A DNA stretch of 60,695 nucleotides, counting the filler, from Globobulimina sp. (taxonomy: Eukaryota), in NCBI GenBank assembly GCA_003354225.1. It is 15 parts of 15 records of this genome, joined end to end, with 100 filler letters (N's around TTAATTAATTAA, not from the genome) between each part and the next. Parts side by side here need not be neighbours in the genome. Positions count along the whole stretch, not along the records: positions 28,400 to 32,351 come from PIVH01001834.1; 14 more parts are not named here. One strand, written 5' to 3'. Below the pieces are notes generated by a model. It was not told where the DNA came from. It worked only from the letters and a program-made list of their open reading frames with translations, and did not search any database. A program made the translations under genes and the position numbers. Below, one piece after another: positions 1 through 60,695 of the stretch (positions are counted from its first letter, which is position 1; each line of letters opens with the position of its first letter).

Positions 1-1
1 C

Positions 2-855
2 GAAGCACGGTGGCGACAGAAATTTATCGATGACTACAAACAACAAAGCGAAGGAATGAAAACAGTCAACGACGAAAATGAAAAGCTAACCAAGACACTG
101 GATGAAATGTCACAGAAAATGGAAGAACAAAAAACTGAAAACGATTTGTTAAAAAACGAGTTACAAACATTACAATCAATACAAGCCACTGGAACCAGTA
201 CAGGCGACGAAGAGAAATTGATTGAAGCCACAGCATTATATGTAGTAAGAAGTCGGAGAAGTGAACACCGTGTAAATGAAACCTTATCGCGGGCAGAAAC
301 CGCTTTAGATATAAAAACAATGGTATTAGATCGGTACAAAACGGAGGGGATATCGGTGCCTGACGATGATAAGAGTGGCTGTCAGGAGCACGACGATGAT
401 GATTTTGATACTGAGTCATCACTGGAATCAGAGGACAAGCAACAGATTGCAAGCATAAAACGGAAAACATTGGAATTGGAGGAACGTGCTGCAATGACAA
501 AAGAGTTGACTGGTTTGACTCTCATGGAAAGAGACATAATAAAGGCAAATACTACAAAATTAAGGTATAACTTAACATAAAATTATGATGTAATTCCTGT
601 ATAGACACTGCCGTTAATTACTTGATAAGTTTGCAGAGTTCGCAAAGTTCATTGGACGTTTCATTGACTGATGGATACGGGAATGACGAGGATAATATGC
701 CAGGTTCACATAGTAATTTATTTCATTTTGCATCTGGAAGTAATTGGAATAACGATGCATTAATTAAACAGAAAAAAGAAATGGGAGCGCAGTTTGCTCA
801 TTTAGTTGAAACTCATGTTTCACACAAACTTCCTCCACAGACAAACCACGAGTGA
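2..855 (+). CDS. Coiled-coil protein, 3' part (5'-truncated, probably one intron starting at 565)
   Basis: Frame is open from base 2 with E/K/Q-rich heptads. There is a donor AG|GTATAA at 565. The downstream ORF 622-855 can be joined in frame by an acceptor at 629 or 638; the acceptor is uncertain. Confidence 0.5.
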
Positions 856-948
856 TTCATACACATCTTTAATGTCATCCTTCCATCTGATACCTTATAA
901 AGTCTACGATAAAAAACTTTTTTCTAACCGATAATTCTAAACCAAGGC

Positions 949-2094
949 ATGGGATCCGATAATTCCAAACCAGATGCTTACGCATATCCACATCAACAAT
1001 ACGAATATGATGTACAACAACAAGTCGCCAAACAACAAGCAACACACAAAGCCAAAACACATCATCATCATCAACAATGTCATAAACACGCACACCACGG
1101 TCACCACCATCATACCCATGATGTAATACAACCAAAACCAAAACCGCCACCCCCTCCACAACCACAAGTCATTCAATATGTAGCAGTGCCTCAACAAATT
1201 CAACCTCAAACTATACCACAACAACCAATACCAATACAACAAACACTTGCAAATCCAGCAACAGTTGCAACCGTCGCAGCTGCTCAAACCCAAATTGTTC
1301 GACGTGTCGTAGCTCCATCAAATGCAGTTGTTCCTACAGCAACAGGTACCGGCGTTGTAGCAACAAATCCAAATACCACAGCAACTGTACAATTACCACA
1401 ACAACAACAACAACAGTTTACACAACAAGCACTTGCACCGACAGCTGCCATTGCTGCCACTGCTGCCACTGCAGTCACAGCACAACAACATATTGAATAT
1501 AAACAGCCTCCAATTCAGGCAACACAGTATGCCGCACAGCCAATGCCTCAGTATGCGGCACAGCCAATGCCTCCGCCAATACCGCCGGGATATATTCAAA
1601 TTAAAGGTGCTGATGGAAAACAGTATATTGTACCTCGAGGGCCGCCAGGGACTATTCCTATGGTAGTTGGGGCTGCTAAAACTAAACCAAAAGTGTTGAA
1701 AGCAAAGAAAAAGTATAAAACCTGGGGTGTTCGACTGGTGCCAACCAGCGAGAGGGCAAAGAGGAAAGTGCGACATCATGAATATCAATATTCAAAAATT
1801 GTGATTGGTATTGTCTGTGATGGTGATAAGTATGATGGGTATAATAAATATGGTGGCTCCGGATATGGTGGATATGGACATAGCAATTATGGAGATTTAG
1901 ATCGTCAAAAATTTGTAACTATGAAAGTAAAAGTAACGGATAAAATTGCAATTCAACAGAATACGCAAAAACATTATTTGGAATTCTGGAAAAATGGAAA
2001 AATGTATCATCAGGTTATAGCGTTGGATATGAAAAAGAAATTTCAAATTCGTGTTGGTTCTTCAAATCATGACTATGATGTTAAATTGTATTGA
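949..2094 (+). CDS. Putatively myristoylated Q/H/P-rich protein with C-terminal SPRY/B30.2-like domain
   Basis: Starts MGSDNS (MGxxxS). Low-complexity N-half. The C-terminal beta-strand pattern KTWGVRL..KIVIGIV..VTDKIAI..LEFWKNGK resembles SPRY. Confidence 0.6.
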   Translation: MGSDNSKPDAYAYPHQQYEYDVQQQVAKQQATHKAKTHHHHQQCHKHAHHGHHHHTHDVIQPKPKPPPPPQPQVIQYVAVPQQIQPQTIPQQPIPIQQTLANPATVATVAAAQTQIVRRVVAPSNAVVPTATGTGVVATNPNTTATVQLPQQQQQQFTQQALAPTAAIAATAATAVTAQQHIEYKQPPIQATQYAAQPMPQYAAQPMPPPIPPGYIQIKGADGKQYIVPRGPPGTIPMVVGAAKTKPKVLKAKKKYKTWGVRLVPTSERAKRKVRHHEYQYSKIVIGIVCDGDKYDGYNKYGGSGYGGYGHSNYGDLDRQKFVTMKVKVTDKIAIQQNTQKHYLEFWKNGKMYHQVIALDMKKKFQIRVGSSNHDYDVKLY

Positions 2095-2212
2095 TTTTGT
2101 ATTTTTATCAATTTTATGTATTTTTATTGCTGTTGTAATTCTTGTGTTTGATATTATTAATTCCTTTAATTCAAAATCGAAAACTCTAATAATCTTTTTG
2201 CCAAACAGTAGA

Positions 2213-3915
2213 ATGTCTACATTTCAGTTGTTTGGTATTCCATTTGAACTCGGATTGTTAATATTTACTGTATCATTTGGTATTACTTTTATTATGATCC
2301 TAAAATGGAGAAACACTACAAAATCACAACTGGAATGCCGAAATATCCCATTATTTTTAATTGATGACTTTGACGCGTGTAATAAAGCAATAATTAATTT
2401 TTTATCACACAATATAAAAATAATTGGAATGGATTGTGAATGGAAACCATACTTTGATAATAAAGATGAGAATAAAAACACTGTCTCATTAATTCAATTG
2501 GCACATCACCGACAATGTTTATTGCTGAGAATACAGAAAATAATCACTGAGAATAATGGCAAAATACCATTGCAATTAATTCGATTATTATCAAACACAC
2601 AAATTATTAAAACAGGTTTAAACATAACAGGCGATGCAAAGAAATTATATCAAGATTATAACATCTCATTAAGAGGTTCGGTGGAATTAACGCATTTAAT
2701 CAAACATAAATGTTCATTTTTCAAATCAATTGACTCTTCAAAGTATAATATTTTCAGATTGGATGAGTTATCCTCATTATTATTAAAAATTAACATGCAA
2801 AAATTAAAAGAAATCACATTAAGTAACTGGGAAAACAAACAGTTAACCAATAAACAGATAAAATATGCGGCTGACGATGCTTTAATTTCCTATTTTATAT
2901 TCATTCAATGTATTTATTATCGATTGTTTGATAATGTATCAATGATCAAACACAATGAGAAATTAACAGATGATATATTATCATTTGATATCGATCAATA
3001 TTTGCTTGATAAAAATGATAATTATTTGTTACAAATTTGTGATGGAATTACAGATGTTAAAGTCATCAAATTAGAACAAAAAATTGATAGAAAAAAGATA
3101 TTTAAACAGAATGCAAATGCTGATAAATATGATAATTATACAGCACAGCAACAACGACTGTTACTCAGGGAAGAAAGAAAAAAGAAATACAGAGAACGGG
3201 CATCACGTTCAAAACCTTTGTATGAGAACTGCCGTTTATTGGATATAAATGGACATTTGATCGCAAATTGCTCCACAAAAACACTTAATGTATAGCTATA
3301 TTGTCACAATTTTAAATGCAATATGCAAATATATGTTGTTTGTGTTGTTTTTTAAAGTGGTATTTAAAAAAGGATTTGGCAGAAAAAGTTGATGAAAGTA
3401 CTGTAAAATTAAAGTTCAAAGCAAGGAATGACCGGACTTCAGCTGATAAATTTTATCAAACCTCGAAAAAGAATGAATGTGTCGTTTGTGGCGTAGCCGA
3501 GTGTCTGATTAGATATTATGTGGTGCCGCAATGTTATCGGAAACATTTCCCGGTTGCAATTAAAGCGCATTCATCTCACGATATTGTGTTATTATGTCAT
3601 GATTGCCATCAGCTGGCAGCCATAAATGAGGATATATTAAGAAATAAATTGTGTAAAATGTATAAAATCGATGAATGGAATAAACCAATTGATATTAATA
3701 AGACATTGATAAAAATATCGAAAGCAGCAAATACATATTTAAAATGTGGTGATATGTTACCAATAAAAAGAAAGAATGAGATATTGGATGTAATTTGTAA
3801 TTATTTTAATTTAAAGTCCTATGATGAAGTAAATGATGAAATATTAAGAAATGCTGTTGGATTGATACCGAATAATAAGGAAAGGAATCAATTAAAACAG
3901 AGAGTTCTTTTTTAA
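2213..3915 (+). CDS. EXD2: EXD2-like 3'-5' exonuclease (WRN-type DEDDy domain + HNH-like zinc domain), intron 3290-3357
   Basis: N-terminal TM helix, IIGMDCEW (ExoI) and YAADDA (ExoIII). Motifs RSKPLYENC, KNECVVCG, VPQCYRKHFP and HSSHDIVLLCHDCH match EXD2. A 68-nt phase-0 GT-AG intron gives LN|WYL. The C-terminus may continue beyond the contig. Confidence 0.9.
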
Positions 3916-3961
3916 ACTCGCTCAGCAGCTCTTTTATTCTTATTGATTGAAGTTCATTCTC

Positions 3962-4061
3962 NNNNNNNNNNNNNNNNNNNNNNNNNNNNNNNNNNNNNNN
4001 NNNNNTTAATTAATTAANNNNNNNNNNNNNNNNNNNNNNNNNNNNNNNNNNNNNNNNNNNN
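3962..4061. other. Artificial contig spacer N44-TTAATTAATTAA-N44 (first of 14)
   Basis: The identical 100-bp spacer recurs at 8022-8121, 12081-12180, 16138-16237, 20194-20293, 24247-24346, 28300-28399, 32352-32451, 36403-36502, 40454-40553, 44503-44602, 48552-48651, 52601-52700 and 56649-56748. Flanking contig lengths never increase (3961 down to 3947). Confidence 0.99.
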
Positions 4062-4161
4062 TTCTGAAGATCATGTACAAAATTCGTTTCTGAAAATCAT
4101 GTACAAAATTCGTTTCTGAAATTCATGTACAAAATTCGTTTCTGAAAATCATGTACAAAAT
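4062..4161. repeat. 26-bp tandem repeat, about 4 copies (TTCTGAAAATCATGTACAAAATTCGT)
   Basis: Read directly at the contig start. Units are adjacent with single-base variants and no spacers. Confidence 0.9.
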
Positions 4162-4314
4162 ATTCGATAAAAAAAAATGTTAAAAAAAAGTAGTACTAGT
4201 ACTACTAGTACTAGTACTACTCATAAAAAAAATCTCAAAATTTTGAAATCACTGGTATGAGGGTCTATCGACCCAACCACTGGCAATGATACCATATACA
4301 CACAAAAACCGACA

Positions 4315-5144
4315 ATGTCGCCCACCACACAAACACTCACTGTCTCACCTTCAAATAATCCCTCCAAATATCCAACAGAGTCACCATCAAAAGCACCCAA
4401 CAAAAAGTCATCAAAAATACCGACAACATCACGTACCTACGTAAATACCGACAGCTGCGCCATTGCATCCATCTGTGGCTCAGAGCTATGTTCCAAGCAA
4501 TATGGCGGTGTTGGCTCCTACAAAGATCCCGAGCGAGTTTCCAAGTGTTTGGCCAACACAACATCTGCATGACAATGGCTGTGAGGTTAACGGCGTGGAA
4601 ACAACCTATGGCGAATATGGTGGCGCAGATAGTGAAAAACAAGAAAGTGTCGCAATCGGTGGAAGATCGCTATCGGATGCATGCGGAATGAATGCATGCA
4701 GAATGAATCGGTGGAAAAAGTGTCGCAATGAATGTCAACAAAGAGATGCATGCGGATTTTTGGAGCAATCCAAGCCATAAACAAGTCGTATCTATGAGTG
4801 GTGTGGGAGGGGATATTTTCGATGAAAGCATCACCGGCACTGTGGAGATGAGTGATTTATATAATTATAAAACTAAAGGGATTGGGGATGGTGAGTTTGA
4901 AGTGGTGGCCGTGGATGATATATGTACAACAAATGGAGATGAGGAGAATGGACAGCATCTGGATGTGGTGGGTGATATTGGGAGGATATTGGTAATATGG
5001 TAACAGTGGGGTATGGTGATGGGGATCGATGGAGATGCAAATGAGGATTATGATGATGTAATTGGTTATGATTTAGCACATGAAATGTTAACACTTGGTG
5101 GTGATGAGAATGTTTTTATGGATGAAGAGGATGAGAATTTGTAA
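4315..5144 (+). pseudogene. Disrupted gene: PT/S-rich stalk followed by an acidic D/E/G tail, with several frame breaks
   Basis: PSNNPSKYPTESPSKAP repeats come first. The acidic tail (DIGNMVTVGYGDG, IDGDANEDYDDVIG...DEEDENL*) reads through only with frameshifts at G-runs near 4980 and 5021. Confidence 0.45.
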
Positions 5145-5459
5145 AAAATGTTGCTTTTTTTATTGTTGTTTAATAAATCATTTTATACGCGTTTGTTAAA
5201 TTATATATATGTATCCTTGTACAATGTAGGTTGTTCCTGGAATTATAGTAACAATCTTAATTAGTTTTAACTTAGGGAAGGGAGTAATTTTTATAATCTC
5301 AATCATTCACAGACCACACACAATAAAACTTGAAATCAGAAATATTAAACAAAACAACACAACACAAAATAAACACAACACGGTAAAAATACTGTACATT
5401 TGTATATGAACAGATACATTTTACTGTACATTCCAACAAAACAACAACAATATTTTCAA

Positions 5460-6806
5460 TCAATCATCAACATCATCACTATCCACTGCATCACTCTCTG
5501 TCCCGGTCCGTATACTCGAACTGCCGCTGCTGCTCTCCTCCAAATCCTCCTCCTCCACTCCAACATTACCCACATCCGCATTGCCCTGCACATTCTGCAC
5601 TGCATTCTGCTCACAGTTATCACCATTGCTTTGCGGGTCAGTCATCGCCCGATTTCTGCCATAACCATGTTGCTGTTGATAACTATTTGCTGCATTCTGT
5701 GCAATCTGTGCACCAAAATGTGTATATGCGCCTGGAAACTGTTGCTGATAATTATTCTGCGCCGTGTTCCCAGTCAAATTGCGAACAGATTGGGCTCTCC
5801 GCGCCTGCATCATTCTGTGCTGTGCATTGATATTCATATTCATATTCTGCTGCTGTGCCTGCTGAGCATTGATAGTCTGCGGTTGGGCCGTATTCCCAGT
5901 CAAATTTCGAACGGATTGAGCTCTCCGCGCTTGCATCATTATGTGCTGTGCGTTGATATTTCGCTGTTGTGGCTGCTGCGGAGTGGCAAAATTGACATTG
6001 CGTTGCGAAGAAAACATCGCCCGATTCATGGTCGGCGGCGCTGCAACATTCTGCATCCTGTTGTTGTTAGGTTGGATGTTCAGATTTGGTGAGGAAGCAA
6101 TTCTCGTTCGAGCAAAAGCAGCGCGTTGTTCTTGGAGATAGATATTTTGCTGAACAGTGTTTGAAGCAACAGCATTATTTGCAGCTGCAGTCGAAGCCGG
6201 ATTCGCTGTTAAATTGCGTTGCGAAACACTGCTATTTAGGAATTGGATGAAATTCTTGCTCGCTGCGGAAGACTGCGCTGTTTTATCCGTGCTTTGTGTG
6301 TGTTGGTTGTTGGAGTGTGAGTGGCTGAGATTATTTTGTTGTAGATTTGGAGCGTAATTTGGAAAGCTGTGCTGTGCAGAAAGTATTTGGCGATTTGGAA
6401 TATGTTTCGGTTTGTCGATGATGTCAAAGCTTACTTTTTTTATATTGAGCGCTGGTTTGGTGATGTTGCTAGTCGTTGTTTTTGGTGTTGGTGTTGCAGA
6501 TTTAATTTGGTTGTGGGTTTCGGAGACTTTGTCTGTTGGATGCTCGATGTCGATGTTTGCTGCGATGGTTTTGATGCCAAATGAGATTTTATTTTTGGCT
6601 TTTTTGTGTTTGCAATGAAGGTATAATATCGCAGCACATATCATTAGTACTATGATGGTGGAGAGAATGCCGATTATTACATATAAAAGAGTCTCCTCGC
6701 TATTTGTTGGCGTGGATGTTGTGCTAGATGTTGATTGCGGTGTTGTTAAACGTATATTGATGCAAATACAGGCAATTGTTGACAGAAGAGATGAAAACGA
6801 ATGCAT
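5460..6806 (-). CDS. Single-pass membrane protein with Q/N-rich cytoplasmic tail
   Basis: 448-aa ORF. TM helix LLYVIIGILSTIIVLMICAAILYL is followed by basic residues. Contains an internal 25-aa duplication and an acidic C-terminus. Confidence 0.7.
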   Translation of the reverse strand: MHSFSSLLSTIACICINIRLTTPQSTSSTTSTPTNSEETLLYVIIGILSTIIVLMICAAILYLHCKHKKAKNKISFGIKTIAANIDIEHPTDKVSETHNQIKSATPTPKTTTSNITKPALNIKKVSFDIIDKPKHIPNRQILSAQHSFPNYAPNLQQNNLSHSHSNNQHTQSTDKTAQSSAASKNFIQFLNSSVSQRNLTANPASTAAANNAVASNTVQQNIYLQEQRAAFARTRIASSPNLNIQPNNNRMQNVAAPPTMNRAMFSSQRNVNFATPQQPQQRNINAQHIMMQARRAQSVRNLTGNTAQPQTINAQQAQQQNMNMNINAQHRMMQARRAQSVRNLTGNTAQNNYQQQFPGAYTHFGAQIAQNAANSYQQQHGYGRNRAMTDPQSNGDNCEQNAVQNVQGNADVGNVGVEEEDLEESSSGSSSIRTGTESDAVDSDDVDD

Positions 6807-7299
6807 TATGTTAAGCTGTCAAAAAAAGTTTTTCATCGAAATTAATGTTTATTAACATTTATCTTTACACTCAAAAAAAGGTGCTATTATATTTACACAT
6901 ATTCCTATTTTTCTATTACATATTATTTAATAAATTGTATTTCAATGAATTACCTCTCAAAAACATCAATAATGCTCCATAACAAAACGTCTGTTGATGT
7001 CCAAAACAATGAGAAAAAACAAGACAACAATAACCGGCGCGTAAGAAAAAAGAATAAAACATCAACAATTCATTACTGATCTGTTTGAGTGATAATACAA
7101 AGCACAAAACACAAAAAAACATAGCACAAAAAGTAGTTAAACAATAAATAAATACGAGCACATTACAAAAACACACGATAAAAAACACTCGTTTTTTGTA
7201 AGAGTTTGAAGGAAAAACAATACGCAACAAATACAGTAATAATAAATAAATAATAATAATAATAAAAACATCCCGCTATACATGGTATTTTATAGTTAT

Positions 7300-7713
7300 T
7301 TAATATATGATCGGACTGTTAAGGCATGAAAAATCGTCGCCAACTAAACCATCAATAAAATGGTAACTTTTCTCATTTGCAGCATGATCGTTGGCCGATT
7401 TCTGTTGGATGTCCTTGAGCTTCCTTTTACTTTTGTATTTTTTGTATATTTTATGACGTTGACCGTGGTGCGATTTTGTTATACTTTTCTGTGACTTATT
7501 AGTGCTAGAAAAGGGATTATTTTTTCTATGCCGGACATAATTATTATTATTATTATTATTGTCACCATCGACGTTGTTAAACCATTCATTATCGGATGGA
7601 TTTCCGCAGTATGAATCTAATGATTGTTGCGGCGAAATAGAATCATAGCTTTTTGGATATCTTTTGATAAAATATGGCTTTGGTCCACCTGTTGGCACAT
7701 AAAAACAATTCAT
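7300..7713 (-). CDS. Hypothetical N/K-rich protein (probably last exon)
   Basis: 137-aa ORF with coding-like composition; no recognisable domain. Confidence 0.4.
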   Translation of the reverse strand: MNCFYVPTGGPKPYFIKRYPKSYDSISPQQSLDSYCGNPSDNEWFNNVDGDNNNNNNNYVRHRKNNPFSSTNKSQKSITKSHHGQRHKIYKKYKSKRKLKDIQQKSANDHAANEKSYHFIDGLVGDDFSCLNSPIIY

Positions 7714-8121
7714 TTTATTGCTATCATTTACAAACTAAACAACGTTGAAATTAACGGCGTTTTGCATAAAAACATTTGAATTTTGAAGGTGAACACTGTT
7801 TTTCTACATTATTTTGGTTGATTATTGTTTGTAATTTGCAGTGCAAATGGATTTGGTGATAAATGTGCCTTCAATTTGTACTTTGATTATATATCAAATG
7901 TACATTTATTCCATAATTAAGTACAAATCATTCAAAATATAATAAACCAAATATGATAAAAAAACAGATTTATGCAAAAAGCCACAGAAAAACGTTACGA
8001 AATTATGTTATTTGGGTAACGNNNNNNNNNNNNNNNNNNNNNNNNNNNNNNNNNNNNNNNNNNNNTTAATTAATTAANNNNNNNNNNNNNNNNNNNNNNN
8101 NNNNNNNNNNNNNNNNNNNNN

Positions 8122-11100
8122 TGTTGCTGTTGCTGTTGCTGTTGCTGTTGGGCCGCAGCATTACGTATTAAATTAATTTGATTCATTTGATTTATTTGCT
8201 GTTGCGCCGCCGCAATCTGTTGCCTCTGCAATAGTGCCGCAGCAGCCATTGGGTTAAGTGTACTTTGTATAATCCTCGGCGCCGTATGTCCAATATGATG
8301 AGTCGCTAAATGTTGAGTAGAATGAGTATGAGTATGAGAAGAATGTGATGAATTATTGTTATTTTTATTTAATAAAGAACCTGTTGATGGTAATATTATC
8401 GTATTACTACGATATTGATGTGTCGCGGCAGCATTTGGCACTGGGACATGTATCGTGGTTTGCTTATTATTATTCATATTGTTGTGACTGTGACTGTGAT
8501 TATTATTCATTATCACTTTATTGTTTGCCGTTGGCGTATTGGCAGTGATCATATTGGGATCATTTTGAAAATCATCCACATGGATAGATGGCGCTCGACC
8601 GCCCGTATAATTATTTGAGCGAAACCTATCCGTCCCACTCATTCTCATTTGTTGCTGCTTATTCATATTCATATTATTATGCATATTCATATTATTGTTT
8701 AATTTTATATTATTATTATTTGAGGTGATAGGAACGGCATTGAATATGGAAGATATCCCTTGCACCATTTCCATATACACAGAGGGCGGATATACTGAAA
8801 AATCATAATTTGTGGAATAGGAACATAGCCGAATAATGGATAACATATTGCCATGCCACCAATTCGTAGTCGACTCTGCAAATAATTTATACCACACACT
8901 ATCCGCACAAAAATATTTCCGATTCTTATTGTATTTACTAAACCGACCATTGGCATATATCTCCGTTAACAATTCATCCGCGCTCAAATTGTTATGATTT
9001 AATAATATTTCTTCTTTAATGTTGTGTTTATTTTCAAGTACGACATGGTTTGCAGGTATCTCCGCTTTCACTTTCTTTTTAATGTTGCAGTCATTATCTA
9101 ATACAATATCGACATCCCTGTCGTCGCCATCCTCTTCCTCCTCGTTATTCACATGCGGGACGGACTGGTTTTGCATAAATATATCATTACAATATTGTAT
9201 CTCATAAATAATATGATTGAAACCAATCTCATTCAACTTAGTCAACACATTCATGATTGGTTCAAACTGTGTACTGAACAAAGTATTCCATTCGATATAT
9301 TTCTGCACATTTTCCACATATTTTCTTTCATTTTGGTTCAACTTATTAATATGTTTGCAAATCATTGAAATGAACCACGTCAAAATAATTAAACATTGCA
9401 ACTTTTCAGAAACATGCAAATTAAAATTATGCGAACTATTGGTATTCGCATACGATTTTAAAAAGGATAACGATGACATTAATATCGTTTGAATTAACTG
9501 CAGCGGGAAATATTTAATCACGATATTAATATTAATATTCGGCAACGATGCAATTCTGCCATAAATAACAAAACAGCACATCCAAAATCGCCATTGGAAC
9601 TCAGTGATAACAGTGGCGCAATTGGACGTAAATTGCGCTGCGGATAACACCGTGTTCAAATGAGATAATATAATGCCAATATCGTCGGAAGAGGGCAAAT
9701 AATAATCGCCATTCAACGCATTCCCGCCCGATATGTTATACGGGATATATGTCAATGCGCATTGTAAGATATCAGTCACTGCCACTACTAAACCACTGTC
9801 ATTCTGCGAGATGTATTGAAACAATTTGGTTAATAATCCATCCGTTTTTAAATATAAAATCCGCACAATGCGTGGATCTAAAATCCAGCAATTACAGTCT
9901 AAAAAATATTTCCTCCGCTCCGTAATTATGATCCTTTCTTCTTCTGCTTCTTTAGCTATTTTCCTATTTTTGTCTTTATCTCTATCTCTGTCCTTATATT
10001 TGGAGGAATGTTTGCTGTCTCGTTTGTGTTTCCTGCCATGTCTGCTGCGACTACGTGAATGGGAATGAGAGTGCGAATGTGAGTGCGAATGGTGGGAGGA
10101 TCGATGGTGACGGTGGTGCCGACGATGTCGCTTATTGTCAATGGGGCTGCGTGTACGGGATCGACCATTATGGCTGGAACCGTGGTGTTTTTTGTTACTG
10201 TTATTGTCATTTATGTTTGCTTGGCACTGTAATGTGATTTTATTAATTTCCTTTAATAGCTGATTGATTGGCGTAGTATCAATTTTGTGTTTATATTTGC
10301 TGCAATTGATGTACGTGGAGAGAATCGAGGGTGATACCAATGTAATACACCAGGCATCGCGAAGCATCCATGACAAACATTTGCATAATCGAATCAATTG
10401 CCACTTAGAGCTGGCCACCGCAGCGGTATTATTCATATCGGATTCCTGGCTTTTCCCTAAAAACTGACTGAAGATCATCTCAATAAATGGATTTAACACA
10501 CATTTGGCAATGTTGATATCCATTTGCGATAATTGTATATAGACACAAGGCAATATTTCATGGATGGAAAAGTCTGACGACAGTGCTAAATTCTTCATAC
10601 ATACTCTCAAAATCCGCTGTGCGCTGTTCTGTGTCAGGCGGTCGATCCAATATTGCTTCAATCCCAACACATTGACATGGATTAAACACTGATGCAACGT
10701 TACTAGATTTATATTAAATAGCTGCGGCTCATAGGCCAGCGTTTGCAGAAAGGCTTCAATTTCAAATTTCTCCCCATATAATAATGAATCATCAATGCCA
10801 TCCTCGCAGATATCATGACTTTTGTTCTGATTCTGGTTGTAATTATTGGTCGGCGGACACAGCGTAAATGCAAATATGCCAGCAATGGACTCATGAATTA
10901 ATTGTAATGCCGGATTGGGAGGCAATTGAATGTAATCATTTGTATATTCCCTGCTGCAGTCAACAAAGGACAGCGAGGACATATGGAACGGATCAATAAT
11001 GTGTGTAAAATAGTGATTATTGCGGGTAAAACTGCCCATGTCATGCGGCAAGATACGCGAAGCTAAAACGCGTTGTACTTCAAACAAATCAGCACAGATA

Positions 11101-12080
11101 TTGTATGGGTATGAAAAGGCATTGTTGACATACAACTCATTGAGATAAATATACGTTAAATGTAACGTATTGCCTAATAATTTCAATATTAATTCGAACC
11201 GTTCGTCCTCCGCTGCATTTTCATTCTTGTTGAAAAATGCTATAAAGGTACGCAGAATGATAGGCACCATATTGATAAACGACTCGCTGACTAATAATTC
11301 AATGATAGCAGGACAGGAGGCACACGCTATGAATATGGATAAGATGCTGTTGATAGAATAGAGGATGGACTTATTCTCAATATCAATTTTGTTATTTGCT
11401 GGTAAGCGTAAATGGAAAAACTCCAAATCAATGTCGTAATCGCCGCCGGTTTCAGCGGGTTCAAAGCCAATCAAAGTGGCAAATACTTTCAATATCGATT
11501 TGAATCCATGCTCTCGTAACTTGACCACTGACTGTAACATACCCACAACACACTGCAAATCATTGGCTAAGGTCTCGTTAAATGAGGGCATTCTCGGAGG
11601 CCGCGTGTATTCTTCGTCTTCATTGTTGCTGCGGTTATGTGTGTTGGTTATGGTATGGTCCTTTTCCTGCAAACTTTTGTTCATTTCTTGCTTAGATTTG
11701 ATGATTTTGGGCTGCACCGCTTGGTACATAGTGACAAAGTCAGTCAATAATTGCTGGAAGAAATCAAAATATAACGGATTTAGTACAATGTGGCTGAAGT
11801 ATTGCGACTTGAATAAGTATAGTAATAATTTAATGCCATAACCTGTGAAACCGGACGGATTTATAACACTTCGGTCCTGCGGGTTGAATGCCAGCCATAT
11901 CAATTCGCAGATGTTTACGAATGACTTTGTATGGAATAGTCCAAACGCGATCGATTCCATATTCTCGGAGTAATTGGTCAATAAATCTAAGACGTATAAG
12001 GCTTTCAACTGTTTGGCGGATTCTTTTGCGGAATGGCGAATGTGATGAAGTAATACCAATATCTGCAATTGTCGGCAGAT
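8122..12080 (-). CDS. Virilizer/VIRMA-like m6A-writer-complex scaffold, partial at both ends
   Basis: ORF of >1300 aa spanning the contig with a helical-repeat character. Late motif DRFRSNNYTGGRAPSIHVDDF matches the virilizer C-terminal FR..NTSRPPSxHVDDF signature. Includes an RS/H-rich insert. Confidence 0.7.
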
Positions 12081-13255
12081 NNNNNNNNNNNNNNNNNNNN
12101 NNNNNNNNNNNNNNNNNNNNNNNNTTAATTAATTAANNNNNNNNNNNNNNNNNNNNNNNNNNNNNNNNNNNNNNNNNNNNATCATACAATCGAACATGTA
12201 TAAATACTGCTTCTTTATATCATTCATAAACTCATGGGGTATAATATTTCCATATCTAAACTTTGCATATGTTGATCGCAAAGTGAAAGCGGTAACTAGT
12301 GTTCTCGTTCAATCATGGACCAACTTACTGAAACTTAGTGGAAATGAAAACTGATTCCTAACATCGGTATACAACAAAAAATCACGATTAGTGTATTTGG
12401 TTTATGGACGTTGCCACATAGCAGTAAGACTAAAACCGCAACATTGCGGCGCCACATCTGCGGCGTCACACTTTTCCAATTTTTGTTCCGTCGCACATTT
12501 TCATTTTAGGTGGTGTCGCCACGTACATATTTAATGAAAAAATACGACGCCACATGTACAAAAACCAAAAGTTATTTATTATAAAATAATTAACATATAA
12601 ATAATCAAAATATACATCACATTTCCATAAATAGACAATTCAATTTGTGAAAATTTGACAAATAACATCATACGTACAAATCCTTAGGAATTGAATGGTT
12701 TACATAACGAAATTTAATGTTTATTTTTTATTCTTGAATATGTTCATAAAATGAATCAATTAAAATCACGAGTTTGATGATACTGCGGTTTGTTTGGTAT
12801 CGCGACCCGATTAAAATCTGTACATTGCGTATTATAATTATAATTATAATTCTTTGGTGTAATCGACTTATTATAGTTATAATTATCGACTTCATAATGT
12901 AATTTTAATAATGTTTCTTCAAATTGCTTTTTACAAATTGCATATTGCACATTCACTAATTTTAACAGTTTTGCGCGAATTTCCGTTGTTTTTTTTTCAA
13001 TATACACTTTAGAATTTGCACACGTAATCTATTTATTTCGTTATTTTATATTATTGGACGGAGATGTTTATATTTCTAGTATACAATTTTTTAACTTTTA
13101 AACCAGTCTCGTTTTCAATTATAAATCTAGAATAAATTTGTGCTGGAATTAAAAATAATGGTTTTGAGTTTGCAATGCTTATCATTGCTTGAAACAATTC
13201 AGTTAAAATCTGTGCATGTCACAAAATAATTAACTTATTTGCTAAAACAATGAAC

Positions 13256-13939
13256 TTAAAATTCATTGACATACCAAAGAAAACAAATATTGGCTATATA
13301 ATGATTGGAGATGAAATAATCGATTACAAAAAAATTCAGAGGCTGCTTCTTGTGTAAACTTAGATAAATGTTTGTGTTTAGAAAGAGAGAGATATACAAA
13401 GAGAAACGGATAACTTCGTCAATTATTTGAATAATTGGAATCCAAAATTGTGTCGTCATCATGTTCATTTTTTTTACATCGAACCACTTCTTTGTTTTTT
13501 GAAAATATTCACGGAATGTTTGTATGGCATTTTTATTTTTTGGTTGGTAACCTTTCCAATTTTCTAATTGTTTTGAGATCACATCATCGCATTTCTTCAT
13601 AATACAGCCATTATATGTTAGGATGCCATGCATTTGCCGATATGTCGAATAATTGTCCTTTTCCATGCGATCCACATATATATGGACATTGCCTTTATGT
13701 TCGTCAAATGTGTCTCTGTTTTGCGTTGTAAATTTGGTGATACATTCAACAATGACATCATTGCATATTTTAAGTCTTTTTCGTAATAATGCGATCTCTC
13801 TTTCTCTCAATTTTATTCTTGCAAAATGAACCCAATTTATATATTCTAATCCGGCTTCGATTTTTACATCGTCAATATCAACAATTGCGTTTTTAATACA
13901 ACGTTTTTTTCTTGTTTTTTTTAACATTGCTACCTGCAA
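13256..13939 (-). CDS. Hypothetical protein (3' part likely intronic)
   Basis: 227-aa ORF; the first ~175 aa are coding-like. No recognisable domain. Confidence 0.35.
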   Translation of the reverse strand: MQVAMLKKTRKKRCIKNAIVDIDDVKIEAGLEYINWVHFARIKLREREIALLRKRLKICNDVIVECITKFTTQNRDTFDEHKGNVHIYVDRMEKDNYSTYRQMHGILTYNGCIMKKCDDVISKQLENWKGYQPKNKNAIQTFREYFQKTKKWFDVKKMNMMTTQFWIPIIQIIDEVIRFSLYISLFLNTNIYLSLHKKQPLNFFVIDYFISNHYIANICFLWYVNEF

Positions 13940-14096
13940 AGTCCGATTCCACGCTCACAGATTGAGGAAACAGTTAACTTTGTTTTTTAATTTAAATAAA
14001 AACTTTTTTTTATAAGCATGATGAACTGAAACAGCAACAAAAATTGAAAAAAGTGCGCACGACGAAAGCAAAAAGATGCAACACGTTAAAGACTCA

Positions 14097-16137
14097 TCAG
14101 AATAAAATTTCCTTTCTGCAAAGTGGACACTGTGTATTTGATTCATTGTATTCCTCAATGCAATGTGTATGAAATTTATGTCCACATTGCAATTTAATAG
14201 ATTCATTATCCAATAATATATCCAAACAAATCACACAATTCATTGCTGAATATGATAATGTTGGCTGTTGATCAATCATTCCATCATCGGATACATCATT
14301 TGGTTCATTATTATTCTCATTCATATCCATTTGTGTATTATTCGAATGATCGTTAAAAGGGTTGGTTTTTACTTTAGTTTTTCTAACTTTGTTTGGTTTT
14401 GTTGTTTCAAAATCAGCGTCTTTATTGTTATTAATATTACGCCGATTCTGAGGCGCATGATGCAGCTCAATGTCATCTCGAAAAGCTCTCATTGCAATTT
14501 GTCTTTGTTGCTTTCTCTTATATAACAATACTGCAACAATCAATATGCAAACAATAAATACAATTGAAATAATAATACCAATGACAATTGCTTCCAAATC
14601 TGTACAATCATTGCAATTAGGAAACGATATCGCATTATCATCTGAACAGTCCATAAAAATGGAAAAATTGCCATACTCAAAAGAAGAATATCCATTCACT
14701 AAAATATAATAATATCCAGGTTTCACCCCATAATATGTTAACTCATTACAATATGAATGTGTTTGCTCAATGTTTAACCATTCATTATCTCTGCCAAAAT
14801 AATATAATTCTAATACAATATCAAATGTAGTGTATGAGTCATTATAACATGTTTTAAATTCAATCTTATATTCATAATAATTTACTTTAAACGCATAAAA
14901 CTCTTCATCACTGTTAAACGATTCTAAATATCCAGTACGGATTTCATTACATAATAAAACATTGTCATTTGACGGTTCAACGTATCTGCTCTGCTTTGGT
15001 GGCGAAGCAAATTGGATGTATTCAGTGTAATTTATGGCCTGTTGCACAGCTGAATTGTCACTGCATTCCATATGGATGGAATAATCACCTTCCAGCCAAT
15101 AAGACATCGAAATGGAAACTGCATAATGAGTATTATTCGAAAGATTTGTCCAATTTATACGATTACAAGAATTCCAATCTCTTTCTGAATATAAAGAGGA
15201 AGAAGTCACAGTATGCCAATATCCAAATTTATTCTCAATGTATGGTTTGTAGTTTAATTTTCTATATTCTTTCAAAGACAGTCCATTTCCTTTTGCATCA
15301 TTTGGATCACAAGTATGAAATGCGACGTATTCTAAAGCAGAACTGGTCACAAATTCATATGCAAAGGACTTTCCATCGGATGCATGACCTTTCACTGTCA
15401 AACCACAAGAGATATCATTTAGTGTTTTCATGTACCTTTCTTTTCTATACCAGCTAATATCAGAATCAATTGGATCAAATAAACAATGCATATCCAGCGT
15501 ACTATGATTATATGCCTTGGAGTTACACGTTTGTTCGCTTATCAATCTGTAAATACCTTTTTTGAATGCTTCTGATGTTGGAATCCGTTGCCAATAATTA
15601 GACATATTTAGGTAATAAATTGAATGGCGCCAGCAATTATTATCTATATTTACAGAGAATGTTACCGAGCCATAAGTAATTGAGGTCATGTAAAATTCAT
15701 AAAATTTTGTTTGGTTGATATCGTTAATTGGTTGGATATTTAGTTGATCATTGCATTGAATTGATTCGAATGCATTATCTTCAATTATATGTGGATGCGG
15801 ATAGTATAAATCAGGGAGATTGTCTCCAGAACAATTCAATGATAAAACATAGATTCCGCCATCCCCGTCGTCGTCAGAAGGGTCACCAATTTTTGCGTAA
15901 TAAATGCCTGTGCTGTACAATCTGTAGGTGTATGCTGATTGCAATTGACTATTACTTGTAACTGTACCACCAATTTGTGTGGATACAGCACAGCTGGTAG
16001 CAGATGTAAAATATGTTAAGTTGCCGTGAACATCAAATAAAGACAAATATGTATAGATGTGGGAACCGCAGGTTGAAAATCTAAAGCTGCCAACATTTTC
16101 ATTTAGGAAAAATGAATAATAATGCTCATATCCAGAC
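14097..16137 (-). CDS. Receptor-like membrane protein with repeated extracellular beta domains and C-terminal RING-H2 E3 ligase, 5'-truncated
   Basis: Frame is open to the contig edge. About four repeats of F.TC....FD..L.LY...GxY.I.MxCS (PPC/CUB-like). TM AIVIGIIISIVFIVCILIVAVLLY. RING-H2 CVICLD..CGHKFHTHCI..CPLCR. Confidence 0.85.
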
Positions 16138-16237
16138 NNNNNNNNNNNNNNNNNNNNNNNNNNNNNNNNNNNNNNNNNNNNTTAATTAATTAANNNNNNN
16201 NNNNNNNNNNNNNNNNNNNNNNNNNNNNNNNNNNNNN

Positions 16238-19200
16238 ACAAAGCTCAAATCGCCGCCTTGACCGACATTATCACCAAGAACGGCGTCAAGAACTATAAAT
16301 TCAATGGTTTGTATTTATATATTTATTCCAGGTTTGGTACAAACAATGACAGTTTGTCACTGTATACACAATTAATTAGGTAATACATTCACATTACAAC
16401 GTAAAACAAACGGCGACGATGTGGCCACCGCCGGCAAATTAAGCCTCAAATTGGACGAAGACGACATCGATAACCAACGCACCATCAACAGCAACGGTGT
16501 CAACGTGGTGAATGACAAAAACGGCAGCGACTATTTGATGGGCTTTGGTTTCCAACATGGCCTCAAAGACAAAGACGACAAGAAAACGCCCGAAAAGAAG
16601 AACTTTTATTTCAAATTGCCGCCGCAGGCCAAGAAGTACGTGGCGTTGCAGGCCGACTCTCTGGATATCCCCAAAACCGCTTTGGTGTTAATGTTAGGCG
16701 TGTTGACCACCAACGGCCCCATTCCCATCTCGCATTATCGTGGCTGGAAGACCAACAATCCAAACATTGTCGGGCTGTTAAACCCTCGCAAACGCAAAGC
16801 GGCGGGCACCAAAACCGACATTGTGCCCAATTTGGACGCGTTGACCGACGCCAGCGACAAGAACAGCGACGCGCTATCCAGCCACAAATCGCCTGGAATG
16901 AACAATAAGTCCTCGCCTGGTATGTTTCCGTACGATTTGCCTCGACAAACCTACTGCAATTTGTACTTACCCACAGTGGGCAGCGTAGGTTCCGGCTCCA
17001 CCACGTTATTCCACGAAAACGCGTCCAATGGACATGGCAGCAAACGCTCGTCGCCCTTGAACAGCAGCGTGAAAAAGCACAAAATGATGATTAGTAACAG
17101 CGCGTCGTCCGCCTTGATGCGCGCGCCGTTGGTGAACAAAGGCACGTTGAACAAAGTGAACCCGCCCTCCGCTGCCACGGCGTCCGCCTCGGCGCCCGCT
17201 GGCAATAAACGCATGTTTCAGTATCCAAACAATTCGGCCCTAGGCGCGAGCAGCTTATTTCATAACAGCTCGGCGCGCAACTTATTAGTCAACAACAAGA
17301 TGAATATGAACGGCGGCATGCCCAATGGCAGCAATTTGACCTTGATCTCGCCGCGCGGCGTCTCCCTTATCCGCATGAAATCGAATGGTACGTCGACGTT
17401 GTTATCGCCTACGGCGGCCAGCATCTTATCGCCGCGACAGCGCACCAATAATAATAATCTGATGGGCGGCAATTGCAACGCGGCTCCGCCGGCCGTGGTG
17501 GTGCCCAATACGACGGATTTCAGCCCCATGAAACAGACTGTCGGCAACGGCTTTTCTATGACCACGCCCATCGCCAATATCACGCCGGTGCATATCCCGT
17601 ATTTGGGGCAAGGAAATCAAAACGGAATGAACGGGCAATCGCCGCTATCCGGCTTCCAATCGCCAATGAATTACAACATCAATACACCGCAGTCACCGTT
17701 GGGTAATTATCCTGGAATCACGCCCATTATCAACGCCTTTACCCCTACGGCGACCGGCGTGAATGCCATCACTCCCACGGCGAGTTTGCCGTTTTATTGG
17801 AGCGGCTTACATAAAAACAATAACACCAACACCATGGGCAATATCAATATGGAGAATGACCCGCTCGCTCCACACAACAATATCCCTCCGTTTTTGCCGC
17901 AGAATCAGCATAATATGAACAATGTGCAAGTGCCGAATCACAGCGCCAACCCATACGTACAGTTTAGTATACAGTGATTTGTAAATAAGCTACAAACCTT
18001 GTTCTATTTGGTCATGTTTTACCTTTTTTGTGTGCATGTTTTACACAGAAAACAGTTGCAAAACAACCCGTTATTGCAGGCAAACAACAACCTCATGAAT
18101 AATGGCATGAATAACGGCATGAATAACATGAACAATAACATGAGTAATATGAACATTGCTTCGTCGCCCATTGGCAAACCACCGCCTTCCACGTTCTTTA
18201 AGTATCCGATACCGAACGAAGAGCCCAAATCGTCGCCGTCCAACAGCAATAATATCATGAACGGCAACGTGTTGCTAAACAATTTGAACAATAACCTCAA
18301 TAATTTAGTGCAACAGCAAAGCATTAACTCCTTCACCTCCAACAACGACATGAATAACATCAACAACAACATGAACAGCATCAACATGAACAACATCAAC
18401 AACATCAACAACATGAACAATATGGGCAATATGAACAACAACAACAATATGGATGACGACGGCATGGAGGAGCGACAAATGGATGAGCCGCCCAGCTTGG
18501 ATGAGATCAATAATATGCGCAACATCCCTTCGGTCATCTCGCCCAACGGCACCACGCCGGTCGTCATGATCACCAATTTGAACGAAGATGAGATTGACTG
18601 CGACAAAATCTTCACACTCTGCGGCGTCTTTGGCGACGTGCAGCGCGTAAAAATCTCGTACCATAAACGCGACACCGCCTTCGTGCAGCTATCCAATCAC
18701 CGCCAGGCCAAACACGTGGTGACCTCCTTGAACCGCATGCAATTATACGGCAAGATGATCCATGTCAACTTATCGCGGATGACGCGGGTCAAATTACCCA
18801 AGGATTCGCCAAACAGCGCCATGATGTTCCCCGACGCCAAGTTCCTGACCAAGGACTATACCAATTGCAAGAAGCACCGATACAGCAAAAAAGGAGCGGG
18901 CGGCATCAAGTACTCGCCGTTGAGCATCGGGCAGCCGTCGCATATCTTACATATCGCGAACTTGCCCATCCAATCGGAGGCCAAAGACCTTCAGGAATTC
19001 CTCTGTGGCAATGGCATCTTTTGTAAGGATAACAACGCGGCGGGCGGCAAGTCGCGCTTTGCCGGCAATGACAAGATACAGTCGATCGAGTTGATTGGTG
19101 TCAATAATAAGTTGGGTTCGTGCCAGGCGTTCGCGAAGTGCCACAGCGTGGACATTGCGTGCCAAATACTGATTGATTTCCATAGCAAAGAGTTCCTAGG

Positions 19201-19962
19201 AAGAGAAATCAAAATCTCCTTTGCTACGCGCAGCCATATGCCGTCTGACATCAATAAGACGCACAAAACGTACTCGTATTCGACCAATAAGAAGATCGGA
19301 GCGAGCATCAATAGCATCCCTTCGTCGATTCCGCGACAAAACAACAGCAACGGCATGAATAATAATATCATGAATGGCAATGGCAACAATAACAGCGGGG
19401 ATAACATGTCTTCGTCGTCGTCGTCGAATGGACAGTCGTCGCATAACTCGCATGGCAATAACGGCTATGTGCAGTATAACAACTATATGGATAATCGTAA
19501 CGGTTATAATAGTAATCGGACTTATAATAATCAAGTTAATTGCTGCTCCTTTCCCCAAAATGTGATGAATGTTAAGTTTGTTTGTGACGATATACAGCGA
19601 AATTCGTACATGTCATCGTATGATAATTCGGTTGGGTATCAAACCTATAACATTGTGAATAATAATAAGCAGCCACCACCTGATGTTTAGTGCTCTATTT
19701 GGTGTCTTTTGCCATATAATTATACTGTCATTGTACAGCAGGATAAGATCTTTGTACGACAACATCATCACAGTGGAGGTATGCAACACTATCGCGCTTA
19801 TCGAGTCAAACATAAATCTCGTCGATAAAGCTGATATTGACCCCCCATCCCCCAAAAAATGCGTTTAATTCTGCCATTTTTCTGAAAAAAAGTGCTTTTT
19901 TTGATTTATTTTTATTTTTAACAGGAAGGAAATATCACTATAAATTGAGAATTAATAAATAA
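16238..19962 (+). CDS. PTB/hnRNP L-like RNA-binding protein (RRM3-RRM4 type) with long N/S/P-rich disordered regions, 5'-truncated
   Basis: Motifs VVMITNLNE..IFTLCGVFGDVQRVKI, LTKDY..HRY and PSHILHIANLP match PTBP RRM3/4. Frame-consistent introns at 16307-16379, 17957-18055, 19535-19597, 19685-19738 and 19779-19924; the protein ends ...GRKYHYKLRINK*. Confidence 0.85.
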
Positions 19963-20293
19963 GTTTAACATTTATCCTCCACTCTCATCCAATCCAATGC
20001 AATCAAAGTGTGTCCAACAATGTTTCTTCGTGTCCTGTGCTCAGGAAATAAGCCATTGAATGGTATGAATAGTTTTAGTATTTTTCTATAATATGAATGA
20101 TAAATTATTTATTTTAATGGTTTATTTTGTCAGAAGCAATTAATTTAATATAAATTTATGCAAACTAACATTTCAAGTGTCTTCACTGAGAGTNNNNNNN
20201 NNNNNNNNNNNNNNNNNNNNNNNNNNNNNNNNNNNNNTTAATTAATTAANNNNNNNNNNNNNNNNNNNNNNNNNNNNNNNNNNNNNNNNNNNN

Positions 20294-21786
20294 GGCGCTG
20301 AAGGTATTAAAATCTATTTTTTCTTCTAAGCCTGCGCCAATTTGAAAGTATAAGAAATTTTTCTGATACGGAGTCAAACGCATGGCCGGTTGGTTATTTT
20401 TCTTCTTCTTTTTCTTCCTTTTACCAAACCATCCACTAAATACAGAGGAGGATTCTTTGGGCATTTTACTGCGCAAAATCACGGGCTTGTTATCGGACTC
20501 TACGCGTAATTGCGCCACTGCACATTTACGAAAGTATAATATATCATTATAGTCATATTTCTTCTCAATCGATTCCAATTCGAGTGTCTCCGGTTTGGTC
20601 GCTTCTGTCTCCCACTCACAATTCAGCCGTTTGACATATAGACCGATATATTTATTCCTATCATTTCCAAAAATGGCAAATTTGCGCCAGGACAGATTGC
20701 GTTTTGCGTTTTCGTCTCTCATAACGCAGCCAATGGCCCACTTCCAATATTTCTTAGGGTTTTGCTCAATTCTCGTCTCTTTGGGTTTGTATGATAGGTA
20801 TTTCCCGTATGACCCAGCAATGGTTATCGTGGATACAATACTCATTAAATCAGTGTATTGGTCTTGTCCTAAATTTAATGATATTTCGCTCATTTGACCT
20901 ACAATTTTGATCTGCGGAATCTTAAAATTATTTTTTTCAATGTCTTTGTTCATAATCACTTGTAATTGCAATCCCGTGGGTTTTATGATATATTGTCTCG
21001 ACTCACTCCCATCGAATATGCTTCCTTTGTACATTCAGAGCATTTACAATAAGTGCAAGGATGTGCGAGGATAAACATACCGAACGAGTCTTTAAACTCG
21101 AAATATTGCGATAAATATTGTTTATCCGATATAACAGATTTTGTATTGAGATATACAGAGAAGTTCTGCATAGATACAAATTTCCTCACAAACTGTTTTG
21201 ACTGCGCTAAGAACTCAGGCTGCCATTTGTCGTTCGTGGTGGTGGCAGTTAATGAGCCAATAGCGATGCCAAAGGAGAAATTCCTGTTTTTAACATTATC
21301 CTCGTATCGGACATGCACCTTTTTAACCACAATATGGATGTTATCGATAACTTTCTCAATCATTCGCGCAGTATATCCAGCATCCGGTTTGACGGTGGTA
21401 TCTTCGCTTGGTATTAAGGTTAAACTCTCCCATGTGTCTAATAATTGCGTTTTTGATTTTTGTTCATTCTCTTCCTGCTCTTTCTCCATTTCTGTGGTCA
21501 TTTCAAATTTGGATTTTGGTCCACATACAATGCGCAAATCATGCAATTCTATGCGTGCTGGTTTTGAATTGAGATGTTTCCAGTCGACTTGCAAGAATAT
21601 TCTACCTACAAAACCCACGCGAATTGCGATGGGTAGATTTAAAAAATCAAGAGCTTCTGGCTTCAGTTCTACATTTGTTAATTTTGCTTCTCCTTTCCAT
21701 ACTGATAAATCTACTTCATCTCTGTTGAATTTTTTGACGTATTGAGAAAGCACTGAATTTAAAACTGAGGTTACTATGCCATCCAT
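20294..21786 (-). CDS. VPS13: VPS13 family lipid-transfer protein, N-terminal chorein region (3'-truncated), intron 21025-21080
   Basis: Motifs MDGIVTSVLNSVLSQYV..LSVWKGEAKLTNVELKPEAL, KVIDNIHIVVKKVHVRYED and NPKKYWKWAI. A 56-nt intron joins the two ORFs. Confidence 0.92.
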
Positions 21787-21815
21787 GGTGCTGTAAAAGT
21801 TTTTTTCACTAGTTA

Positions 21816-23611
21816 TTATATTTCAAGATACTGATACAGCTTATCGTAGCCAAGCATCTCGTCAAAGTCGTATAATGCATTATGATTTTCTACCAAATAA
21901 TCATCGGTACACTGCGGATTAAAATCCCGATTCTCAAAACTTGTTTTCCTCATTAAACAATGCCAAATCAGATCAAAAGCATCAGAAAATCCCGCATTTC
22001 CATTGGTGTACACTATTTTGGGTATTAACCTCAATAAATTTGATTGTAGCAACTTTATATATTCCGATGGCAATGATAGCAATTGATTTACATAAAATTC
22101 CCTTTGTTGCACCACATACCATGGATATAAATCATTGCCATAACAGGCAAACTCATCCGACATAACACCAGTTAAAAACACAGGGATACATCCAGCCAAT
22201 ATTCCATCCCATAATCCTTTTCTTGTTGTACTATCCGCGCCGTCTTGGATACAAAACACTGATTTTTCATATAACTCATAGCATTCCCTACTAAATCTAT
22301 GTTGCACTTTTAATTTATTTCTACCAACCTCTTTTTTAATTTTTTGACCATCGTGAAATACACAAACGTTTTCGTATCTTTTTGAATGTCTCCATTTAGA
22401 TTTTCTAGTAAAATGAGAACAGGTATCTCTGGATATATTCCTATGCGGTGTCCGAAGATATCCACAAAACGAGACCAATATAGTTTTTTTATTTTCATTA
22501 AACACCTCCTTCAATCTATTAATATGCATTTTTAATGATTTCACATTTTGAGGGTGAAAATTGGATGGATGCGGCATTGATATTCGTTTCCAGCACGAAG
22601 GCGGATCGCCGTGGCAGTTACGATCAATGGATAATACCCAATATTTTGTCATATCGCCATTATAAATTGAGAAAAATTGCGAGCCCATGTTTTCTAATCT
22701 CACAGTTTCATAGGCAATCCTGCCGAAAGTGAGCATATGTGGCCTGCGCGTTTTTTCATTCATAAAATATTTTTGATACACTTTGTTGTCATTCAACCAG
22801 TTTTGAAGTTGAATGTGATGAGTGGCGATACGTTCCGATTGTGTCCGTTCCCAAAACCTATAATGCAATGCAAATGGATATGGGACATGGAAAAGCATCG
22901 CCTCCTCAGGATTGTCAGTGATATAATAATCATCGACTTTTAATCTTTCATTAAATATTACCTCCAACACATGCATGTGAGTTAAGCTGTATTATATCAA
23001 TCAATATCGTCAAATATAACATTTTTAAAATACAATTAACGAAGACAAAACTGTAAATCTTTTCGACTCCAATCGTTAGCATACATTTGTTTTCCAAACC
23101 CAAAGTTTAATGATTCCGTGTCATTGTAATTTTGCAATCCGACGAAGCGTTCGTACCATTGTCCTCGAGGGGTTTCACGCATATTATAAGGTATATCATA
23201 TAGATAGATTTTTCCTTTTAATGATGCGTTAAAATGACAAGGATTTGAATCTTTTATTTTGTTGACTTGCAGTTTATGCAAGTCTGGGTCTAACTTTTTA
23301 GATTTTATGTCTTCTTCGTTTGATGAGGAGATGGATACTGGTTTTACAATGTAGTGGCTTTTATGAGTTTTATCACAACCTCTGCCAATTCGATAATCCA
23401 TTTCAGGCACATCATCATTCATTATAATTGACTGTTGAGATAATAGCATAACGTTTAATGTGAGCGATACAAGCAATAAAATACAGATTCCAGTTAGAAT
23501 TCTATTGAATGGAAACCACTTTGTATTGTGGATCGATCTGTCACTTAGTTTGTGGGAGAGATGCATCTGCACACAACACAGTATAAAGTAGATAATATTA
23601 AGTAGCTTCAA
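21816..23611 (-). CDS. Exostosin / GT47 family glycosyltransferase (type II membrane), intron 22987-23051
   Basis: N-terminal TM, KIYLYDIP, spliced DLHLTHMHVLEVIF, and SVFCIQDGADSTTRKGLWDGILAGCIPV. Start position is uncertain. Confidence 0.85.
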
Positions 23612-23712
23612 TCATGTCGTCGTTTTTGTTCCTGTTGAACATACCAACCAACTCTGTATTAGTGCAATATTAAGACTATTGAAAACCAGGGCAAACAACA
23701 AAAGACATTAAT

Positions 23713-24246
23713 TCAAAGTTTATTGCTGAATACAATTTGAATTGATTTCTCCAACATTTTATTATGAATATATTTCATTAATTTATGATCCATAATAACA
23801 TTTTTATTCCACCAGTCGTAGATAACAGAGCCTTTATCACTTTTAATATCATCATAAACATCATCTAAAATAGCTTTCACATAAAAGTTATCCCCATCTA
23901 TTTTCTTATCAATGATAGCGTTTGAATTGACATATTTTTTCCTTTTCTTCTTTTTTGAAGACTTTTGATTCCATGAAGGATTTCCATGTTTGGATACCAC
24001 CGATTGATATCGAATATTATTTATCATATTCAATAAACATTCAATATTTATCATATCTTTTCCCTTCATCTTATTTGATTTACCATATTTTTTATCCAAT
24101 GTCGATATGCGTTCATTAAAAGATTTTACTTTATGTTTAACGATCGGCCTTTTTAATTTATTTCCTTTGCTTTGAATATAAATATTTTTCATTGGTTTTA
24201 TAACTATTCCTTCAGCTAAATTCTTGCCATATTCCTTTGGTAACGG
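23713..24246 (-). CDS. Hypothetical lysine-rich protein, 3' part
   Basis: Frame is open from the contig edge to the stop at 23713. Confidence 0.5.
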   Translation of the reverse strand, partial: PLPKEYGKNLAEGIVIKPMKNIYIQSKGNKLKRPIVKHKVKSFNERISTLDKKYGKSNKMKGKDMINIECLLNMINNIRYQSVVSKHGNPSWNQKSSKKKKRKKYVNSNAIIDKKIDGDNFYVKAILDDVYDDIKSDKGSVIYDWWNKNVIMDHKLMKYIHNKMLEKSIQIVFSNKL

Positions 24247-24346
24247 NNNNNNNNNNNNNNNNNNNNNNNNNNNNNNNNNNNNNNNNNNNNTTAATTAATT
24301 AANNNNNNNNNNNNNNNNNNNNNNNNNNNNNNNNNNNNNNNNNNNN

Positions 24347-24900
24347 ATGCTTCCGCTTAAATTATTATATGACGCTCTGAAAACTGTGAACACAGTGGAA
24401 TTTGGCCATGGCGGCAATGGTCCATTTAAGTTGTTATTATCCAACCAAATCATATTAATACATGTTTGGTAGTGAGGATATGACGTATTACAACAATATA
24501 TACCATGCCATTGACAATACGTGGTATTGCTTAGCCAGCCCTTATTATTGAACCAATTGTCACCATTTGTTGACTTATAAAGTTGTTGCAAATATTTTAG
24601 TTGTTGTTGTTTGTCGCAATATAGGTTTGCGTCCATTGATGGACAATAAAAATTTGGCATAAAATGAAAATCAAAGTCATAATCTGGGAGAACACAAATA
24701 GGATCGATATCTGGTTTTGTTCTGTTGTGGATGGTGGAAGAGAGTGATGCTAATTTATCGAGACTGTGTCGTAATTTGTTGAATGTTGCCATGGTATTTT
24801 GGGTGCAATCATTAGGTGGAAATGTGATATTTGGTGATATATTGCTCGATATCATGTCTATGGATATTAGGCAACAGATAAACTTGATGATAACACGCAT
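24347..24900 (-). CDS. Secreted/receptor-type leucine-rich-repeat protein, N-terminus
   Basis: Signal peptide, LRR N-cap LYKSTNGDNW..GWLSNTTYCQWHGIYC, and LRRs LDNNNLNGPLP and ASYNNLSG. Confidence 0.85.
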
Positions 24901-24986
24901 ATTGACTGTGAAGAAGCAATTGCAAGAATGAAAAGGTTTTGTTGAAAATTGTCAAGCACTAAACTCCTTTTGATGTTTTAGAGACA

Positions 24987-26852
24987 ATGAGAGCTTTACA
25001 ATGGTTGAAAGACACTGTTTCTCCCATTTATCGCAATGAGAAAAGATTGAAGAAAGTTGTCATATCAACCAGCGTCATCTACATTGGATTTCAGATATTA
25101 AAGAAACTATATTTTAATTATTATGACAGAGTGGAATATACCACATTAAAAGACATTATATCAAAACAGACAAAATACGATTTTATTATTGTTGGAAGTG
25201 GCAGTTCAGGCTCATGTGTGGCTGGATTATTAACCAGAGATCACAGAAAACCAAAAGTATTATTAATCGAAGCAGGTCCGCCTGATATTTATCATCCATT
25301 CTCAAATGCGGTAATTCCATTTTTTGGTTCAAGAAACCGTGGAGGTGATAAAGACTGGCAATATGATTTGCAACCATTCAAAAACAAGAAATTGCACCAT
25401 TGGCCTCAGGGAAAAGTGATGGGCGGAACCTCTTTATTCAATGCCATGGTTTATGTCCGCGGCAACAAACATGATTATGATGAATGGGATGACAAATATA
25501 AATGTAAAGGGTGGAGTTATAAAGATGTTCTACCAATTTTCAAATCGTTTGAAAAGTGTTTATTCGAAAATAAAACTAATATTAATGTGAGAGGTTATAA
25601 TGGTTTGCAGAAAATATCCAAACTGCCTGAAAACAAACAGCATAAATTAGCAAAGTTGTTTGTGTCCGCTGCAATGAATGCTGGCTATGAATTGAACGAT
25701 GATTATAATGGGATGGATCAAGACGGCGTTAATTATACACAACATAATATTGACGAAAACGGGCGGCGATTAACTAGTTTCCGAGCGTTTGTTGCTACTT
25801 TGTTTGAAGAAAGAAATAAATATTCAAATATTGATATTTTAGCCAATGCCCAAGTGACACAAATATTGTGTAAAAAGAATATGAATACAGGGCAAAATGT
25901 CGCAGTTGGGGTGGAAATTGGATGTAATCCGTCACAGCGTATATTTATTAGTGATGAATGTGGAGAAATAATAGTAAGTGCAGGAACTGTGGGCTCTCCG
26001 CATTTATTATTATTGTCAGGAATTGGCGACAAACAACAATTAAATGAACATAAAATCGAATGTGTTTCTCATATTGCTGGCGTTGGACGTAATTTACGTG
26101 ATCATTTTAAGCAATCTGTATATTGTTCAGTGCCTCACACACAAATACCAAAACTGTCAAACATTTATAATTATTTTGCATATTTTTGGCATGCAAAAGG
26201 AGTGTTTTCTAGCATTGGTATTGATGCGCAAATATTTACTAAATCGTGCGTAGCGAAGCGAAATAAATTAAAAACTAATGATTTGCAAATTGTCGCTTCG
26301 TGTATAGCTCGGCATAAAAATGAATGTACCAATGTCCAATCCGAAATGGAAGCGAGTACTCCATATACTTATCAATTTGCTGTTGGTGCAGATGTAGTGC
26401 GACCACAATCCGTCGGATACGTTCGATTAAAATCAAATGATCCTTTTACAGATCCAGAGATTCAACCAAATTATTTATCTCATAAACAAGATTTAGAAAT
26501 ATGTGTTGATGGTATAATTGAAGCAGCGAACATATTGCAACAAGAACCTTTTAAGTCATTGGGGTTTAAACTCATCGAATATGAACGATTTGATACAGTG
26601 AAAGAATATGCACAATATATTACCCAACAACAATTATTAACGTTATATCATGGAGTTGGTACATGCAAAATGGGTGATATCGAGGGTGATATATTTGCAG
26701 TTTGCGATGAAAGATTAAAAGTCAAATCATTTGCAAATTTGAGAGTGGTGGATGCTTCAATTGCTCCTGATTTGGTGGCTGGCAATGTACAAGGAATGTG
26801 TTTTATGATTGGTTGTAAAGGCGCCAAAATGGTTTTGGAAGATTGGAACTGA
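24987..26852 (+). CDS. GMC oxidoreductase (choline/glucose dehydrogenase-like)
   Basis: Motifs YDFIIVGSGSSG, LLIEAG, GKVMGGTSLFNAMVYVRG, SAGTVGSPHLLLLSGIG, YHGVGTCKMG and LRVVDAS..GN. Confidence 0.95.
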   Translation: MRALQWLKDTVSPIYRNEKRLKKVVISTSVIYIGFQILKKLYFNYYDRVEYTTLKDIISKQTKYDFIIVGSGSSGSCVAGLLTRDHRKPKVLLIEAGPPDIYHPFSNAVIPFFGSRNRGGDKDWQYDLQPFKNKKLHHWPQGKVMGGTSLFNAMVYVRGNKHDYDEWDDKYKCKGWSYKDVLPIFKSFEKCLFENKTNINVRGYNGLQKISKLPENKQHKLAKLFVSAAMNAGYELNDDYNGMDQDGVNYTQHNIDENGRRLTSFRAFVATLFEERNKYSNIDILANAQVTQILCKKNMNTGQNVAVGVEIGCNPSQRIFISDECGEIIVSAGTVGSPHLLLLSGIGDKQQLNEHKIECVSHIAGVGRNLRDHFKQSVYCSVPHTQIPKLSNIYNYFAYFWHAKGVFSSIGIDAQIFTKSCVAKRNKLKTNDLQIVASCIARHKNECTNVQSEMEASTPYTYQFAVGADVVRPQSVGYVRLKSNDPFTDPEIQPNYLSHKQDLEICVDGIIEAANILQQEPFKSLGFKLIEYERFDTVKEYAQYITQQQLLTLYHGVGTCKMGDIEGDIFAVCDERLKVKSFANLRVVDASIAPDLVAGNVQGMCFMIGCKGAKMVLEDWN

Positions 26853-26922
26853 AACAGTGATATTGTATATATATATATATCCTTGCACTTAAGCTTGTAA
26901 CTTTAACTAAGAAAACTCTGCA

Positions 26923-28299
26923 GTGATGGGACTACAATACTCCTCCATCGTCGCGATAACGTATTTTTCAATAAATGTAGCATTTATGGTTGGTTTAGGA
27001 GTCTATGTCTACAAAGCAGGCAGTCATGCGTTGAAATCGAAATCGTATCTCAAAGACGTATGGAGTGAGAGGAAGATTTTAGGCCCTCTTATTATCCATT
27101 TTTATGTATGTTATCTTTCCTAAAAACCACATATCTTATTCGCAATTTCGCAAATTAAATGACACATAAATGGGAAGGATACGGCAACAGACATTGGAGT
27201 CATTTATAACTGGGCCGAATTGATGAAGGAAGAGAAGACAACAAATTTCGAGACACTTGATATGGAGACATTCTTTTGGTGCGGCATTGCGTTTCTTATT
27301 GTTTATAGAGTTATATTATTGGGGTTGGCATTGTATGAATGGCTTACAGAAGATGGTGACGGGGAGTGGTATCATGTTCTATTGGTATTGTTGGATTTGT
27401 ATATTTTTGTGGTGGTTTATGAGTCCTTCAATAAGGCACAAGATATTATCACAGACAATGCAGCAAAGAGAGCAAAAAATAAAAAGAAAAAGAAAGAAAA
27501 AGCAATTGCAATGCAACAACAAGTAATTATAAGCAAATCCATTGAAGCTGGGACAATCACGAAGGACCAAACACAGATAATTCAAACTGATTTACGTATA
27601 CAGGAAATGGAAGAGATTGAACCTGCAGACAGGCAGGTACTAAGTTCATATTCTATTAAATGGCAGGATATATAAATACATATTATATACCATAACACTC
27701 AGAAATGGGTGCAATTATTTGAAGCTGTCACAGAGAGTATGCCGCAAATTATTCTCCAATCAGTATTCGTGTTGAGATCCCAAAATGATCCGTTTCTAAG
27801 GGAAAGTGGAGCTAATTTTAGTTTAATAATGTTTAGCGTCTTAGCGAGTTTATTTAGTATTTCCAGTAAATATGCATTTATGGATAAACAGAGTGTTGAT
27901 GAAAGGGCCAAATCGTTAAAACCTAGAGAAAGATTTCCAGATTGTATTAATTATTGGTTTTTAGTGCGTGTTGCCTGGCGATTAGCTCATATTTTGGCTA
28001 AATTCACTGTGTTTACTCTTATTTGGACTGTATTGGTGGAGCATGGTTGCCGATGTGGGCTGGGTTAGTCTTTATAGTTTGGTGGGTGGTGCTTATTCTG
28101 TCGGATGTGGACACAGTAGTTCAGTGTGCTGGTTTTGCCATAATGTCTCTTGTTGCAATTCCAGCGATCGTAAAGAAATATCGAATGCATTTTGTATTGA
28201 AATGGATAGAAACAACGATTGGATTGATATTAATTACAATATTTGGAACAATTCAATTTGATTGCGGTATATGTCATGATTCAGGAACACGAATGATAT
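26923..28299 (+). CDS. Multi-pass membrane protein, XK-related-like; introns 27106-27177 and 27637-27702; frameshift near 28036; 3'-truncated
   Basis: Spliced HFY|DTATDI and motif EAVTESMPQIILQS (XK-like ES.PQ..LQ). Many TM helices. One G is missing at TTG-GTG-GAG relative to TVLGGAW. Confidence 0.65.
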
Positions 28300-28399
28300 N
28301 NNNNNNNNNNNNNNNNNNNNNNNNNNNNNNNNNNNNNNNNNNNTTAATTAATTAANNNNNNNNNNNNNNNNNNNNNNNNNNNNNNNNNNNNNNNNNNNN

Positions 28400-28524
28400 G
28401 ATTTATTCATTGCTCCAATTGTACCTGTACTGTTCCATAAGGCAATGGTCAATCCACCAATAGATACGTCGCTGGCATAGACACGGTAAAGAGTGCAGAG
28501 GGTGGTTATAATGAAGAAGTTCAT
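28400..28524 (-). CDS. N-terminus of a secreted protein (truncated)
   Basis: MNFFIITTLCTLYRVYA looks like a signal peptide and the frame is open to the contig edge. Confidence 0.4.
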
Positions 28525-28650
28525 ATTGGTAATTGATTTGGGTGTAGGAAATATGTTAAAGTCAATAGAATACAATTTAAACTTGCGTCCAATTAATTAT
28601 TGTAAAACTAAATTAGTGTTTTTGACTGAGTCAGTTCTAGAGTCGTCATA

Positions 28651-31600
28651 ATGGCTGCTACAAACCCAACTCTTCAGAAGGTTTCTCAGATAGGTTTATT
28701 TATCGTTTTACTGTAATATTAATACATATATTTATTTTACGCACAGTTCAAACACGAACATTACGAACTGCAAAAAGAGCATCAACATCAAATGAAAGAA
28801 ATGGAAAAGTTGCGCAAGGAATTGGCAGTAATGAAGGAAGAAAATGAGAGATTAAAGCAAAAATTGCCAGAAACACAACGTGAAGCATTGACGGCACAGT
28901 TTTGGCAGGAGATCACCAGGAAAGTGAGGGAGGACAATATTGATTTTATCAAACAGTTAGTAAATAAGAAGAAATTGGATATGATGGACACCGATTCCAA
29001 GGGACAGACTCTGTTAATATTGGCTGCGAGAACTGGCTGCTATGAGCTGGTCCAATTATGTCTCAATTTGGACGCAGACATTAATGTCACTGATAAAGCG
29101 GGCAAAACTGCATTGGATCATTGCCGGTTAGGCGCATGGACTCATATTGAACGGCTATTGATATTTAGCAAAATGAAGGCCAATGTCGGAGACTCCATAC
29201 TTATCTCCGCCAATACCATGAACCGACAAAAGGGAGTCATCGAAAATATTGTCAACCAATTAAAGCATTACACGAAATCAAAGAAAATATTCAAAGACAC
29301 CGTAATCGATTTAATGATTGGAATAATTGAGAATAAATTGGCATTTTCCGATGATTTACTGAACTTAGCCTGGGAGTTTGCGTGCGGTGACACTTTAAAT
29401 TTGGCTCCAAATCAGAACAAAGCAAATGACACAGTTTCCAATCCATTGTCGACCAAATTATGGAAATCCATCCAAAAAACATGCAAAAATGTGATTGAAA
29501 ATGGCAACAAAAGAGATTGGTTTTGGTTCAAACAATTTATTGTTCCGTCCACCATTTGGTTTAAAGATATTTCTGCATTTGGCAGGTTCGAGGATGAATT
29601 GCTTCGAATTGATGCAGATGCGGACGATGACATTTTGCAAAGTAATTATGATGTTACTGATTCTAAAATGGATGCCATTGAAACAAAACAGAATGACAAT
29701 GCTGATTATGTATATTACCAATTATTAAAATTAGTGGACAACGAAGCAAAGACTGACTTGCAAGAATTGGAAAATAATTTGAATCAATCCGTGCAACAAC
29801 AACCTGATAATTGGGACAAATTAGTTCATTGGGATTTGGATTTAAGTGATGTTGTTTCAGATGGCATTGTGAGACAAGACAGAGTCGCAAATGGCATCCC
29901 ATTGAAACATACGTTTGAAGAGCTAACAAAATGTGGTGTTTCTGGCACCAAATTCAACACGCATTCGCATTATGATTTGAATCAATATTTGCCTGAATTG
30001 GTGTTATTAGCCCATATCGTTGATGATGCATTTCAGCACAGTGTTTGTGGCATATTTGAGATTGACAAAGCAACGAACAACGGACTTATACTGAAAATGG
30101 ATGATTCTGACGAGAAAGCTGAGGCCGCAGAGGTAAAATATATGAGAGGTCCGGTTAAATTGATGGAGAGAGCTCGGGCGAAGGCGGAAAATGATTATTG
30201 TAATGGTGAGTATCCGACGTCTGCGTTGGTGCTGGATTTGAATCGATGTGCTTTGGTGTTTGGTGATATTAATTCATTGTTGATGGGCTTACATATGTTT
30301 GTCAACAAAATCAAATATTATCAGTCCGGCAATATCATTGGAATAATGAGGGTAAAGAATGGCTTCATAGAATATGCCAAAGAGACACAATATGCTGACA
30401 TCAAATTGAATGTTTTAATTAAAGGGCCTCGTTCCAATTTGGTGGGAGAGGTTCAATTTTTATTGGACACAATGTTGAGTTTCAAGAAGAAGGCCCATAA
30501 TTTATATGCAGTGCAGCGGCAAGAAGAATATATGCAATCCTCAGTTAAACAAATATTGCCATTGCTGTTAAATGATAAAAAGGAATTATTTGTGGCTGGC
30601 AATGCCGGCGATATTAAGTCTTTGTGTCGCTTAATGGTTTTGAATAATAAAACTGACGTCGATTTGATGCAAATTGATGAAGAAAGCCAAGAAACGATAT
30701 TGACAAACATTTGCGCTTTGAATCATGTCAAAACATTGAAGTTCTTAACTGATAAAAATATCATACGGCGGGAGCTATTCATTGAGAGATTATTCCATTC
30801 GAATCGGTATAATTCCACTCCGATTGAAGCTGCCTTACATCGTGGGTCTATTATGATGATTGGGGCAATATTTGCGATGTCAGAGGTTATCAAAAAATAT
30901 CAAACCGACGATTGTCAATTATATCGACTGTTGCTTACAATGTACAGACCATTCAATTACAATGAACAGCGGCAAAACATTAATCTGTATATATTGAGTA
31001 AACTGAACCTATCCACAGAAATATTGACTAAAATGATGAGTTTCGAATATCCGAAGAATAGAGACATTGGAAAACAAGAAAAGTCGGCAAATAAATTTTT
31101 AAATGGAATGTTAATGAGTAACATTGCATTGACCGGTCACTTAAATGCTGTCTTATATTTTGCAAAGCGAGTCGGAGAGAAAGTTTTTATGGATGATATT
31201 TTCAATAAAACTGATTTTTTAAATGTAACCTCGTTTAGTTATTGCATTCTGGAACAAGGCCGAAAGAATAAACGAAGAGATTTGATGAGTGTTATAACGT
31301 ATTTCTTATCGCATCCATTTGTTATTAGCTCCATTCAACAAAATATGAATACTTTATTTCGTATTGTTTTCTGTATTTTTGTCTGCCATCAAACGGATAT
31401 ATTTGGATATATTATCAATGCATTAGAGTTGGATAAAAATGATAAACTTTTAAAAGTGTTGCAATTTGAAGGAGATATGGGATATAATAACACCAGTCAA
31501 ACAAAGGTAAAATTAAAAGTATTATCCAAGACATATGACGAGAAATTGATGGTAATTGCAATGAAAAACAATCATATCGATGCTTGTAAGCAAATGATGG

Positions 31601-32351
31601 AAATAATCGGCGACAAAGGATTTGTAGATTTGTTATTTGAATCGAATAAATACAATGTGAATGCGTGGGAGTGTGCAATCTGGAAATCGTCATTGGAAAT
31701 GGTTGAGTGGTTATTAAGTATAGAATTACTTAAACAATACATATTGAATTCGAATGGCAATGGAAAGGGAAAAGAGATCTTATTTCGAACAATATTTTGG
31801 TGTTTGAGCAGATTCCGTGAGAATATATTTGATTTAATTAAGAAAGAATTACAAATAACGGATAAAATATTGACACAATTATTATCGTATCGACCTCGCA
31901 AACCAGGCGTTGGTACATTTGATGTTCGAGCAAAGAAATATTGGGACAAAGGATTGATTGTAGTCGCATTGACTAGCTATGATATTATAATTGTACAGCA
32001 ATTGGTTGATATGGTAAATCCAATCGATTTTGCAAAACAAGTATTTGCGCCAAATCGGAATAATTTAACTGTTTTGGAATTCTTAATACAAAAATGTAAG
32101 TTTGAAATGGTGAAATTTGTGATAAAATTGGAAGCCGTGCAAAATATATTGATGCAGAATGATGAGTATTTGTTTCGAATTATTTATTGGATGTTTCGCA
32201 AATACAATGCAAACATATTTGATTTAATTGTGGAATCATTAACTTTTATAAACAAAGATAGGTTGGTTAAATTATTGGATTTCAAAGCAAATAATAAGAC
32301 TCATGATGAGATGAAGACAAATGATGAGAATGATAAACAAATATCCGTTGA
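28651..32351 (+). CDS. Ankyrin-repeat protein with RelA/SpoT-like nucleotidyltransferase domain, 3'-truncated; intron 28681-28746
   Basis: Exon 1 MAATNPTLQK|FKHEH. Ankyrin motifs GQTLLILAARTG and GKTALD. Central motifs GPVK..RARAK..DY, LDLNR, RVKNGF, YADIKLNV and GEVQF. Degenerate ankyrin-like repeats follow. Confidence 0.75.
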
Positions 32352-32451
32352 NNNNNNNNNNNNNNNNNNNNNNNNNNNNNNNNNNNNNNNNNNNNTTAAT
32401 TAATTAANNNNNNNNNNNNNNNNNNNNNNNNNNNNNNNNNNNNNNNNNNNN

Positions 32452-35400
32452 GAGGCAAATGATGAATGCGCTGAATGATAGTTACTCGCAGTGGAAGTGT
32501 GAGAGGGAGCGCGAGAAGGAAAACATTGACAGCAGCAATATGGATAATCGCAGTGTCAGCGTCTCATCGCATATCAGTGGCTGTAATGTGTTTAAGTTGC
32601 CGTTCCCGTGGGACTCTGCCACACATTTGACGCAGTTCCTGTATATTTGCGAGAAGTTGGCGTGCTTTTATTATCACGAATATCGGTCTAAGAAATGGAT
32701 TGACAAAATCATCGATGCTTTCTATAGAAATATCATCAATTTCCCCACGGTATGCTCGCCTTTGCCTGTTTTTGTTTTGTTTTTTATGTTTCTTGTTCTG
32801 TCCAGGAACATATTCGTACATTAAACGATGTCGACGCAATGTACTACCAAAACTATACCCGGCAGTACGCCGCAAACTCATTAAATCATATCATGACATT
32901 ATTCAATAAGATCATATGCACCGTGTACGAGGACAATGGCATTGATTACGAATATGTCGGTGAGGAATATGATGTGTTGCACGATGGCAATCGTATCATG
33001 GACATTACCTTTTTGTCCATCTACATGAAACAGATCGGAAACAGTAATGTTGAGACACAGCTGCGTGGTTTGAACAAAATCTATGACATTCTGAAGAAGA
33101 TCCAATCCCGCTGTAACCGCGAGAGACGTTATAATAATTGCAATGGAGACTCGCCTTATGACAAATTCGATGACGGCATCACTTCGTGCGGCAGCAGCGG
33201 CAGTAACAATAATAAGAATTATTATAATTTCAATTACTTACAACATAAATGGTTATCGGAGCCGCGTTTGGCAGAATATCTGACGCGCCAAGGTTTCATT
33301 GCATTGTTATTTGAGCGTGACTCTCATAACAAAATCCTAGAACGCTCTGGGAATATTATACAATTTCTGGCGGAGCAGCAACGAATCAATCAAAAGGATT
33401 TGCAGTTAATTTGGACGCGCTGTCAAGATAAACATGAGTCGCAATCGGATGCGTATTATAAATTAATCAAAACGTTAGCACTGTCATTGGATGCACATAA
33501 TATTCAATTTCTGTTGCAAATTATTACCGAAACAGACAAACAGGAACGGAATAAGGATTATGTTAATATTATTTATACCATTACTAAGTATGCCGCACAA
33601 AAGAGATTTAAACTCCGTTGTAAAGCGTTAGCAAAACAGACGCAAATCAATATTAATAACAATAATATTCCACACCCACAACGGGAAACTTATTGGTTCG
33701 GATTACGCAATTTATGGGACATTTCCTTGGATGATAACTTTGCAGAGTCGGGTTTGCAAGGCCAAGCGCAAGGTTTTGTGGTGGAATTGCTATCGCATCA
33801 ATGCTTTGAGTCGCAGATTGAGATATATTTAATGAAATGCGTCAAATTATTACAACATAACCCTCAGCATACTGTGAAAGCATTGCGCTTCTTTAAAACC
33901 ATCAGTATACGACATATATGGAGTAATACCTACAATAAAAGTGGTATACAGCAGCAATACAATGCTGAATTGGTCAAATCTATCGCTAAAAAGCATAACT
34001 TATTACAGTTGGTATTTGACGATTTACGCAGCGATTTTTCGCAGCAAAATCATAACCGCACCGACAGTAATACGCAGAATCAGATACAGCATTTAATACA
34101 AACCCAGTTTACTATCGGTGCCAAGCATGAATCCTTGCGGGAGAGATTAGTATTTATTGATTTTTTGCTACGCTTTGCAGATGGTACCATTGCTCAGGAA
34201 CAAGTGAAGGAATTATGGGAATTAGTTGTCTGTAATCCAGGCTTAGGTAAGTTATTGAAAGGCGATGGTTTGGATTTCTTCTGTGATGCTATTGACCCTC
34301 AAAAACAAGAAAAACATTTTTATGATGCATTTTGCGGTCAGAGCAACGTGCCTCAAATGCATATGTCGCGGCCATACAACGCGGCATTTACTGATGATAT
34401 CACCCATTATGTTGGCAATCATTTGTGTAACACTTTAGATGCAAAATTAATGACTATTAAACATTTTAATTTACGCAAAGCTTATTTTTACCGCATCGGC
34501 GTATTGGATGGTGTATATAAATTAGTTTCGACGCATTATTATCTGACCGATGCGAACCGATTAGACATTGATTGGTTATGGAACATTGTCTTTGACGCAG
34601 TCAATTGTAATGTGTCCAGTGCTGCTCAGTTGTTAATAAAAGATGTGTACACATTGATTGACAGTGGCACCGGTATCAACATCTCGTTACTATATGAAAC
34701 CTTTGTGGATAAATGTATGACGCACGCACATAATGCCACGCGTCCCTCCACGCCACAGAACAACATTGCTGACAGTAACGGCGATGTATGCATGCACGCC
34801 CAAGCGATGCAAGCCAGGCAACTGCAATCTGCTCCAAATACAAATTTGATGGCGCAACATTTACAATCGTTATTAAATGCAAATAACAACACACAAAATG
34901 CAGAACAAGCCAACAGAAAGACCATTAAACGCTGTTTTAGTTTATTACGAATGGCGATCGATCATTTTGGCGGGAAACGGCATGGTAATCTCATCCATAT
35001 CGACCTGGTGTTTGTCAATATTAACATTTCCGGTCTGCACAAAGACAACAAACGCGTCAAGATCCAAATGGGAGAGTTACAAACCTGTAGAGAACTATTT
35101 GTACGCTGTCAACAAGAAGTTGCGAACCGGTGTACAGACCCAAGCAAAACCTACACAATCAAAGGCTTAATCAAATGTGGCAAACGCATCGATCAGGACC
35201 ACACCACCTTGGCGGATGAATTCACTTTTGAGAAACCTAAAGAGGTCAATGTAGTGTACACCATTGCCGACAGGGCTATGCATCCAGAACACTCCTGCAA
35301 TGAACAAAAGACAATGTCCAATCCCAGACCGCAAGCGCCACCGCCCCTTGTCATCAAACCGCCGTTGCAATTGGCGCCAACATTGCCCTTCGACTCACCC

Positions 35401-36402
35401 ATCCCTTCCGGTGCCGCACCGGAACAAACTGCGCACTTTCCCACTATGACCGGTTTGCGTGGCTCGGTGCTGGACTCAACGTACACGCCGAACACACCTG
35501 ATCCAGAAAGCAGCAGTAATCCGCCCATGGCCATTGGCGGAGTGGATGTGGACATTGAAGCCATGAGCAATGACGCCAGCATTATACAGCAACAGAAACA
35601 GTTAGAATTAAGCATTCGATATCGGTCCAATAGCTGCAGCACCGTAGGTATGTCTGATGCGAATAACAGAGAGCATGGTCCTTCTCCGCCGCCCCCGCCC
35701 TCCGTAGAGAAGCAGAACGGTACTTATCCAGTCACCCCGCGGCAGAATAGGAAACCGCCATACTTTGGACCGCAAAATAGGAAGCCGGAGAAAATGAAAC
35801 AATTAACTTTGACCTCAATGTACAAAGCCGGCGCTGCTGACTGTAAACAATGTAAAGCTGCACCGCTCGCTGTGACGGCACCGCTGCCGGCAGCTACTGC
35901 GAAAAACAGTGATTACAGTGATTTCACAACGGGTGGATTGACGCGAGTGGATTCTATGTTGGGTACTATGGACATGGAAGTTAATAATGTGTCGCCGGTG
36001 CATCCATCTGATATATTGTCCAAAGCGAAATATTTTAATCAATTGTTTGCGTTCTTGGCGTATCCGCATGACATTGCCTGCGAAGCCTGGGAGATACTTC
36101 GCAAATTACCGCTGAATCGAGATAAGAAAATGTGTGTGAAGGATTTTGATAGCGGTTGGAACAAAATGTTTGATTTGCAACAAGATGGCAGTGTACTGAT
36201 GGCGCGCTACGGGTTGGATATCTTAGCGAAATTGACTCGGAATGATGTCAAGATGTATAAACAAAGCAAATGTAAACTGATGCAGTTGGACGATTCAGTG
36301 CAGAAAAAGGAGCTGCTGTGCACTCGATGGATTGTACAATTTATACGCAGACATGGTTTAGTTTTAGTATTACAATTATTAATTTCCATCAATGTACAGG
36401 TA
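32452..36402 (+). CDS. USP9X/USP24/USP34-like deubiquitinase, N-terminal helical + UBL-like region (partial), intron 32750-32805
   Basis: Motifs QLRGLNKI, WL..LAEYL, LF..DSH..ILERS..IIQFL, LIW....KHES, a UBL-like LIKCGKRI..TLAD, and PSDILS..YFNQLF..AWEILRKLP. The catalytic domain is not in the contig. Confidence 0.75.
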
Positions 36403-36514
36403 NNNNNNNNNNNNNNNNNNNNNNNNNNNNNNNNNNNNNNNNNNNNTTAATTAATTAANNNNNNNNNNNNNNNNNNNNNNNNNNNNNNNNNNNNNNNNNN
36501 NNCGACTATCAATA

Positions 36515-37103
36515 ATGCCAAGAAAGCAAAAACAACCAGAAAAGAAAAAGGCAGAAGAAAGGCAAAAAGGGAAAGGGAAACGAAGAAAGCAACCGAAAAG
36601 AATAAAATTTAAATCATGGATTGTGTCCCGAAGGAGAGCCAGAGCAAAAAGAGGACCATGGAAAGGTGTCTTTAGAGATCCTGTAAAGTTAAATTAAATT
36701 AAATGTTTGCCATCCTATCATTGGAATGATCATCAAAACATTTATGATTATTAAATAATTGCATGACCAAATAAATAGATTGTATTTGCGCGGCGTAGTG
36801 ATGGGATATCGGCGATCGCGGTTAAATATTCATCCAAATAGATCATTAATAAAAATAGAAGATGTAAAATCAAAAAAAGACGCACAATATTACTTAGGTC
36901 ATCGCGTATTGTATATTTATAGAGCGCCAACAAAAAAAGACCCACGAACTGGCAAAGCTATGTTAAGAGTGATGGCTGGCAAAGTTACGGGCACCCACGG
37001 CAATAATGGCACTGTTCGCTGTCGATTTACTCCAAATTTACCGCCCAGAGCTCATGGCAAAAGAGTGCGAGTTATGATGTGGCCGCACAGAGCACCAAAT
37101 TGA
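36515..37103 (+). CDS. RPL35A: 60S ribosomal protein L35a (eL33) with basic N-terminal extension, intron 36688-36778
   Basis: Spliced PVK|LYLRGVVMGYRRS, plus YYLGHRVLYIYRA and GKVTGTHGNNGTVRCRFTPNLPP..VRVMMWP. Confidence 0.95.
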
Positions 37104-37225
37104 TGACATTGTGTTTTTGATAATGACATAGAGTGAGTTTTATAATTTATATCCTTGCACACAAATCAATTAATGTTAATTAACGAAAGCAATCAATCAA
37201 TAAATAAACTAAAAGAAAAACGTTT

Positions 37226-38171
37226 CTATGTTTTGTGATATCCGTAATTAAAATGCAACAAACTCTGAATTAAACTGAAATGACACAGCATTGAAATAAT
37301 ATATAATATGATAATAATTGGTAACGGATATAACAATTTTTCCGATTGTTGAATGATTGGAAGTGCTGTGGAAGTGATGTGATGTGTGTAATGTGATGAT
37401 GTGTGTGGTGTAAAAACAAAAGACATACCATCATATCCTAAGAATGTCACATAAAAATAAGCAATAACAGCAGTTAAATATATTGAGTTGCCCAATATTA
37501 AGGAGAATAATGATTGTCGTAATAAAATAGGAGTCAGTATTAACACCGTAACATTACTAATTATAAAATAAATGAAATAGGAATTGCAGTGCACATCGAA
37601 TGAATATAGCCATTCAACTTTATTTCCATCATTATTGCCAATGATATTATACTTGTAATTGTTTGATCCTTTTTGTTCTTGTTGGTTATTTGCGGAATTT
37701 ATTGATAAATATTTGTTTGCAATAAACCAAAATGATGAGGCTAACAACGTTGTCATTAATAAAAAATCAAAAAATACAGACTCAACAAAAACAGCCACAA
37801 AATTCCAAAACGAACGATGACCAAAACAGAATGTATAAATAATGTTTGATATCGTCATTAAACATAATAAAAGAACAATAAATGCAGGGTCGTCGCGCGC
37901 AAATTGCCCCCTGATCAGTTGACGGGTTTTAGTTGAATTATATCTGTTTAATGTCAGAACAAATGAAATAATGTTAGTAATATATTGAGACATTGAGGCA
38001 TTGGCAGACATACACGCGAGATGGTGATACCAATAAACGACTCATTTGCCATAACGCGTATTGAAAATCCATCTGGGAGATATTCAGTATTCTACTTAGA
38101 TATTCCCCAACTGTCGATGATGATGAATGGTTCAAAAATGTTGAATAAAAGCGACCTGAAGAACGCATCAT
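37226..38171 (-). CDS. UNC50: UNC-50 / GMH1 Golgi membrane protein, introns 37944-38013 and 37366-37428
   Basis: Motifs QMDFQYALWQM, QFARDDPAF, VEWLYSFDVHCNSYF and TFLGYD|ALP. Confidence 0.95.
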
Positions 38172-38493
38172 ACTCACTACTGACTGCTCAACTAAGGTAG
38201 AACTGAAACGGTTTTTTAATCATACGGTTATGTTGCTATTTATGGCAATGGTCCTTCCTGAATGATGTTGGTGTTAGTTATAAACTGTTTCTTTTCTTGC
38301 GTTTAATGTTTACATTCGACAAAGTACAATCTTTTCTATTTTTAGAGTTTTAATAGTTGCAAAGTTAAGCTACGACAATACTTCTTTGACAGTATAGCAG
38401 GTTTAACAATTAATGTCTTTTCAATGACCAAATGCAAGAGAAATAATGAAGAAACAAATCACAATTTGTTTATTTTGCTTATATATAAGTCAT

Positions 38494-39064
38494 TTATTCA
38501 TATTTGAGTTCTAAATCGCGATTAATCCTTTGCTCCATTCTCATTTTTGACATAATGGGTCTGCATATATATTATATATTTTATATCGGTGTGTTGTTGT
38601 TGTGTTTGTGTGCAAGGATATTATTGATTGCATTACATTACATACGTTAAATACATTAATGTTGGATCAAACGGTTTTCCCTGATGGTTCCACATAGATT
38701 CTGGTAATTCGAGATGTTTCCATTTTAAATCGGAAGCCCTATCGAGTCGCCGTTGTCGCATCTCCTTCACTTCGGGCGAAACCTTATAAAATGCATATTT
38801 GATGGATTTATCAGGGCCATTACACAATTTATCCGGCCACGCATAGTCATCATACAATAAACCATATTTATTTAATTTCTTCTCTAAGCCTGGTGTCATC
38901 CGAGCATGTGCTGGCAACCAATACCAATCGGGAATATTGTAGGCTCTTCGAAATTTTACCTCTTCTTTGTATACTAATCCTTTTAAACCTTGCGACACTT
39001 TAAGCCATGTCGAACGAGCTTGATCCTGATACCTCATTATCGCAAATCGTAATGGTGTTGGCAT
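38494..39064 (-). CDS. QCR7: Cytochrome b-c1 complex subunit 7 (QCR7/UQCRB), intron 38561-38645
   Basis: Motifs LNKYGLLYDD and RQRRLDRASDLKWKHLELPESMW. Spliced C-terminus YLTPIMSKMRMEQRINRDLELKYE*. Confidence 0.8.
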
Positions 39065-39599
39065 ATTTAACAAGACACTGACACTGACAGAGACAGTATC
39101 CAAAGTTGCCTAAAAACTGTCGAAGAAATTAATAGTAGTGACTCAAAGGTGTTTGTTTTATAAGTGAATAGTTGTAATTTATAAGTGGAAAAACACAAAA
39201 CACAGAAACATAGAGAGAATAAAAAATAAGAAATATTGGAGGATATTGAAAGATGATAGAAATAATGCATATGAAAATCAATAAAAAATATCAACCAATA
39301 AAAAAATATATAATAAATAGTCAAAACTAAGAACTATAAATAAAAATAACAATATTAATATCAGGTCAAACAGCAACCAAATGGAGTAAACATGATATTA
39401 TATAGAACTTAGAAAAGAATAATTTGGAAAATAATAAAATAAAATAATATAAGATCAAAACCGTTTGCCTTCGTTTCTAACAAAACAAAACTAAACGTGT
39501 AATATTTAACATCCATGATTCAGAAAAAACATTCATTTTACAATCTTTATTTGTAATCACAACGGAACGATCAGTACCATCGCAATATGTCTTTGCAAT

Positions 39600-40230
39600 A
39601 AAAATTGTTTTCATTATTTCCTCTGCCTTTTTTTTTGATGTAAAACGAGTTGAAAATCTAACAAGAAACTATAATATATTTAAAATTCCCAAAATATGTG
39701 AAATTAAATTTTCTGTTGAAACAGCATATAAATATAAATGTTCAACCTTCGGGAATTTTAATAATATTTTTCTCCACAACGTAGCATCGCCGCTCTTTAA
39801 ATGCCAGAGGGATAATGATTAGATGTAATACCATTGAAATAAATAACATTCGGACTCATAAATCCTTGCGTATTGTTTACATCCACATCTCTTAATAAAT
39901 GTAAATCTAAATGTTGTAAATTAGTTGCAACAGTTTTTTCTGGTACTCGCAATTTATCAAAATCTGCCAAATCAAAACGTAAGCGATTTATTGATGGATA
40001 TCTTTGTAAATCAAATATTTCAATACGTTTGTATAATAAATTAAGATTACGTAATGTATTTGGAGTGTTGCAATGTATCATTATGTACTAAATACGATGC
40101 AATTTCACCGATTGAAATTGAATTTGAATCATGGAGTGGTGATTGCTTTTTGTGGCTTATCTTTTCTTGATCTAATAATATTACGTGCAATGTCAACAAT
40201 ATTTTCAATTCTATCCGGCTCAATTTGTGT
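39600..40230 (-). pseudogene. Decayed LRR-like coding fragment next to an inverted-repeat element
   Basis: NLRNLNL, NLQHLDL and KILLKFPKVEHLY-type LRR fragments appear in shifting frames. Boundaries are approximate. Confidence 0.35.
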
Positions 40231-40239
40231 TAATGGAAG

Positions 40240-40444
40240 GAATGCATTTAAGTCAGAGGTTGAGAAGTTGAGAGGTTCAGAAGTTTATGCGTTGAGAGGT
40301 TGGGATGTTCGGAAGTTGGAGGATAAAAGTATCGTAGAATTGGATTCGTGTTTCATTAATAATTCAACTTCTGAACCTCTCAACTTCTCAACGCATAAAC
40401 TTCCGAACCTCTCAACCTCTCAAACCTCTGACTTTAATGCATTC
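40240..40444. mobile_element. About 205-bp MITE/foldback-like element with ~80-bp terminal inverted repeats
   Basis: Left arm GAATGCATTTAAGTCAGAGGTTGAGAAGTTGAGAGGTTCAGAAGTTTATGCGTTGAG... is the near-perfect reverse complement of the right arm ...CTCAACGCATAAACTTCCGAACCTCTCAACCTCTCAAACCTCTGACTTTAATGCATTC. Arms are built from GAG(A/G)GTT subrepeats. Confidence 0.75.
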
Positions 40445-40553
40445 TTTTCAATGNNNNNNNNNNNNNNNNNNNNNNNNNNNNNNNNNNNNNNNNNNNNTTA
40501 ATTAATTAANNNNNNNNNNNNNNNNNNNNNNNNNNNNNNNNNNNNNNNNNNNN

Positions 40554-42404
40554 TTTGGCGTTTTTCACAGTTTTTCGTTGTGTATTCTTTGACACCTTTG
40601 TTTTTTTCACATTTTCCCGTCTGCGCGATGACGAAGGGCGGTCTACGCAGTCTTCGTAACCGATTCTTATGCAACGATCGCATGGCCGTTTCACATTACA
40701 TCTGTGGTATATTGACAGTTATGGATGTAATACAAAGTCAGTGACATTAACATAACAAACCTTGTCTTTGCTTTCCAGCATCGAATGCATGCGATTGCGG
40801 TCTGTTTGCGGCGAGTTTTAGGGTTTTTTATGCGCCGCGCCTCCTCATTCTTTAATTGTTGTTCGTGTTTCTTGATAGATGCATTTATGTCTATTTCTGT
40901 GGGCTTTGCTGCTTCTTTGCCCTTTCGCTTATTGGTGGTTTTCGATTTTATGTTTTTTGCATGTTTGGCAGTTTTGGGAGTCTTTGGGGTCTTTGTTTTT
41001 TTTTTTATCATGGTTCGTTTTGGTTTGGTCTTGGTTTTTGATAACTTTGTGGGTGAAATTGTTGGTGGCGGCGGAGGCGAAGGAGGTGGAGGAGGCGGCG
41101 GACGCGGCGGAGGCGAGAACTTATTGAGTTCGTGTTTGATGATCGTCGGCTCTATTTTTACCGATGTCAAATTGTTGATACTTGCCTTGGATCGCGTATT
41201 GTATTCAAATTCAATGTGTGGCGACAACCTTTTATATTAATTATATTTGTGCAGCATATATATAAACAACATATAATAAATAAAACATTTGCTGAATAAT
41301 AAAATAAATTTAGATTACAGGATTTCTGAGTATATTAATTGACGGACTATGTACATACATATTAATGGATGGCGTGTTTGTATTTAATGCGTTGACATTA
41401 TGAAAGCGTGGTTGTTCTGGTAACACTGATAAAAGTGTGCGATTATTAATATTATTGTTCACACTCCGATCATTTGAATTGTTTGCATTAAATATTGGTG
41501 GCAGTTGAGGTATTTTATGCATTGCCGGCAGTTGAGCCATATTGATGGAATGGTTGGTAATGTTGGGGATTTGTGGTATATTTGGTATATTTGGGGGTAA
41601 ATTGTTGTGTGCTATATTGTGTACTGCATTGATATGCGTATTATTCTCAATGCGAATCGTATTAAGAGGCAGCATTGGTGCATTGATTGGGAATTGCGAC
41701 CTTTGCGCAATCGGGTTATTACAATTATTATTAATATGAAGATGATGCTGTTGTTGCTGTTGATATTGTGCTTGATTTACTTGATTGTGATTCAAATTCA
41801 TATTACCGGCAATATTAATATCCGGTACCAACGGCGGGATACTTGGCGAGAGTGAATATGAAGGTATAATGCTGGAATTTGTTGTCGCATTACAGTTATT
41901 ATTACAGTTATTATTACAGTTGTTATTGATGCAAGTATTGCAATGGGTGGATGTCGAGCTGTGTGATTGTGTTTGGGTTTGGTAATTATACGATGATGAA
42001 TCGTAAAAATCCACATGTTCTGCTAATGCAAATGGCTCTGACGAGTCAACATTGTTCTCGGGCGTCATATGGAAATGGCGTTGTGGTCCGGGACTATTAT
42101 ATAACGACAAATTCGGGTAATATTGAGGCGATTGCTCGGACACTGGAGGGAAAGGCTCGGGGGACAGTTGAAAGCCGCCCATTGGCGAAAGTCGATGATG
42201 ATCGAAGTGGACGGACTCATTTGGATATTGTGAATGGCGGGGTATTGGCAGTGAAGAGTTATTTATGATGTTCATATTGATTGTTGTAGTATCCATATTG
42301 TTGTGGTAACAGGGCTCTGATTGGTACATAGGAGTTTGAATACACGGTGAAATCACTGAAAATTGATTGTGAAAGTCTCCCGCAAATTCATTTAATTGGT
42401 ACAT
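40554..42404 (-). CDS. Zn(II)2Cys6 binuclear-cluster transcription factor, introns 41229-41358 and 40702-40760, 3'-truncated
   Basis: Splicing gives ACIRCWKAKTR|CNVKRPCDRCIRIGYEDC = C-x2-C-x6-C-x5-C-x2-C-x7-C. Upstream are N/P/Q-rich and basic regions. The start MYQLNEF is inferred. Confidence 0.85.
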
Positions 42405-43679
42405 GCGGTCATTTACATAATCGGTATGAACACCCTCTGTTTCATGTAGAAGCATTAGTAGTAGAGGGGCAAAGAGAAAGTTTTTTGGTTTTGATGAAAA
42501 GAAATGAGATGGTAACTGCATGCACTTTATCTTAAAAGGGTAGGATTGTTTCTGTATACGGAGAATACCATCGTACGAACCTACACAAGTTAAATAGTTG
42601 CCTAAATAGCACCCTTTTTCGTTTTTGTATTGAAATAGTCCCCTAAATAGCCCTCCGTACGTCGTTGCATACACTCCCCGACCCTTTTGAGATAAAAGAA
42701 ACATTACAGAATGCGGGTTTCAAAAATCGTTGTCGGTTTTCCATAGTATTTTATATATAATTACGCATTGAAGATTAAAGGATTTGCAACTTTGCTATTA
42801 CAGCCATTTACAGGGACTAAAACCCAAAAGTTGTAAATCCATACGACAATGATTACAGCATTAAATCCATAAAAGCATTAAATCCATAATTCCACGACAA
42901 TGATTTTTGCGACAATGATTTTTTTAACGTTACCGGAAATACTTCCCACTGCAATTACATATGTTTGAAATCCAGATATCTGAATATATGTTAATTTTGT
43001 AAACACAAAAAAAATATAATAAAAAGTAACATACAAATCGTTGCATGCTAAATAAACTTAACATGTACGCATGATATCATATAATTGAATTCCTTCCAAT
43101 TAAGATGGTTCATAGTATGTACCGCTCCGGAATTAATATTATATGACATACGCTATGCTCTATCATGATCATACTATAACTTATATTTCTATATCGAGAT
43201 TAACAAATCAATCAACCTTTTAGATTAAATTCCAGAAATATGTGGTTTTTGTAAATCAATTATGTGGTATATTTTAAAAAAAACCACATATTAATAAATT
43301 CCAGAAATTAAATCAATATTCAATTCCAGAAACAATTCCACAAAACGGAATTGTCAGCATTATGTAACATAATTAACATACATTATTCCACTGTTTGTTT
43401 CGGAAGATATACACTACAAATGTAAAAATCTCATATTATAATAATGTTTGGTTTGGGTGTATACTTCGCAACAATCCATAATTAAAATGTAGAGCATTTT
43501 TAATGATCACGTGGGTGCAAGGCTGTAATAACAGCTTGAACAATGATTGAATACCGTTCCGGGTGTCCATATATATATCTATTTTCATTTTCCATTATTT
43601 TTCCTTTAGTTTATTGACAAACATGAACACGGTTTTTGCTTTAATATAAATACTAACCAACCAAAAAAACTAAGTAAAC

Positions 43680-44502
43680 ATGGCTGCTGCTAATGACTTG
43701 GATTTCATTGCTGAGAATTGCAGCAGAACCCCAAACGAAATGATTTATCGAAAACGAAATGGTGTGAAAAATTTTCAAAATATAATAAATCAAAGCGTGA
43801 ACGATGAACAATTGTTGCTGAGTATCGCAAATTGGAACATCATCGTCGAAACAATATATCAACATTTTACTTTGGCTAAGCATAAGGATAAAATAGATGC
43901 ATTGGATAAATTGAAAGAAACAGCATTAAATGCAATAAAAGTTACGAAACGTGATGATACGAACAAAATACTTGCATTAGAATCTATTAATAAACATCAT
44001 GGATTCAGTGAATTTTTCCAGGGATTGGGATTTGAGGAAGGCATTATTGAAAATAGATTAGTATTAATACAGCCTAACACAGAAATAATTAAAACAGCAG
44101 TAACAGCCATACAAAATAAAATAGAGCTGGTTAATATGTACGAATCTCTCTGTGTGTTGTGGCAAATATGCATGAATTCAATGTTAAAAAATGCATTATA
44201 TAAACATCAATCAATTTTGAGCAAATTAATACCAATGGATTTTCTGAGTAATTATCATCAATATTATGATATGTTAACTAAATTACTAAAAATACCCAAA
44301 ATGAAAATACATTCAACCGATGATTTAATATTACAAATGATGACCAACCTCGGATTTAAAATAAATTCCAAACAAATTCGCAGCAATGACCCAATATTTA
44401 ATTATATGCTGCAAATATATGACACATTTAAAAGAATAGAGAGTTTTAAACAAAGCATGGTATTAAATGTCAATATAGATGACATACAAACAGATGATCA
44501 TG
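43680..44502 (+). CDS. Hypothetical protein with PUB-like segment(s), 3'-truncated
   Basis: ALDKLKETALNAI...GFSEFFQGLGFEE...LVL resembles a PUB domain. A second similar segment ends MTNLGFK. Confidence 0.5.
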
Positions 44503-44602
44503 NNNNNNNNNNNNNNNNNNNNNNNNNNNNNNNNNNNNNNNNNNNNTTAATTAATTAANNNNNNNNNNNNNNNNNNNNNNNNNNNNNNNNNNNNNNNNNN
44601 NN

Positions 44603-46359
44603 GTGCATAAAATAATATCATCATAGCTAAAAATATCAAAATATTCCAATAAAAATTGCAATACAAACAATATCCATGCAAATGAGAAGTGCGCGCAACA
44701 ATACATTATAATAATATAAGTGCCAATGTCGGGATATGTAGCAGTCCATTGAACAGTATCTGTCATAAAATAAAACAAAATGGTAACAAATGGCTGATAG
44801 CACCAAAATAAAGGCGCATAATGGAAAGGTGGTGCATGTCCATGCAATGTATTGGTTGGATAAGTTTCATATTTATTATTTTTATTCGGTGTTAAATGTT
44901 TATACAATCGCCATCGGCCAATAATAGGATGAAACGGCGGTGTCGGTGAGTCATCATCAACGGAATAATGTTTTTTATATTGCATAGAATGCAAAGGTTG
45001 AACCCAGAACGTTACGGTAAACCAAATAATATTTAATAACCAATACGAATATAACAAACCATCTTTTTTTAATAATGGTAACATGGAAAACATTGCAATC
45101 CAAACCAATGAACTTATAAAATACGGCGCTTCCAATATAAATAAAGAGATCGGCATTAATGGAAATAAAATATTTTTCTCGTGGACTTGATAAGAAAATA
45201 AAAAAAATGTCAACGATGAGATACATAAACAATATAAAAAAAATTTAGGTTTTGGTTTAAAGATTAATAATAAACACGGCAAACAACCAAATAATGTCAT
45301 AGCGAATGATAACAATTTCGTATATTTCACACCGAATATTTGCTTCCATTTAATTAAAATATTGGTACAACACCAAATATTTGCGACTTTATCCTCAAAT
45401 AAACCCCTTTCAAATGGGAATATTCGGTGAATTACTTGTGACAAATCAGTGAAAGATTGCATATTAATCCATGGATAAAATATGACCACAAATGTAAATA
45501 TGACAACCAATCCAATCTTAAAAATTGCAAACAATGCATTTAATTTATTTGTAGGGTTATTTTTGAGTGAAATGCCAATTAAATAGAAAAAGAATGGGAA
45601 GGCATAGAATAAACTCATTTGTTTGAAACATAGCGATAAAACAAATAATATGCTCGATATATAGTAATGATGCAAAAACATAGCATTTATGCTCCATAAC
45701 GTTAACCCCAATGCAAGGCAGTTATATTGGAAATGGCCATGATCGATAATTATAAATAATGGATTGATTAACATACAAAAAATTGCAGTTATCTTTGCAT
45801 TCCATTCTTGTTTCGGATATGCAATATTGAAAAATACAAAAACAGCAGAGATGAAAAACAAAATATCGGATAATATCACTGTCATTCTCATAAAAAATTT
45901 AGTATCATCGGTTTCGATGCCATGTGATGTGTTTAATTCGATTAATTGTTTTAAATTTAAGATTGATGCAATTTTGCCACAAAGCCATGAATGGTATGCA
46001 GTGAATGGCGGATAGTCTAAGCCCCAATATTGTAAATCGTTATTTTCTGTTTGCATATACCATTCATTTATTGGTAAATTATTTGTAATTTCCATCCAAT
46101 GTCGCTGTGCTTCATAATCGCCATACATTGGTGGCACATTCATACCGGAATAACTACCAACACTGACACATAATCGCATGAATAATATTGTTAAAAATAT
46201 AATTAAATATCCTAATCCAAATGAATCATCTTCTTCAAAATATTTTGTTAATTTATGCGTACGAAAGTGTTGAGACTTCCATGCTTCACCAGCCATTTTG
46301 GAAAGTTGGGTAAAAATTTTAGTTCGAAAAATATTTCCACCAACTGGCACCAAGTCCAT
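44603..46359 (-). CDS. ALG6: Dolichyl-P-Glc:Man9GlcNAc2-PP-dolichol alpha-1,3-glucosyltransferase
   Basis: Motifs PPMYGDYEAQRHWMEIT, YWGLDYPPFTAYHSW, IDHGHFQYN, FKQM, RIFPFERGLFEDKVAN and FSYQVHEK. Start is inferred. Confidence 0.95.
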
Positions 46360-46544
46360 TTGGATGTAGTTAATGATATTAATGTCAATATAATAATCAG
46401 CAATAAAATAATAAGTATAAATAATTTTGTTGGTCTGAGCAATAGATTGCATAACATGTTCATGTTTCATTTTAAAACAAAAACGTTACTGAAGCGATGA
46501 GTTTGTATTTCGGAATTATTTATACGTAATAACTGTCATTTTAT

Positions 46545-47463
46545 TTATTTTTTGCTTGCAAAAAGTGGTTGACTCTCAATAGAATCATATATTTCATCAA
46601 TTACTGTAATCGGAATATGATTGACATTTGGATTAGCAAGATTTCTAAATGCACTCTTTACCATTGGATTTTTGACTTTTGAATTATGCAAATCTGTATT
46701 TAACATTAATATGGCATAACTTAATAACACTACATTTTCCTGTGTCCACGTATGACCACCATATTCTTCATTACTTTTAACATAATATTTAGCAAATGCA
46801 TTCATTAAACGATCAATCGTCGGTGCTTCCCTTGGAAGTCCAAATCCAGAATTAAGAAATTTTCTGAATGCATTTAAAACTGAAACATTATTCAAATTGA
46901 TATATTTCATATATTCCGATAATAATTCACTATGTTCCTCAACATTAAATATTCGATCTTCATAATTACATAGAAATTCACCAATTTCTCCACTATCAAT
47001 ATATGGATGTTTTAAATATAAAAATCTGGCAACATATTCTGTTTTGTTGTTTGTTGTATTTCTAACAATATCTATATCATCATACTGTTTCAATAAATAT
47101 TTTAACCCAGTTTTTAAATTTTTTATTCTACAGATTTTTATTGCTTTTCGTTCAATCACAAATTGATAGGGATAAAATCCAGCTATTACACCAACAATAT
47201 CTTGAGATATTACATATTTATCAGATTTGTTTATATGAGATGTTAAATATCCAGTTATTAATATTTTATATTCGGTTTTGTTATTTGGCGGATCGTTCTC
47301 GTTTGGCTACGTTCATGAGATCAAGTTCATTAACAAATATTTTCAATATATGCACATATCAGATATATACCAATTTGTCCATTTCAATTTTGTAAAGTTG
47401 CTCTTGGAGAAATTGTTTGTCTTCCATTTCTTTCATCTTTTTTTTGCTTGCTTTGTTACCCAT
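46545..47463 (-). CDS. Sec7-domain Arf GEF with myristoylation-type N-terminus, intron 47307-47370
   Basis: Exon 1 MGNKASKK...MDKL|PNENDPP. Sec7 motifs IGEFL, AFRKFL, FGLPREAPTIDRLMNAF and LSYAILMLNTDLHN. Confidence 0.88.
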
Positions 47464-47811
47464 TTTCAGCTTTGATACTTACACTTCACTTCCAAAACCT
47501 TTAGTCAATCTTTTATTTCTGCCATGAACAATTCATCCCAGCTTACTCGGAATCCAACAGCACAAGATCTAGAACTTTCCAGTCCTTTAAATAGCAGTCT
47601 GCCAGTATTTATTTATTTCCGGCATCAAATTGCAACAACATATTACGATAAAAAATTATTAATTGTATTTTAATGCTTATAGCAATATTCGTGTTTGATG
47701 ATTGGAATACATATATTCAAATATTTTTATTAGAAATGTTAGTGAACAAAGCGGTAATATTCAGTTTTAGCTTCTATCTGAATATGGGCTGTGTTAATGA
47801 GACAATTTCAA

Positions 47812-48551
47812 TCATTTCTTTCTTTTATTTACTGCACTTTTCAATGACTTTTCTAGCCATTGCTTTTTATCTTTCTCAAAATCAATATCTTTTAATTTAT
47901 AAACCTCATACTTCCCACAATCAGAATCGAAAAAATAACACATTGTATTCTCACCATTTATATATTCCTTATTAATCTCTGAATTTTGAATATAAGATAT
48001 TGTACTACAACAAGCCGCTGCTGGATCACCGGATGATGATAACATGTCAAAATAATATTCATTCCCTGGAAATGCATTACTATCCCATGCATACATTGCA
48101 ATCTTTAAACATTTATCAAATCGCTTATCCAATATGATATGGCCGGGATTATTCTTTCCAAAAAATATAAATATTTTATGTCCATATTTATCAAAAATAT
48201 AATATTCACTTTCATTTTCATTTTTATTTCCCATCCATCCAAAATATAAAACATTAATATTTGATAAATCACTGTTTCTCACAATATCTTCAACAACATT
48301 TACAATTATCCCATCTTGTAATGTTTTATTAATGCACCAAACACCCGTTCCAATGCCAACTATATAACAATAACCATATTTCTTTTCTTGTTTGCACCGA
48401 TTATCTGCATCAAATAAAAACAATTCCAATGATATTTGAATTCGGATTTTATACATTTCTTTATTTAAAAACGATTGATTTCCATAACCTGGTTTTTTAT
48501 AATATTTGTCTAAAATATATTCATTGTTATCATCATATTCACTTTCTATTT
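47812..48551 (-). CDS. MavL-like (DUF4804) macrodomain-type ADP-ribosyl hydrolase, 5'-truncated
   Basis: Motifs YKIRIQISLE, VGIGTGVW and YAWDSNAFPGNEYYFDMLSSSGDPAAACCSTI..QN..IN. Frame is open to the contig edge. Confidence 0.8.
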
Positions 48552-48651
48552 NNNNNNNNNNNNNNNNNNNNNNNNNNNNNNNNNNNNNNNNNNNNTTAAT
48601 TAATTAANNNNNNNNNNNNNNNNNNNNNNNNNNNNNNNNNNNNNNNNNNNN

Positions 48652-49272
48652 TTTTTAGTGGGGTATGCGGAGAATAATTCGGGGAAGGACACTGTGGCTG
48701 AAAATGAGGCGGATGAATTAGAGATTGAGCTCAATGAAAACGTCAGTTTAGAAAACAAGACAAAAAATAATATCTCAATCAGTTCCTCGTTGTTACAGTC
48801 TTTGACCGATTTAATTGAGAATATTATGGGTATCCCGTCCTATGTTCATCACTCTTATTATAAGGATGCCTATTTTTCAATTTGTGGCTGGTTTTGCGGC
48901 AAATCTGCCGTCGCTAACAACGCAAACAATGATTATTCCACACATTATCTCAATATTTTGAGTGCGTTGGATTACAATGCTGAGAATAGGGAGGAAATAT
49001 ATTGGGTTATATACCAACTCTTAAATGTTATTTATAAATACATCAATCATACACAGAAAGGCAATGTTTTGGATGAGAAAGATGTTGTGAATGGAGAGGA
49101 TTTATCCGATTCTGAGGAATCTGTGTCGATGGTATTCACGCAAACGAAATCGAAATATGCGGAGTTAAAACCACCGAAAAGACGGAGGGATAAAAAAAAC
49201 AAAAAAAAATCTCGTGCGCGTGCTTCCTTTCATCCATTGAATAATATTTCATCGGAGGATGATGATATTTAA
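48652..49272 (+). CDS. Hypothetical protein, last exon
   Basis: 204-aa ORF after a TTTTTAG acceptor-like site, with an acidic/basic C-terminal tail. Confidence 0.6.
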   Translation, partial: FLVGYAENNSGKDTVAENEADELEIELNENVSLENKTKNNISISSSLLQSLTDLIENIMGIPSYVHHSYYKDAYFSICGWFCGKSAVANNANNDYSTHYLNILSALDYNAENREEIYWVIYQLLNVIYKYINHTQKGNVLDEKDVVNGEDLSDSEESVSMVFTQTKSKYAELKPPKRRRDKKNKKKSRARASFHPLNNISSEDDDI

Positions 49273-49991
49273 TTATTTTTCTTTTTTCTTTTTTTCGTAT
49301 ATAACTGCAATCTTTTTTTGTTTTATTATTTTTTTTTCTGTGATATTATATATTATGTTTTTCTACCCTTATATTTTTATGTTTTTCTACTTTAGTATTC
49401 ATTTTGTTTCTTGTTCCTATTAATAAGACAATTTGTGTATTAATATATCATGAAATCATCAGTTTTTAACGCTATTGTGCAATTTGTACATGTTTTTCGA
49501 AACGAAAAATAAATTAGTAACCGAAATACCTCCTAAAACGTAATGTTTGTTAACAACATCATAGAACAAGTGGGTAGTTTAGGAGATAAGACTGTATGTC
49601 GAGGAGCCTAGGTTTCCTAAATAGTTGCCTAAACTGTATGTCGAGATCGTTCAGCAACATAGTTATAACACAAACAATGTGTGAAGTTGTGTGATTTGTT
49701 GTGTTGGAAATATTAGTTTTTATAAGTTGTATCTGCTTTGATCCAAAAGAAAACCTTGTTAAGACTTTTTTGTTCAATAAGTTGCTGCATCTTTTCCACA
49801 AGTTAGGACGAAAAAAATAAAAAAAAAAGAAAATCTGACGCTGAAAAAAAACAATTAAACAACAAAAAAAAAACTGTTAGTTTGAATGACAAAAAAAGTC
49901 AAAAGCAACTAGTGTTTATTATCAATTATCACCTTCACATTCATCCAAAAATCATTGATTTATCTGATTTGTTTTCTACACCAATATATTA

Positions 49992-52184
49992 ATGGCAATG
50001 ACGAATTTAAATTACAACAATCAGAACGACACCAACCCCAAACAACAACTAACTGAGCCCTCTCCGAAGCAACTCCCCAACGGCCATTACACCAATTACA
50101 CCGCCGCCAACCTATCCAACTTATCGCCCATCTACGAAGGCGAGATATTCGCGTCGCCCACCGCTACAATCTCGCCCTCCATCTCACACAATACAATTGA
50201 TAATAACCACGTGGTACTCTTCAACCACGGCCCTCCTAAACTCAATAATGAACCCATGGCCGTATCGCCCACCACAAGCACCTCCTCCTCCAATTCGTCC
50301 AACACACCAACGCCTACCACCTGCAACACAGCCAATTGCCATTCCAATTCATTGTTCAATATCGATCCCTCCACAAACAAGTTCAGTACCCACACCACCA
50401 CGCATTGCATAGCAATGACAAAAATCTCTATAAACAGTGCGCATTGCATCCCCTCGGTGGGCTTAATGAGTGCCAACCTGTCGAAAACATCCACTTCTTC
50501 CTCATCGCCGTCACCCTCCTTAGACACCACCGTCTCGCCCGTGACCAAAATGGACTTATATCGCGATTTGAAGATCTTCGAAGAAATGGATACGGAGACC
50601 AGCCACAACAACGTCACTGTCGATTATCTGACTGGTGATACCCACTGCGATTACCACGAAAAGCCGGCAAAAGCAGCAAAGACAAACAAGCATCGCGTCT
50701 CAACCACGCCGGTCATGAATGGCTGCAATGTGCGCTGTGTATGTCATATATTTCTGCATCATCGGTATTGTACATATGTATATATCTGCGTTGTATAACA
50801 GGTAACTACAGATTTTCCAAACATTTATAATCTGCCACATTCTACAAAATCAATGCCGGAGATAACTGGCAATGGCCATGTACCGGCACCACATTCCCCA
50901 CTGAACAGCAACTCAAACGACCATAAAACGCGCAAGAAATGCACTAAAATGGGCAAACAAGCCGCAAATACGAGCAGCAAACACAAGAAAAGCGACAAAC
51001 ACCGCCATAGACACTGCCATCCACATCGACACCGTCACAGTCGCAGTCGGAAGAAAAAAAGGAAAAAGTCAGCCGAGAATAGTTACAGTGACAGCGACAG
51101 CGAGTTGCAGAAGAAAGGAAAGATGAAAGAGAAGATCAAGAACATTTCCATTCTGGTCCCGGGCGATCCCAATGGTTTATATAAGTATTGGAAGCGCACC
51201 AAATCGCACAAGAAACGGCCGAAACACACAAAAAAGCCGCAGTCGCAGTGCAACGCAAACGATCCTTTGAGCATTAAGAACCGCGACCGACTGAACTCGT
51301 TCCCTCCCAACAACCACATTTATCCAAAGCAGTCGCCGCGTCCGCATTTGCATACTTTCCATACGTTGTCCTCGCCGTCGTCGTCCAACAGCAACTCGTC
51401 GTCGATGGGCAGTTCGCTGAGTGTCCCCATAAAGATCTGCAAATCGCAGAGTCTCTCCAATTTGCAGGACACGGAGCTGAGCAAAGCCATTATTATCCAT
51501 ACGCCCACCAACCACAACCACAACGACGAGAACCAGGCCTACAATGAGTACAGTTTTAGCGTGATGGGGCTGCGCAATTATAGCAATCAACGCGTCCGCC
51601 ATCGCCAGCACCAGCACCAGCAAATAGGCTGCGACCTGATGAGCCATCAACGCGTCCGAATGAACACGTATCCGCCGTATGGCGACATCACCGACAATGG
51701 GCACCGCACCGCGCCGAAGATCTCGTTGATCATCGAACGCGTCTCTCCCTCGCCGGGACTGCATAGCCGCACTGAGGCGAACTCGAAGGAGCCGCAATGG
51801 CATTATACGTCGCGTACTGATCATCGACAAGAGTTAAGCGGCAAACCTTTGATATATACACAATGGGCGCACCGCGAACCGTTTCTTTTGCACAGCAACG
51901 TTGCCGGCGAGGCGGACCGCGGCAAGTATGGCTGTTATGGCTATCCGAAGGCAAACAAAGTGATATTGCGCGAGAAGTGGAAGGACGAGGAGGAGGATGT
52001 GGAGATTGCGTCGTTGCCATTGGAGTGCCTGTCGGAGCCCAATGCGTCGCATATAAAAGGAAAGCGGAGGCGGCGCAAAATAGCACAGAGTCAGAAGAAT
52101 CTGTATAATATACATCCGTCGATGCCGTCGTTTATGAAAACTAAAAATAACCATTCCAATCATGGCAAGCTGCACGATTTGTGA
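49992..52184 (+). CDS. Low-complexity S/T/H/K-rich protein (two long exons, intron around 50738-50801)
   Basis: Two long same-strand ORFs with higher GC, separated by an AT-rich intron-like stretch ending ATAACAG. Exact splice sites are uncertain. Confidence 0.65.
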
Positions 52185-53409
52185 GTTGCATTTTGTTTGT
52201 CTTTGTTTCATTTCTTTTGTGTGTCGGTTTGTGATTGTTTTCTTTGTCTCACTTTATATATACAGTCTGTTATCATGTTGTTTTTACGGAATTTAAATTC
52301 GCTTTTTCCATTATTTCATTTTGCTTAAAACGTTGCAGTATATATTTTTTTGACGCAATTTTATTTCTACTATTTTTCAATTTTTTTGGTTTGTTTTTTT
52401 TTCGTGTTTTGGACATCATGAATAATTTCGCTGTGTTTCCAATCAAATGCACCGCCGTCATGAAGTATTTCTGTTTGTTTTTGTTTTTTAGTGTTATTTT
52501 ATATAATTGTTTTTTTTTCGGTGTGTTTGCTTTGTTGAGAAGTCTTGAAATCCTGTGTCTGTTCATAAGGTTTCTTGATTTGTTTTTTTTTTTCTTAATG
52601 NNNNNNNNNNNNNNNNNNNNNNNNNNNNNNNNNNNNNNNNNNNNTTAATTAATTAANNNNNNNNNNNNNNNNNNNNNNNNNNNNNNNNNNNNNNNNNNNN
52701 TTATGTGTTGACTAGAATGTTTTCTAACTAAGTTTTTCTACTTTAATATTCTACTCACCTTCGAATTACTCTTTCCTATTCCTTACAACCTATAACTAAG
52801 TTAGCAAGTCTCTACAATTGGGGGGTCAAGTGTTCAAACTATCCACGACAAAGAATTGCACCATATAAAAAAGGAGGAAGAAGGTACATATACCGATAAT
52901 TAACATAATTTATTCTAGTTTAGCCTACAGGTAATATGCGTACCTCTTATCGGGAACACTACTGTACACTTGATAAATTTTGTCAACACATGACATTATT
53001 ATTATATTTTTATTTGATTTTCATTTAACATTTTGATAATTTCATAAATTTTATACAATCTTTCAACACATTCATTGAGTGGTTTGTTGACTCCCATCCC
53101 ATCACATATGCTGTAGAAGGGGTCCCTGTGTTTCTAGTCTCTCAGATCGCGAAGTCGCGATCTGGGTACATTACAAACACAAACATTCTTTCTGGAGTTG
53201 TATGGGGTGGACATAATCTGTCATTAAAAGAACCACCATCTACATCAAGCCAAGCATCTGGCTGTATAACTCACACCAAGCATTTGTATTTTTGTGTGTG
53301 TAGTGCAAGGAATAACGCGTAGAAGGGGTGGCTGTGGGTGGTTACCAAAAAGAGGGCAGGGGTAACTCTTTAATGGAATCGCCATCAAGCCCAACAATCC
53401 GCCAAAATA

Positions 53410-53660
53410 ATAACAATCCCACCAAACCCACCAAACCCACCAATCACACAAATCACACAAATCACACAAATCACACTAATCCCACAAAACCCACAAATCA
53501 CACCAATCACACCAATCACACATCACACAAATCACACAAATCACACAAATCCCACGAATACCACCAATCCCACGAATCACACAAATCTTAACAGATTAAC
53601 AATCACACTAATCACACAAACAAATCACAGTGTGATAATCACACCTCAATCACACAAAAG
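53410..53660. repeat. Degenerate 9-bp tandem repeat (AATCACACA / AATCCCACA)
   Basis: More than 20 imperfect units read directly. Confidence 0.9.
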
Positions 53661-53898
53661 CACAACCCCTGAAACCGGTATTGACCCTTATATCAGTAAT
53701 CCGTTAAAAACCTCTCTATATGGGTAATATCTGGTAACATCATCAATATGTCCTGATTGCCTATCTATCGGCGGAGCCAATAAATCAAATTTCGGCACCT
53801 TACGATAATAATTAACATACAGTCTGGATAAGTTCACCTAATTTCTGCTCAATATACACCCGCAACTCATCAGGTAATTCAGTATTCTCTCCAACCCG

Positions 53899-55040
53899 GT
53901 GTGTGATAAACTGCTTACCATTGTGATTTGTCTCTGTTGTATTCTCGAAGAATTATATAGAAACACTTTAATAGTGACTCCATTAAACTCCCCTCCAAAT
54001 TATAACCATAACAACCGCACAAAAAACTGTCATAAACCATGGAATAACAAGATAAAAAAACTAAAGAGGAAATGCAAACGTTTACGCCGCCGAATCCAGA
54101 GATTGAAGCGGAAAGCAAAACGATACTCTACTGATTTCCAGCCTCTAGAATTAAATGTGCTGCAATCCAATAAGTTGAAAACGATAAAAATGGCTAAATC
54201 CAAATACAATGATCGAATAAATAAATATATACAAACTTGCAAGGACTATGGACGCCGTTTCTGGCGTACCAAATCAAATAATAAAACAAATGATATCAAC
54301 ACTAATAATATTCTACCGTTAAATTTTAAAAACAAAACAAATATAATTGACCCCTACCATCAAGCAAAAGCGTTACAAGAGGCCATGACCAGACCCTCAA
54401 AACCAAAAGCAAGTCCTATACATAATAAATGGCATAAATACGTAGACAAATTCGTCCCTGAATATCTCAAAAAGCATAGAAAATCACCAATAAATGACCC
54501 AATGGATGTGCATAACATTAAAAATGACAAAATAAAACAAAATAAAATCCGAGATCCGTCGCGAGTTAATATCAATACAGAATAATGTGAGATCCGATCA
54601 GTGATAAAAAACTTAGATACACACAAAGCGTATGGACCCGATAGAATCCATAACCAAATGATAAAACATGGAGGCGAATCACTCATTGAGTGCCTCATCC
54701 CTCTATTTAATAAATGTATGACTAATGGAGTATTCACAAGCTATTGGAATTTCTCCCACTTACTACCAATCCCAAAGCACAATAAAGACCACAGTAACCC
54801 TAAAAACGACAGACCCATTGCAGTCTCTTCGTGCTTAGGTTGGGTTTTCGAGAAAATCTTAGCGAACAGGCTCCAACATTTCTGTGTAACAAACAAGATA
54901 TTTGATAACTACCAATGTGGGTTCCAGATAAATCGCTGTTGCGATGATGTATTAACAACATTTATAACTGACATACAAACTTATTTTGATATGGTCAGTG
55001 ACACTGACGTTGTATTCATAGATTTTGCGAAGGCATATAC
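53899..55040 (+). mobile_element. Defective non-LTR (LINE) retrotransposon, ORF2 tether + N-terminal reverse transcriptase
   Basis: Motifs KAYGPDRI, LLPIPK..RPIAVSSCLGWVFEKIL, QCGFQ and VFIDFAKAY. In-frame TAA at 54583-54585; truncated right after DFAKAY with no YADD. Confidence 0.9.
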
Positions 55041-55670
55041 TATAATATATATCACGATGTTTTTTTTTGTTCAGAACTTAATAACTCCAAGACAAAACAT
55101 TTTCAGAGCTGATACTTGGCACAGATAACACTTACTGGCTCGCCTGCTCGGGATTAAAGTCAACTTTGGCAACGAGGTATTGAGTTTGAGTTAACGCCAT
55201 TTTAATGGTCAAAATTAGGCTAAATTTAACGATTTTTCGCAAAAACTTCACAAATTTTAGTCAACTTTAACTTTTGTAAATGATACTATTTTAAATTTGT
55301 ATTTACGTCATATTAGTGTGCTTCCAAATGTAAAATGTAACCTTTCTCTTAAATTTTTAGTTTTGCAGCTGCAACGAGTTTTCGCATAATCGCATAATTG
55401 TTCTATTTTTATTGAGGTTTTCGTATTTTTTTTATAAAAATCTGGGTAGTGTTTGTTGGTATAAAAGAATAAATATATTTATGGATAAGATTAAACAATC
55501 TGGGTAGTGTTTGTTGGTAGTTCTTTGGCTACATTATTTATTTTTCTGAATTACAAAAAAAACAAAGTGCTTCTATTTTTTGGATATTTTCAGAGTGTTA
55601 AAATTATAGCGAGGAATTTATAAAACTTTTTCACTTTTTTATAAAAGAATAAATATCTTTATCGATTACA

Positions 55671-56648
55671 TTAAACAAAAATGTCACTTTGTATCCTATC
55701 ACCGCGGGTTGTTTTAATTTCACTTTGTGGAGAAAATAAATCATCTGAATCATTATCAGTCTCATCATCTGCATCCATGATATCTGCGGTATTCACTCCT
55801 TCTTTGTTTACTTGATTCGTTTTCATTAATATTGTTTCTATATTTTGTTGCTTATTCTTTTTAGCTGCGGACACAATTGATGGTGATGCACTGGTTTGAG
55901 TTAATCCAATCACAGCTTCAGCTCTGCGCACATTCTTTTTAATTGTCATCAATTTATAACCATAGATCATCGATATCAACATTACACAACATATAATTCC
56001 TACAGCTGATATTATAGCACATAACAAATAAAATGATTTCCTATTCATCCCATCACTTTGTATCGGAGCTACATTTATTGCGGTTGATGAAGTTTCATCC
56101 ATTGCCACTCCAGCATGAGGGTCATCTGTAAATTAACAAATAAATGAGACTACAACTTATATATCACATATTACAATGATTTATTGATTACCTTTTGATA
56201 TCGTTGGTACTTTTATTCGCATTTTTGTTGGAACTTTGGTTGGCCTTTTTGTTGAATTTTGAGTTGGAACAAATGTTGGATTTTTCGTTGGATTTGTCGT
56301 TGGAACTTTGGTTGGATTTTTTGTTGGATGGATTGATGGATTTGATGACGGATTGAGTGTGAGCGCAGAGGATGGGAATGCAGAAGGATTTGATGTCGGA
56401 TTTGATGTGGGTTCCGTTGTTGGGATATCAAGGCAATAACATGTACAGTATGTACCACATCGAGCACTTCCAGTGAGCGATATAAGTGTTCCAGTATTTG
56501 ATCTGTCATTACATCTTTGATTGGAAGCACAGTTTGAAGTTATTGTACATTCAGAAGCACCATCTATTACTATGTTACATGCGTTTGCATTGCATAAATA
56601 TCCGCCGTCATAAATAGTGGTTTCTACACAATTTGCTTCACCCAATGT
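55671..56648 (-). CDS. Single-pass surface protein with Cys-rich ectodomain and PTxxPT mucin-like stalk, intron 56126-56191, 5'-truncated
   Basis: PTTEPTSNPTSNP...PTKNPTKVPT repeats. Spliced SK|DDPHAG. TM FYLLCAIISAVGIICCVMLISMIY. Confidence 0.8.
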
Positions 56649-56748
56649 NNNNNNNNNNNNNNNNNNNNNNNNNNNNNNNNNNNNNNNNNNNNTTAATTAA
56701 TTAANNNNNNNNNNNNNNNNNNNNNNNNNNNNNNNNNNNNNNNNNNNN

Positions 56749-56929
56749 GAGATCGCATCAATATATCTCAATTTCGTATAGTAATACTGATCCAAGTCAA
56801 AGGTATAAAGCATTGACTGCTCCCAAAAGATGCAGCACAAACTCAAGTAATAAAGAAATGTCACAGTATCCGGTTGTTAAATATATTCCAAAATACTCAT
56901 TGCAGGCATTATTACCCTCAAAGTTTTGA
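56749..56929 (+). CDS. 3' end of an unknown protein (ends ...LLPSKF*)
   Basis: About 58 open codons near the contig edge ending at TGA 56927-56929. Confidence 0.4.
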
Positions 56930-57011
56930 AGAAAAAGATTTTAATTTTTTGTTTGGTGTATTTTTATTTAATGTCAAAACAGCATAAATCACTTTTTTTT
57001 TATTTATTTTT

Positions 57012-58882
57012 TCAATCGTTACTCAACAATACATTTCTCGAATGTTTGTATTTGGAATATTTTGAAGATTTGGAGGATTTTGAGTCTTTCCTGTTCTTAT
57101 ATGTTATGATTGGTTTTAAAATCGCAACAACTGTAATCAAGTTATGGTCAACTAAATCCTGTATAACCTTTGCAATATCTTTGTATGCCAGCGGTGCTTC
57201 CTCGTACATTAAGCTTTTATCCCCACAAATAACATGACTTTGTAATTCCGTTTTTTTTAATTGATTTACATTTGGACATTTCTTGGACATTTTTTTTACT
57301 GCCTGGCTCCTCGTTAACTTTCGCCCGGCGCCATGAGCCAATGAATACCCATAATTTCTCTGTTCCTCGTTTGGTTTCACAATGTATGAATATGCGCCAC
57401 GTGAACCTGCAATAACAACATAGCCGCAATCACTCGGCGCCGCTCCTTTTCTATGAATGTACCAGAACTCTTCCTTGTTTTCCTCAAATATCGCTACCAA
57501 TTCATCCAAAATACCTATACACTGCGAATATAACTGTCCATCATTACTTTTCTCACAAATATCAACCACATCCCGCTCCATTTTACGCTCTGTATTTCCA
57601 CTGTCCATTTCTCGCAATATTTCTCTTTCCACGCTAACAAATTCATGTTTAGCTTTACCGCACAAATAATTATGATAAACATCAATATGACAGATACAAT
57701 TATCAAACGCAAAAGCGGTGCCTGCTCCCATGCAACGTAAAAACCTCTGAGCAATAATCATTCTATTTTTCCTCGCCCACTTCAATGCATTGTCATGCAA
57801 AAGCATATACGATTGAAAATCATCAGAGCCGACATCCAGCGGTTTCTGCGCTTTATGCGCTTTCAAATAATTGTCCAAAATGGCAGCACCAAAGCCTCGC
57901 GAACCAGAATGTACGGTAAGAAACAATTTATTCGCATCCCAGCCCAATTCAGCAAACAAGTCGCCATCAACGATCTGTTCAATACACTGCAACTCCGCGA
58001 AATGATTGCCATGGCCGATGGTCCCCAGTGCGTGGTCAAAGGCATGTATATTGACTCCATTTTGAATGACGGCATCAATGTCAATTCCATCTTCCTCTGC
58101 GTTGGAAGGCCAATCTATTAACTTATTACGCAATATTTGTTGATCATGAATCCAGGGCTCATCTAATTTGATATCATGGAGCCATCGATGCAACCTTTGA
58201 TCATTGACAATATCTTTGCAAATATTCGTTTCAATCAAAGCCATTCCGCAGCCGATATCTGTGCCAATTAAGTATGGATATACGTACTGCTGCGATACTA
58301 AACTGACGCCAATCGGATAACCTTTACCCGGATGAATGTCGGGTTGGGCCACCACTAATTTCATTCCTTTTAAACGTTGGCAAGCTTCCAACTGTTTCTC
58401 TGCATCGCTGGAGATTGTGGCGGATGATACAATGCAGCGCATCAAACAAATATGTTTTTGCGTTGCGCCCATTTCCTTACGTATACCGACATATTCTTCT
58501 CCCAGACTCACTGAAATGGATAACGCTGTAAAAAGAAATGATGTGTGATCAAATTCATTTTTTTTTGTTTGTTTGTTAACTTGTTTTGAAATTCTTAGCG
58601 TATTGAAGGGAGATAAGCTGTTTGATGTTGCTTTTGGTAATTTCTTCTCCTGTTTGATTCAGGAAGAACTTGTGTGGCTAATATGTGATATAATTTATAA
58701 TGACTTATTATAATTTGAGAGAATTTGCGTTGTTAACTCACTTTTTTTTTGATTCTTAGTTTGTCCTTTGATAGTTTTACCAGTTTTTTGTAAAATTTAT
58801 CGGTTGAGTCTGGTTTGATTTTACATGTTTTGTTGACACTGCGGTTTGCATTTAGACATATTTGTATTGTTATTGAAGCCAT
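57012..58882 (-). CDS. rtcB: RtcB2-type (PrfH-coupled clade) RNA 3'-phosphate/5'-OH ligase with extra N-terminal domain; exons 58882-58742, 58677-58581, 58525-57012; 583 aa
   Basis: Motifs QPDIHPGKGYPIG, IGTDIGCGM, LGTIGHGNHFAELQ, VHSGSRG, DVYHN, HRKGAAP, GSRG, SLAHGAGRK, SHVIC..LMYEEAPLAYKDI and PIITYK. Two phase-consistent GT-AG introns (64 and 55 nt) extend the ORF to an ATG at 58882. Confidence 0.92.
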
Positions 58883-58966
58883 TATTCGTGTATTTTAAAT
58901 GTCAAAAACTTAAAAGATAAATGCGTCGCCAATAGAGTCACTTTGCAATAGCGTAGTGCCGTCGTC
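58883..58966. promoter_or_regulatory. 84-bp divergent intergenic region (putative bidirectional promoter)
   Basis: Lies between the ATG at 58882 (-) and the ATG at 58967 (+), so both 5' UTRs and promoters must fit here or overlap. Confidence 0.55.
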
Positions 58967-60382
58967 ATGAGTCAATTCAGTCAACGTATACGTAAAAAGT
59001 ACTGCCGTTGGGGTGATGATTGTAGATATTTCAAACAAGGCAACTGTTATTTTTACCATCCACCACCATACAAAAGTAGAAGTATTAAAAATGAAACGAA
59101 TACTAATTACGTTTCAAAATCTGATTACGATGCATTTACTAATTATCCATCGAAACCAAAAATTATAGCAAATCCACGTAGAGAAAGAACTTTTGATCGA
59201 TCATTAATACAAAAAGGGATTAATTTCTTTGAATATCGCTATTCATTTGGAATAATTGGATATAAATTGGATGAAGCAACCGACGAATATTTGTATTTAT
59301 GTATACAGCATAAATACAAAGGGAAAGAATGGGGTTTCCCCAAAGGACATTTTGAACCAGATAAGGAATCAAATGCTGGCTACGATACAGCAAAAAGAGA
59401 ATTTACCGAAGAAACTGGCATTGAATTTAATACCACAAACATTCTCTCAGTCGATTGGGATAATCCATTCATTTTAAATTACGAATTTGTTCGCAATGAC
59501 GAATTACGCAAAAAATGGACAGTTTTATTTGCAGCAAAGCTGTCAAACACTGCCGCACCAAAAATCATTCGACCGCATGAAATTAACGCTGTTCAGTTTT
59601 TAAATATCGCGCAATTTCATGAAAATGTGCGACATAAAGAATGCAAAAATGTCATTCAAGCGTTGAATTCGACATTAATTAATTTAAAACCAGTGCAACA
59701 ACAGCAAAATAATGACAATGTAGAAAGCAAACAGGATTTTGAGATGGAGAGAGTTTTAATAATTTTGCGCGGATTTCCGGGTGCTGGTAAATCGACATTA
59801 AGTCAAGCAATAATCGGATATTATAAAGCATTGGATATTGGTAACAATGAGGTGGTTTCCTGTAGTTTTGACAAATATCATTGGATTGGAGAGGAAGGGA
59901 ATGGAGTATTTAAATTCGATGCGAATATCCATAGAGCGACAAAGAAGTGGTGCAAAGATGAAGTATTTGGCTCAATGAAAAAAGAAATGAAAGTTATTAT
60001 TGTCGACAATGGGAATTTTGAAATATGGGAATATTTGGATTATGTTAAATGGGCCAAACAGTATGGATATAAAATATTAATTATTGAAATTAAATCGGAG
60101 AATAAAATTAAAAGAATTGAACATATTCAGCATATCCTTAATAATGGTTTTGTGGCTGAGTGTTATTTGTGTGTTATGCAACAAACGCGCTGTAAAATGG
60201 ATATACCAAACAATGCAATGATTAAATTTATACAGAAATGGGAATCGGATAAGAACGCAATTGTTGTTGAGCCGAAATTTAATAAAAATGATGAATGGAG
60301 TAATAAAGAATTGGAAGTTATATTGAATGGAATGAAAAGTGCACAAAGTTTTGAATATCCAGAAGATACTTGGCAGGAATGA
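58967..60382 (+). CDS. CCCH zinc finger + Nudix hydrolase (Ap4A-hydrolase-like) + P-loop polynucleotide-kinase-like (N4BP2/AAA_33) fusion
   Basis: CRWGDDCRYFKQGNCYFYH; SFGII..WGFPKGHFE..TAKREFTEETG; LIILRGFPGAGKSTL..FDKY..FKFD..WC..IIVDNGN..WEY..AKQYGY..IE. Confidence 0.85.
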   Translation: MSQFSQRIRKKYCRWGDDCRYFKQGNCYFYHPPPYKSRSIKNETNTNYVSKSDYDAFTNYPSKPKIIANPRRERTFDRSLIQKGINFFEYRYSFGIIGYKLDEATDEYLYLCIQHKYKGKEWGFPKGHFEPDKESNAGYDTAKREFTEETGIEFNTTNILSVDWDNPFILNYEFVRNDELRKKWTVLFAAKLSNTAAPKIIRPHEINAVQFLNIAQFHENVRHKECKNVIQALNSTLINLKPVQQQQNNDNVESKQDFEMERVLIILRGFPGAGKSTLSQAIIGYYKALDIGNNEVVSCSFDKYHWIGEEGNGVFKFDANIHRATKKWCKDEVFGSMKKEMKVIIVDNGNFEIWEYLDYVKWAKQYGYKILIIEIKSENKIKRIEHIQHILNNGFVAECYLCVMQQTRCKMDIPNNAMIKFIQKWESDKNAIVVEPKFNKNDEWSNKELEVILNGMKSAQSFEYPEDTWQE

Positions 60383-60695
60383 CTATTACCCATCAATTAT
60401 TATATACTTTTCTAACTTTAGAACACCATTTAAGGGTATTGATCCGCTATTTTTTTGTGTTTTTAGTTACATGTTTTGTTTCTGATTTTTTCTATCCGCA
60501 TGTCTTGAATCCATTTTATTTCTTCATAGTAATTAATACCAATACCAATAATACATTATTCCATCTTCCAAACTTCTCTTGCTTTGTCACAGGATGCCAT
60601 CATTACTGCATTCCTAGTGAGCTCAAAAATCTTAGTTCATTTTAAATGGATGCTTGATCATGGTACAGCCAATTTGTGTATTTCTGATTGTGTTA

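Follow-up and report, generated by a model that had tools for sequence, protein, structure and literature searches.

Introduction

In bacteria, stress signalling, toxin-antitoxin systems and defence against phages all depend centrally on RelA/SpoT synthetases. Those known from eukaryotes are mainly plastid enzymes, together with a few 'divergent SAS' genes and the unstudied effector domains of fungal NLRs. Within the RelA/SpoT homologue superfamily, RelQ and RelP (SAS1/SAS2; PDB 5ded, 6fgk, 6ewz) are stand-alone bacterial proteins of ~200 aa, and the long RSH proteins (RelA, SpoT and Rel; RSH1-4 in plants) carry an HD hydrolase domain N-terminal of SYNTH and TGS and ACT/RRM domains C-terminal of it. 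Further points of comparison are the fused toxSAS CapRel (PDB 7ztb, 9erv), FaRel2, and Tas1 (6ox6), a secreted (p)ppApp synthetase. Non-plastid, eukaryotic, synthetase-only RSH domains are described in PMC4986451 and PMC3153485 as the 'divRel' SAS of fungi, Dictyostelium and diatoms and as the N-terminal RelA_SpoT effectors of fungal NLRs, where they are combined with ANK, WD or TPR arrays.

Here we describe a gene, most likely foraminiferal, whose protein, P0001, appears to contain a domain of this non-plastid, synthetase-only type in an arrangement that sets it apart from all of these systems. The divRel and fungal NLR domains can be detected with PF04607 or RSH HMMs, whereas that of P0001 is not. 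In fungal NLRs the effector is also separated from the repeats by a NACHT or NB-ARC module; the putative enzyme of P0001 is instead internal, with repeats on both sides, Pfam found neither module in P0001, and a scan of 25 long members of the family (E<=1e-5) showed neither. Compared with RelQ and RelP, to which it is 11-15% identical, the P0001 domain has altered DxxGxR, GYxSxH and ExQxRT motifs and an insertion of ~11 residues ahead of the G-loop strand, and it lies between ankyrin arrays in a eukaryotic protein of >1200 aa. Unlike CapRel, FaRel2 and Tas1, P0001 is encoded by a spliced, monocistronic eukaryotic gene, for which an isolated 3.95-kb contig shows no toxin-antitoxin or T6SS context, and no pseudo-zinc-finger antitoxin domain is seen in it by Pfam or PADLOC. 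The flanks likewise differ from those of long RSH proteins, in that no HD, TGS or ACT/RRM domain is seen, the 294 residues upstream of the domain are modelled as helices and the C-terminus is ankyrin-like.

Results

Gene structure and origin

The window analysed, a stretch of 60,695 nucleotides, consists of 15 unrelated contigs of ~3.95 kb with N..TTAATTAATTAA..N spacers between them, and therefore holds no true neighbours of the gene, which is carried alone on the contig at 28400-32351. A tblastn search of the window with P0001 returned this gene and no second copy. All features described below are on the plus strand. Exon 1 (28651..28680), an ATG followed by nine codons (MAATNPTLQK), was placed from the sequence, from alignment with the homolog P0002 and from a contig of run X2. 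It is followed by a 66-nt intron with GT..AG ends and in-frame stops inside (28681..28746), and then by exon 2 (28747..32351), whose translation is the 1201-codon open frame P0001. Residue n of P0001 begins at window position 28747+3(n-1), the frame occupying 28747-32349. Since this frame runs past the end of the contig, the C-terminus of the protein is incomplete; contigs from runs X1, X2, X6 and X8 continue beyond 32337/32349, for at least 255 nt further.

A sequence-only reading of this DNA had taken the intron as the mark of a nuclear gene, and both parts of that proposal are borne out. The 66 nt are skipped exactly in a 2705-nt contig (28678->28745, cut +2) from X2, an independent run of a second study whose library type is not on record, and the same contig spans 28646-28678 before the splice joint. 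The spliced N-terminus aligns with P0002, a transcriptome-derived homolog from Bolivina argentea, and every indel among related contigs is a multiple of three. Because the gene is spliced, it is nuclear. Bacterial contamination was considered and ruled out, given the removal of a GT..AG intron in an independent run and closest relatives that derive from foraminiferal transcriptomes. The P0001 gene is spliced, transcribed and nuclear, and most likely of foraminiferal origin.

Domain architecture

P0001 is a large protein that begins with a short, probable coiled coil and ankyrin repeats. A helical region that is conserved comes next, then a very divergent domain of RelA/SpoT fold, and last a long degenerate ankyrin-like array. 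The first element is a K/E/Q-rich helical stretch (28747..28900) that was judged from its sequence alone to be a probable coiled coil. The N-terminal ankyrin repeats previously suspected here are confirmed at residues 61-126 (28927..29124) by Pfam matches to Ank_2 (E=5.3e-19) and Ank_5 (E=3.6e-13), and also match DARPins in the PDB. Residues 127-402 (29125..29952) form a conserved region that contains helices only in the AF2 model (pLDDT 77.6); a Foldseek search of residues 127-420 against the PDB gave no matches at E<=1e-3, which says nothing for a new fold. The putative nucleotidyltransferase domain, of RelA/SpoT (SYNTH-like) fold, follows at residues ~403-597 (29953..30537).

The C-terminal array (30619..32349) was delimited from inter-module identity, Pfam and a family profile. 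It comprises four modules of ~140 aa with 19-26% pairwise identity and L[FY]R motifs at residues 725, 870, 1012 and 1142. The suggestion that these are degenerate ankyrin-like repeats holds in part: among PDB entries the family profile matches ankyrin proteins such as NOMPC (E=1.5e-13), and Pfam recognises a single Ank_2 stretch (residues 920-991, E=1.4e-6). The same reading had seen no HD hydrolase, TGS or ACT domain, and none was found by Pfam in P0001 or by fold search in residues 127-420. Neither Pfam nor PADLOC identified a pseudo-zinc-finger or YXXY antitoxin domain in P0001. A targeting signal was not obvious in the protein.

Evidence for a RelA/SpoT fold

The predicted structure supports a RelA/SpoT (small alarmone synthetase) fold for the domain between the ankyrin blocks, in which the catalytic Asp and Glu-x-Gln are both retained. 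In the model the domain adopts the mixed beta-sheet with flanking helices that defines the SYNTH fold of RelQ, RelP and Rel, in agreement, as far as structure goes, with the synthetase-like domain first proposed from the motifs. Profile comparison points the same way. When the family alignment of 168 sequences was compared by hhalign with an RSH profile built from 140, the score was 25.7 (P=0.0034, probability only 9.6%) over 107 collinear columns, with every motif aligned in order; the reversed control scored 13.8, and the best of 30 column shuffles scored 21.7. This alignment is weak and emerged only once divergent SAS-type ORFs had joined the home-built RSH profile. The family showed no significance against the single sequence of E. 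coli RelA, and a shallow 81-sequence RelA/SpoT profile gave a local E=0.46 and a junk alignment under -glob. In a protein atlas, PF04607 clusters made up five of 30 feature matches (score 0.90).

Standard libraries do not see the domain. Pfam gave no PF04607 match for whole P0001 at E<=1, nor for the domain taken by itself at E<=10. A scan of 39 members at E<=10 matched 46 families in all; PF04607 is not one of the 25 that were listed, and each of the others matched at most one member. The precomputed PF04607 label is on none of 52+84 homologs. Two HMMER family profiles, one with flanks and one mostly restricted to the domain, retrieved ankyrin or chance matches from the PDB sequences and no Rel chain, and NCBIfam, PADLOC and PHROGs returned nothing meaningful for the domain. 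A large family with a predicted RelA/SpoT-fold domain goes unrecognised by these resources.

Conservation of the putative catalytic motifs

The five strings on which the domain was originally recognised all lie in one open frame, that of P0001, just where they had been placed: GPVKLMERARAKAENDY (residues 468-484, 30148-30198), LDLNRCALVF (496-505, 30232-30261), RVKNGF (535-540, 30349-30366), QYADIKLNV (548-556, 30388-30414) and VGEVQFLL (566-573, 30442-30465). They are not a chance pattern, since in the 168-sequence alignment the motif residues are near-invariant, and they fall on the predicted strands and helices that carry the motifs in RelA/SpoT enzymes. The equivalences to RelA that follow rest on the weak profile alignment (P=0.0034) together with position in the secondary structure, and the roles assigned to residues follow the FaRel2 structure described in PMC11782079, where R64, K66, S70 and K74 form the basic triphosphate-binding motif, D90, G93 and R95 the D-x2-G-x-R motif with its Mg2+-binding Asp, Y128 is the G-loop Tyr that stacks on the acceptor base and E145/Q147 form E-x-Q.

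The proposed ATP triphosphate site, K471-x3-R475-x3-K479 (30157..30183), aligns with K254/S258/K262 of E. coli RelA and is kept in 166, 165 and 166 of the 168 members, respectively. Both Lys of the R-x-K-x3-S-x3-K motif are thus aligned, R475 occupies the Ser position, and the first Arg has no aligned counterpart; R467, which precedes the aligned position by two residues, is Arg in only 108/168. D497 of D497-L-N-R500 (30235..30246), the proposed Mg2+-binding catalytic Asp, aligns with RelA D275, sits just ahead of the second core strand in the predicted model and is Asp in 167/168. In this motif D-x2-G-x-R has become D-L-N-R, the Gly being absent and the Arg two residues nearer the Asp; as R500 is Arg in 166/168, it may be a shifted equivalent of the DxxGxR Arg.

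The G-loop equivalent and putative acceptor site, R535-x-K537-N538...Y549-x-D551-x-K553 (30349..30405), was assigned by profile alignment. These named residues are kept in 165-168 of the 168 sequences (Y549 in 166), and Y549/D551/K553 align with RelA Y319/S321/H323, the Y549-Y319 pairing recurring in two hhalign runs; G-Y-x-S-x-H thereby reads Q-Y-x-D-x-K. The E-x-Q motif, which RSH synthetases carry on the last core strand, is represented by E568-V-Q570 (30448..30456); it aligns with RelA E335/Q337, each residue being present in 166/168, and E-x-Q-x-R-T has become E-x-Q-F-L-L, with R-T replaced by L-L. Finally, the helix after the last strand carries H584-x2-Y587-x3-R591 (30496..30519), in which the His and Tyr align with RelA H354/Y357 and conservation stands at 162, 163 and 162 of 166, respectively.

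A foraminiferal protein family

The family comprises 659 clusters at 50% identity, and all labelled members are foraminiferal. Its members diverge to ~25-30% identity and carry interchangeable ANK, RCC1, WD40 or kinase modules. A search for prokaryotic relatives with back-translated peptides of window 30100-30560 matched 31 pattern stretches, of which tblastn confirmed none; such a scan detects close relatives only, so absence from bacteria is not implied. We found no paper in open-access text that ties foraminifera to ppGpp or RelA/SpoT.

Discussion

Our analysis suggests that the P0001 domain is likely an active ATP-dependent pyrophosphokinase, because 165-167 of 168 sequences retain the residues aligned with the catalytic Asp, the E-x-Q motif, two Lys and the Tyr of the acceptor site. 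In our fullest account, to which we give an even chance of being right as a whole, the domain is an active Mg2+-dependent pyrophosphokinase, probably with a purine nucleotide as acceptor, flanked by regulatory repeats. K471, R475 and K479 would hold the triphosphate of the ATP donor, D497 and E568 would hold the metal, and Y549 would stack on the acceptor base. The beta,gamma-pyrophosphate would then pass to the 3'-OH of the acceptor, and a purine nucleotide, the acceptor that we favour, would yield a product resembling (p)ppGpp or (p)ppApp. The repeats on either side would serve in binding or regulation, setting when or where the enzyme works. Gene structure, fold, residue conservation and family size are direct results of the analysis, from which catalysis, donor, acceptor and regulation are inferred.

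The departures from the classical motifs, and the failure of standard sequence methods to place the domain in the RSH family, count against this account. The missing Gly of DxxGxR, the loss of R-T after ExQ and the change of the G-loop His to Lys, in a domain that Pfam does not see, would all suit a pseudoenzyme that has kept the fold and still binds a nucleotide, for example as an allosteric sensor, without transfer, leaving the protein as an ankyrin scaffold. Pseudoenzymes typically lose their metal- and phosphate-binding residues, whereas here 165-167/168 paralogues keep the Asp and Glu assigned to the metal and the Lys assigned to phosphate, despite identities down to ~25-30%, and we consider this explanation distinctly unlikely. 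Another candidate is an active nucleotidyltransferase of different chemistry, transferring a nucleotidyl group rather than pyrophosphate in the manner of Pol beta-type, MNT, CCA-adding or cGAS-like enzymes; this we judge very improbable.

The chemistry might also be as proposed and the target different. The domain could resemble the toxic SAS (CapRel, FaRel2, PhRel), with the repeats as a fused sensor that frees the enzyme upon detection of an invader, in effect a NOD-less immune sensor-effector. We regard this as unlikely, since no NACHT/NB-ARC was seen in P0001 or the 25 long members scanned, neither a pseudo-zinc-finger nor a YXXY autoinhibitory element came up, and large ankyrin families also arise for non-immune reasons. 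The size of the family and its exchange of modules bear only indirectly on the sensor-effector role that the sequence-only reading had suggested. In addition, the conserved R535, K537 and K553 near the acceptor Tyr would fit the nucleotide-using synthetases, which have the larger positive patch according to PMC11782079. Extended to the whole family, the immune proposal would describe a foraminiferal, lineage-expanded set of NOD-less sensor-effectors, in which a ligand from microbes, viruses or endosymbionts would be sensed by the ankyrin, RCC1 or WD40 arrays, and these would switch on a RelA/SpoT-type pyrophosphokinase, leading to a local flood of (p)ppApp/(p)ppGpp-like nucleotides in the giant cell or to pyrophosphorylation of tRNA. 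We put this forward as a speculative idea of low probability.

Hundreds of foraminiferal clusters keep the catalytic residues, escape Pfam and couple the domain to ankyrin, RCC1, WD40 or kinase modules. Were the immune proposal true, abortive-infection immunity of the bacterial CapRel/toxSAS kind would have a counterpart in eukaryotes, and protists would have their first alarmone-type immune signal in the cytosol. More generally, if the enzymes are active, alarmone- or toxSAS-type chemistry would reach the cytosol of a major protist lineage, and a single domain of ~230 aa would provide a testable entry point.

Predicted structure and putative active site of the central domain

Structural modelling supports a RelA/SpoT fold for the central domain of P0001 (residues about 403-597 of the protein frame at 28747-32349, to which all residue numbers refer). 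AlphaFold2, run with a 39-sequence alignment, gave a confident predicted structure (pLDDT 91.4, pTM 0.79, no segment below 50), for which Foldseek returned 36 PDB matches at E<=1e-3, the best at E=7.4e-6. Among the matches listed, 27 of 27 belong to the RelA/SpoT superfamily: RelP, RelQ, exported small alarmone synthetase (SAS), Tas1, Rel, RelA, SpoT and CapRel. In a viral structure library, the top matches were phage proteins named RelA/SpoT, YjbM or Tas1. The sequence-only reading had proposed an ankyrin-flanked RelA/SpoT-like domain and named the lack of a structural match to this fold as refuting it; such a match was obtained, and it is specific to the superfamily. All five motif strings of that reading also occur in its order, at 30148-30465.

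Sequence comparison points only weakly to kinship between the family (homologues of this domain region) and RelA/SpoT. Pfam found no RelA_SpoT domain (PF04607) in P0001, whether in the whole protein or the isolated domain, and a scan of 39 members at E<=10 did not have PF04607 among its listed families. The precomputed PF04607 label was on none of the homologues found by word-indexed searches (52 matches) or with a profile (84 matches). HMMER profiles of the family did not find Rel chains in the PDB, and hhalign gave the family no significant match to a single E. coli RelA sequence or to a set of 81 proteobacterial RelA/SpoT sequences. SpoT and divergent SAS-type ORFs, picked out of bacterial genomes by PF04607, were then added to the RelA/SpoT profile, bringing it to 140 sequences. 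The 168-sequence family aligned with it once, collinearly over 107 columns (score 25.7, P=0.0034, probability 9.6%); reversing the family lowered the score to 13.8, and the best of 30 column shuffles scored 21.7. The signal is modest, but it sets every motif in the register that the fold predicts. By a language-model search, five of the 30 nearest clusters bear PF04607 (score 0.90), a lead only.

Active-site equivalences with E. coli RelA are taken from that weak 107-column alignment (P=0.0034), and conservation was counted over the 168 members, which diverge to about 25-30% identity. K471 (RelA K254), K479 (K262), Y549 (Y319), E568 (E335) and Q570 (Q337) are each kept in 166 members, D497 (D275), D551 (S321) and K553 (H323) in 167, and R475 (S258) in 165; H584 and Y587 correspond to RelA H354 and Y357. 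N538 is kept in all 168, R500 and K537 in 166 and R535 in 165. For the corresponding residues, PMC11782079 describes FaRel2 as holding the ATP triphosphate with R64, K66, S70, K74 and R77 and Mg2+ with D90, contacting adenine through G93, R95 and Q147, deriving adenosine-nucleotide specificity from E145 and holding the acceptor base with the G-loop Tyr128. That the metal- and phosphate-binding residues are nearly invariant speaks for a working enzyme over a relic, and the domain is likely to be catalytically competent. The canonical D-x2-G-x-R reads D-L-N-R in P0001, G-Y-x-S-x-H reads Q-Y-x-D-x-K and E-x-Q is followed by L-L in place of R-T; no residue aligns with the first Arg of R-x-K, and the neighbouring R467 is Arg in only 108 of 168 members. 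As the acceptor-side residues are altered, the acceptor is not readable from sequence.

Flanking regions and the homologue family

Ankyrin repeats had been proposed at the N-terminus, where Pfam indeed places Ank_2 (residues 61-126, E=5.3e-19). The family conserves residues 127-420, for which helices alone are predicted (pLDDT 77.6); at E<=1e-3 Foldseek matched this model to no PDB entry, and thus gave no hint of a degraded HD hydrolase domain. The reported absence of HD, TGS and ACT held in the Pfam scan, which matched none of them in P0001. The C-terminal region (about 625-1201) contains four modules of about 140 aa each, 19-26% identical pairwise, in which an L[FY]R...IF..I motif recurs (residues 725, 870, 1012 and 1142). 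Pfam gives one weaker Ank_2 match there (residues 920-991, E=1.4e-6), and the family profile of this region matches the ankyrin-repeat structures of NOMPC (E=1.5e-13) and ankyrin-1/2 (E=9.8e-9). "Degenerate ankyrin-like repeats" was therefore a fair description, and the length given, more than 600 aa, comes close to the 577 residues on the contig, beyond which the array continues.

Searched in full with HMMER, 1.84 billion cluster representatives yielded 659 proteins matching residues 330-650 at E<=1e-3 (345 of them at E<=1e-10, 100 at E<=1e-30). All homologues with a retrieved source label are foraminiferal (Bolivina argentea, Nonionella stella, Ammonia sp.); the others are unlabelled metatranscriptome or metagenome proteins. 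A foraminifer is therefore the most likely source of P0001. Pfam (E<=1e-5) found ankyrin repeats in 21 of 25 long members and nothing in three. Among the same 25, Nonionella stella and unlabelled-transcriptome paralogues carry domain fusions: an N-terminal protein kinase in one (P0023), an N-terminal coronin-type WD40 domain in one (P0080) and a C-terminal RCC1 propeller in three (P0118, P0127, P0133). NACHT, NB-ARC, HD and TGS were found in none of the 25.

Gene structure and genomic setting

The gene lies on the plus strand. Exon 1 (28651-28680) begins with an ATG at 28651 and holds ten codons; a 66-nt GT..AG intron with in-frame stops (28681-28746) separates it from exon 2 (28747-32349), the 1,201-codon P0001 frame, which runs off the contig end. 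The spliced N-terminus (MAATNPTLQK joined to FKHEHYELQK...) aligns with that of the closest homologue (65% identity), the transcriptome-derived P0002 of Bolivina argentea. In a 2,705-nt contig from public sequencing run X2 (another study than that behind X1, the best DNA holder), position 28678 is followed directly by 28745, so that precisely these 66 nt, with their GT..AG ends, are absent. This exact skip is best explained by splicing, in which case the contig would derive from mRNA. Contigs from four runs extend at least 95-255 nt past 32337/32349, so the C-terminus of P0001 is missing from the window. Contigs from runs X6 and X8 (related strains or species) show indels whose lengths (6, 6, 27, 6, 6, 6 and 6 nt) are each divisible by three, which fits a frame under selection. 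Contigs from X1 and X2 part from the window sequence at 32337 and also have an unusual back-joint (32351->32320, 6 letters added); an assembly artefact or a short tandem duplication may account for the last 15-30 bases of contig 28400-32351.

The 60,695 bases of the window are 15 contigs of 3,947-3,961 bp each, arranged from longest to shortest and linked by N..TTAATTAATTAA..N spacers (e.g. 28300-28399, 32352-32451). Adjacency therefore has no genomic meaning, and nothing flanking the P0001 gene, sole occupant of contig 28400-32351, is a genomic neighbour; a tblastn search of the window with the protein recovered this one copy alone. The remaining contigs carry ordinary eukaryotic genes, encoding an ALG6/ALG8 glycosyltransferase (44605-46485, minus strand, E=2.9e-130), a GMC oxidoreductase (24963-26849, plus), a RING-finger protein (14100-16136, minus), an RRM protein (17978-19687, plus) and, on contig 56749-60695, an RtcB tRNA ligase (57015-58658, minus, E=8.5e-65) adjoining one ORF with both a NUDIX domain (E=4.9e-10) and an AAA_33 kinase-like P-loop (E=8.7e-7; 58952-60379, plus). 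Nudix hydrolases could in principle degrade alarmone-type nucleotides. A 1,225-codon frame on the contig after that of P0001 (32728-36402, plus) encodes a USP9X/UBP24-type ARM repeat (E=6.3e-23), has long low-complexity tracts and reaches the contig end still open. Another contig is taken up entirely by a frame of 1,319 codons (8124-12080, minus), which has no Pfam match at E<=1e-5.

Discussion

The eukaryotic RelA/SpoT homologues (RSH) on record include plastid RSH1-4 and the Mesh1 hydrolases. To these PMC3153485 adds sporadic synthetase-only 'divRel' proteins in Aspergillus, Gibberella, Dictyostelium and diatoms, and PMC4986451 adds the effector domains of RelA_SpoT type in fungal NLRs; eukaryotes are not mentioned in the main-text passages covered of PMC7229694. 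All of these known cases were found with RSH or Pfam profiles, whereas the P0001 family escapes them. We found no open-access text tying foraminifera to ppGpp or RelA/SpoT.

The central domain is most likely an ATP-dependent pyrophosphokinase of the RelA/SpoT type. A purine-nucleotide acceptor is weakly favoured, because several conserved basic residues (R535, K537, K553) cluster in the sequence around the acceptor Tyr; according to the FaRel2 study (PMC11782079), a positive patch beside that Tyr is large in nucleotide-using synthetases and smaller in the tRNA-modifying enzyme. The main rival, drawn by analogy with the toxic SAS enzymes (toxSAS), is that the acceptor would be the tRNA 3' end and the role immune. 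In its size, and in the exchange of ANK, RCC1, WD40 and kinase modules among its members, the family resembles a repertoire of immune receptors, and fungal NLRs use RelA_SpoT domains as effectors (PMC4986451), but Pfam found no NOD module in P0001 or in the 25 long members.

Besides escaping the RSH and Pfam profiles, the family differs from the known eukaryotic RSH in three further ways: it is expanded in foraminifera, is without a NOD module and has the enzyme between repeat arrays, which on either side would, in the favoured reading, govern access to it or its activity.

Follow-up and report, generated by a model that had tools for sequence, protein, structure and literature searches.

A three-exon RtcB2-type RNA ligase gene in Globobulimina sp. 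encodes a predicted N-terminal beta-grasp domain

A nuclear, spliced, three-exon eukaryotic gene for an RtcB2-type RNA ligase is located on the minus strand at 57012..58882 of the window, which here means the whole 60,695-nt stretch of Globobulimina sp. DNA that was analyzed. Its product combines a ligase domain with an N-terminal domain of the beta-grasp, or ubiquitin-like (Ubl), type, and it is very probably an active, expressed Ubl-RtcB2 RNA ligase. The gene is one more member of a widespread and already annotated eukaryotic family, not a lineage-specific oddity. An earlier, sequence-only reading of this region gave the coordinates and sequence of the gene correctly. That reading also implied that such a domesticated RtcB2 is rare; this implication does not hold, because the same two-domain protein occurs in many eukaryotic lineages and is already in print. 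A total of 98 eukaryotic RtcB2s were reported by Tian et al. 2022 (PNAS, PMC9304027), who predicted 40S repair without PrfH.

Exon 1 (58742..58882, minus strand; 141 nt, 47 codons) begins with an ATG (58882-58880) that is preceded, 15 nt upstream, by a TAA in the same frame, and encodes the first half of the beta-grasp domain, up to a conserved basic K-L-R-x-K-K-K motif. It is followed on the same strand by intron 1 (58678..58741; 64 nt, GT..AG, 23% GC), exon 2 (58581..58677; 97 nt, phase 1 at the 3' end), intron 2 (58526..58580; 55 nt, GT..AG, 24% GC), and exon 3 (57012..58525), which ends in TGA (57012-57014). Exon 2 encodes the middle of the domain, and its translation aligns with the N-terminal domain of homologues. 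The remainder of the domain is encoded by exon 3, together with a linker, the complete RtcB2 ligase domain, and a K/S-rich tail. The joined CDS of 1752 nt is in frame and yields a protein of 583 aa. In the plain ORF list, the gene is represented only by a GTG-started ORF of 499 aa (57012-58511) and one of 49 aa (58733-58882); the N-terminal domain is therefore invisible to the ORF track, as had been noticed from the sequence. Residues are numbered below on the 499-aa exon-3 ORF unless otherwise stated, and addition of 84 gives the residue in the spliced protein.

Splicing was assessed with contigs from a relative about 95% identical to the window (runs X1 and X2, whose run type, "RNA?", is the tool's guess). 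One contig of each run (depth 34.7 in X1 and 24.1 in X2) joins 58677 to 58742 and skips 64 nt that read CT..AC on the plus strand; the contigs of both runs cover 58742-58875 of exon 1. The intron 2 joint in X1 record 4 was obtained by arithmetic and not from the automatic list, in which a low-complexity skip stands at 58550-58583. In this record, the pieces on 58405-58528 and 58742-58875 are separated by 94 letters of exon 2, where the genomic interval is 213 nt, which fits the loss of both introns (64 + 55 nt). A DNA-like run (X4, 99% identical) spans 57539-59335 unbroken. Both GT..AG introns are lacking in the contigs of the relative and kept in the DNA-like run. The claim that two introns add a hidden N-terminal region, of about 93 aa, is thus borne out by the agreement of the gene model, these contigs, and the leave-one-out profile described below.

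Among the differences listed between the contigs of the relative and the window, 23 of the 31 between 57021 and 57560 fall at third codon positions, and the indels (+3 and +6 nt) are both in frame. This bias and these indels suggest that the gene is under purifying selection, and it is apparently expressed. The neighboring genes are eukaryotic (ALG6/8, USP9X-like, RING, and GT47), and the GC3 of the gene, 0.39, is within the 0.25-0.67 range of these neighbors. For an ALG6-type marker of this AT-rich eukaryote, the best named match is from the foraminifer Reticulomyxa filosa, at only 40% identity. That the gene is an artefact, be it a bacterial contaminant, a dead pseudogene, or the product of a lineage-specific transfer in the very recent past, is hardly credible. 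The 36-42% identity to bacterial proteins would agree with such an origin, but the two spliceosomal-type introns with an intron-less form in the relative, the eukaryotic surroundings, the GC3 value, the intact frame with changes mainly at third codon positions, and the nearest relatives, which are eukaryotic proteins carrying the same fused domain, all speak against it. The contaminant and pseudogene readings were dropped on the basis of the introns, the neighbors, and the intact frame; the argument from introns against contamination, made in the sequence-only reading, stands.

The RtcB2-type 3'-phosphate/5'-hydroxyl RNA ligase domain (57096..58394, minus strand; residues 40-472) matches PF01139 (RtcB) at 220.8 bits (cut-off 27; 5e-65), in two stretches separated by an insertion. 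It scores 349.8 bits on TIGR03073, the model of release-factor-H-coupled RtcB (cut-off 271.8), and passes NF007153 marginally (407.6 bits against a cut-off of 407). When TIGR03073 was applied to 13 other bacterial RtcB paralogues, only 128-198 bits were obtained. Bacterial RtcB2 proteins match the ligase at about 300 bits with 36-42% identity, whereas solved archaeal and human RTCB/RtcB chains reach only 64-83 bits, with 64 bits for the human RTCB chains and 80 bits for Pyrococcus RtcB. Together with the trees described below, these scores place the protein in the RtcB2 clade and not with canonical RTCB, as had been proposed. No match for the ligase was found by PADLOC.

The metal and guanylylation motifs P-D-x-H, D-I-G-C-G, G-N-H, H-S-G-S-R, H-N, and H-G-A-G-R are all intact, and they are invariant in an 87-row motif table, which agrees with the earlier claim of a complete set. 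In a 17-sequence alignment, D58, H60, D85, C88, N169, H170, H201-R205, H280, H353, and H393-R397 are invariant; their individual metal-binding and catalytic roles are presumably those assigned from RtcB structures. His393 of H-G-A-G-R (codon 57333..57335, minus strand; His477 in the spliced protein), the presumed guanylylation site, is invariant in 17/17 sequences and conserved across all three groups of the motif table, and from work on the Pyrococcus and E. coli enzymes we take it to be the guanylylated nucleophile. The L-Y-E-E-A-P-x-A-Y-K and T-Y-K motifs are common to this ligase and bacterial RtcB2, and differ in the outgroup.

The AlphaFold model of the exon-3 ORF has a pTM of 0.81 and matches Pyrococcus RtcB (4dwq) in Foldseek with an E of 4.7e-26 and a TM of 0.66. 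A lineage-variable insertion of about 60 aa (57471..57659, minus strand; residues ~285-347) divides the PF01139 and NCBIfam matches into two stretches. It is modeled as three helices (289-343) with low confidence (pLDDT 40-65), and homologues P0001 and P0005 contain long acidic inserts at the same place. The K/S-rich basic C-terminal tail of 27 aa (57015..57095, minus strand) has pLDDT <50 at 477-499; similar basic tails are present in P0001 and P0003, and none in P0004.

In the trees, the ligase groups with PrfH-linked bacterial RtcB2 and apart from other RtcB paralogues. The RtcB2 ingroup is separated from the outgroup paralogues with an SH-aLRT of 97, and of 100 in a second tree. Within the ingroup, 14 rows with the Ubl domain are recovered as a single clade (SH-aLRT 91, or 99 with P0040 included). 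In the tree with 38 eukaryotic rows, the bacterial clade of 39 rows (support 100) contains no eukaryote. When 42 eukaryote-type rows were held together, the AU test did not reject the constraint (p 0.948), and the constrained tree was better by 57.7 lnL units. The ligase domains of the eukaryotic family make up a single group that either includes the bacterial PrfH-coupled RtcB2 clade or lies beside it. Branching within the eukaryotic group is poorly resolved and at odds with the species phylogeny; transfers between eukaryotes are likely. The likeliest, though unproven, history is a single ancient acquisition from bacteria, after which the ligase was joined to a eukaryotic adaptor domain. Repeated gain of eukaryotic RtcBs from bacteria has been described in the diplonemid RtcB phylogeny (PMC12699882), where the clade of E. 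coli RtcB2 is not stated in the accessible portion of the article.

The two-domain architecture is found in 101 of the best 120 profile matches, and its carriers include fungi, plants, amoebae, Capsaspora, and bdelloid rotifers, among others. All 28 named eukaryotes checked possess the N-terminal domain (28/28), and in most homologues it begins at residue 1-10. The exon-3 ORF is 36-41% identical to named eukaryotic members and 52% to the nearest unnamed one; the 64-65% identity in the trees is computed over trimmed alignment columns.

The N-terminal domain (58485..58882, minus strand, a span that includes both introns; spliced residues ~1-93) was examined with a leave-one-out profile built from 12 other homologues, with the protein from the window excluded. 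The spliced N-terminus scores 42.5 bits on this profile, against 6.9 bits for the best of 200 shuffles, and exon 1 alone scores 26.9 bits. A profile of 11 domains yielded 234 matches at E<=1e-3 among 1.84 billion proteins. DCX/DCDC1-type proteins were found at E 1e-14 to 1e-8, and among the 54 longer matches that were scanned, 11 were DCX/DCDC1/KHA multi-domain proteins above Pfam cut-offs. When single sequences were compared with the Pfam DCX and KHA models, none was above the gathering score, and sub-threshold matches were seen in 6/12 homologues (KHA 11.9-16.1, DCX2_DCDC1 12.7-16.8, and Ubiquitin_DCDC1 14.6 bits); exon 1 of the window alone has no Pfam match.

The fold was predicted on a homologue, P0002, to which the domain of the window is tied through the leave-one-out profile. 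The model of its residues 1-86 (pLDDT 85.5) has the order b-b-a-b-b-a-b, and among PDB structures it is most similar to CIDE-N, DCX, SUMO, and ubiquitin (TM 0.6-0.74), with values of 0.72 for DREP2 CIDE-N (4d2k) and 0.70 for the human DCX C-terminal domain (5ip4). The spliced N-terminal ~93 aa is thus, as modeled, a conserved beta-grasp domain of the DCX/CIDE-N/KHA kind, and the ubiquitin-like, DCX/KHA-type fold that had been guessed from the residue pattern is favored by both the profile and the structure search. It differs from the known domains of this kind in being fused to an RNA ligase and in that single sequences of the family remain below Pfam gathering scores. Neither tubulin binding nor CIDE-type polymerisation is implied.

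In the literature searched, no description of an N-terminal domain of RtcB2 was found. The accessible main text of PMC9304027 does not mention one in eukaryotic RtcB2, and searches for RtcB with doublecortin or ubiquitin-like domains returned only unrelated papers. Two other papers on RtcB2 do not mention eukaryotes, fungi, or 40S. A 2026 tRNA-ligase review names neither RtcB2 nor ribosome repair, and its sole passage on horizontal transfer concerns diplonemid RTCBs.

No PrfH was found in the 60.7-kb window, where 1232 bases are masked and unreadable (lowest E 0.48 in tblastn and 1.4 with a profile), in agreement with the sequence-only reading. Without an adjacent prfH in the window, the gene is a member of the protein clade and not of the operon system. 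Among bacterial relatives, prfH is located within 3 kb at 42/52 loci, and 19 of the 25 downstream ORFs picked are TIGR03072 PrfH. The highest-scoring bacterial loci (L001, L002, L005, and L006), however, have no prfH within 3 kb, which shows that the coupling is not universal even in bacteria.

Compared with bacterial RtcB2 of the rtcB2-prfH operon (E. coli ATCC 25922 type), the protein belongs to the same clade, retains the catalytic and clade-specific motifs, and is predicted to perform the same chemistry, the sealing of 3'-P to 5'-OH ends via His-GMP. The bacterial enzyme, of about 375 aa, has no beta-grasp domain; the gene in the window has two introns and no PrfH partner there, and its product adds the N-terminal domain, the ~60-aa internal insertion, and the basic tail. 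With the eukaryotic RtcB2s of Tian et al. 2022, such as the Capsaspora owczarzaki "release factor H-coupled RctB family protein", the protein shares the two-domain architecture and the tree grouping, and it is a member of this group. Canonical RTCB (HSPC117) has the same fold (TM 0.60-0.66) and shares the active-site motifs, but matches at only 64-80 bits and forms a separate clade; it is a tRNA-splicing ligase, whereas the characterised RtcB2 is inactive on tRNA (PMC9304027).

The E. coli enzyme is reported to repair the damaged 30S subunit and not damaged tRNAs (PMC9304027), and RtcB2 by itself is able to repair cleaved 30S and 70S (PMC13166195). By analogy, the eukaryotic ligase would be charged with GMP on the histidine of H-G-A-G-R, as in E. 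coli RtcB2, and would then join a 5'-OH end to an end that bears a 3'-phosphate or a 2',3'-cyclic phosphate. It would act preferentially on small-subunit rRNA severed in the decoding centre, a universally conserved region, which in this case means 18S rRNA in the free 40S subunit. Because eukaryotes have no PrfH, stalled 80S ribosomes would be split by the rescue factors of the host. Through its conserved basic patch, the beta-grasp domain may anchor the enzyme to the subunit or to a partner protein. On this analogy, damaged 18S rRNA is a serious candidate for the main substrate, at somewhat less than an even chance; for an active Ubl-RtcB2 ligase together with this substrate, taken as a single statement, the balance is about even. 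That the domain takes the place of PrfH coupling in eukaryotes, bringing RtcB2 to 40S subunits or to stalled or split ribosomes with 18S cut in the decoding centre, is put forward tentatively. The questions of how eukaryotic ribosomes come to be so damaged and how they are rescued without PrfH were raised in PMC9304027, whose authors point out that the ribotoxin colicin E3 has no known eukaryotic counterpart.

Other roles would suit part of these data. A less likely but sizeable possibility is that the protein is a general cytosolic or nuclear ligase for RNA repair or processing, which would rejoin halved tRNAs, mRNAs cleaved under stress, or RNAs with 3'-P/5'-OH breaks of other kinds; the beta-grasp domain would then be an oligomerisation or scaffold module with no link to ribosomes. 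RtcB enzymes as a class join many substrates, and the domain is structurally nearest to CIDE-N and KHA, both of which mediate homotypic interactions. N-terminal domains of this class are also fused to other nucleic-acid repair and end-processing enzymes, such as P0321 (AlkB-like 2OG oxygenase + NADAR) and P0373 (2H phosphoesterase + EEP nuclease), as well as to SAP and RING proteins, which suggests a general adaptor rather than a ribosome-specific one. The RtcB2-specific motifs have nevertheless been kept, and the only characterised member of the clade rejects tRNA substrates (PMC9304027). In favor of an ordinary tRNA-splicing or XBP1-type RTCB ligase, the RtcB fold, the full catalytic set, and the database name "tRNA-splicing ligase" of some family members could be cited. 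Such a function is highly improbable in view of the 64-83 bits of archaeal and human RTCB chains against about 300 for bacterial RtcB2, the RtcB2-specific NCBIfam cut-offs passed, and the tree position; many carriers, moreover, are fungi and plants, which use Trl1 for tRNA splicing (PMC9304027). The identity as a canonical tRNA ligase was dropped on the weak RTCB match, the cut-offs, and the tree grouping.

Repair of the bacterial-type small-subunit rRNA of mitochondria or plastids is improbable as well. Organellar ribosomes are bacterial in origin and offer the closest eukaryotic equivalent of the bacterial substrate, and another eukaryotic RtcB paralogue, DpRTCB1, is mitochondrial (PMC12699882). 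The protein, however, opens directly with the first beta-grasp strand; no presequence is apparent by inspection here or in most homologues, in which the start of the domain at residue 1-10 leaves no space for one.

To our knowledge, ribosome repair via rRNA religation is established only in bacteria. The gene described here is a clean example of the eukaryotic branch of RtcB2, one that has introns and is apparently expressed. The conserved N-terminal domain, present in nearly all eukaryotic RtcB2s and absent from the bacterial enzymes, is an added handle and the obvious place to seek a eukaryote-specific coupling partner, which may be the ribosome, a rescue factor, or the protein itself. If the replacement of PrfH by this domain is true, many fungi, plants, protists, and bdelloid rotifers would own a dedicated ribosome-repair pathway, and ribotoxins acting on the decoding centre of eukaryotes, yet to be found, would be implied. 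Under the same assumption, the AlkB/NADAR and 2H/EEP fusions would point to a broader family of nucleic-acid repair enzymes that are guided by adaptors.

A scan for sigma-70 promoters and terminators, a bacterial model applied here to a eukaryotic host, returned 11 sites where 9.9 would be expected. The RtcB2 gene and a NUDIX-kinase gene are divergent, and between their start codons lies an AT-rich spacer of 84 nt (58883..58966), presumed to be the shared promoter region of these two genes.

The analysis shows that the ligase gene, on the minus strand at 58882-57012, is an intact gene under constraint, apparently spliced, which encodes a beta-grasp domain followed by a complete RtcB2 ligase. 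The coding sequence starts at the ATG at 58882; 15 nt upstream lies a TAA in the same frame. A GTGAGT donor closes exon 1 (141 nt), which is followed by intron 1 (58741-58678; 64 nt, 3' end AG); exon 2 (97 nt) lies between this and intron 2 (58580-58526; 55 nt, GT..AG), and exon 3 runs down to the TGA at 57014-57012. The GC content of both introns is 23-24%, compared with 29-40% in the exons. The frame is kept through these three exons, giving a spliced coding sequence of 1752 nt and a protein of 583 aa. A sequence-only reading of the window had proposed that the N-terminus is invisible to the ORF track, and the bacterial-style ORF list indeed shows the ligase region as no more than two separate ORFs, one of 499 aa whose GTG start is spurious and one of 49 aa.

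Three independent lines support this gene model: homology across the splice joints, contigs of public sequencing runs, and the pattern of substitutions. In the protein search, a domain of about 85 aa opens all 12 longer relatives and aligns to the spliced N-terminus of the window protein across all three exons. With a profile built without the window, the spliced N-terminus scored 42.5 bits, versus 6.9 bits for the best of 200 shuffles; exon 1 alone reached 26.9 bits, and the part from exons 2 and 3 reached 11.8 bits.

Runs X1 and X2 come from one sample of an organism labelled A and are about 95% identical to the window; their run type is not on record and their RNA nature is a guess. Each contains one contig linking 58677 to 58742, with exactly the 64-nt intron 1 missing. 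In X1 record 4, 94 letters stand between pieces matching 58405-58528 and 58742-58875; they match exon 2 only without the 55-nt intron 2, which is therefore also absent there, by letter arithmetic and with the joint falling at a low-complexity skip. These intron-less contigs stem from a relative of the source organism and not from the source itself. Run X4, which is 99% identical to the window and DNA-like, spans 57539-59335 in one unbroken stretch, which shows that the introns are part of the genome. Among the differences listed between window and relative at 57021-57560, 23 of 31 are at third codon positions and the indels are of +3 and +6 nt, a pattern that looks like purifying selection.

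The relative's contigs also have 6 extra letters, in frame, behind 58808 in exon 1. Their match to the window ends 7 nt short of the first base of the ATG (window 58875-58882), and the 28-29 letters beyond that end are unrelated to the window; the start-codon region and 5' UTR thus differ in the relative.

The exon-3 ORF matched Pfam RtcB at 5e-65 and scored above the cut-offs curated by NCBI for both models of the release-factor-H-coupled RtcB family, TIGR03073 (349.8 against 271.8) and, marginally, NF007153 (407.6 against 407). Thirteen RtcB paralogues of other kinds from bacterial genomes reached only 128-198 bits on TIGR03073. The ligase shares its clade-specific C-terminal motifs with bacterial RtcB2 proteins, which match the exon-3 ORF at about 300 bits, and these motifs differ in the outgroup. 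In contrast, the best matches among sequences of solved structures are distant: Thermus TTHA1785 (83 bits), Pyrococcus RtcB (80) and human RTCB (64). The complete set of catalytic motifs claimed from sequence alone is present, every one being invariant in the alignment. An AlphaFold model of the exon-3 ORF (pLDDT 78, pTM 0.81) matches Pyrococcus RtcB with GMP and Mn (4dwq, E 4.7e-26). An insertion of about 60 aa (ORF residues ~285-347) forms three low-confidence helices in the model and coincides with the site of variable acidic inserts in relatives.

The N-terminal domain had been proposed to have a ubiquitin-like/DCX-KHA-type fold. Single homologues gave only sub-threshold matches to Pfam KHA, DCX2_DCDC1 and Ubiquitin_DCDC1. 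A profile of 11 N-terminal domains gave 234 matches at E<=1e-3, 31 of them at E<=1e-10, among 1.84 billion representative proteins. A Pfam scan covered 54 of the 150 listed matches, chosen for their greater length, though roughly half of the very long proteins were omitted. It comprised 28 RtcB fusions; 11 multi-domain doublecortin/DCDC1/KHA proteins, well above Pfam cut-offs; 5 SAP and/or RING proteins; P0321, in which the domain stands between an AlkB-like 2OG oxygenase and NADAR; P0373, in which it stands between a 2H (2'-5' RNA ligase-type) phosphoesterase and an EEP nuclease; one protein with KHA only; one with KHA and a weak phosphatase match; one probably spurious match; and 5 proteins with no family. 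The fold was modelled on residues 1-86 of the homologue P0002 (72-row alignment; pLDDT 85.5), which form b-b-a-b-b-a-b. The best PDB matches of this model comprise CIDE-N domains (DREP2 4d2k, TM 0.72), doublecortin domains (5ip4, 2dnf, 6b4a), SUMO and ubiquitin. The reach of the profile and the matches of this model support the proposed fold, the window's own domain being tied to the model only via the profile.

The fusions in P0321, P0373 and the 5 SAP/RING proteins hint at an adaptor shared by nucleic-acid repair or quality-control enzymes. Some eukaryotic members of the family (P0006, P0007 and P0112) have an additional region of about 200 aa between the beta-grasp and ligase domains, with no Pfam match; P0388 (306 aa), with the domain and a weak dual-specificity-phosphatase match, may resemble this region.

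A profile from 28 full-length two-domain proteins was used to explore the distribution of the family, and the best 120 matches were examined. Named carriers among them include fungi (chytrids, Mortierellomycotina, Basidiobolus, a basidiomycete yeast and Dothideomycetes), Selaginella, a liverwort and a green alga, and also Arcella, Planoprotostelium, Capsaspora, Nuclearia, Acrasis, Aplanochytrium and 4 bdelloid rotifers; source labels add Nyctotherus and Ancoracysta. The N-terminal domain was found in all 28 named eukaryotes checked, one marginally, and in 101 of the 120 matches, the remaining 19 being bacterial-type proteins of about 377 aa or fragments. The idea of an RtcB2 domesticated in a eukaryote holds for the gene itself, but the domestication is not singular: the gene adds a new member to a eukaryotic RtcB2 family that is already known and widespread. 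Tian et al. (2022, PMC9304027) report 98 RtcB2s in eukaryotes, mostly in fungi and plants, and database names, [quoted passage not shown] among them, show that the family is annotated as a matter of routine. No published account of the N-terminal domain was found in the literature searched. What the analysis adds is a conserved DCX/CIDE-N-like domain as the hallmark of the eukaryotic RtcB2 branch.

The first tree (87 rows, LG+C20) placed the window ligase inside the RtcB2 ingroup, in agreement with the family cut-offs and with the clade proposed at first reading. In this tree a single clade unites the 14 rows that carry the domain (SH-aLRT 91), with support of 99 when P0040, a probable fragment, is added. 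For the second tree (93 rows, ligase part only, LG+G4), 3 rows with long branches and half of the bacterial rows without names were left out. Here 39 bacterial rows form one clade with support of 100, and 38 eukaryotic rows fall outside it in 4 unresolved groups; the window protein joins the unnamed P0001 (support 98) and then a Nyctotherus-labelled protein. Holding all 42 eukaryote-type rows together was not rejected by the AU test (p 0.948), and the constrained tree was 57.7 lnL units better than a quick free search. Together with the shared fusion, the trees and the AU test favour a single old transfer from bacteria. Later spread from eukaryote to eukaryote is probable, because the rotifer copies are placed among protist and environmental sequences.

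Bacterial RtcB2 loci are mostly linked to prfH. PrfH (TIGR03072 above cut-off) accounted for 19 of 25 picked ORFs downstream of bacterial relatives, and a PrfH profile placed prfH within 3 kb at 42 of 52 loci. The 10 other loci include the 4 that score highest against the window: L001, L002, L005 and L006. These belong to an uncultured proteobacterium, Pyxidicoccus and two MAGs, one of Anaerolineales and one of Myxococcales. Several others of the 10 have short flanks. No PrfH was found in the window, as first noted for the contig, either with 14 bacterial PrfH proteins (tblastn, best E 0.48) or with their profile (best E 1.4).

E. coli RtcB2 mends 30S subunits cleaved at the decoding centre, not tRNAs (PMC9304027), and is capable of repair without PrfH (PMC13166195). 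By analogy with the E. coli enzyme, the ligase would guanylylate itself on the histidine of H-G-A-G-R and join 3'-P or 2',3'-cyclic-P ends with 5'-OH ends; its substrate would most likely be 18S rRNA cleaved within the conserved decoding centre. Tian et al. predict 40S repair by eukaryotic RtcB2s and ask how the 80S ribosome is damaged and rescued, PrfH being bacterial only (PMC9304027). Ribosome splitting may fall to rescue factors of the host, and the beta-grasp domain may supply targeting, which is the weakest step of the proposal. The fusion of this domain class to other nucleic-acid repair enzymes fits an adaptor role and fits equally a general, non-ribosomal repair. Import into an organelle is argued against by the lack of an N-terminal extension ahead of the beta-grasp domain.

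The DNA bearing the ligase gene is eukaryotic. Other long ORFs of the window encode an ALG6/ALG8 glucosyltransferase, a USP9X-type ARM repeat, RING-H2, exostosin GT47, ankyrin and RRM proteins, and the GC3 of the ligase gene is 0.39, the range of its neighbours being 0.25-0.67. The ALG6-type marker has environmental relatives at 69-72% identity, and among named organisms it matches the foraminifer Reticulomyxa filosa best (40%). The source is an AT-rich eukaryote, probably a protist.

A divergent neighbour ORF (58967-60382, plus strand; 471 aa, intron-less) starts 84 nt from the ligase ATG and is spanned without joints by contigs of runs X1-X3. It shows, by eye, a CCCH-like cysteine/histidine cluster at its N-terminus, and contains a NUDIX domain, whose closest match is the Ap4A-hydrolase-like CT771 (4ilq, E 3.9e-9), as well as a kinase domain of the P-loop AAA_33/KTI12 type; as a lead only, the nearest protein Atlas clusters are bacterial NUDIX+KTI12/AAA_33 fusions (score 0.81). 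Just downstream of the ligase gene, a 154-aa ORF (56181-56645, minus strand) is Cys-rich in its N-terminal part, and its Pro/Thr-rich tail matches the PT disordered repeat. Long ORFs of 443-1332 aa without a Pfam family at E<=1e-4 lie at 8070-12068 (-), 5460-6806 (-), 16421-17977 (+), 41310-42704 (-) and 50853-52184 (+). Several long ORFs are broken by N runs, of which there are 28 from 3962 to 56748 (1232 N in total); they recur regularly, as pairs of 44 N at intervals of about 4050 nt, and look like masks rather than assembly gaps.

Follow-up and report, generated by a model that had tools for sequence, protein, structure and literature searches.

A head-to-head RtcB2-type ligase gene and CCCH-Nudix-kinase fusion gene in Globobulimina sp.: a candidate pair of RNA-break enzymes

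Why should a foraminiferan genome place an RNA ligase gene and a gene for a putative RNA-end-modifying enzyme back to back across a few dozen base pairs? The window, meaning the whole 60,695-nucleotide stretch of Globobulimina sp. DNA that was analysed, carries an rtcB2 gene on the minus strand and a gene for a CCCH-Nudix-kinase fusion on the plus strand. Before splicing is considered, the minus-strand open frame spans 57012-58658 and the plus-strand open frame spans 58952-60382. The original prediction described a divergent pair with 84 bp between the start codons once two small 5' exons of rtcB are restored, and the coordinates confirm this: the two genes lie head to head with a shared 5' intergenic region of 84 bp between both ATGs (58883..58966). 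RNA-type contigs of both genes terminate within or beside this region and none bridges it, and the region is contiguous in a DNA run (X4), in which one contig is unbroken over 57539-59335.

The rtcB2 gene consists of three exons over 58882-57012 on the minus strand, and its spliced frame is open over 583 aa. Exon 1 (58742..58882, with the ATG at 58882-58880) encodes the first 47 residues and the start of a KHA-like beta-grasp domain, exon 2 (58581..58677, 97 nt) encodes the middle part of that domain, and exon 3 (57012..58525, with the stop codon at 57014-57012) encodes the end of the N-terminal domain, a linker, the RtcB catalytic domain (about 58394-57096) and a Lys/Ser-rich C-terminal tail. 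Intron 1 (58678..58741, 64 bp, GT..AG, GT donor at 58741) is skipped in transcript contigs: one contig in each of the runs X1 and X2 omits exactly these 64 nucleotides and joins 58742 to 58677, the intron reading CT..AC on the plus strand. Past 58875, the loose ends of the X1 and X2 contigs hold an ATG in frame and an in-frame stop before it. The removal of intron 2 (58526..58580, 55 bp, GT..AG, phase 1) is established by arithmetic only. Record 12 of X2 covers the span 58405-58875 in 358 letters (= 471-64-55+6), so intron 2 must also be absent, and about 94 letters lie between the two aligned pieces of this record, at the position of exon 2; the joint is not directly read because the alignment skips a low-complexity stretch at 58550-58583. 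The residues added by the 5' exons align with the N-terminal domain of about 15 other long RtcB2 homologues, and this homology, together with the splicing, bears out the two predicted small exons. A start at the Met at 58472, which matches the bacterial N-terminus, is rejected, given that the exons upstream of it are joined on by splicing and share homology with the N-domain of relatives. Also rejected is the idea that an insert of about 60 residues in the catalytic domain (about 57659-57470, within exon 3) is an unspliced intron, as X1 and X2 contigs cross 57423-57710 without a joint and the homologue P0001 has an insert at the same site.

Contigs from X1, X2 and X3, which come from two studies, cover both genes. 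These runs are classed as RNA by an automated guess, though X1 and X2 contain a spliced contig. The contigs are about 95% alike to the window; of the 40 differences listed, 29 are at third positions of rtcB2 codons, and the coding sequence has two listed indels, of 3 and 6 nt. Five further runs, including X4 (X4-X8), carry the stretch as near-identical DNA. Both genes are genuine and transcribed.

The rtcB2 product matches the RtcB profile PF01139 at 8.5e-65. The label 'RtcB2-type' holds, with scores above the curated cut-offs of both NF007153 (407.1 bits against 407, a marginal pass) and TIGR03073 'release_rtcB' (349.1 bits against 271.8). The protein conserves every one of the 47 columns that are invariant across 121 aligned sequences, among them D-x-H, GCGM, NHF, HSGSR, HN, HRKG and HGAGR, which we take to be the metal- and GMP-binding motifs of RtcB, and the protein thus appears to be a catalytically intact ligase. 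The RtcB2 tree (FastTree, rooted at the midpoint only) places the window protein among the long sequences, apart from 100 short ones; 14 long sequences form a clade with local support 95, and 19 long and 2 short sequences form a set with support 98. P0001 is its sister, and the two have an extra insert ahead of the HRKGA motif. On this sequence evidence, the ligase is a member of a eukaryote and giant-virus RtcB2 clade with an N-terminal domain, a placement that is new here.

The identity of the N-terminal domain is suggested by sub-threshold Pfam matches to KHA, DCX2_DCDC1 and Ubiquitin_DCDC1 (E 0.007-0.05) in three of nine RtcB2 homologues scanned. In an Atlas model of a homologue, P0004, rather than of the window's own domain, residues 1-95 reach a TM of 0.70-0.71 to the KHA and CIDE-N clusters, so that the domain is tentatively described as KHA/CIDE-N-like beta-grasp by its likeness to this homologue. 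A pairing of RtcB with KHA was not found in the literature searched, and the matches listed for the foraminifera, Reticulomyxa and Nudix literature contain no mention of RtcB. Of the 86 ORFs listed for the 60.7-kb window, 36 (each 110 aa or longer) were scanned, and no release-factor (PrfH-like) domain turned up among them.

Since the best curated models are bacterial, the rtcB2 gene might be suspected of being a bacterial contaminant or of having been mis-assembled onto a eukaryotic gene. This suspicion is refuted, and its probability is negligible: two spliceosomal-type introns are removed in transcript contigs, the X4 DNA contig runs unbroken through the junction of the two genes, the protein falls within a clade of long, N-terminally extended eukaryote and giant-virus sequences, and the surrounding genes are eukaryotic.

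The fusion gene (58967..60382, plus strand) is a single exon for 471 aa, supported by its open frame, its domains and an orthologue; record 7 of X1 covers 58958-59982 without a joint. The orthologue, P0121 of Bolivina, has 470 aa and is 64% identical over 98% of the query. It is the only other protein with the full three-part fusion among 1.84 billion representatives, where the search gave seven matches at E ≤ 1e-30, one of them full-length and the others fragments or single domains. The protein contains a finger, a Nudix domain and a P-loop kinase, and no CUE, Smr, CNPase, ligase or phosphatase domain. The predicted CCCH finger (C-x5-C-x7-C-x3-H, residues 13-31, 59003..59059) stands as a pattern read from the translation and conserved in Bolivina, but it lacks a significant Pfam zinc-finger match (the window protein gives none at E ≤ 0.01, and P0121 reaches E 0.12-0.37), and the finger region has a pLDDT of about 60 in an alignment-based model of the whole protein with a pLDDT of 85.3. 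The three-part enzyme is apparently undescribed. Burroughs & Aravind 2016, reportedly the main survey of RNA-repair neighbourhoods, may already cover such architectures.

The Nudix domain (residues about 85-245, 59219..59701) resembles Ap4A hydrolases and NUDT2 in sequence and fold, and the profile match bears out its original assignment as a Nudix. It scores 40 bits against a cut-off of 21.1 for PF00293, and its best sequence match is CT771 (4ilq, 3.9e-9). In the model, the TM by target is 0.83-0.86, with Z 18.3 to 5cfi_A; Ap4A hydrolases and an ASFV decapping enzyme lie at Z 17.6-18.3, and decapping enzymes and RppH follow closely (g5Rp Z 17.7, Dcp2 15.1, RppH 13.6). Against the pattern G-x5-E-x7-RE-U-x-EE-x-G-U, the RE-x2-EE core of the Nudix box is kept (RE-F-T-EE-T-G-I), but Asn stands in place of the first Glu behind three inserted residues, a feature of all foraminiferan relatives, and this counts against the explanation preferred below. 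Nudix relatives with 38-49% identity are fused to MJ1316 in Elphidium and to Tpt1/KptA in P0135, or stand before Tpt1 in Reticulomyxa RFI_19877.

The kinase domain (residues about 261-461, 59747..60349) belongs to the polynucleotide-kinase clade by profile, motifs and fold. It matches AAA_33 (29.8 bits, cut-off 27) and also KTI12, and it keeps Walker A, the Asp of CS-x-D, DN-x-N and the lid Arg of a consensus from 126 aligned relatives. The closest folds to the model are PSTK (3a4l_A, Z 16.1) and a Mucorales RNA 5'-OH kinase (9drz_A, Z 15.0), followed by Kti12 (Z 13.1), the Clostridium Pnkp kinase (12.8) and 6-phosphofructo-2-kinase (12.6). Relatives of the kinase are joined to CNPase, to CUE and Smr in N4BP2-like proteins (P0158, P0187), and to CCCH, MJ1316, 2H and HAD_SAK_1 in Swiss-army-knife proteins. 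The description 'N4BP2/T4-PNK-type' is therefore apt for the kinase clade but not for the rest of the protein, from which CUE, Smr and phosphatase domains are missing.

Judged by the fusion partners of its Nudix and kinase relatives, the fusion gene appears to have a link to RNA ends that does not depend on its neighbour. The proposal that both products handle broken RNA ends gains strength from the Tpt1/KptA, MJ1316, N4BP2-, CNPase- and Swiss-army-knife-type relatives and from the modelled kinase fold, and the fusion protein probably remodels the 5' ends of broken RNA. A competing view is that it acts on small molecules and that the CCCH finger merely localises it. Ap4A hydrolases are indeed the best structural matches, 6-phosphofructo-2-kinase is among the kinase matches, paralogues are fused to Tpt1, and the Aravind group interprets the KptA-Nudix fusion of Bodo saltans virus as an enzyme for ADP-ribose derivatives rather than for RNA ends (PMC9503650). 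We consider this view unlikely: both the best-scoring kinase matches and the domains fused to the relatives are RNA-directed, and RNA is also indicated by the N-terminal finger and by a paralogue's MJ1316, a reader of cyclic-phosphate ends.

The explanation that we prefer, tentatively and at slightly below even probability, is that two RNA-break enzymes, one sealing and the other making 5'-phosphate, are encoded by a bidirectionally transcribed gene pair. Every activity, the substrate choice and the functional coupling of the two genes are here what we infer. The cytosolic product of the first gene, a KHA-like beta-grasp joined to an RtcB2 ligase, would join 2',3'-cyclic-phosphate or 3'-phosphate ends to 5'-OH ends via a His-GMP intermediate. 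In the second product, the CCCH finger would bind RNA, the NUDT2/Ap4A-hydrolase-like Nudix would cleave pyrophosphate-linked 5' groups (triphosphate or cap-like), and the polynucleotide-kinase-clade kinase would phosphorylate 5'-OH, so that both activities would give one likely product, a 5'-monophosphate RNA end. Such an end is not a substrate of RtcB and is a substrate of 5'-3' exonucleases and ATP-dependent ligases. Because RtcB cannot use it, the pair would set the balance between cut RNA that is resealed and cut RNA that is committed to another fate.

The two genes may instead be chance neighbours in separate pathways, brought close by genome compactness; for example, RtcB2 could repair rRNA or tRNA, and the fusion could serve mRNA surveillance or decay or a Tpt1-type 5'-phosphate ligation route. 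This account is a strong contender, only a little less probable than the preferred one. The window is gene-dense and includes ordinary housekeeping genes, and it contains an unrelated divergent pair whose first ATGs, at 24900 (minus) and 24987 (plus), are 86 bp apart. The latter had been raised earlier as an LRR/GMC pair; its spacing and its plus-strand GMC oxidoreductase stand, but the minus-strand ORF has no Pfam match and the LRR assignment is unconfirmed. Distribution also favours chance. The head-to-head linkage is observed in one genome only, and co-distribution, suggested as a check on the pair, is not supported: the fusion is seen only in foraminifera, whereas KHA-RtcB2 turns up in a broad range of protists and in a giant virus, and none of the ciliate, heterolobosean, labyrinthulid, rotifer and giant-virus records shows the fusion. 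No RtcB2 of Bolivina or another named foraminifer appears in EukProt among the best 120 of 4278 near-length matches or the best 120 of 571 shorter ones. The closest RtcB2 among the matches listed (P0001, 3676-bp contig) and the closest Nudix fragment (P0122, 5188-bp contig) lie on separate contigs, possibly of different organisms. A profile scan of viral contigs gave at least 80 phage RtcB loci, canonical and at 23-33% identity, and none of the matches listed was of the RtcB2 type. The Nudix and kinase HMMs found such a domain within 5 kb of RtcB in 0/80 of these phage loci, a weak negative because the HMMs are narrow. Queries of viral contigs with the Nudix-kinase and Edafosvirus proteins found no relative. 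In metagenome contigs, a degenerate RtcB2 motif gave no match, and a degenerate Nudix motif gave three loci, none related by tblastn. What speaks against chance is that both genes encode predicted RNA-end enzymes: a genome would have few of these, and a head-to-head pair of them across a common 84-bp 5' region would be unlikely to arise by chance. In addition, contigs of the same three runs cover both genes, as shared control would at least allow.

A closer partnership, along the lines of the original suggestion of 3'-ppG reversal, can also be imagined, in which the fusion is an accessory of RtcB2: after abortive ligation the Nudix would clear the dead-end RNA-3'-ppG or the GMP-capped 5' ends, and the kinase would tune the supply of remaining 5'-OH ends. 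The adjoining genes and a Nudix of the dinucleoside-polyphosphate hydrolase type, whose chemistry suits a ppG linkage, fit this model. However, the 5'-phosphate product of a kinase works against RtcB ligation, and no Nudix relative among those retrieved is fused or linked to RtcB, the partners being Tpt1, MJ1316 and kinase; we regard it as very unlikely.

To our knowledge, all RtcB2 proteins characterised to date are bacterial and form one half of the PrfH-RtcB2 ribosome-repair module. The eukaryotic clade is transcribed, bears introns, has an additional beta-grasp domain and has no PrfH, which makes one ask what it repairs in eukaryotes. Bacterial RtcB2, studied in E. coli, mends 30S subunits after cleavage at the decoding centre (PMC9304027). 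The fusion joins two predicted 5'-monophosphate-yielding activities, each separately linked to XRN1-dependent decay: NUDT2 trims PPP-RNA to P-RNA for XRN1 (PMC8616924), and the NONU-1/N4BP2 kinase, of the PNK clade, has been suggested to act on 5'-OH cleavage products, phosphorylating them for Xrn1 (bioRxiv 10.1101/674358). Two such activities in one protein make it a compact test case for resealing versus destroying cut RNA, and both the ligase and the fusion are single polypeptides that are easy to assay. Were the linkage conserved, it would be a rare eukaryotic case of RNA-repair genes arranged much as in an operon. A wider scheme, which we think improbable, is a eukaryotic 'repair-or-condemn' defence against ribotoxins. 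Working without PrfH, KHA-RtcB2 would rejoin RNA, ribosomal or other, after cuts by colicin-E3-like toxins of bacterial prey or by viral or host RNases, and the divergently co-transcribed fusion would turn leftover 5' ends (OH, triphosphate or cap-like) into 5'-phosphate for destruction of the fragments by a 5'-3' exonuclease. The fusion would then be a foraminiferan invention from a lineage-specific radiation of Nudix fusions (kinase, Tpt1, MJ1316).

Comparison with known systems places each part of the locus. Curated models assign the window ligase to the same subfamily as the bacterial RtcB2 of the RtcB2-PrfH module (E. coli ATCC 25922), and it keeps every invariant residue at 40-47% identity. 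The bacterial proteins have about 375 aa, whereas the window gene is eukaryotic and intron-bearing and its 583-aa product has the N-terminal beta-grasp domain and the insert of about 60 residues, falls in a separate clade, and has a Nudix-kinase neighbour with no PrfH-like gene in the 36 window ORFs scanned. It shares its N-terminal extension and clade with long RtcB2 records of Didymodactylos, Nyctotherus, Acrasis, Aplanochytrium, Ancoracysta and Edafosvirus, from which it differs by the insert before HRKGA that only P0001 also has; none of these records is known to adjoin a Nudix-kinase gene.

The Nudix domain is most like NUDT2, CT771 and Ap4A hydrolases in sequence and fold and keeps RE-x2-EE, but it is fused to CCCH and kinase domains, its first Glu is replaced and its loop is longer. 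It belongs to the same family, at 38-49% identity, as the Nudix-Tpt1/KptA and MJ1316-Nudix fusions of Reticulomyxa (RFI_19877), Elphidium and Bodo saltans virus, and it follows the same logic as these and as 'Swiss-army-knife' RNA-repair proteins, with RNA-end domains strung together; its own partner is a kinase, in an architecture retrieved only twice, from the window and from Bolivina. Unlike N4BP2/NONU-1/Cue2, the fusion lacks CUE and Smr nuclease domains, and unlike T4 and bacterial Pnkp it has no fused 3'-phosphatase. Among PNK-clade kinases (N4BP2/NONU-1, the CNPase N-domain, Trl1-type, Mucorales, PSTK/Kti12), it keeps the consensus motifs and reaches Z 12.8-16.1 to RNA-directed kinases, and it is set apart by a Cys-containing insert (E-C-x2-C) common only to foraminifer-like relatives.

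The rtcB2 gene is marked in the window by a minus-strand open frame (57012-58658; Pfam RtcB, 8.5e-65). Its predicted product scores 407.1 bits for NF007153 (cut-off 407) and 349.1 for TIGR03073 (cut-off 271.8), and NCBIfam places this candidate ligase by its sequence in the PrfH-coupled RtcB subfamily. The match to the bacterial-type profile begins at the Met at 58472, but the long homologues, which come from eukaryotes and a giant virus, extend some 100 residues further at the N-terminus. The missing N-terminal region is restored exactly by two small upstream exons, giving a three-exon model (58882-58742, 58677-58581 and from 58525) with GT-AG introns of 64 and 55 bp and a spliced frame open over 583 residues. 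When aligned with the long homologues, the residues added by these exons match their N-terminal domain, apart from some 8 residues inserted where exons 2 and 3 join.

Public sequencing runs confirm the three-exon model. Contigs skipping exactly 58678-58741 (intron 1) are present in both X1 and X2, two runs that appear to be of RNA type. Record 12 of X2 represents 58405-58875 with 358 letters. This is the 471-bp span less both introns (64 and 55 bp) and with 6 inserted nt added, so intron 2 is also removed; the row for this joint is itself unlisted, a low-complexity stretch being skipped in the alignment. Past 58875, the loose end of the X1 and X2 contigs, read from its letters, holds an in-frame ATG with an in-frame stop ahead of it. 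The two small 5' exons of the original prediction are both borne out by homology, and in the contigs intron 1 is matched exactly and intron 2 by length. In DNA run X4, identical sequence continues unbroken across 57539-59335, which rules out contamination or mis-assembly of the locus.

The locus was compared with runs X1-X3 over window positions 56950-60450. Contigs from X1 and X2 (labelled organism A) and from X3 (labelled organism B) are only ~95% alike to the window, whereas for X4-X7 (labelled organism B) the likeness is at least 99%. The locus is therefore present in two strains or species that are fairly divergent from each other. The rtcB2 differences between the two include indels of 3 and 6 nt that keep the frame, and the sequence upstream of both start regions also differs. 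Of the differences that separate X1-X3 from the window, 40 are listed, and 29 of these fall at third codon positions of rtcB2 (137 further differences are unlisted), a pattern that speaks for purifying selection on the gene.

All 47 invariant columns of a 121-sequence alignment are kept in the window ligase. P0001, P0276 and P0277, all RtcB2, are 52-59% identical to it. An insert of ~60 residues ahead of the HRKGA motif is common to its closest relative, P0001, and the transcript-type contigs contain it too. In a FastTree analysis of the 121 sequences, rooted at the midpoint only and with two long-branched rows, the window ligase is sister to P0001 (support 99). Sequences of 450 aa or more number 19 and fall together: 14 form a clade (local support 95), and all 19 with two short sequences form a set (support 98) placed apart from the other 100 sequences of bacterial length. 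Named members of the long group are Didymodactylos, Nyctotherus, Acrasis, Aplanochytrium and Ancoracysta records and Edafosvirus. The N-terminal domain gives sub-threshold Pfam matches only (KHA, DCX-like), in 3 of 9 RtcB2 homologues, and residues 1-95 of the homologue P0004 (Atlas model) reach TM 0.70-0.71 against KHA and CIDE-N clusters; the KHA/CIDE-N assignment, which draws on this predicted structure, is a lead.

The divergent neighbour is one 471-residue frame (open frame 58952-60382, plus strand) with matches to NUDIX (40 bits, cut-off 21.1) and AAA_33 (29.8 bits, cut-off 27) and weaker ones to KTI12 and AAA_18. Its fusion of finger, Nudix and P-loop kinase is real, because P0121, a transcript-derived protein of Bolivina argentea (470 aa), shares 64% identity with the window protein across 98% of the latter, and record 7 of X1 spans the finger, the Nudix and the P-loop region without a joint. 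The finger pattern, C-x5-C-x7-C-x3-H, is below Pfam significance and is conserved in Bolivina. The Nudix box retains RE-x2-EE, with its first Glu replaced by Asn, and the kinase domain (residues 261-461) retains Walker A, CS-x-D, DN-x-N and the lid Arg.

Among 1.84 billion representatives, P0121 is the only full-length match; all others of the 1743 matches at E<=0.001 (7 at E<=1e-30) are single-domain. The nearest Nudix relatives are P0129 of Elphidium margaritaceum (MJ1316 cyclic-phosphate-end domain plus Nudix, 49% identity), P0135 (Nudix plus Tpt1/KptA, 46%) and P0151 of Reticulomyxa filosa, RFI_19877 (a Nudix-like part then Tpt1, 38%). Kinase relatives include P0140 (AAA_33 with CNPase), P0158 and P0187 (N4BP2-like, with CUE and Smr), P0174 (R3H, AAA_33 and primase-polymerase) and P0241 (CCCH, MJ1316, 2H phosphoesterase, AAA_33 and the HAD domain of 'Swiss army knife' RNA-repair proteins). 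Other Nudix or kinase pieces, P0122, P0128, P0130, P0131 and P0132, are 39-54% identical. From P0129, P0135 and P0151, one Nudix family appears to have undergone a radiation specific to the foraminiferan lineage, with fusions in turn to MJ1316, Tpt1/KptA and a PNK-clade kinase.

The surrounding window is AT-rich, and no tRNA genes were found in it. Its other open frames are ordinary eukaryotic genes, namely VPS13, ALG6/8, Sec7, UNC-50, a cytochrome bc1 subunit, a USP9X-like gene and a GMC oxidoreductase; a 3'-5' exonuclease domain is matched at 2033-3295 (plus strand; DNA_pol_A_exo1, 2.3e-15). A MavL-like ADP-ribosylhydrolase (macrodomain) frame at 47812-48603 (minus strand; 9.5e-38) is a further ADP-ribose-related enzyme, ~9 kb from the gene pair. 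Adjacent frames at 53878-55128 (plus strand), ~2 kb from rtcB2 and the second with a reverse-transcriptase match (RVT_1, 9.8e-7), are probably a retroelement remnant. Immediately downstream of rtcB2, a Cys-rich frame ending in Pro/Thr repeats (56181-56696, minus strand; PT repeat, 1e-7) looks like a secreted or surface protein. The window also contains 28 N runs of exactly 44 N each, in pairs recurring every ~4.05 kb (3962-4005 and 4018-4061; 8022-8065 and 8078-8121; up to 56649-56692 and 56705-56748), one pair breaking the frame 56181-56876 just downstream of rtcB2. Because their spacing is regular, these look like masking rather than assembly gaps.

The chance that the ligase and fusion genes are functionally coupled is put slightly below even. 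The three-exon model returns the 84 bp originally predicted between their start codons, both products would be RNA-end enzymes (for the fusion, independently of its neighbour), and the three runs whose contigs cover one of the genes, which come from two studies, also cover the other. Against coupling, an unrelated divergent pair (24900/24987) is separated by only 86 bp between first ATGs. This pair had been described as LRR/GMC; its spacing and the plus-strand GMC oxidoreductase stand, whereas the minus-strand frame has no Pfam match, which leaves the LRR label unconfirmed. By the same crude measure, three other divergent pairs lie 369-975 bp apart, and no obvious common motif was seen by eye in the 84- and 86-bp stretches. 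The fusion is also confined to foraminifera whereas KHA-RtcB2 is widely scattered, no named foraminiferan RtcB2 is among the matches listed (best 120 of 4278; 120 of 571), and the nearest RtcB2 and Nudix relatives are on different contigs.

RtcB works through His-GMP to seal a 5'-OH end to a 3'-phosphate or cyclic-phosphate end. Combining this chemistry with two precedents, the fusion protein could be an RNA-bound maker of 5'-monophosphate ends and the ligase a sealer of 5'-OH ends, the two genes having a very short 5' region in common. NUDT2 is described as converting PPP-RNA to P-RNA for XRN1 (PMC8616924), and for the NONU-1/N4BP2 kinase, which is classed with the PNK clade, a role in phosphorylating 5'-OH cleavage products for Xrn1 has been proposed (bioRxiv 10.1101/674358). 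A competing reading, that such Nudix domains process ADP-ribose derivatives produced by KptA, is the role assigned to them in PMC9503650. The AlphaFold model of the fusion protein (alignment-based; mean pLDDT 85.3) compares in its Nudix part with CT771 and the human, nematode and Plasmodium Ap4A hydrolases (TM by target 0.77-0.86; Z 17.6-18.3), with the ASFV decapping enzyme (Z 17.7), Dcp2 and RppH close behind.

Every domain family in the gene pair is already known. No publication was found on RtcB together with KHA in a search that lay outside the key survey of Burroughs & Aravind 2016, nor was RtcB found among the matches listed in an RtcB/Reticulomyxa/foraminifera/Nudix literature search. 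Protist RtcB paralogues of bacterial affinity are already reported in PMC12699882. Bacterial RtcB2 is described as repairing 30S subunits cut in the decoding centre, with most of its genes paired with prfH (PMC9304027). The modelled kinase of the fusion protein most resembles archaeal PSTK (Z 16.1, rmsd 3.1, 168 residues aligned) and a Mucorales RNA 5'-OH kinase (Z 15.0, rmsd 2.5, 147 aligned), followed by Kti12 (Z 13.1), Clostridium polynucleotide kinase (Z 12.8) and 6-phosphofructo-2-kinase (Z 12.6).
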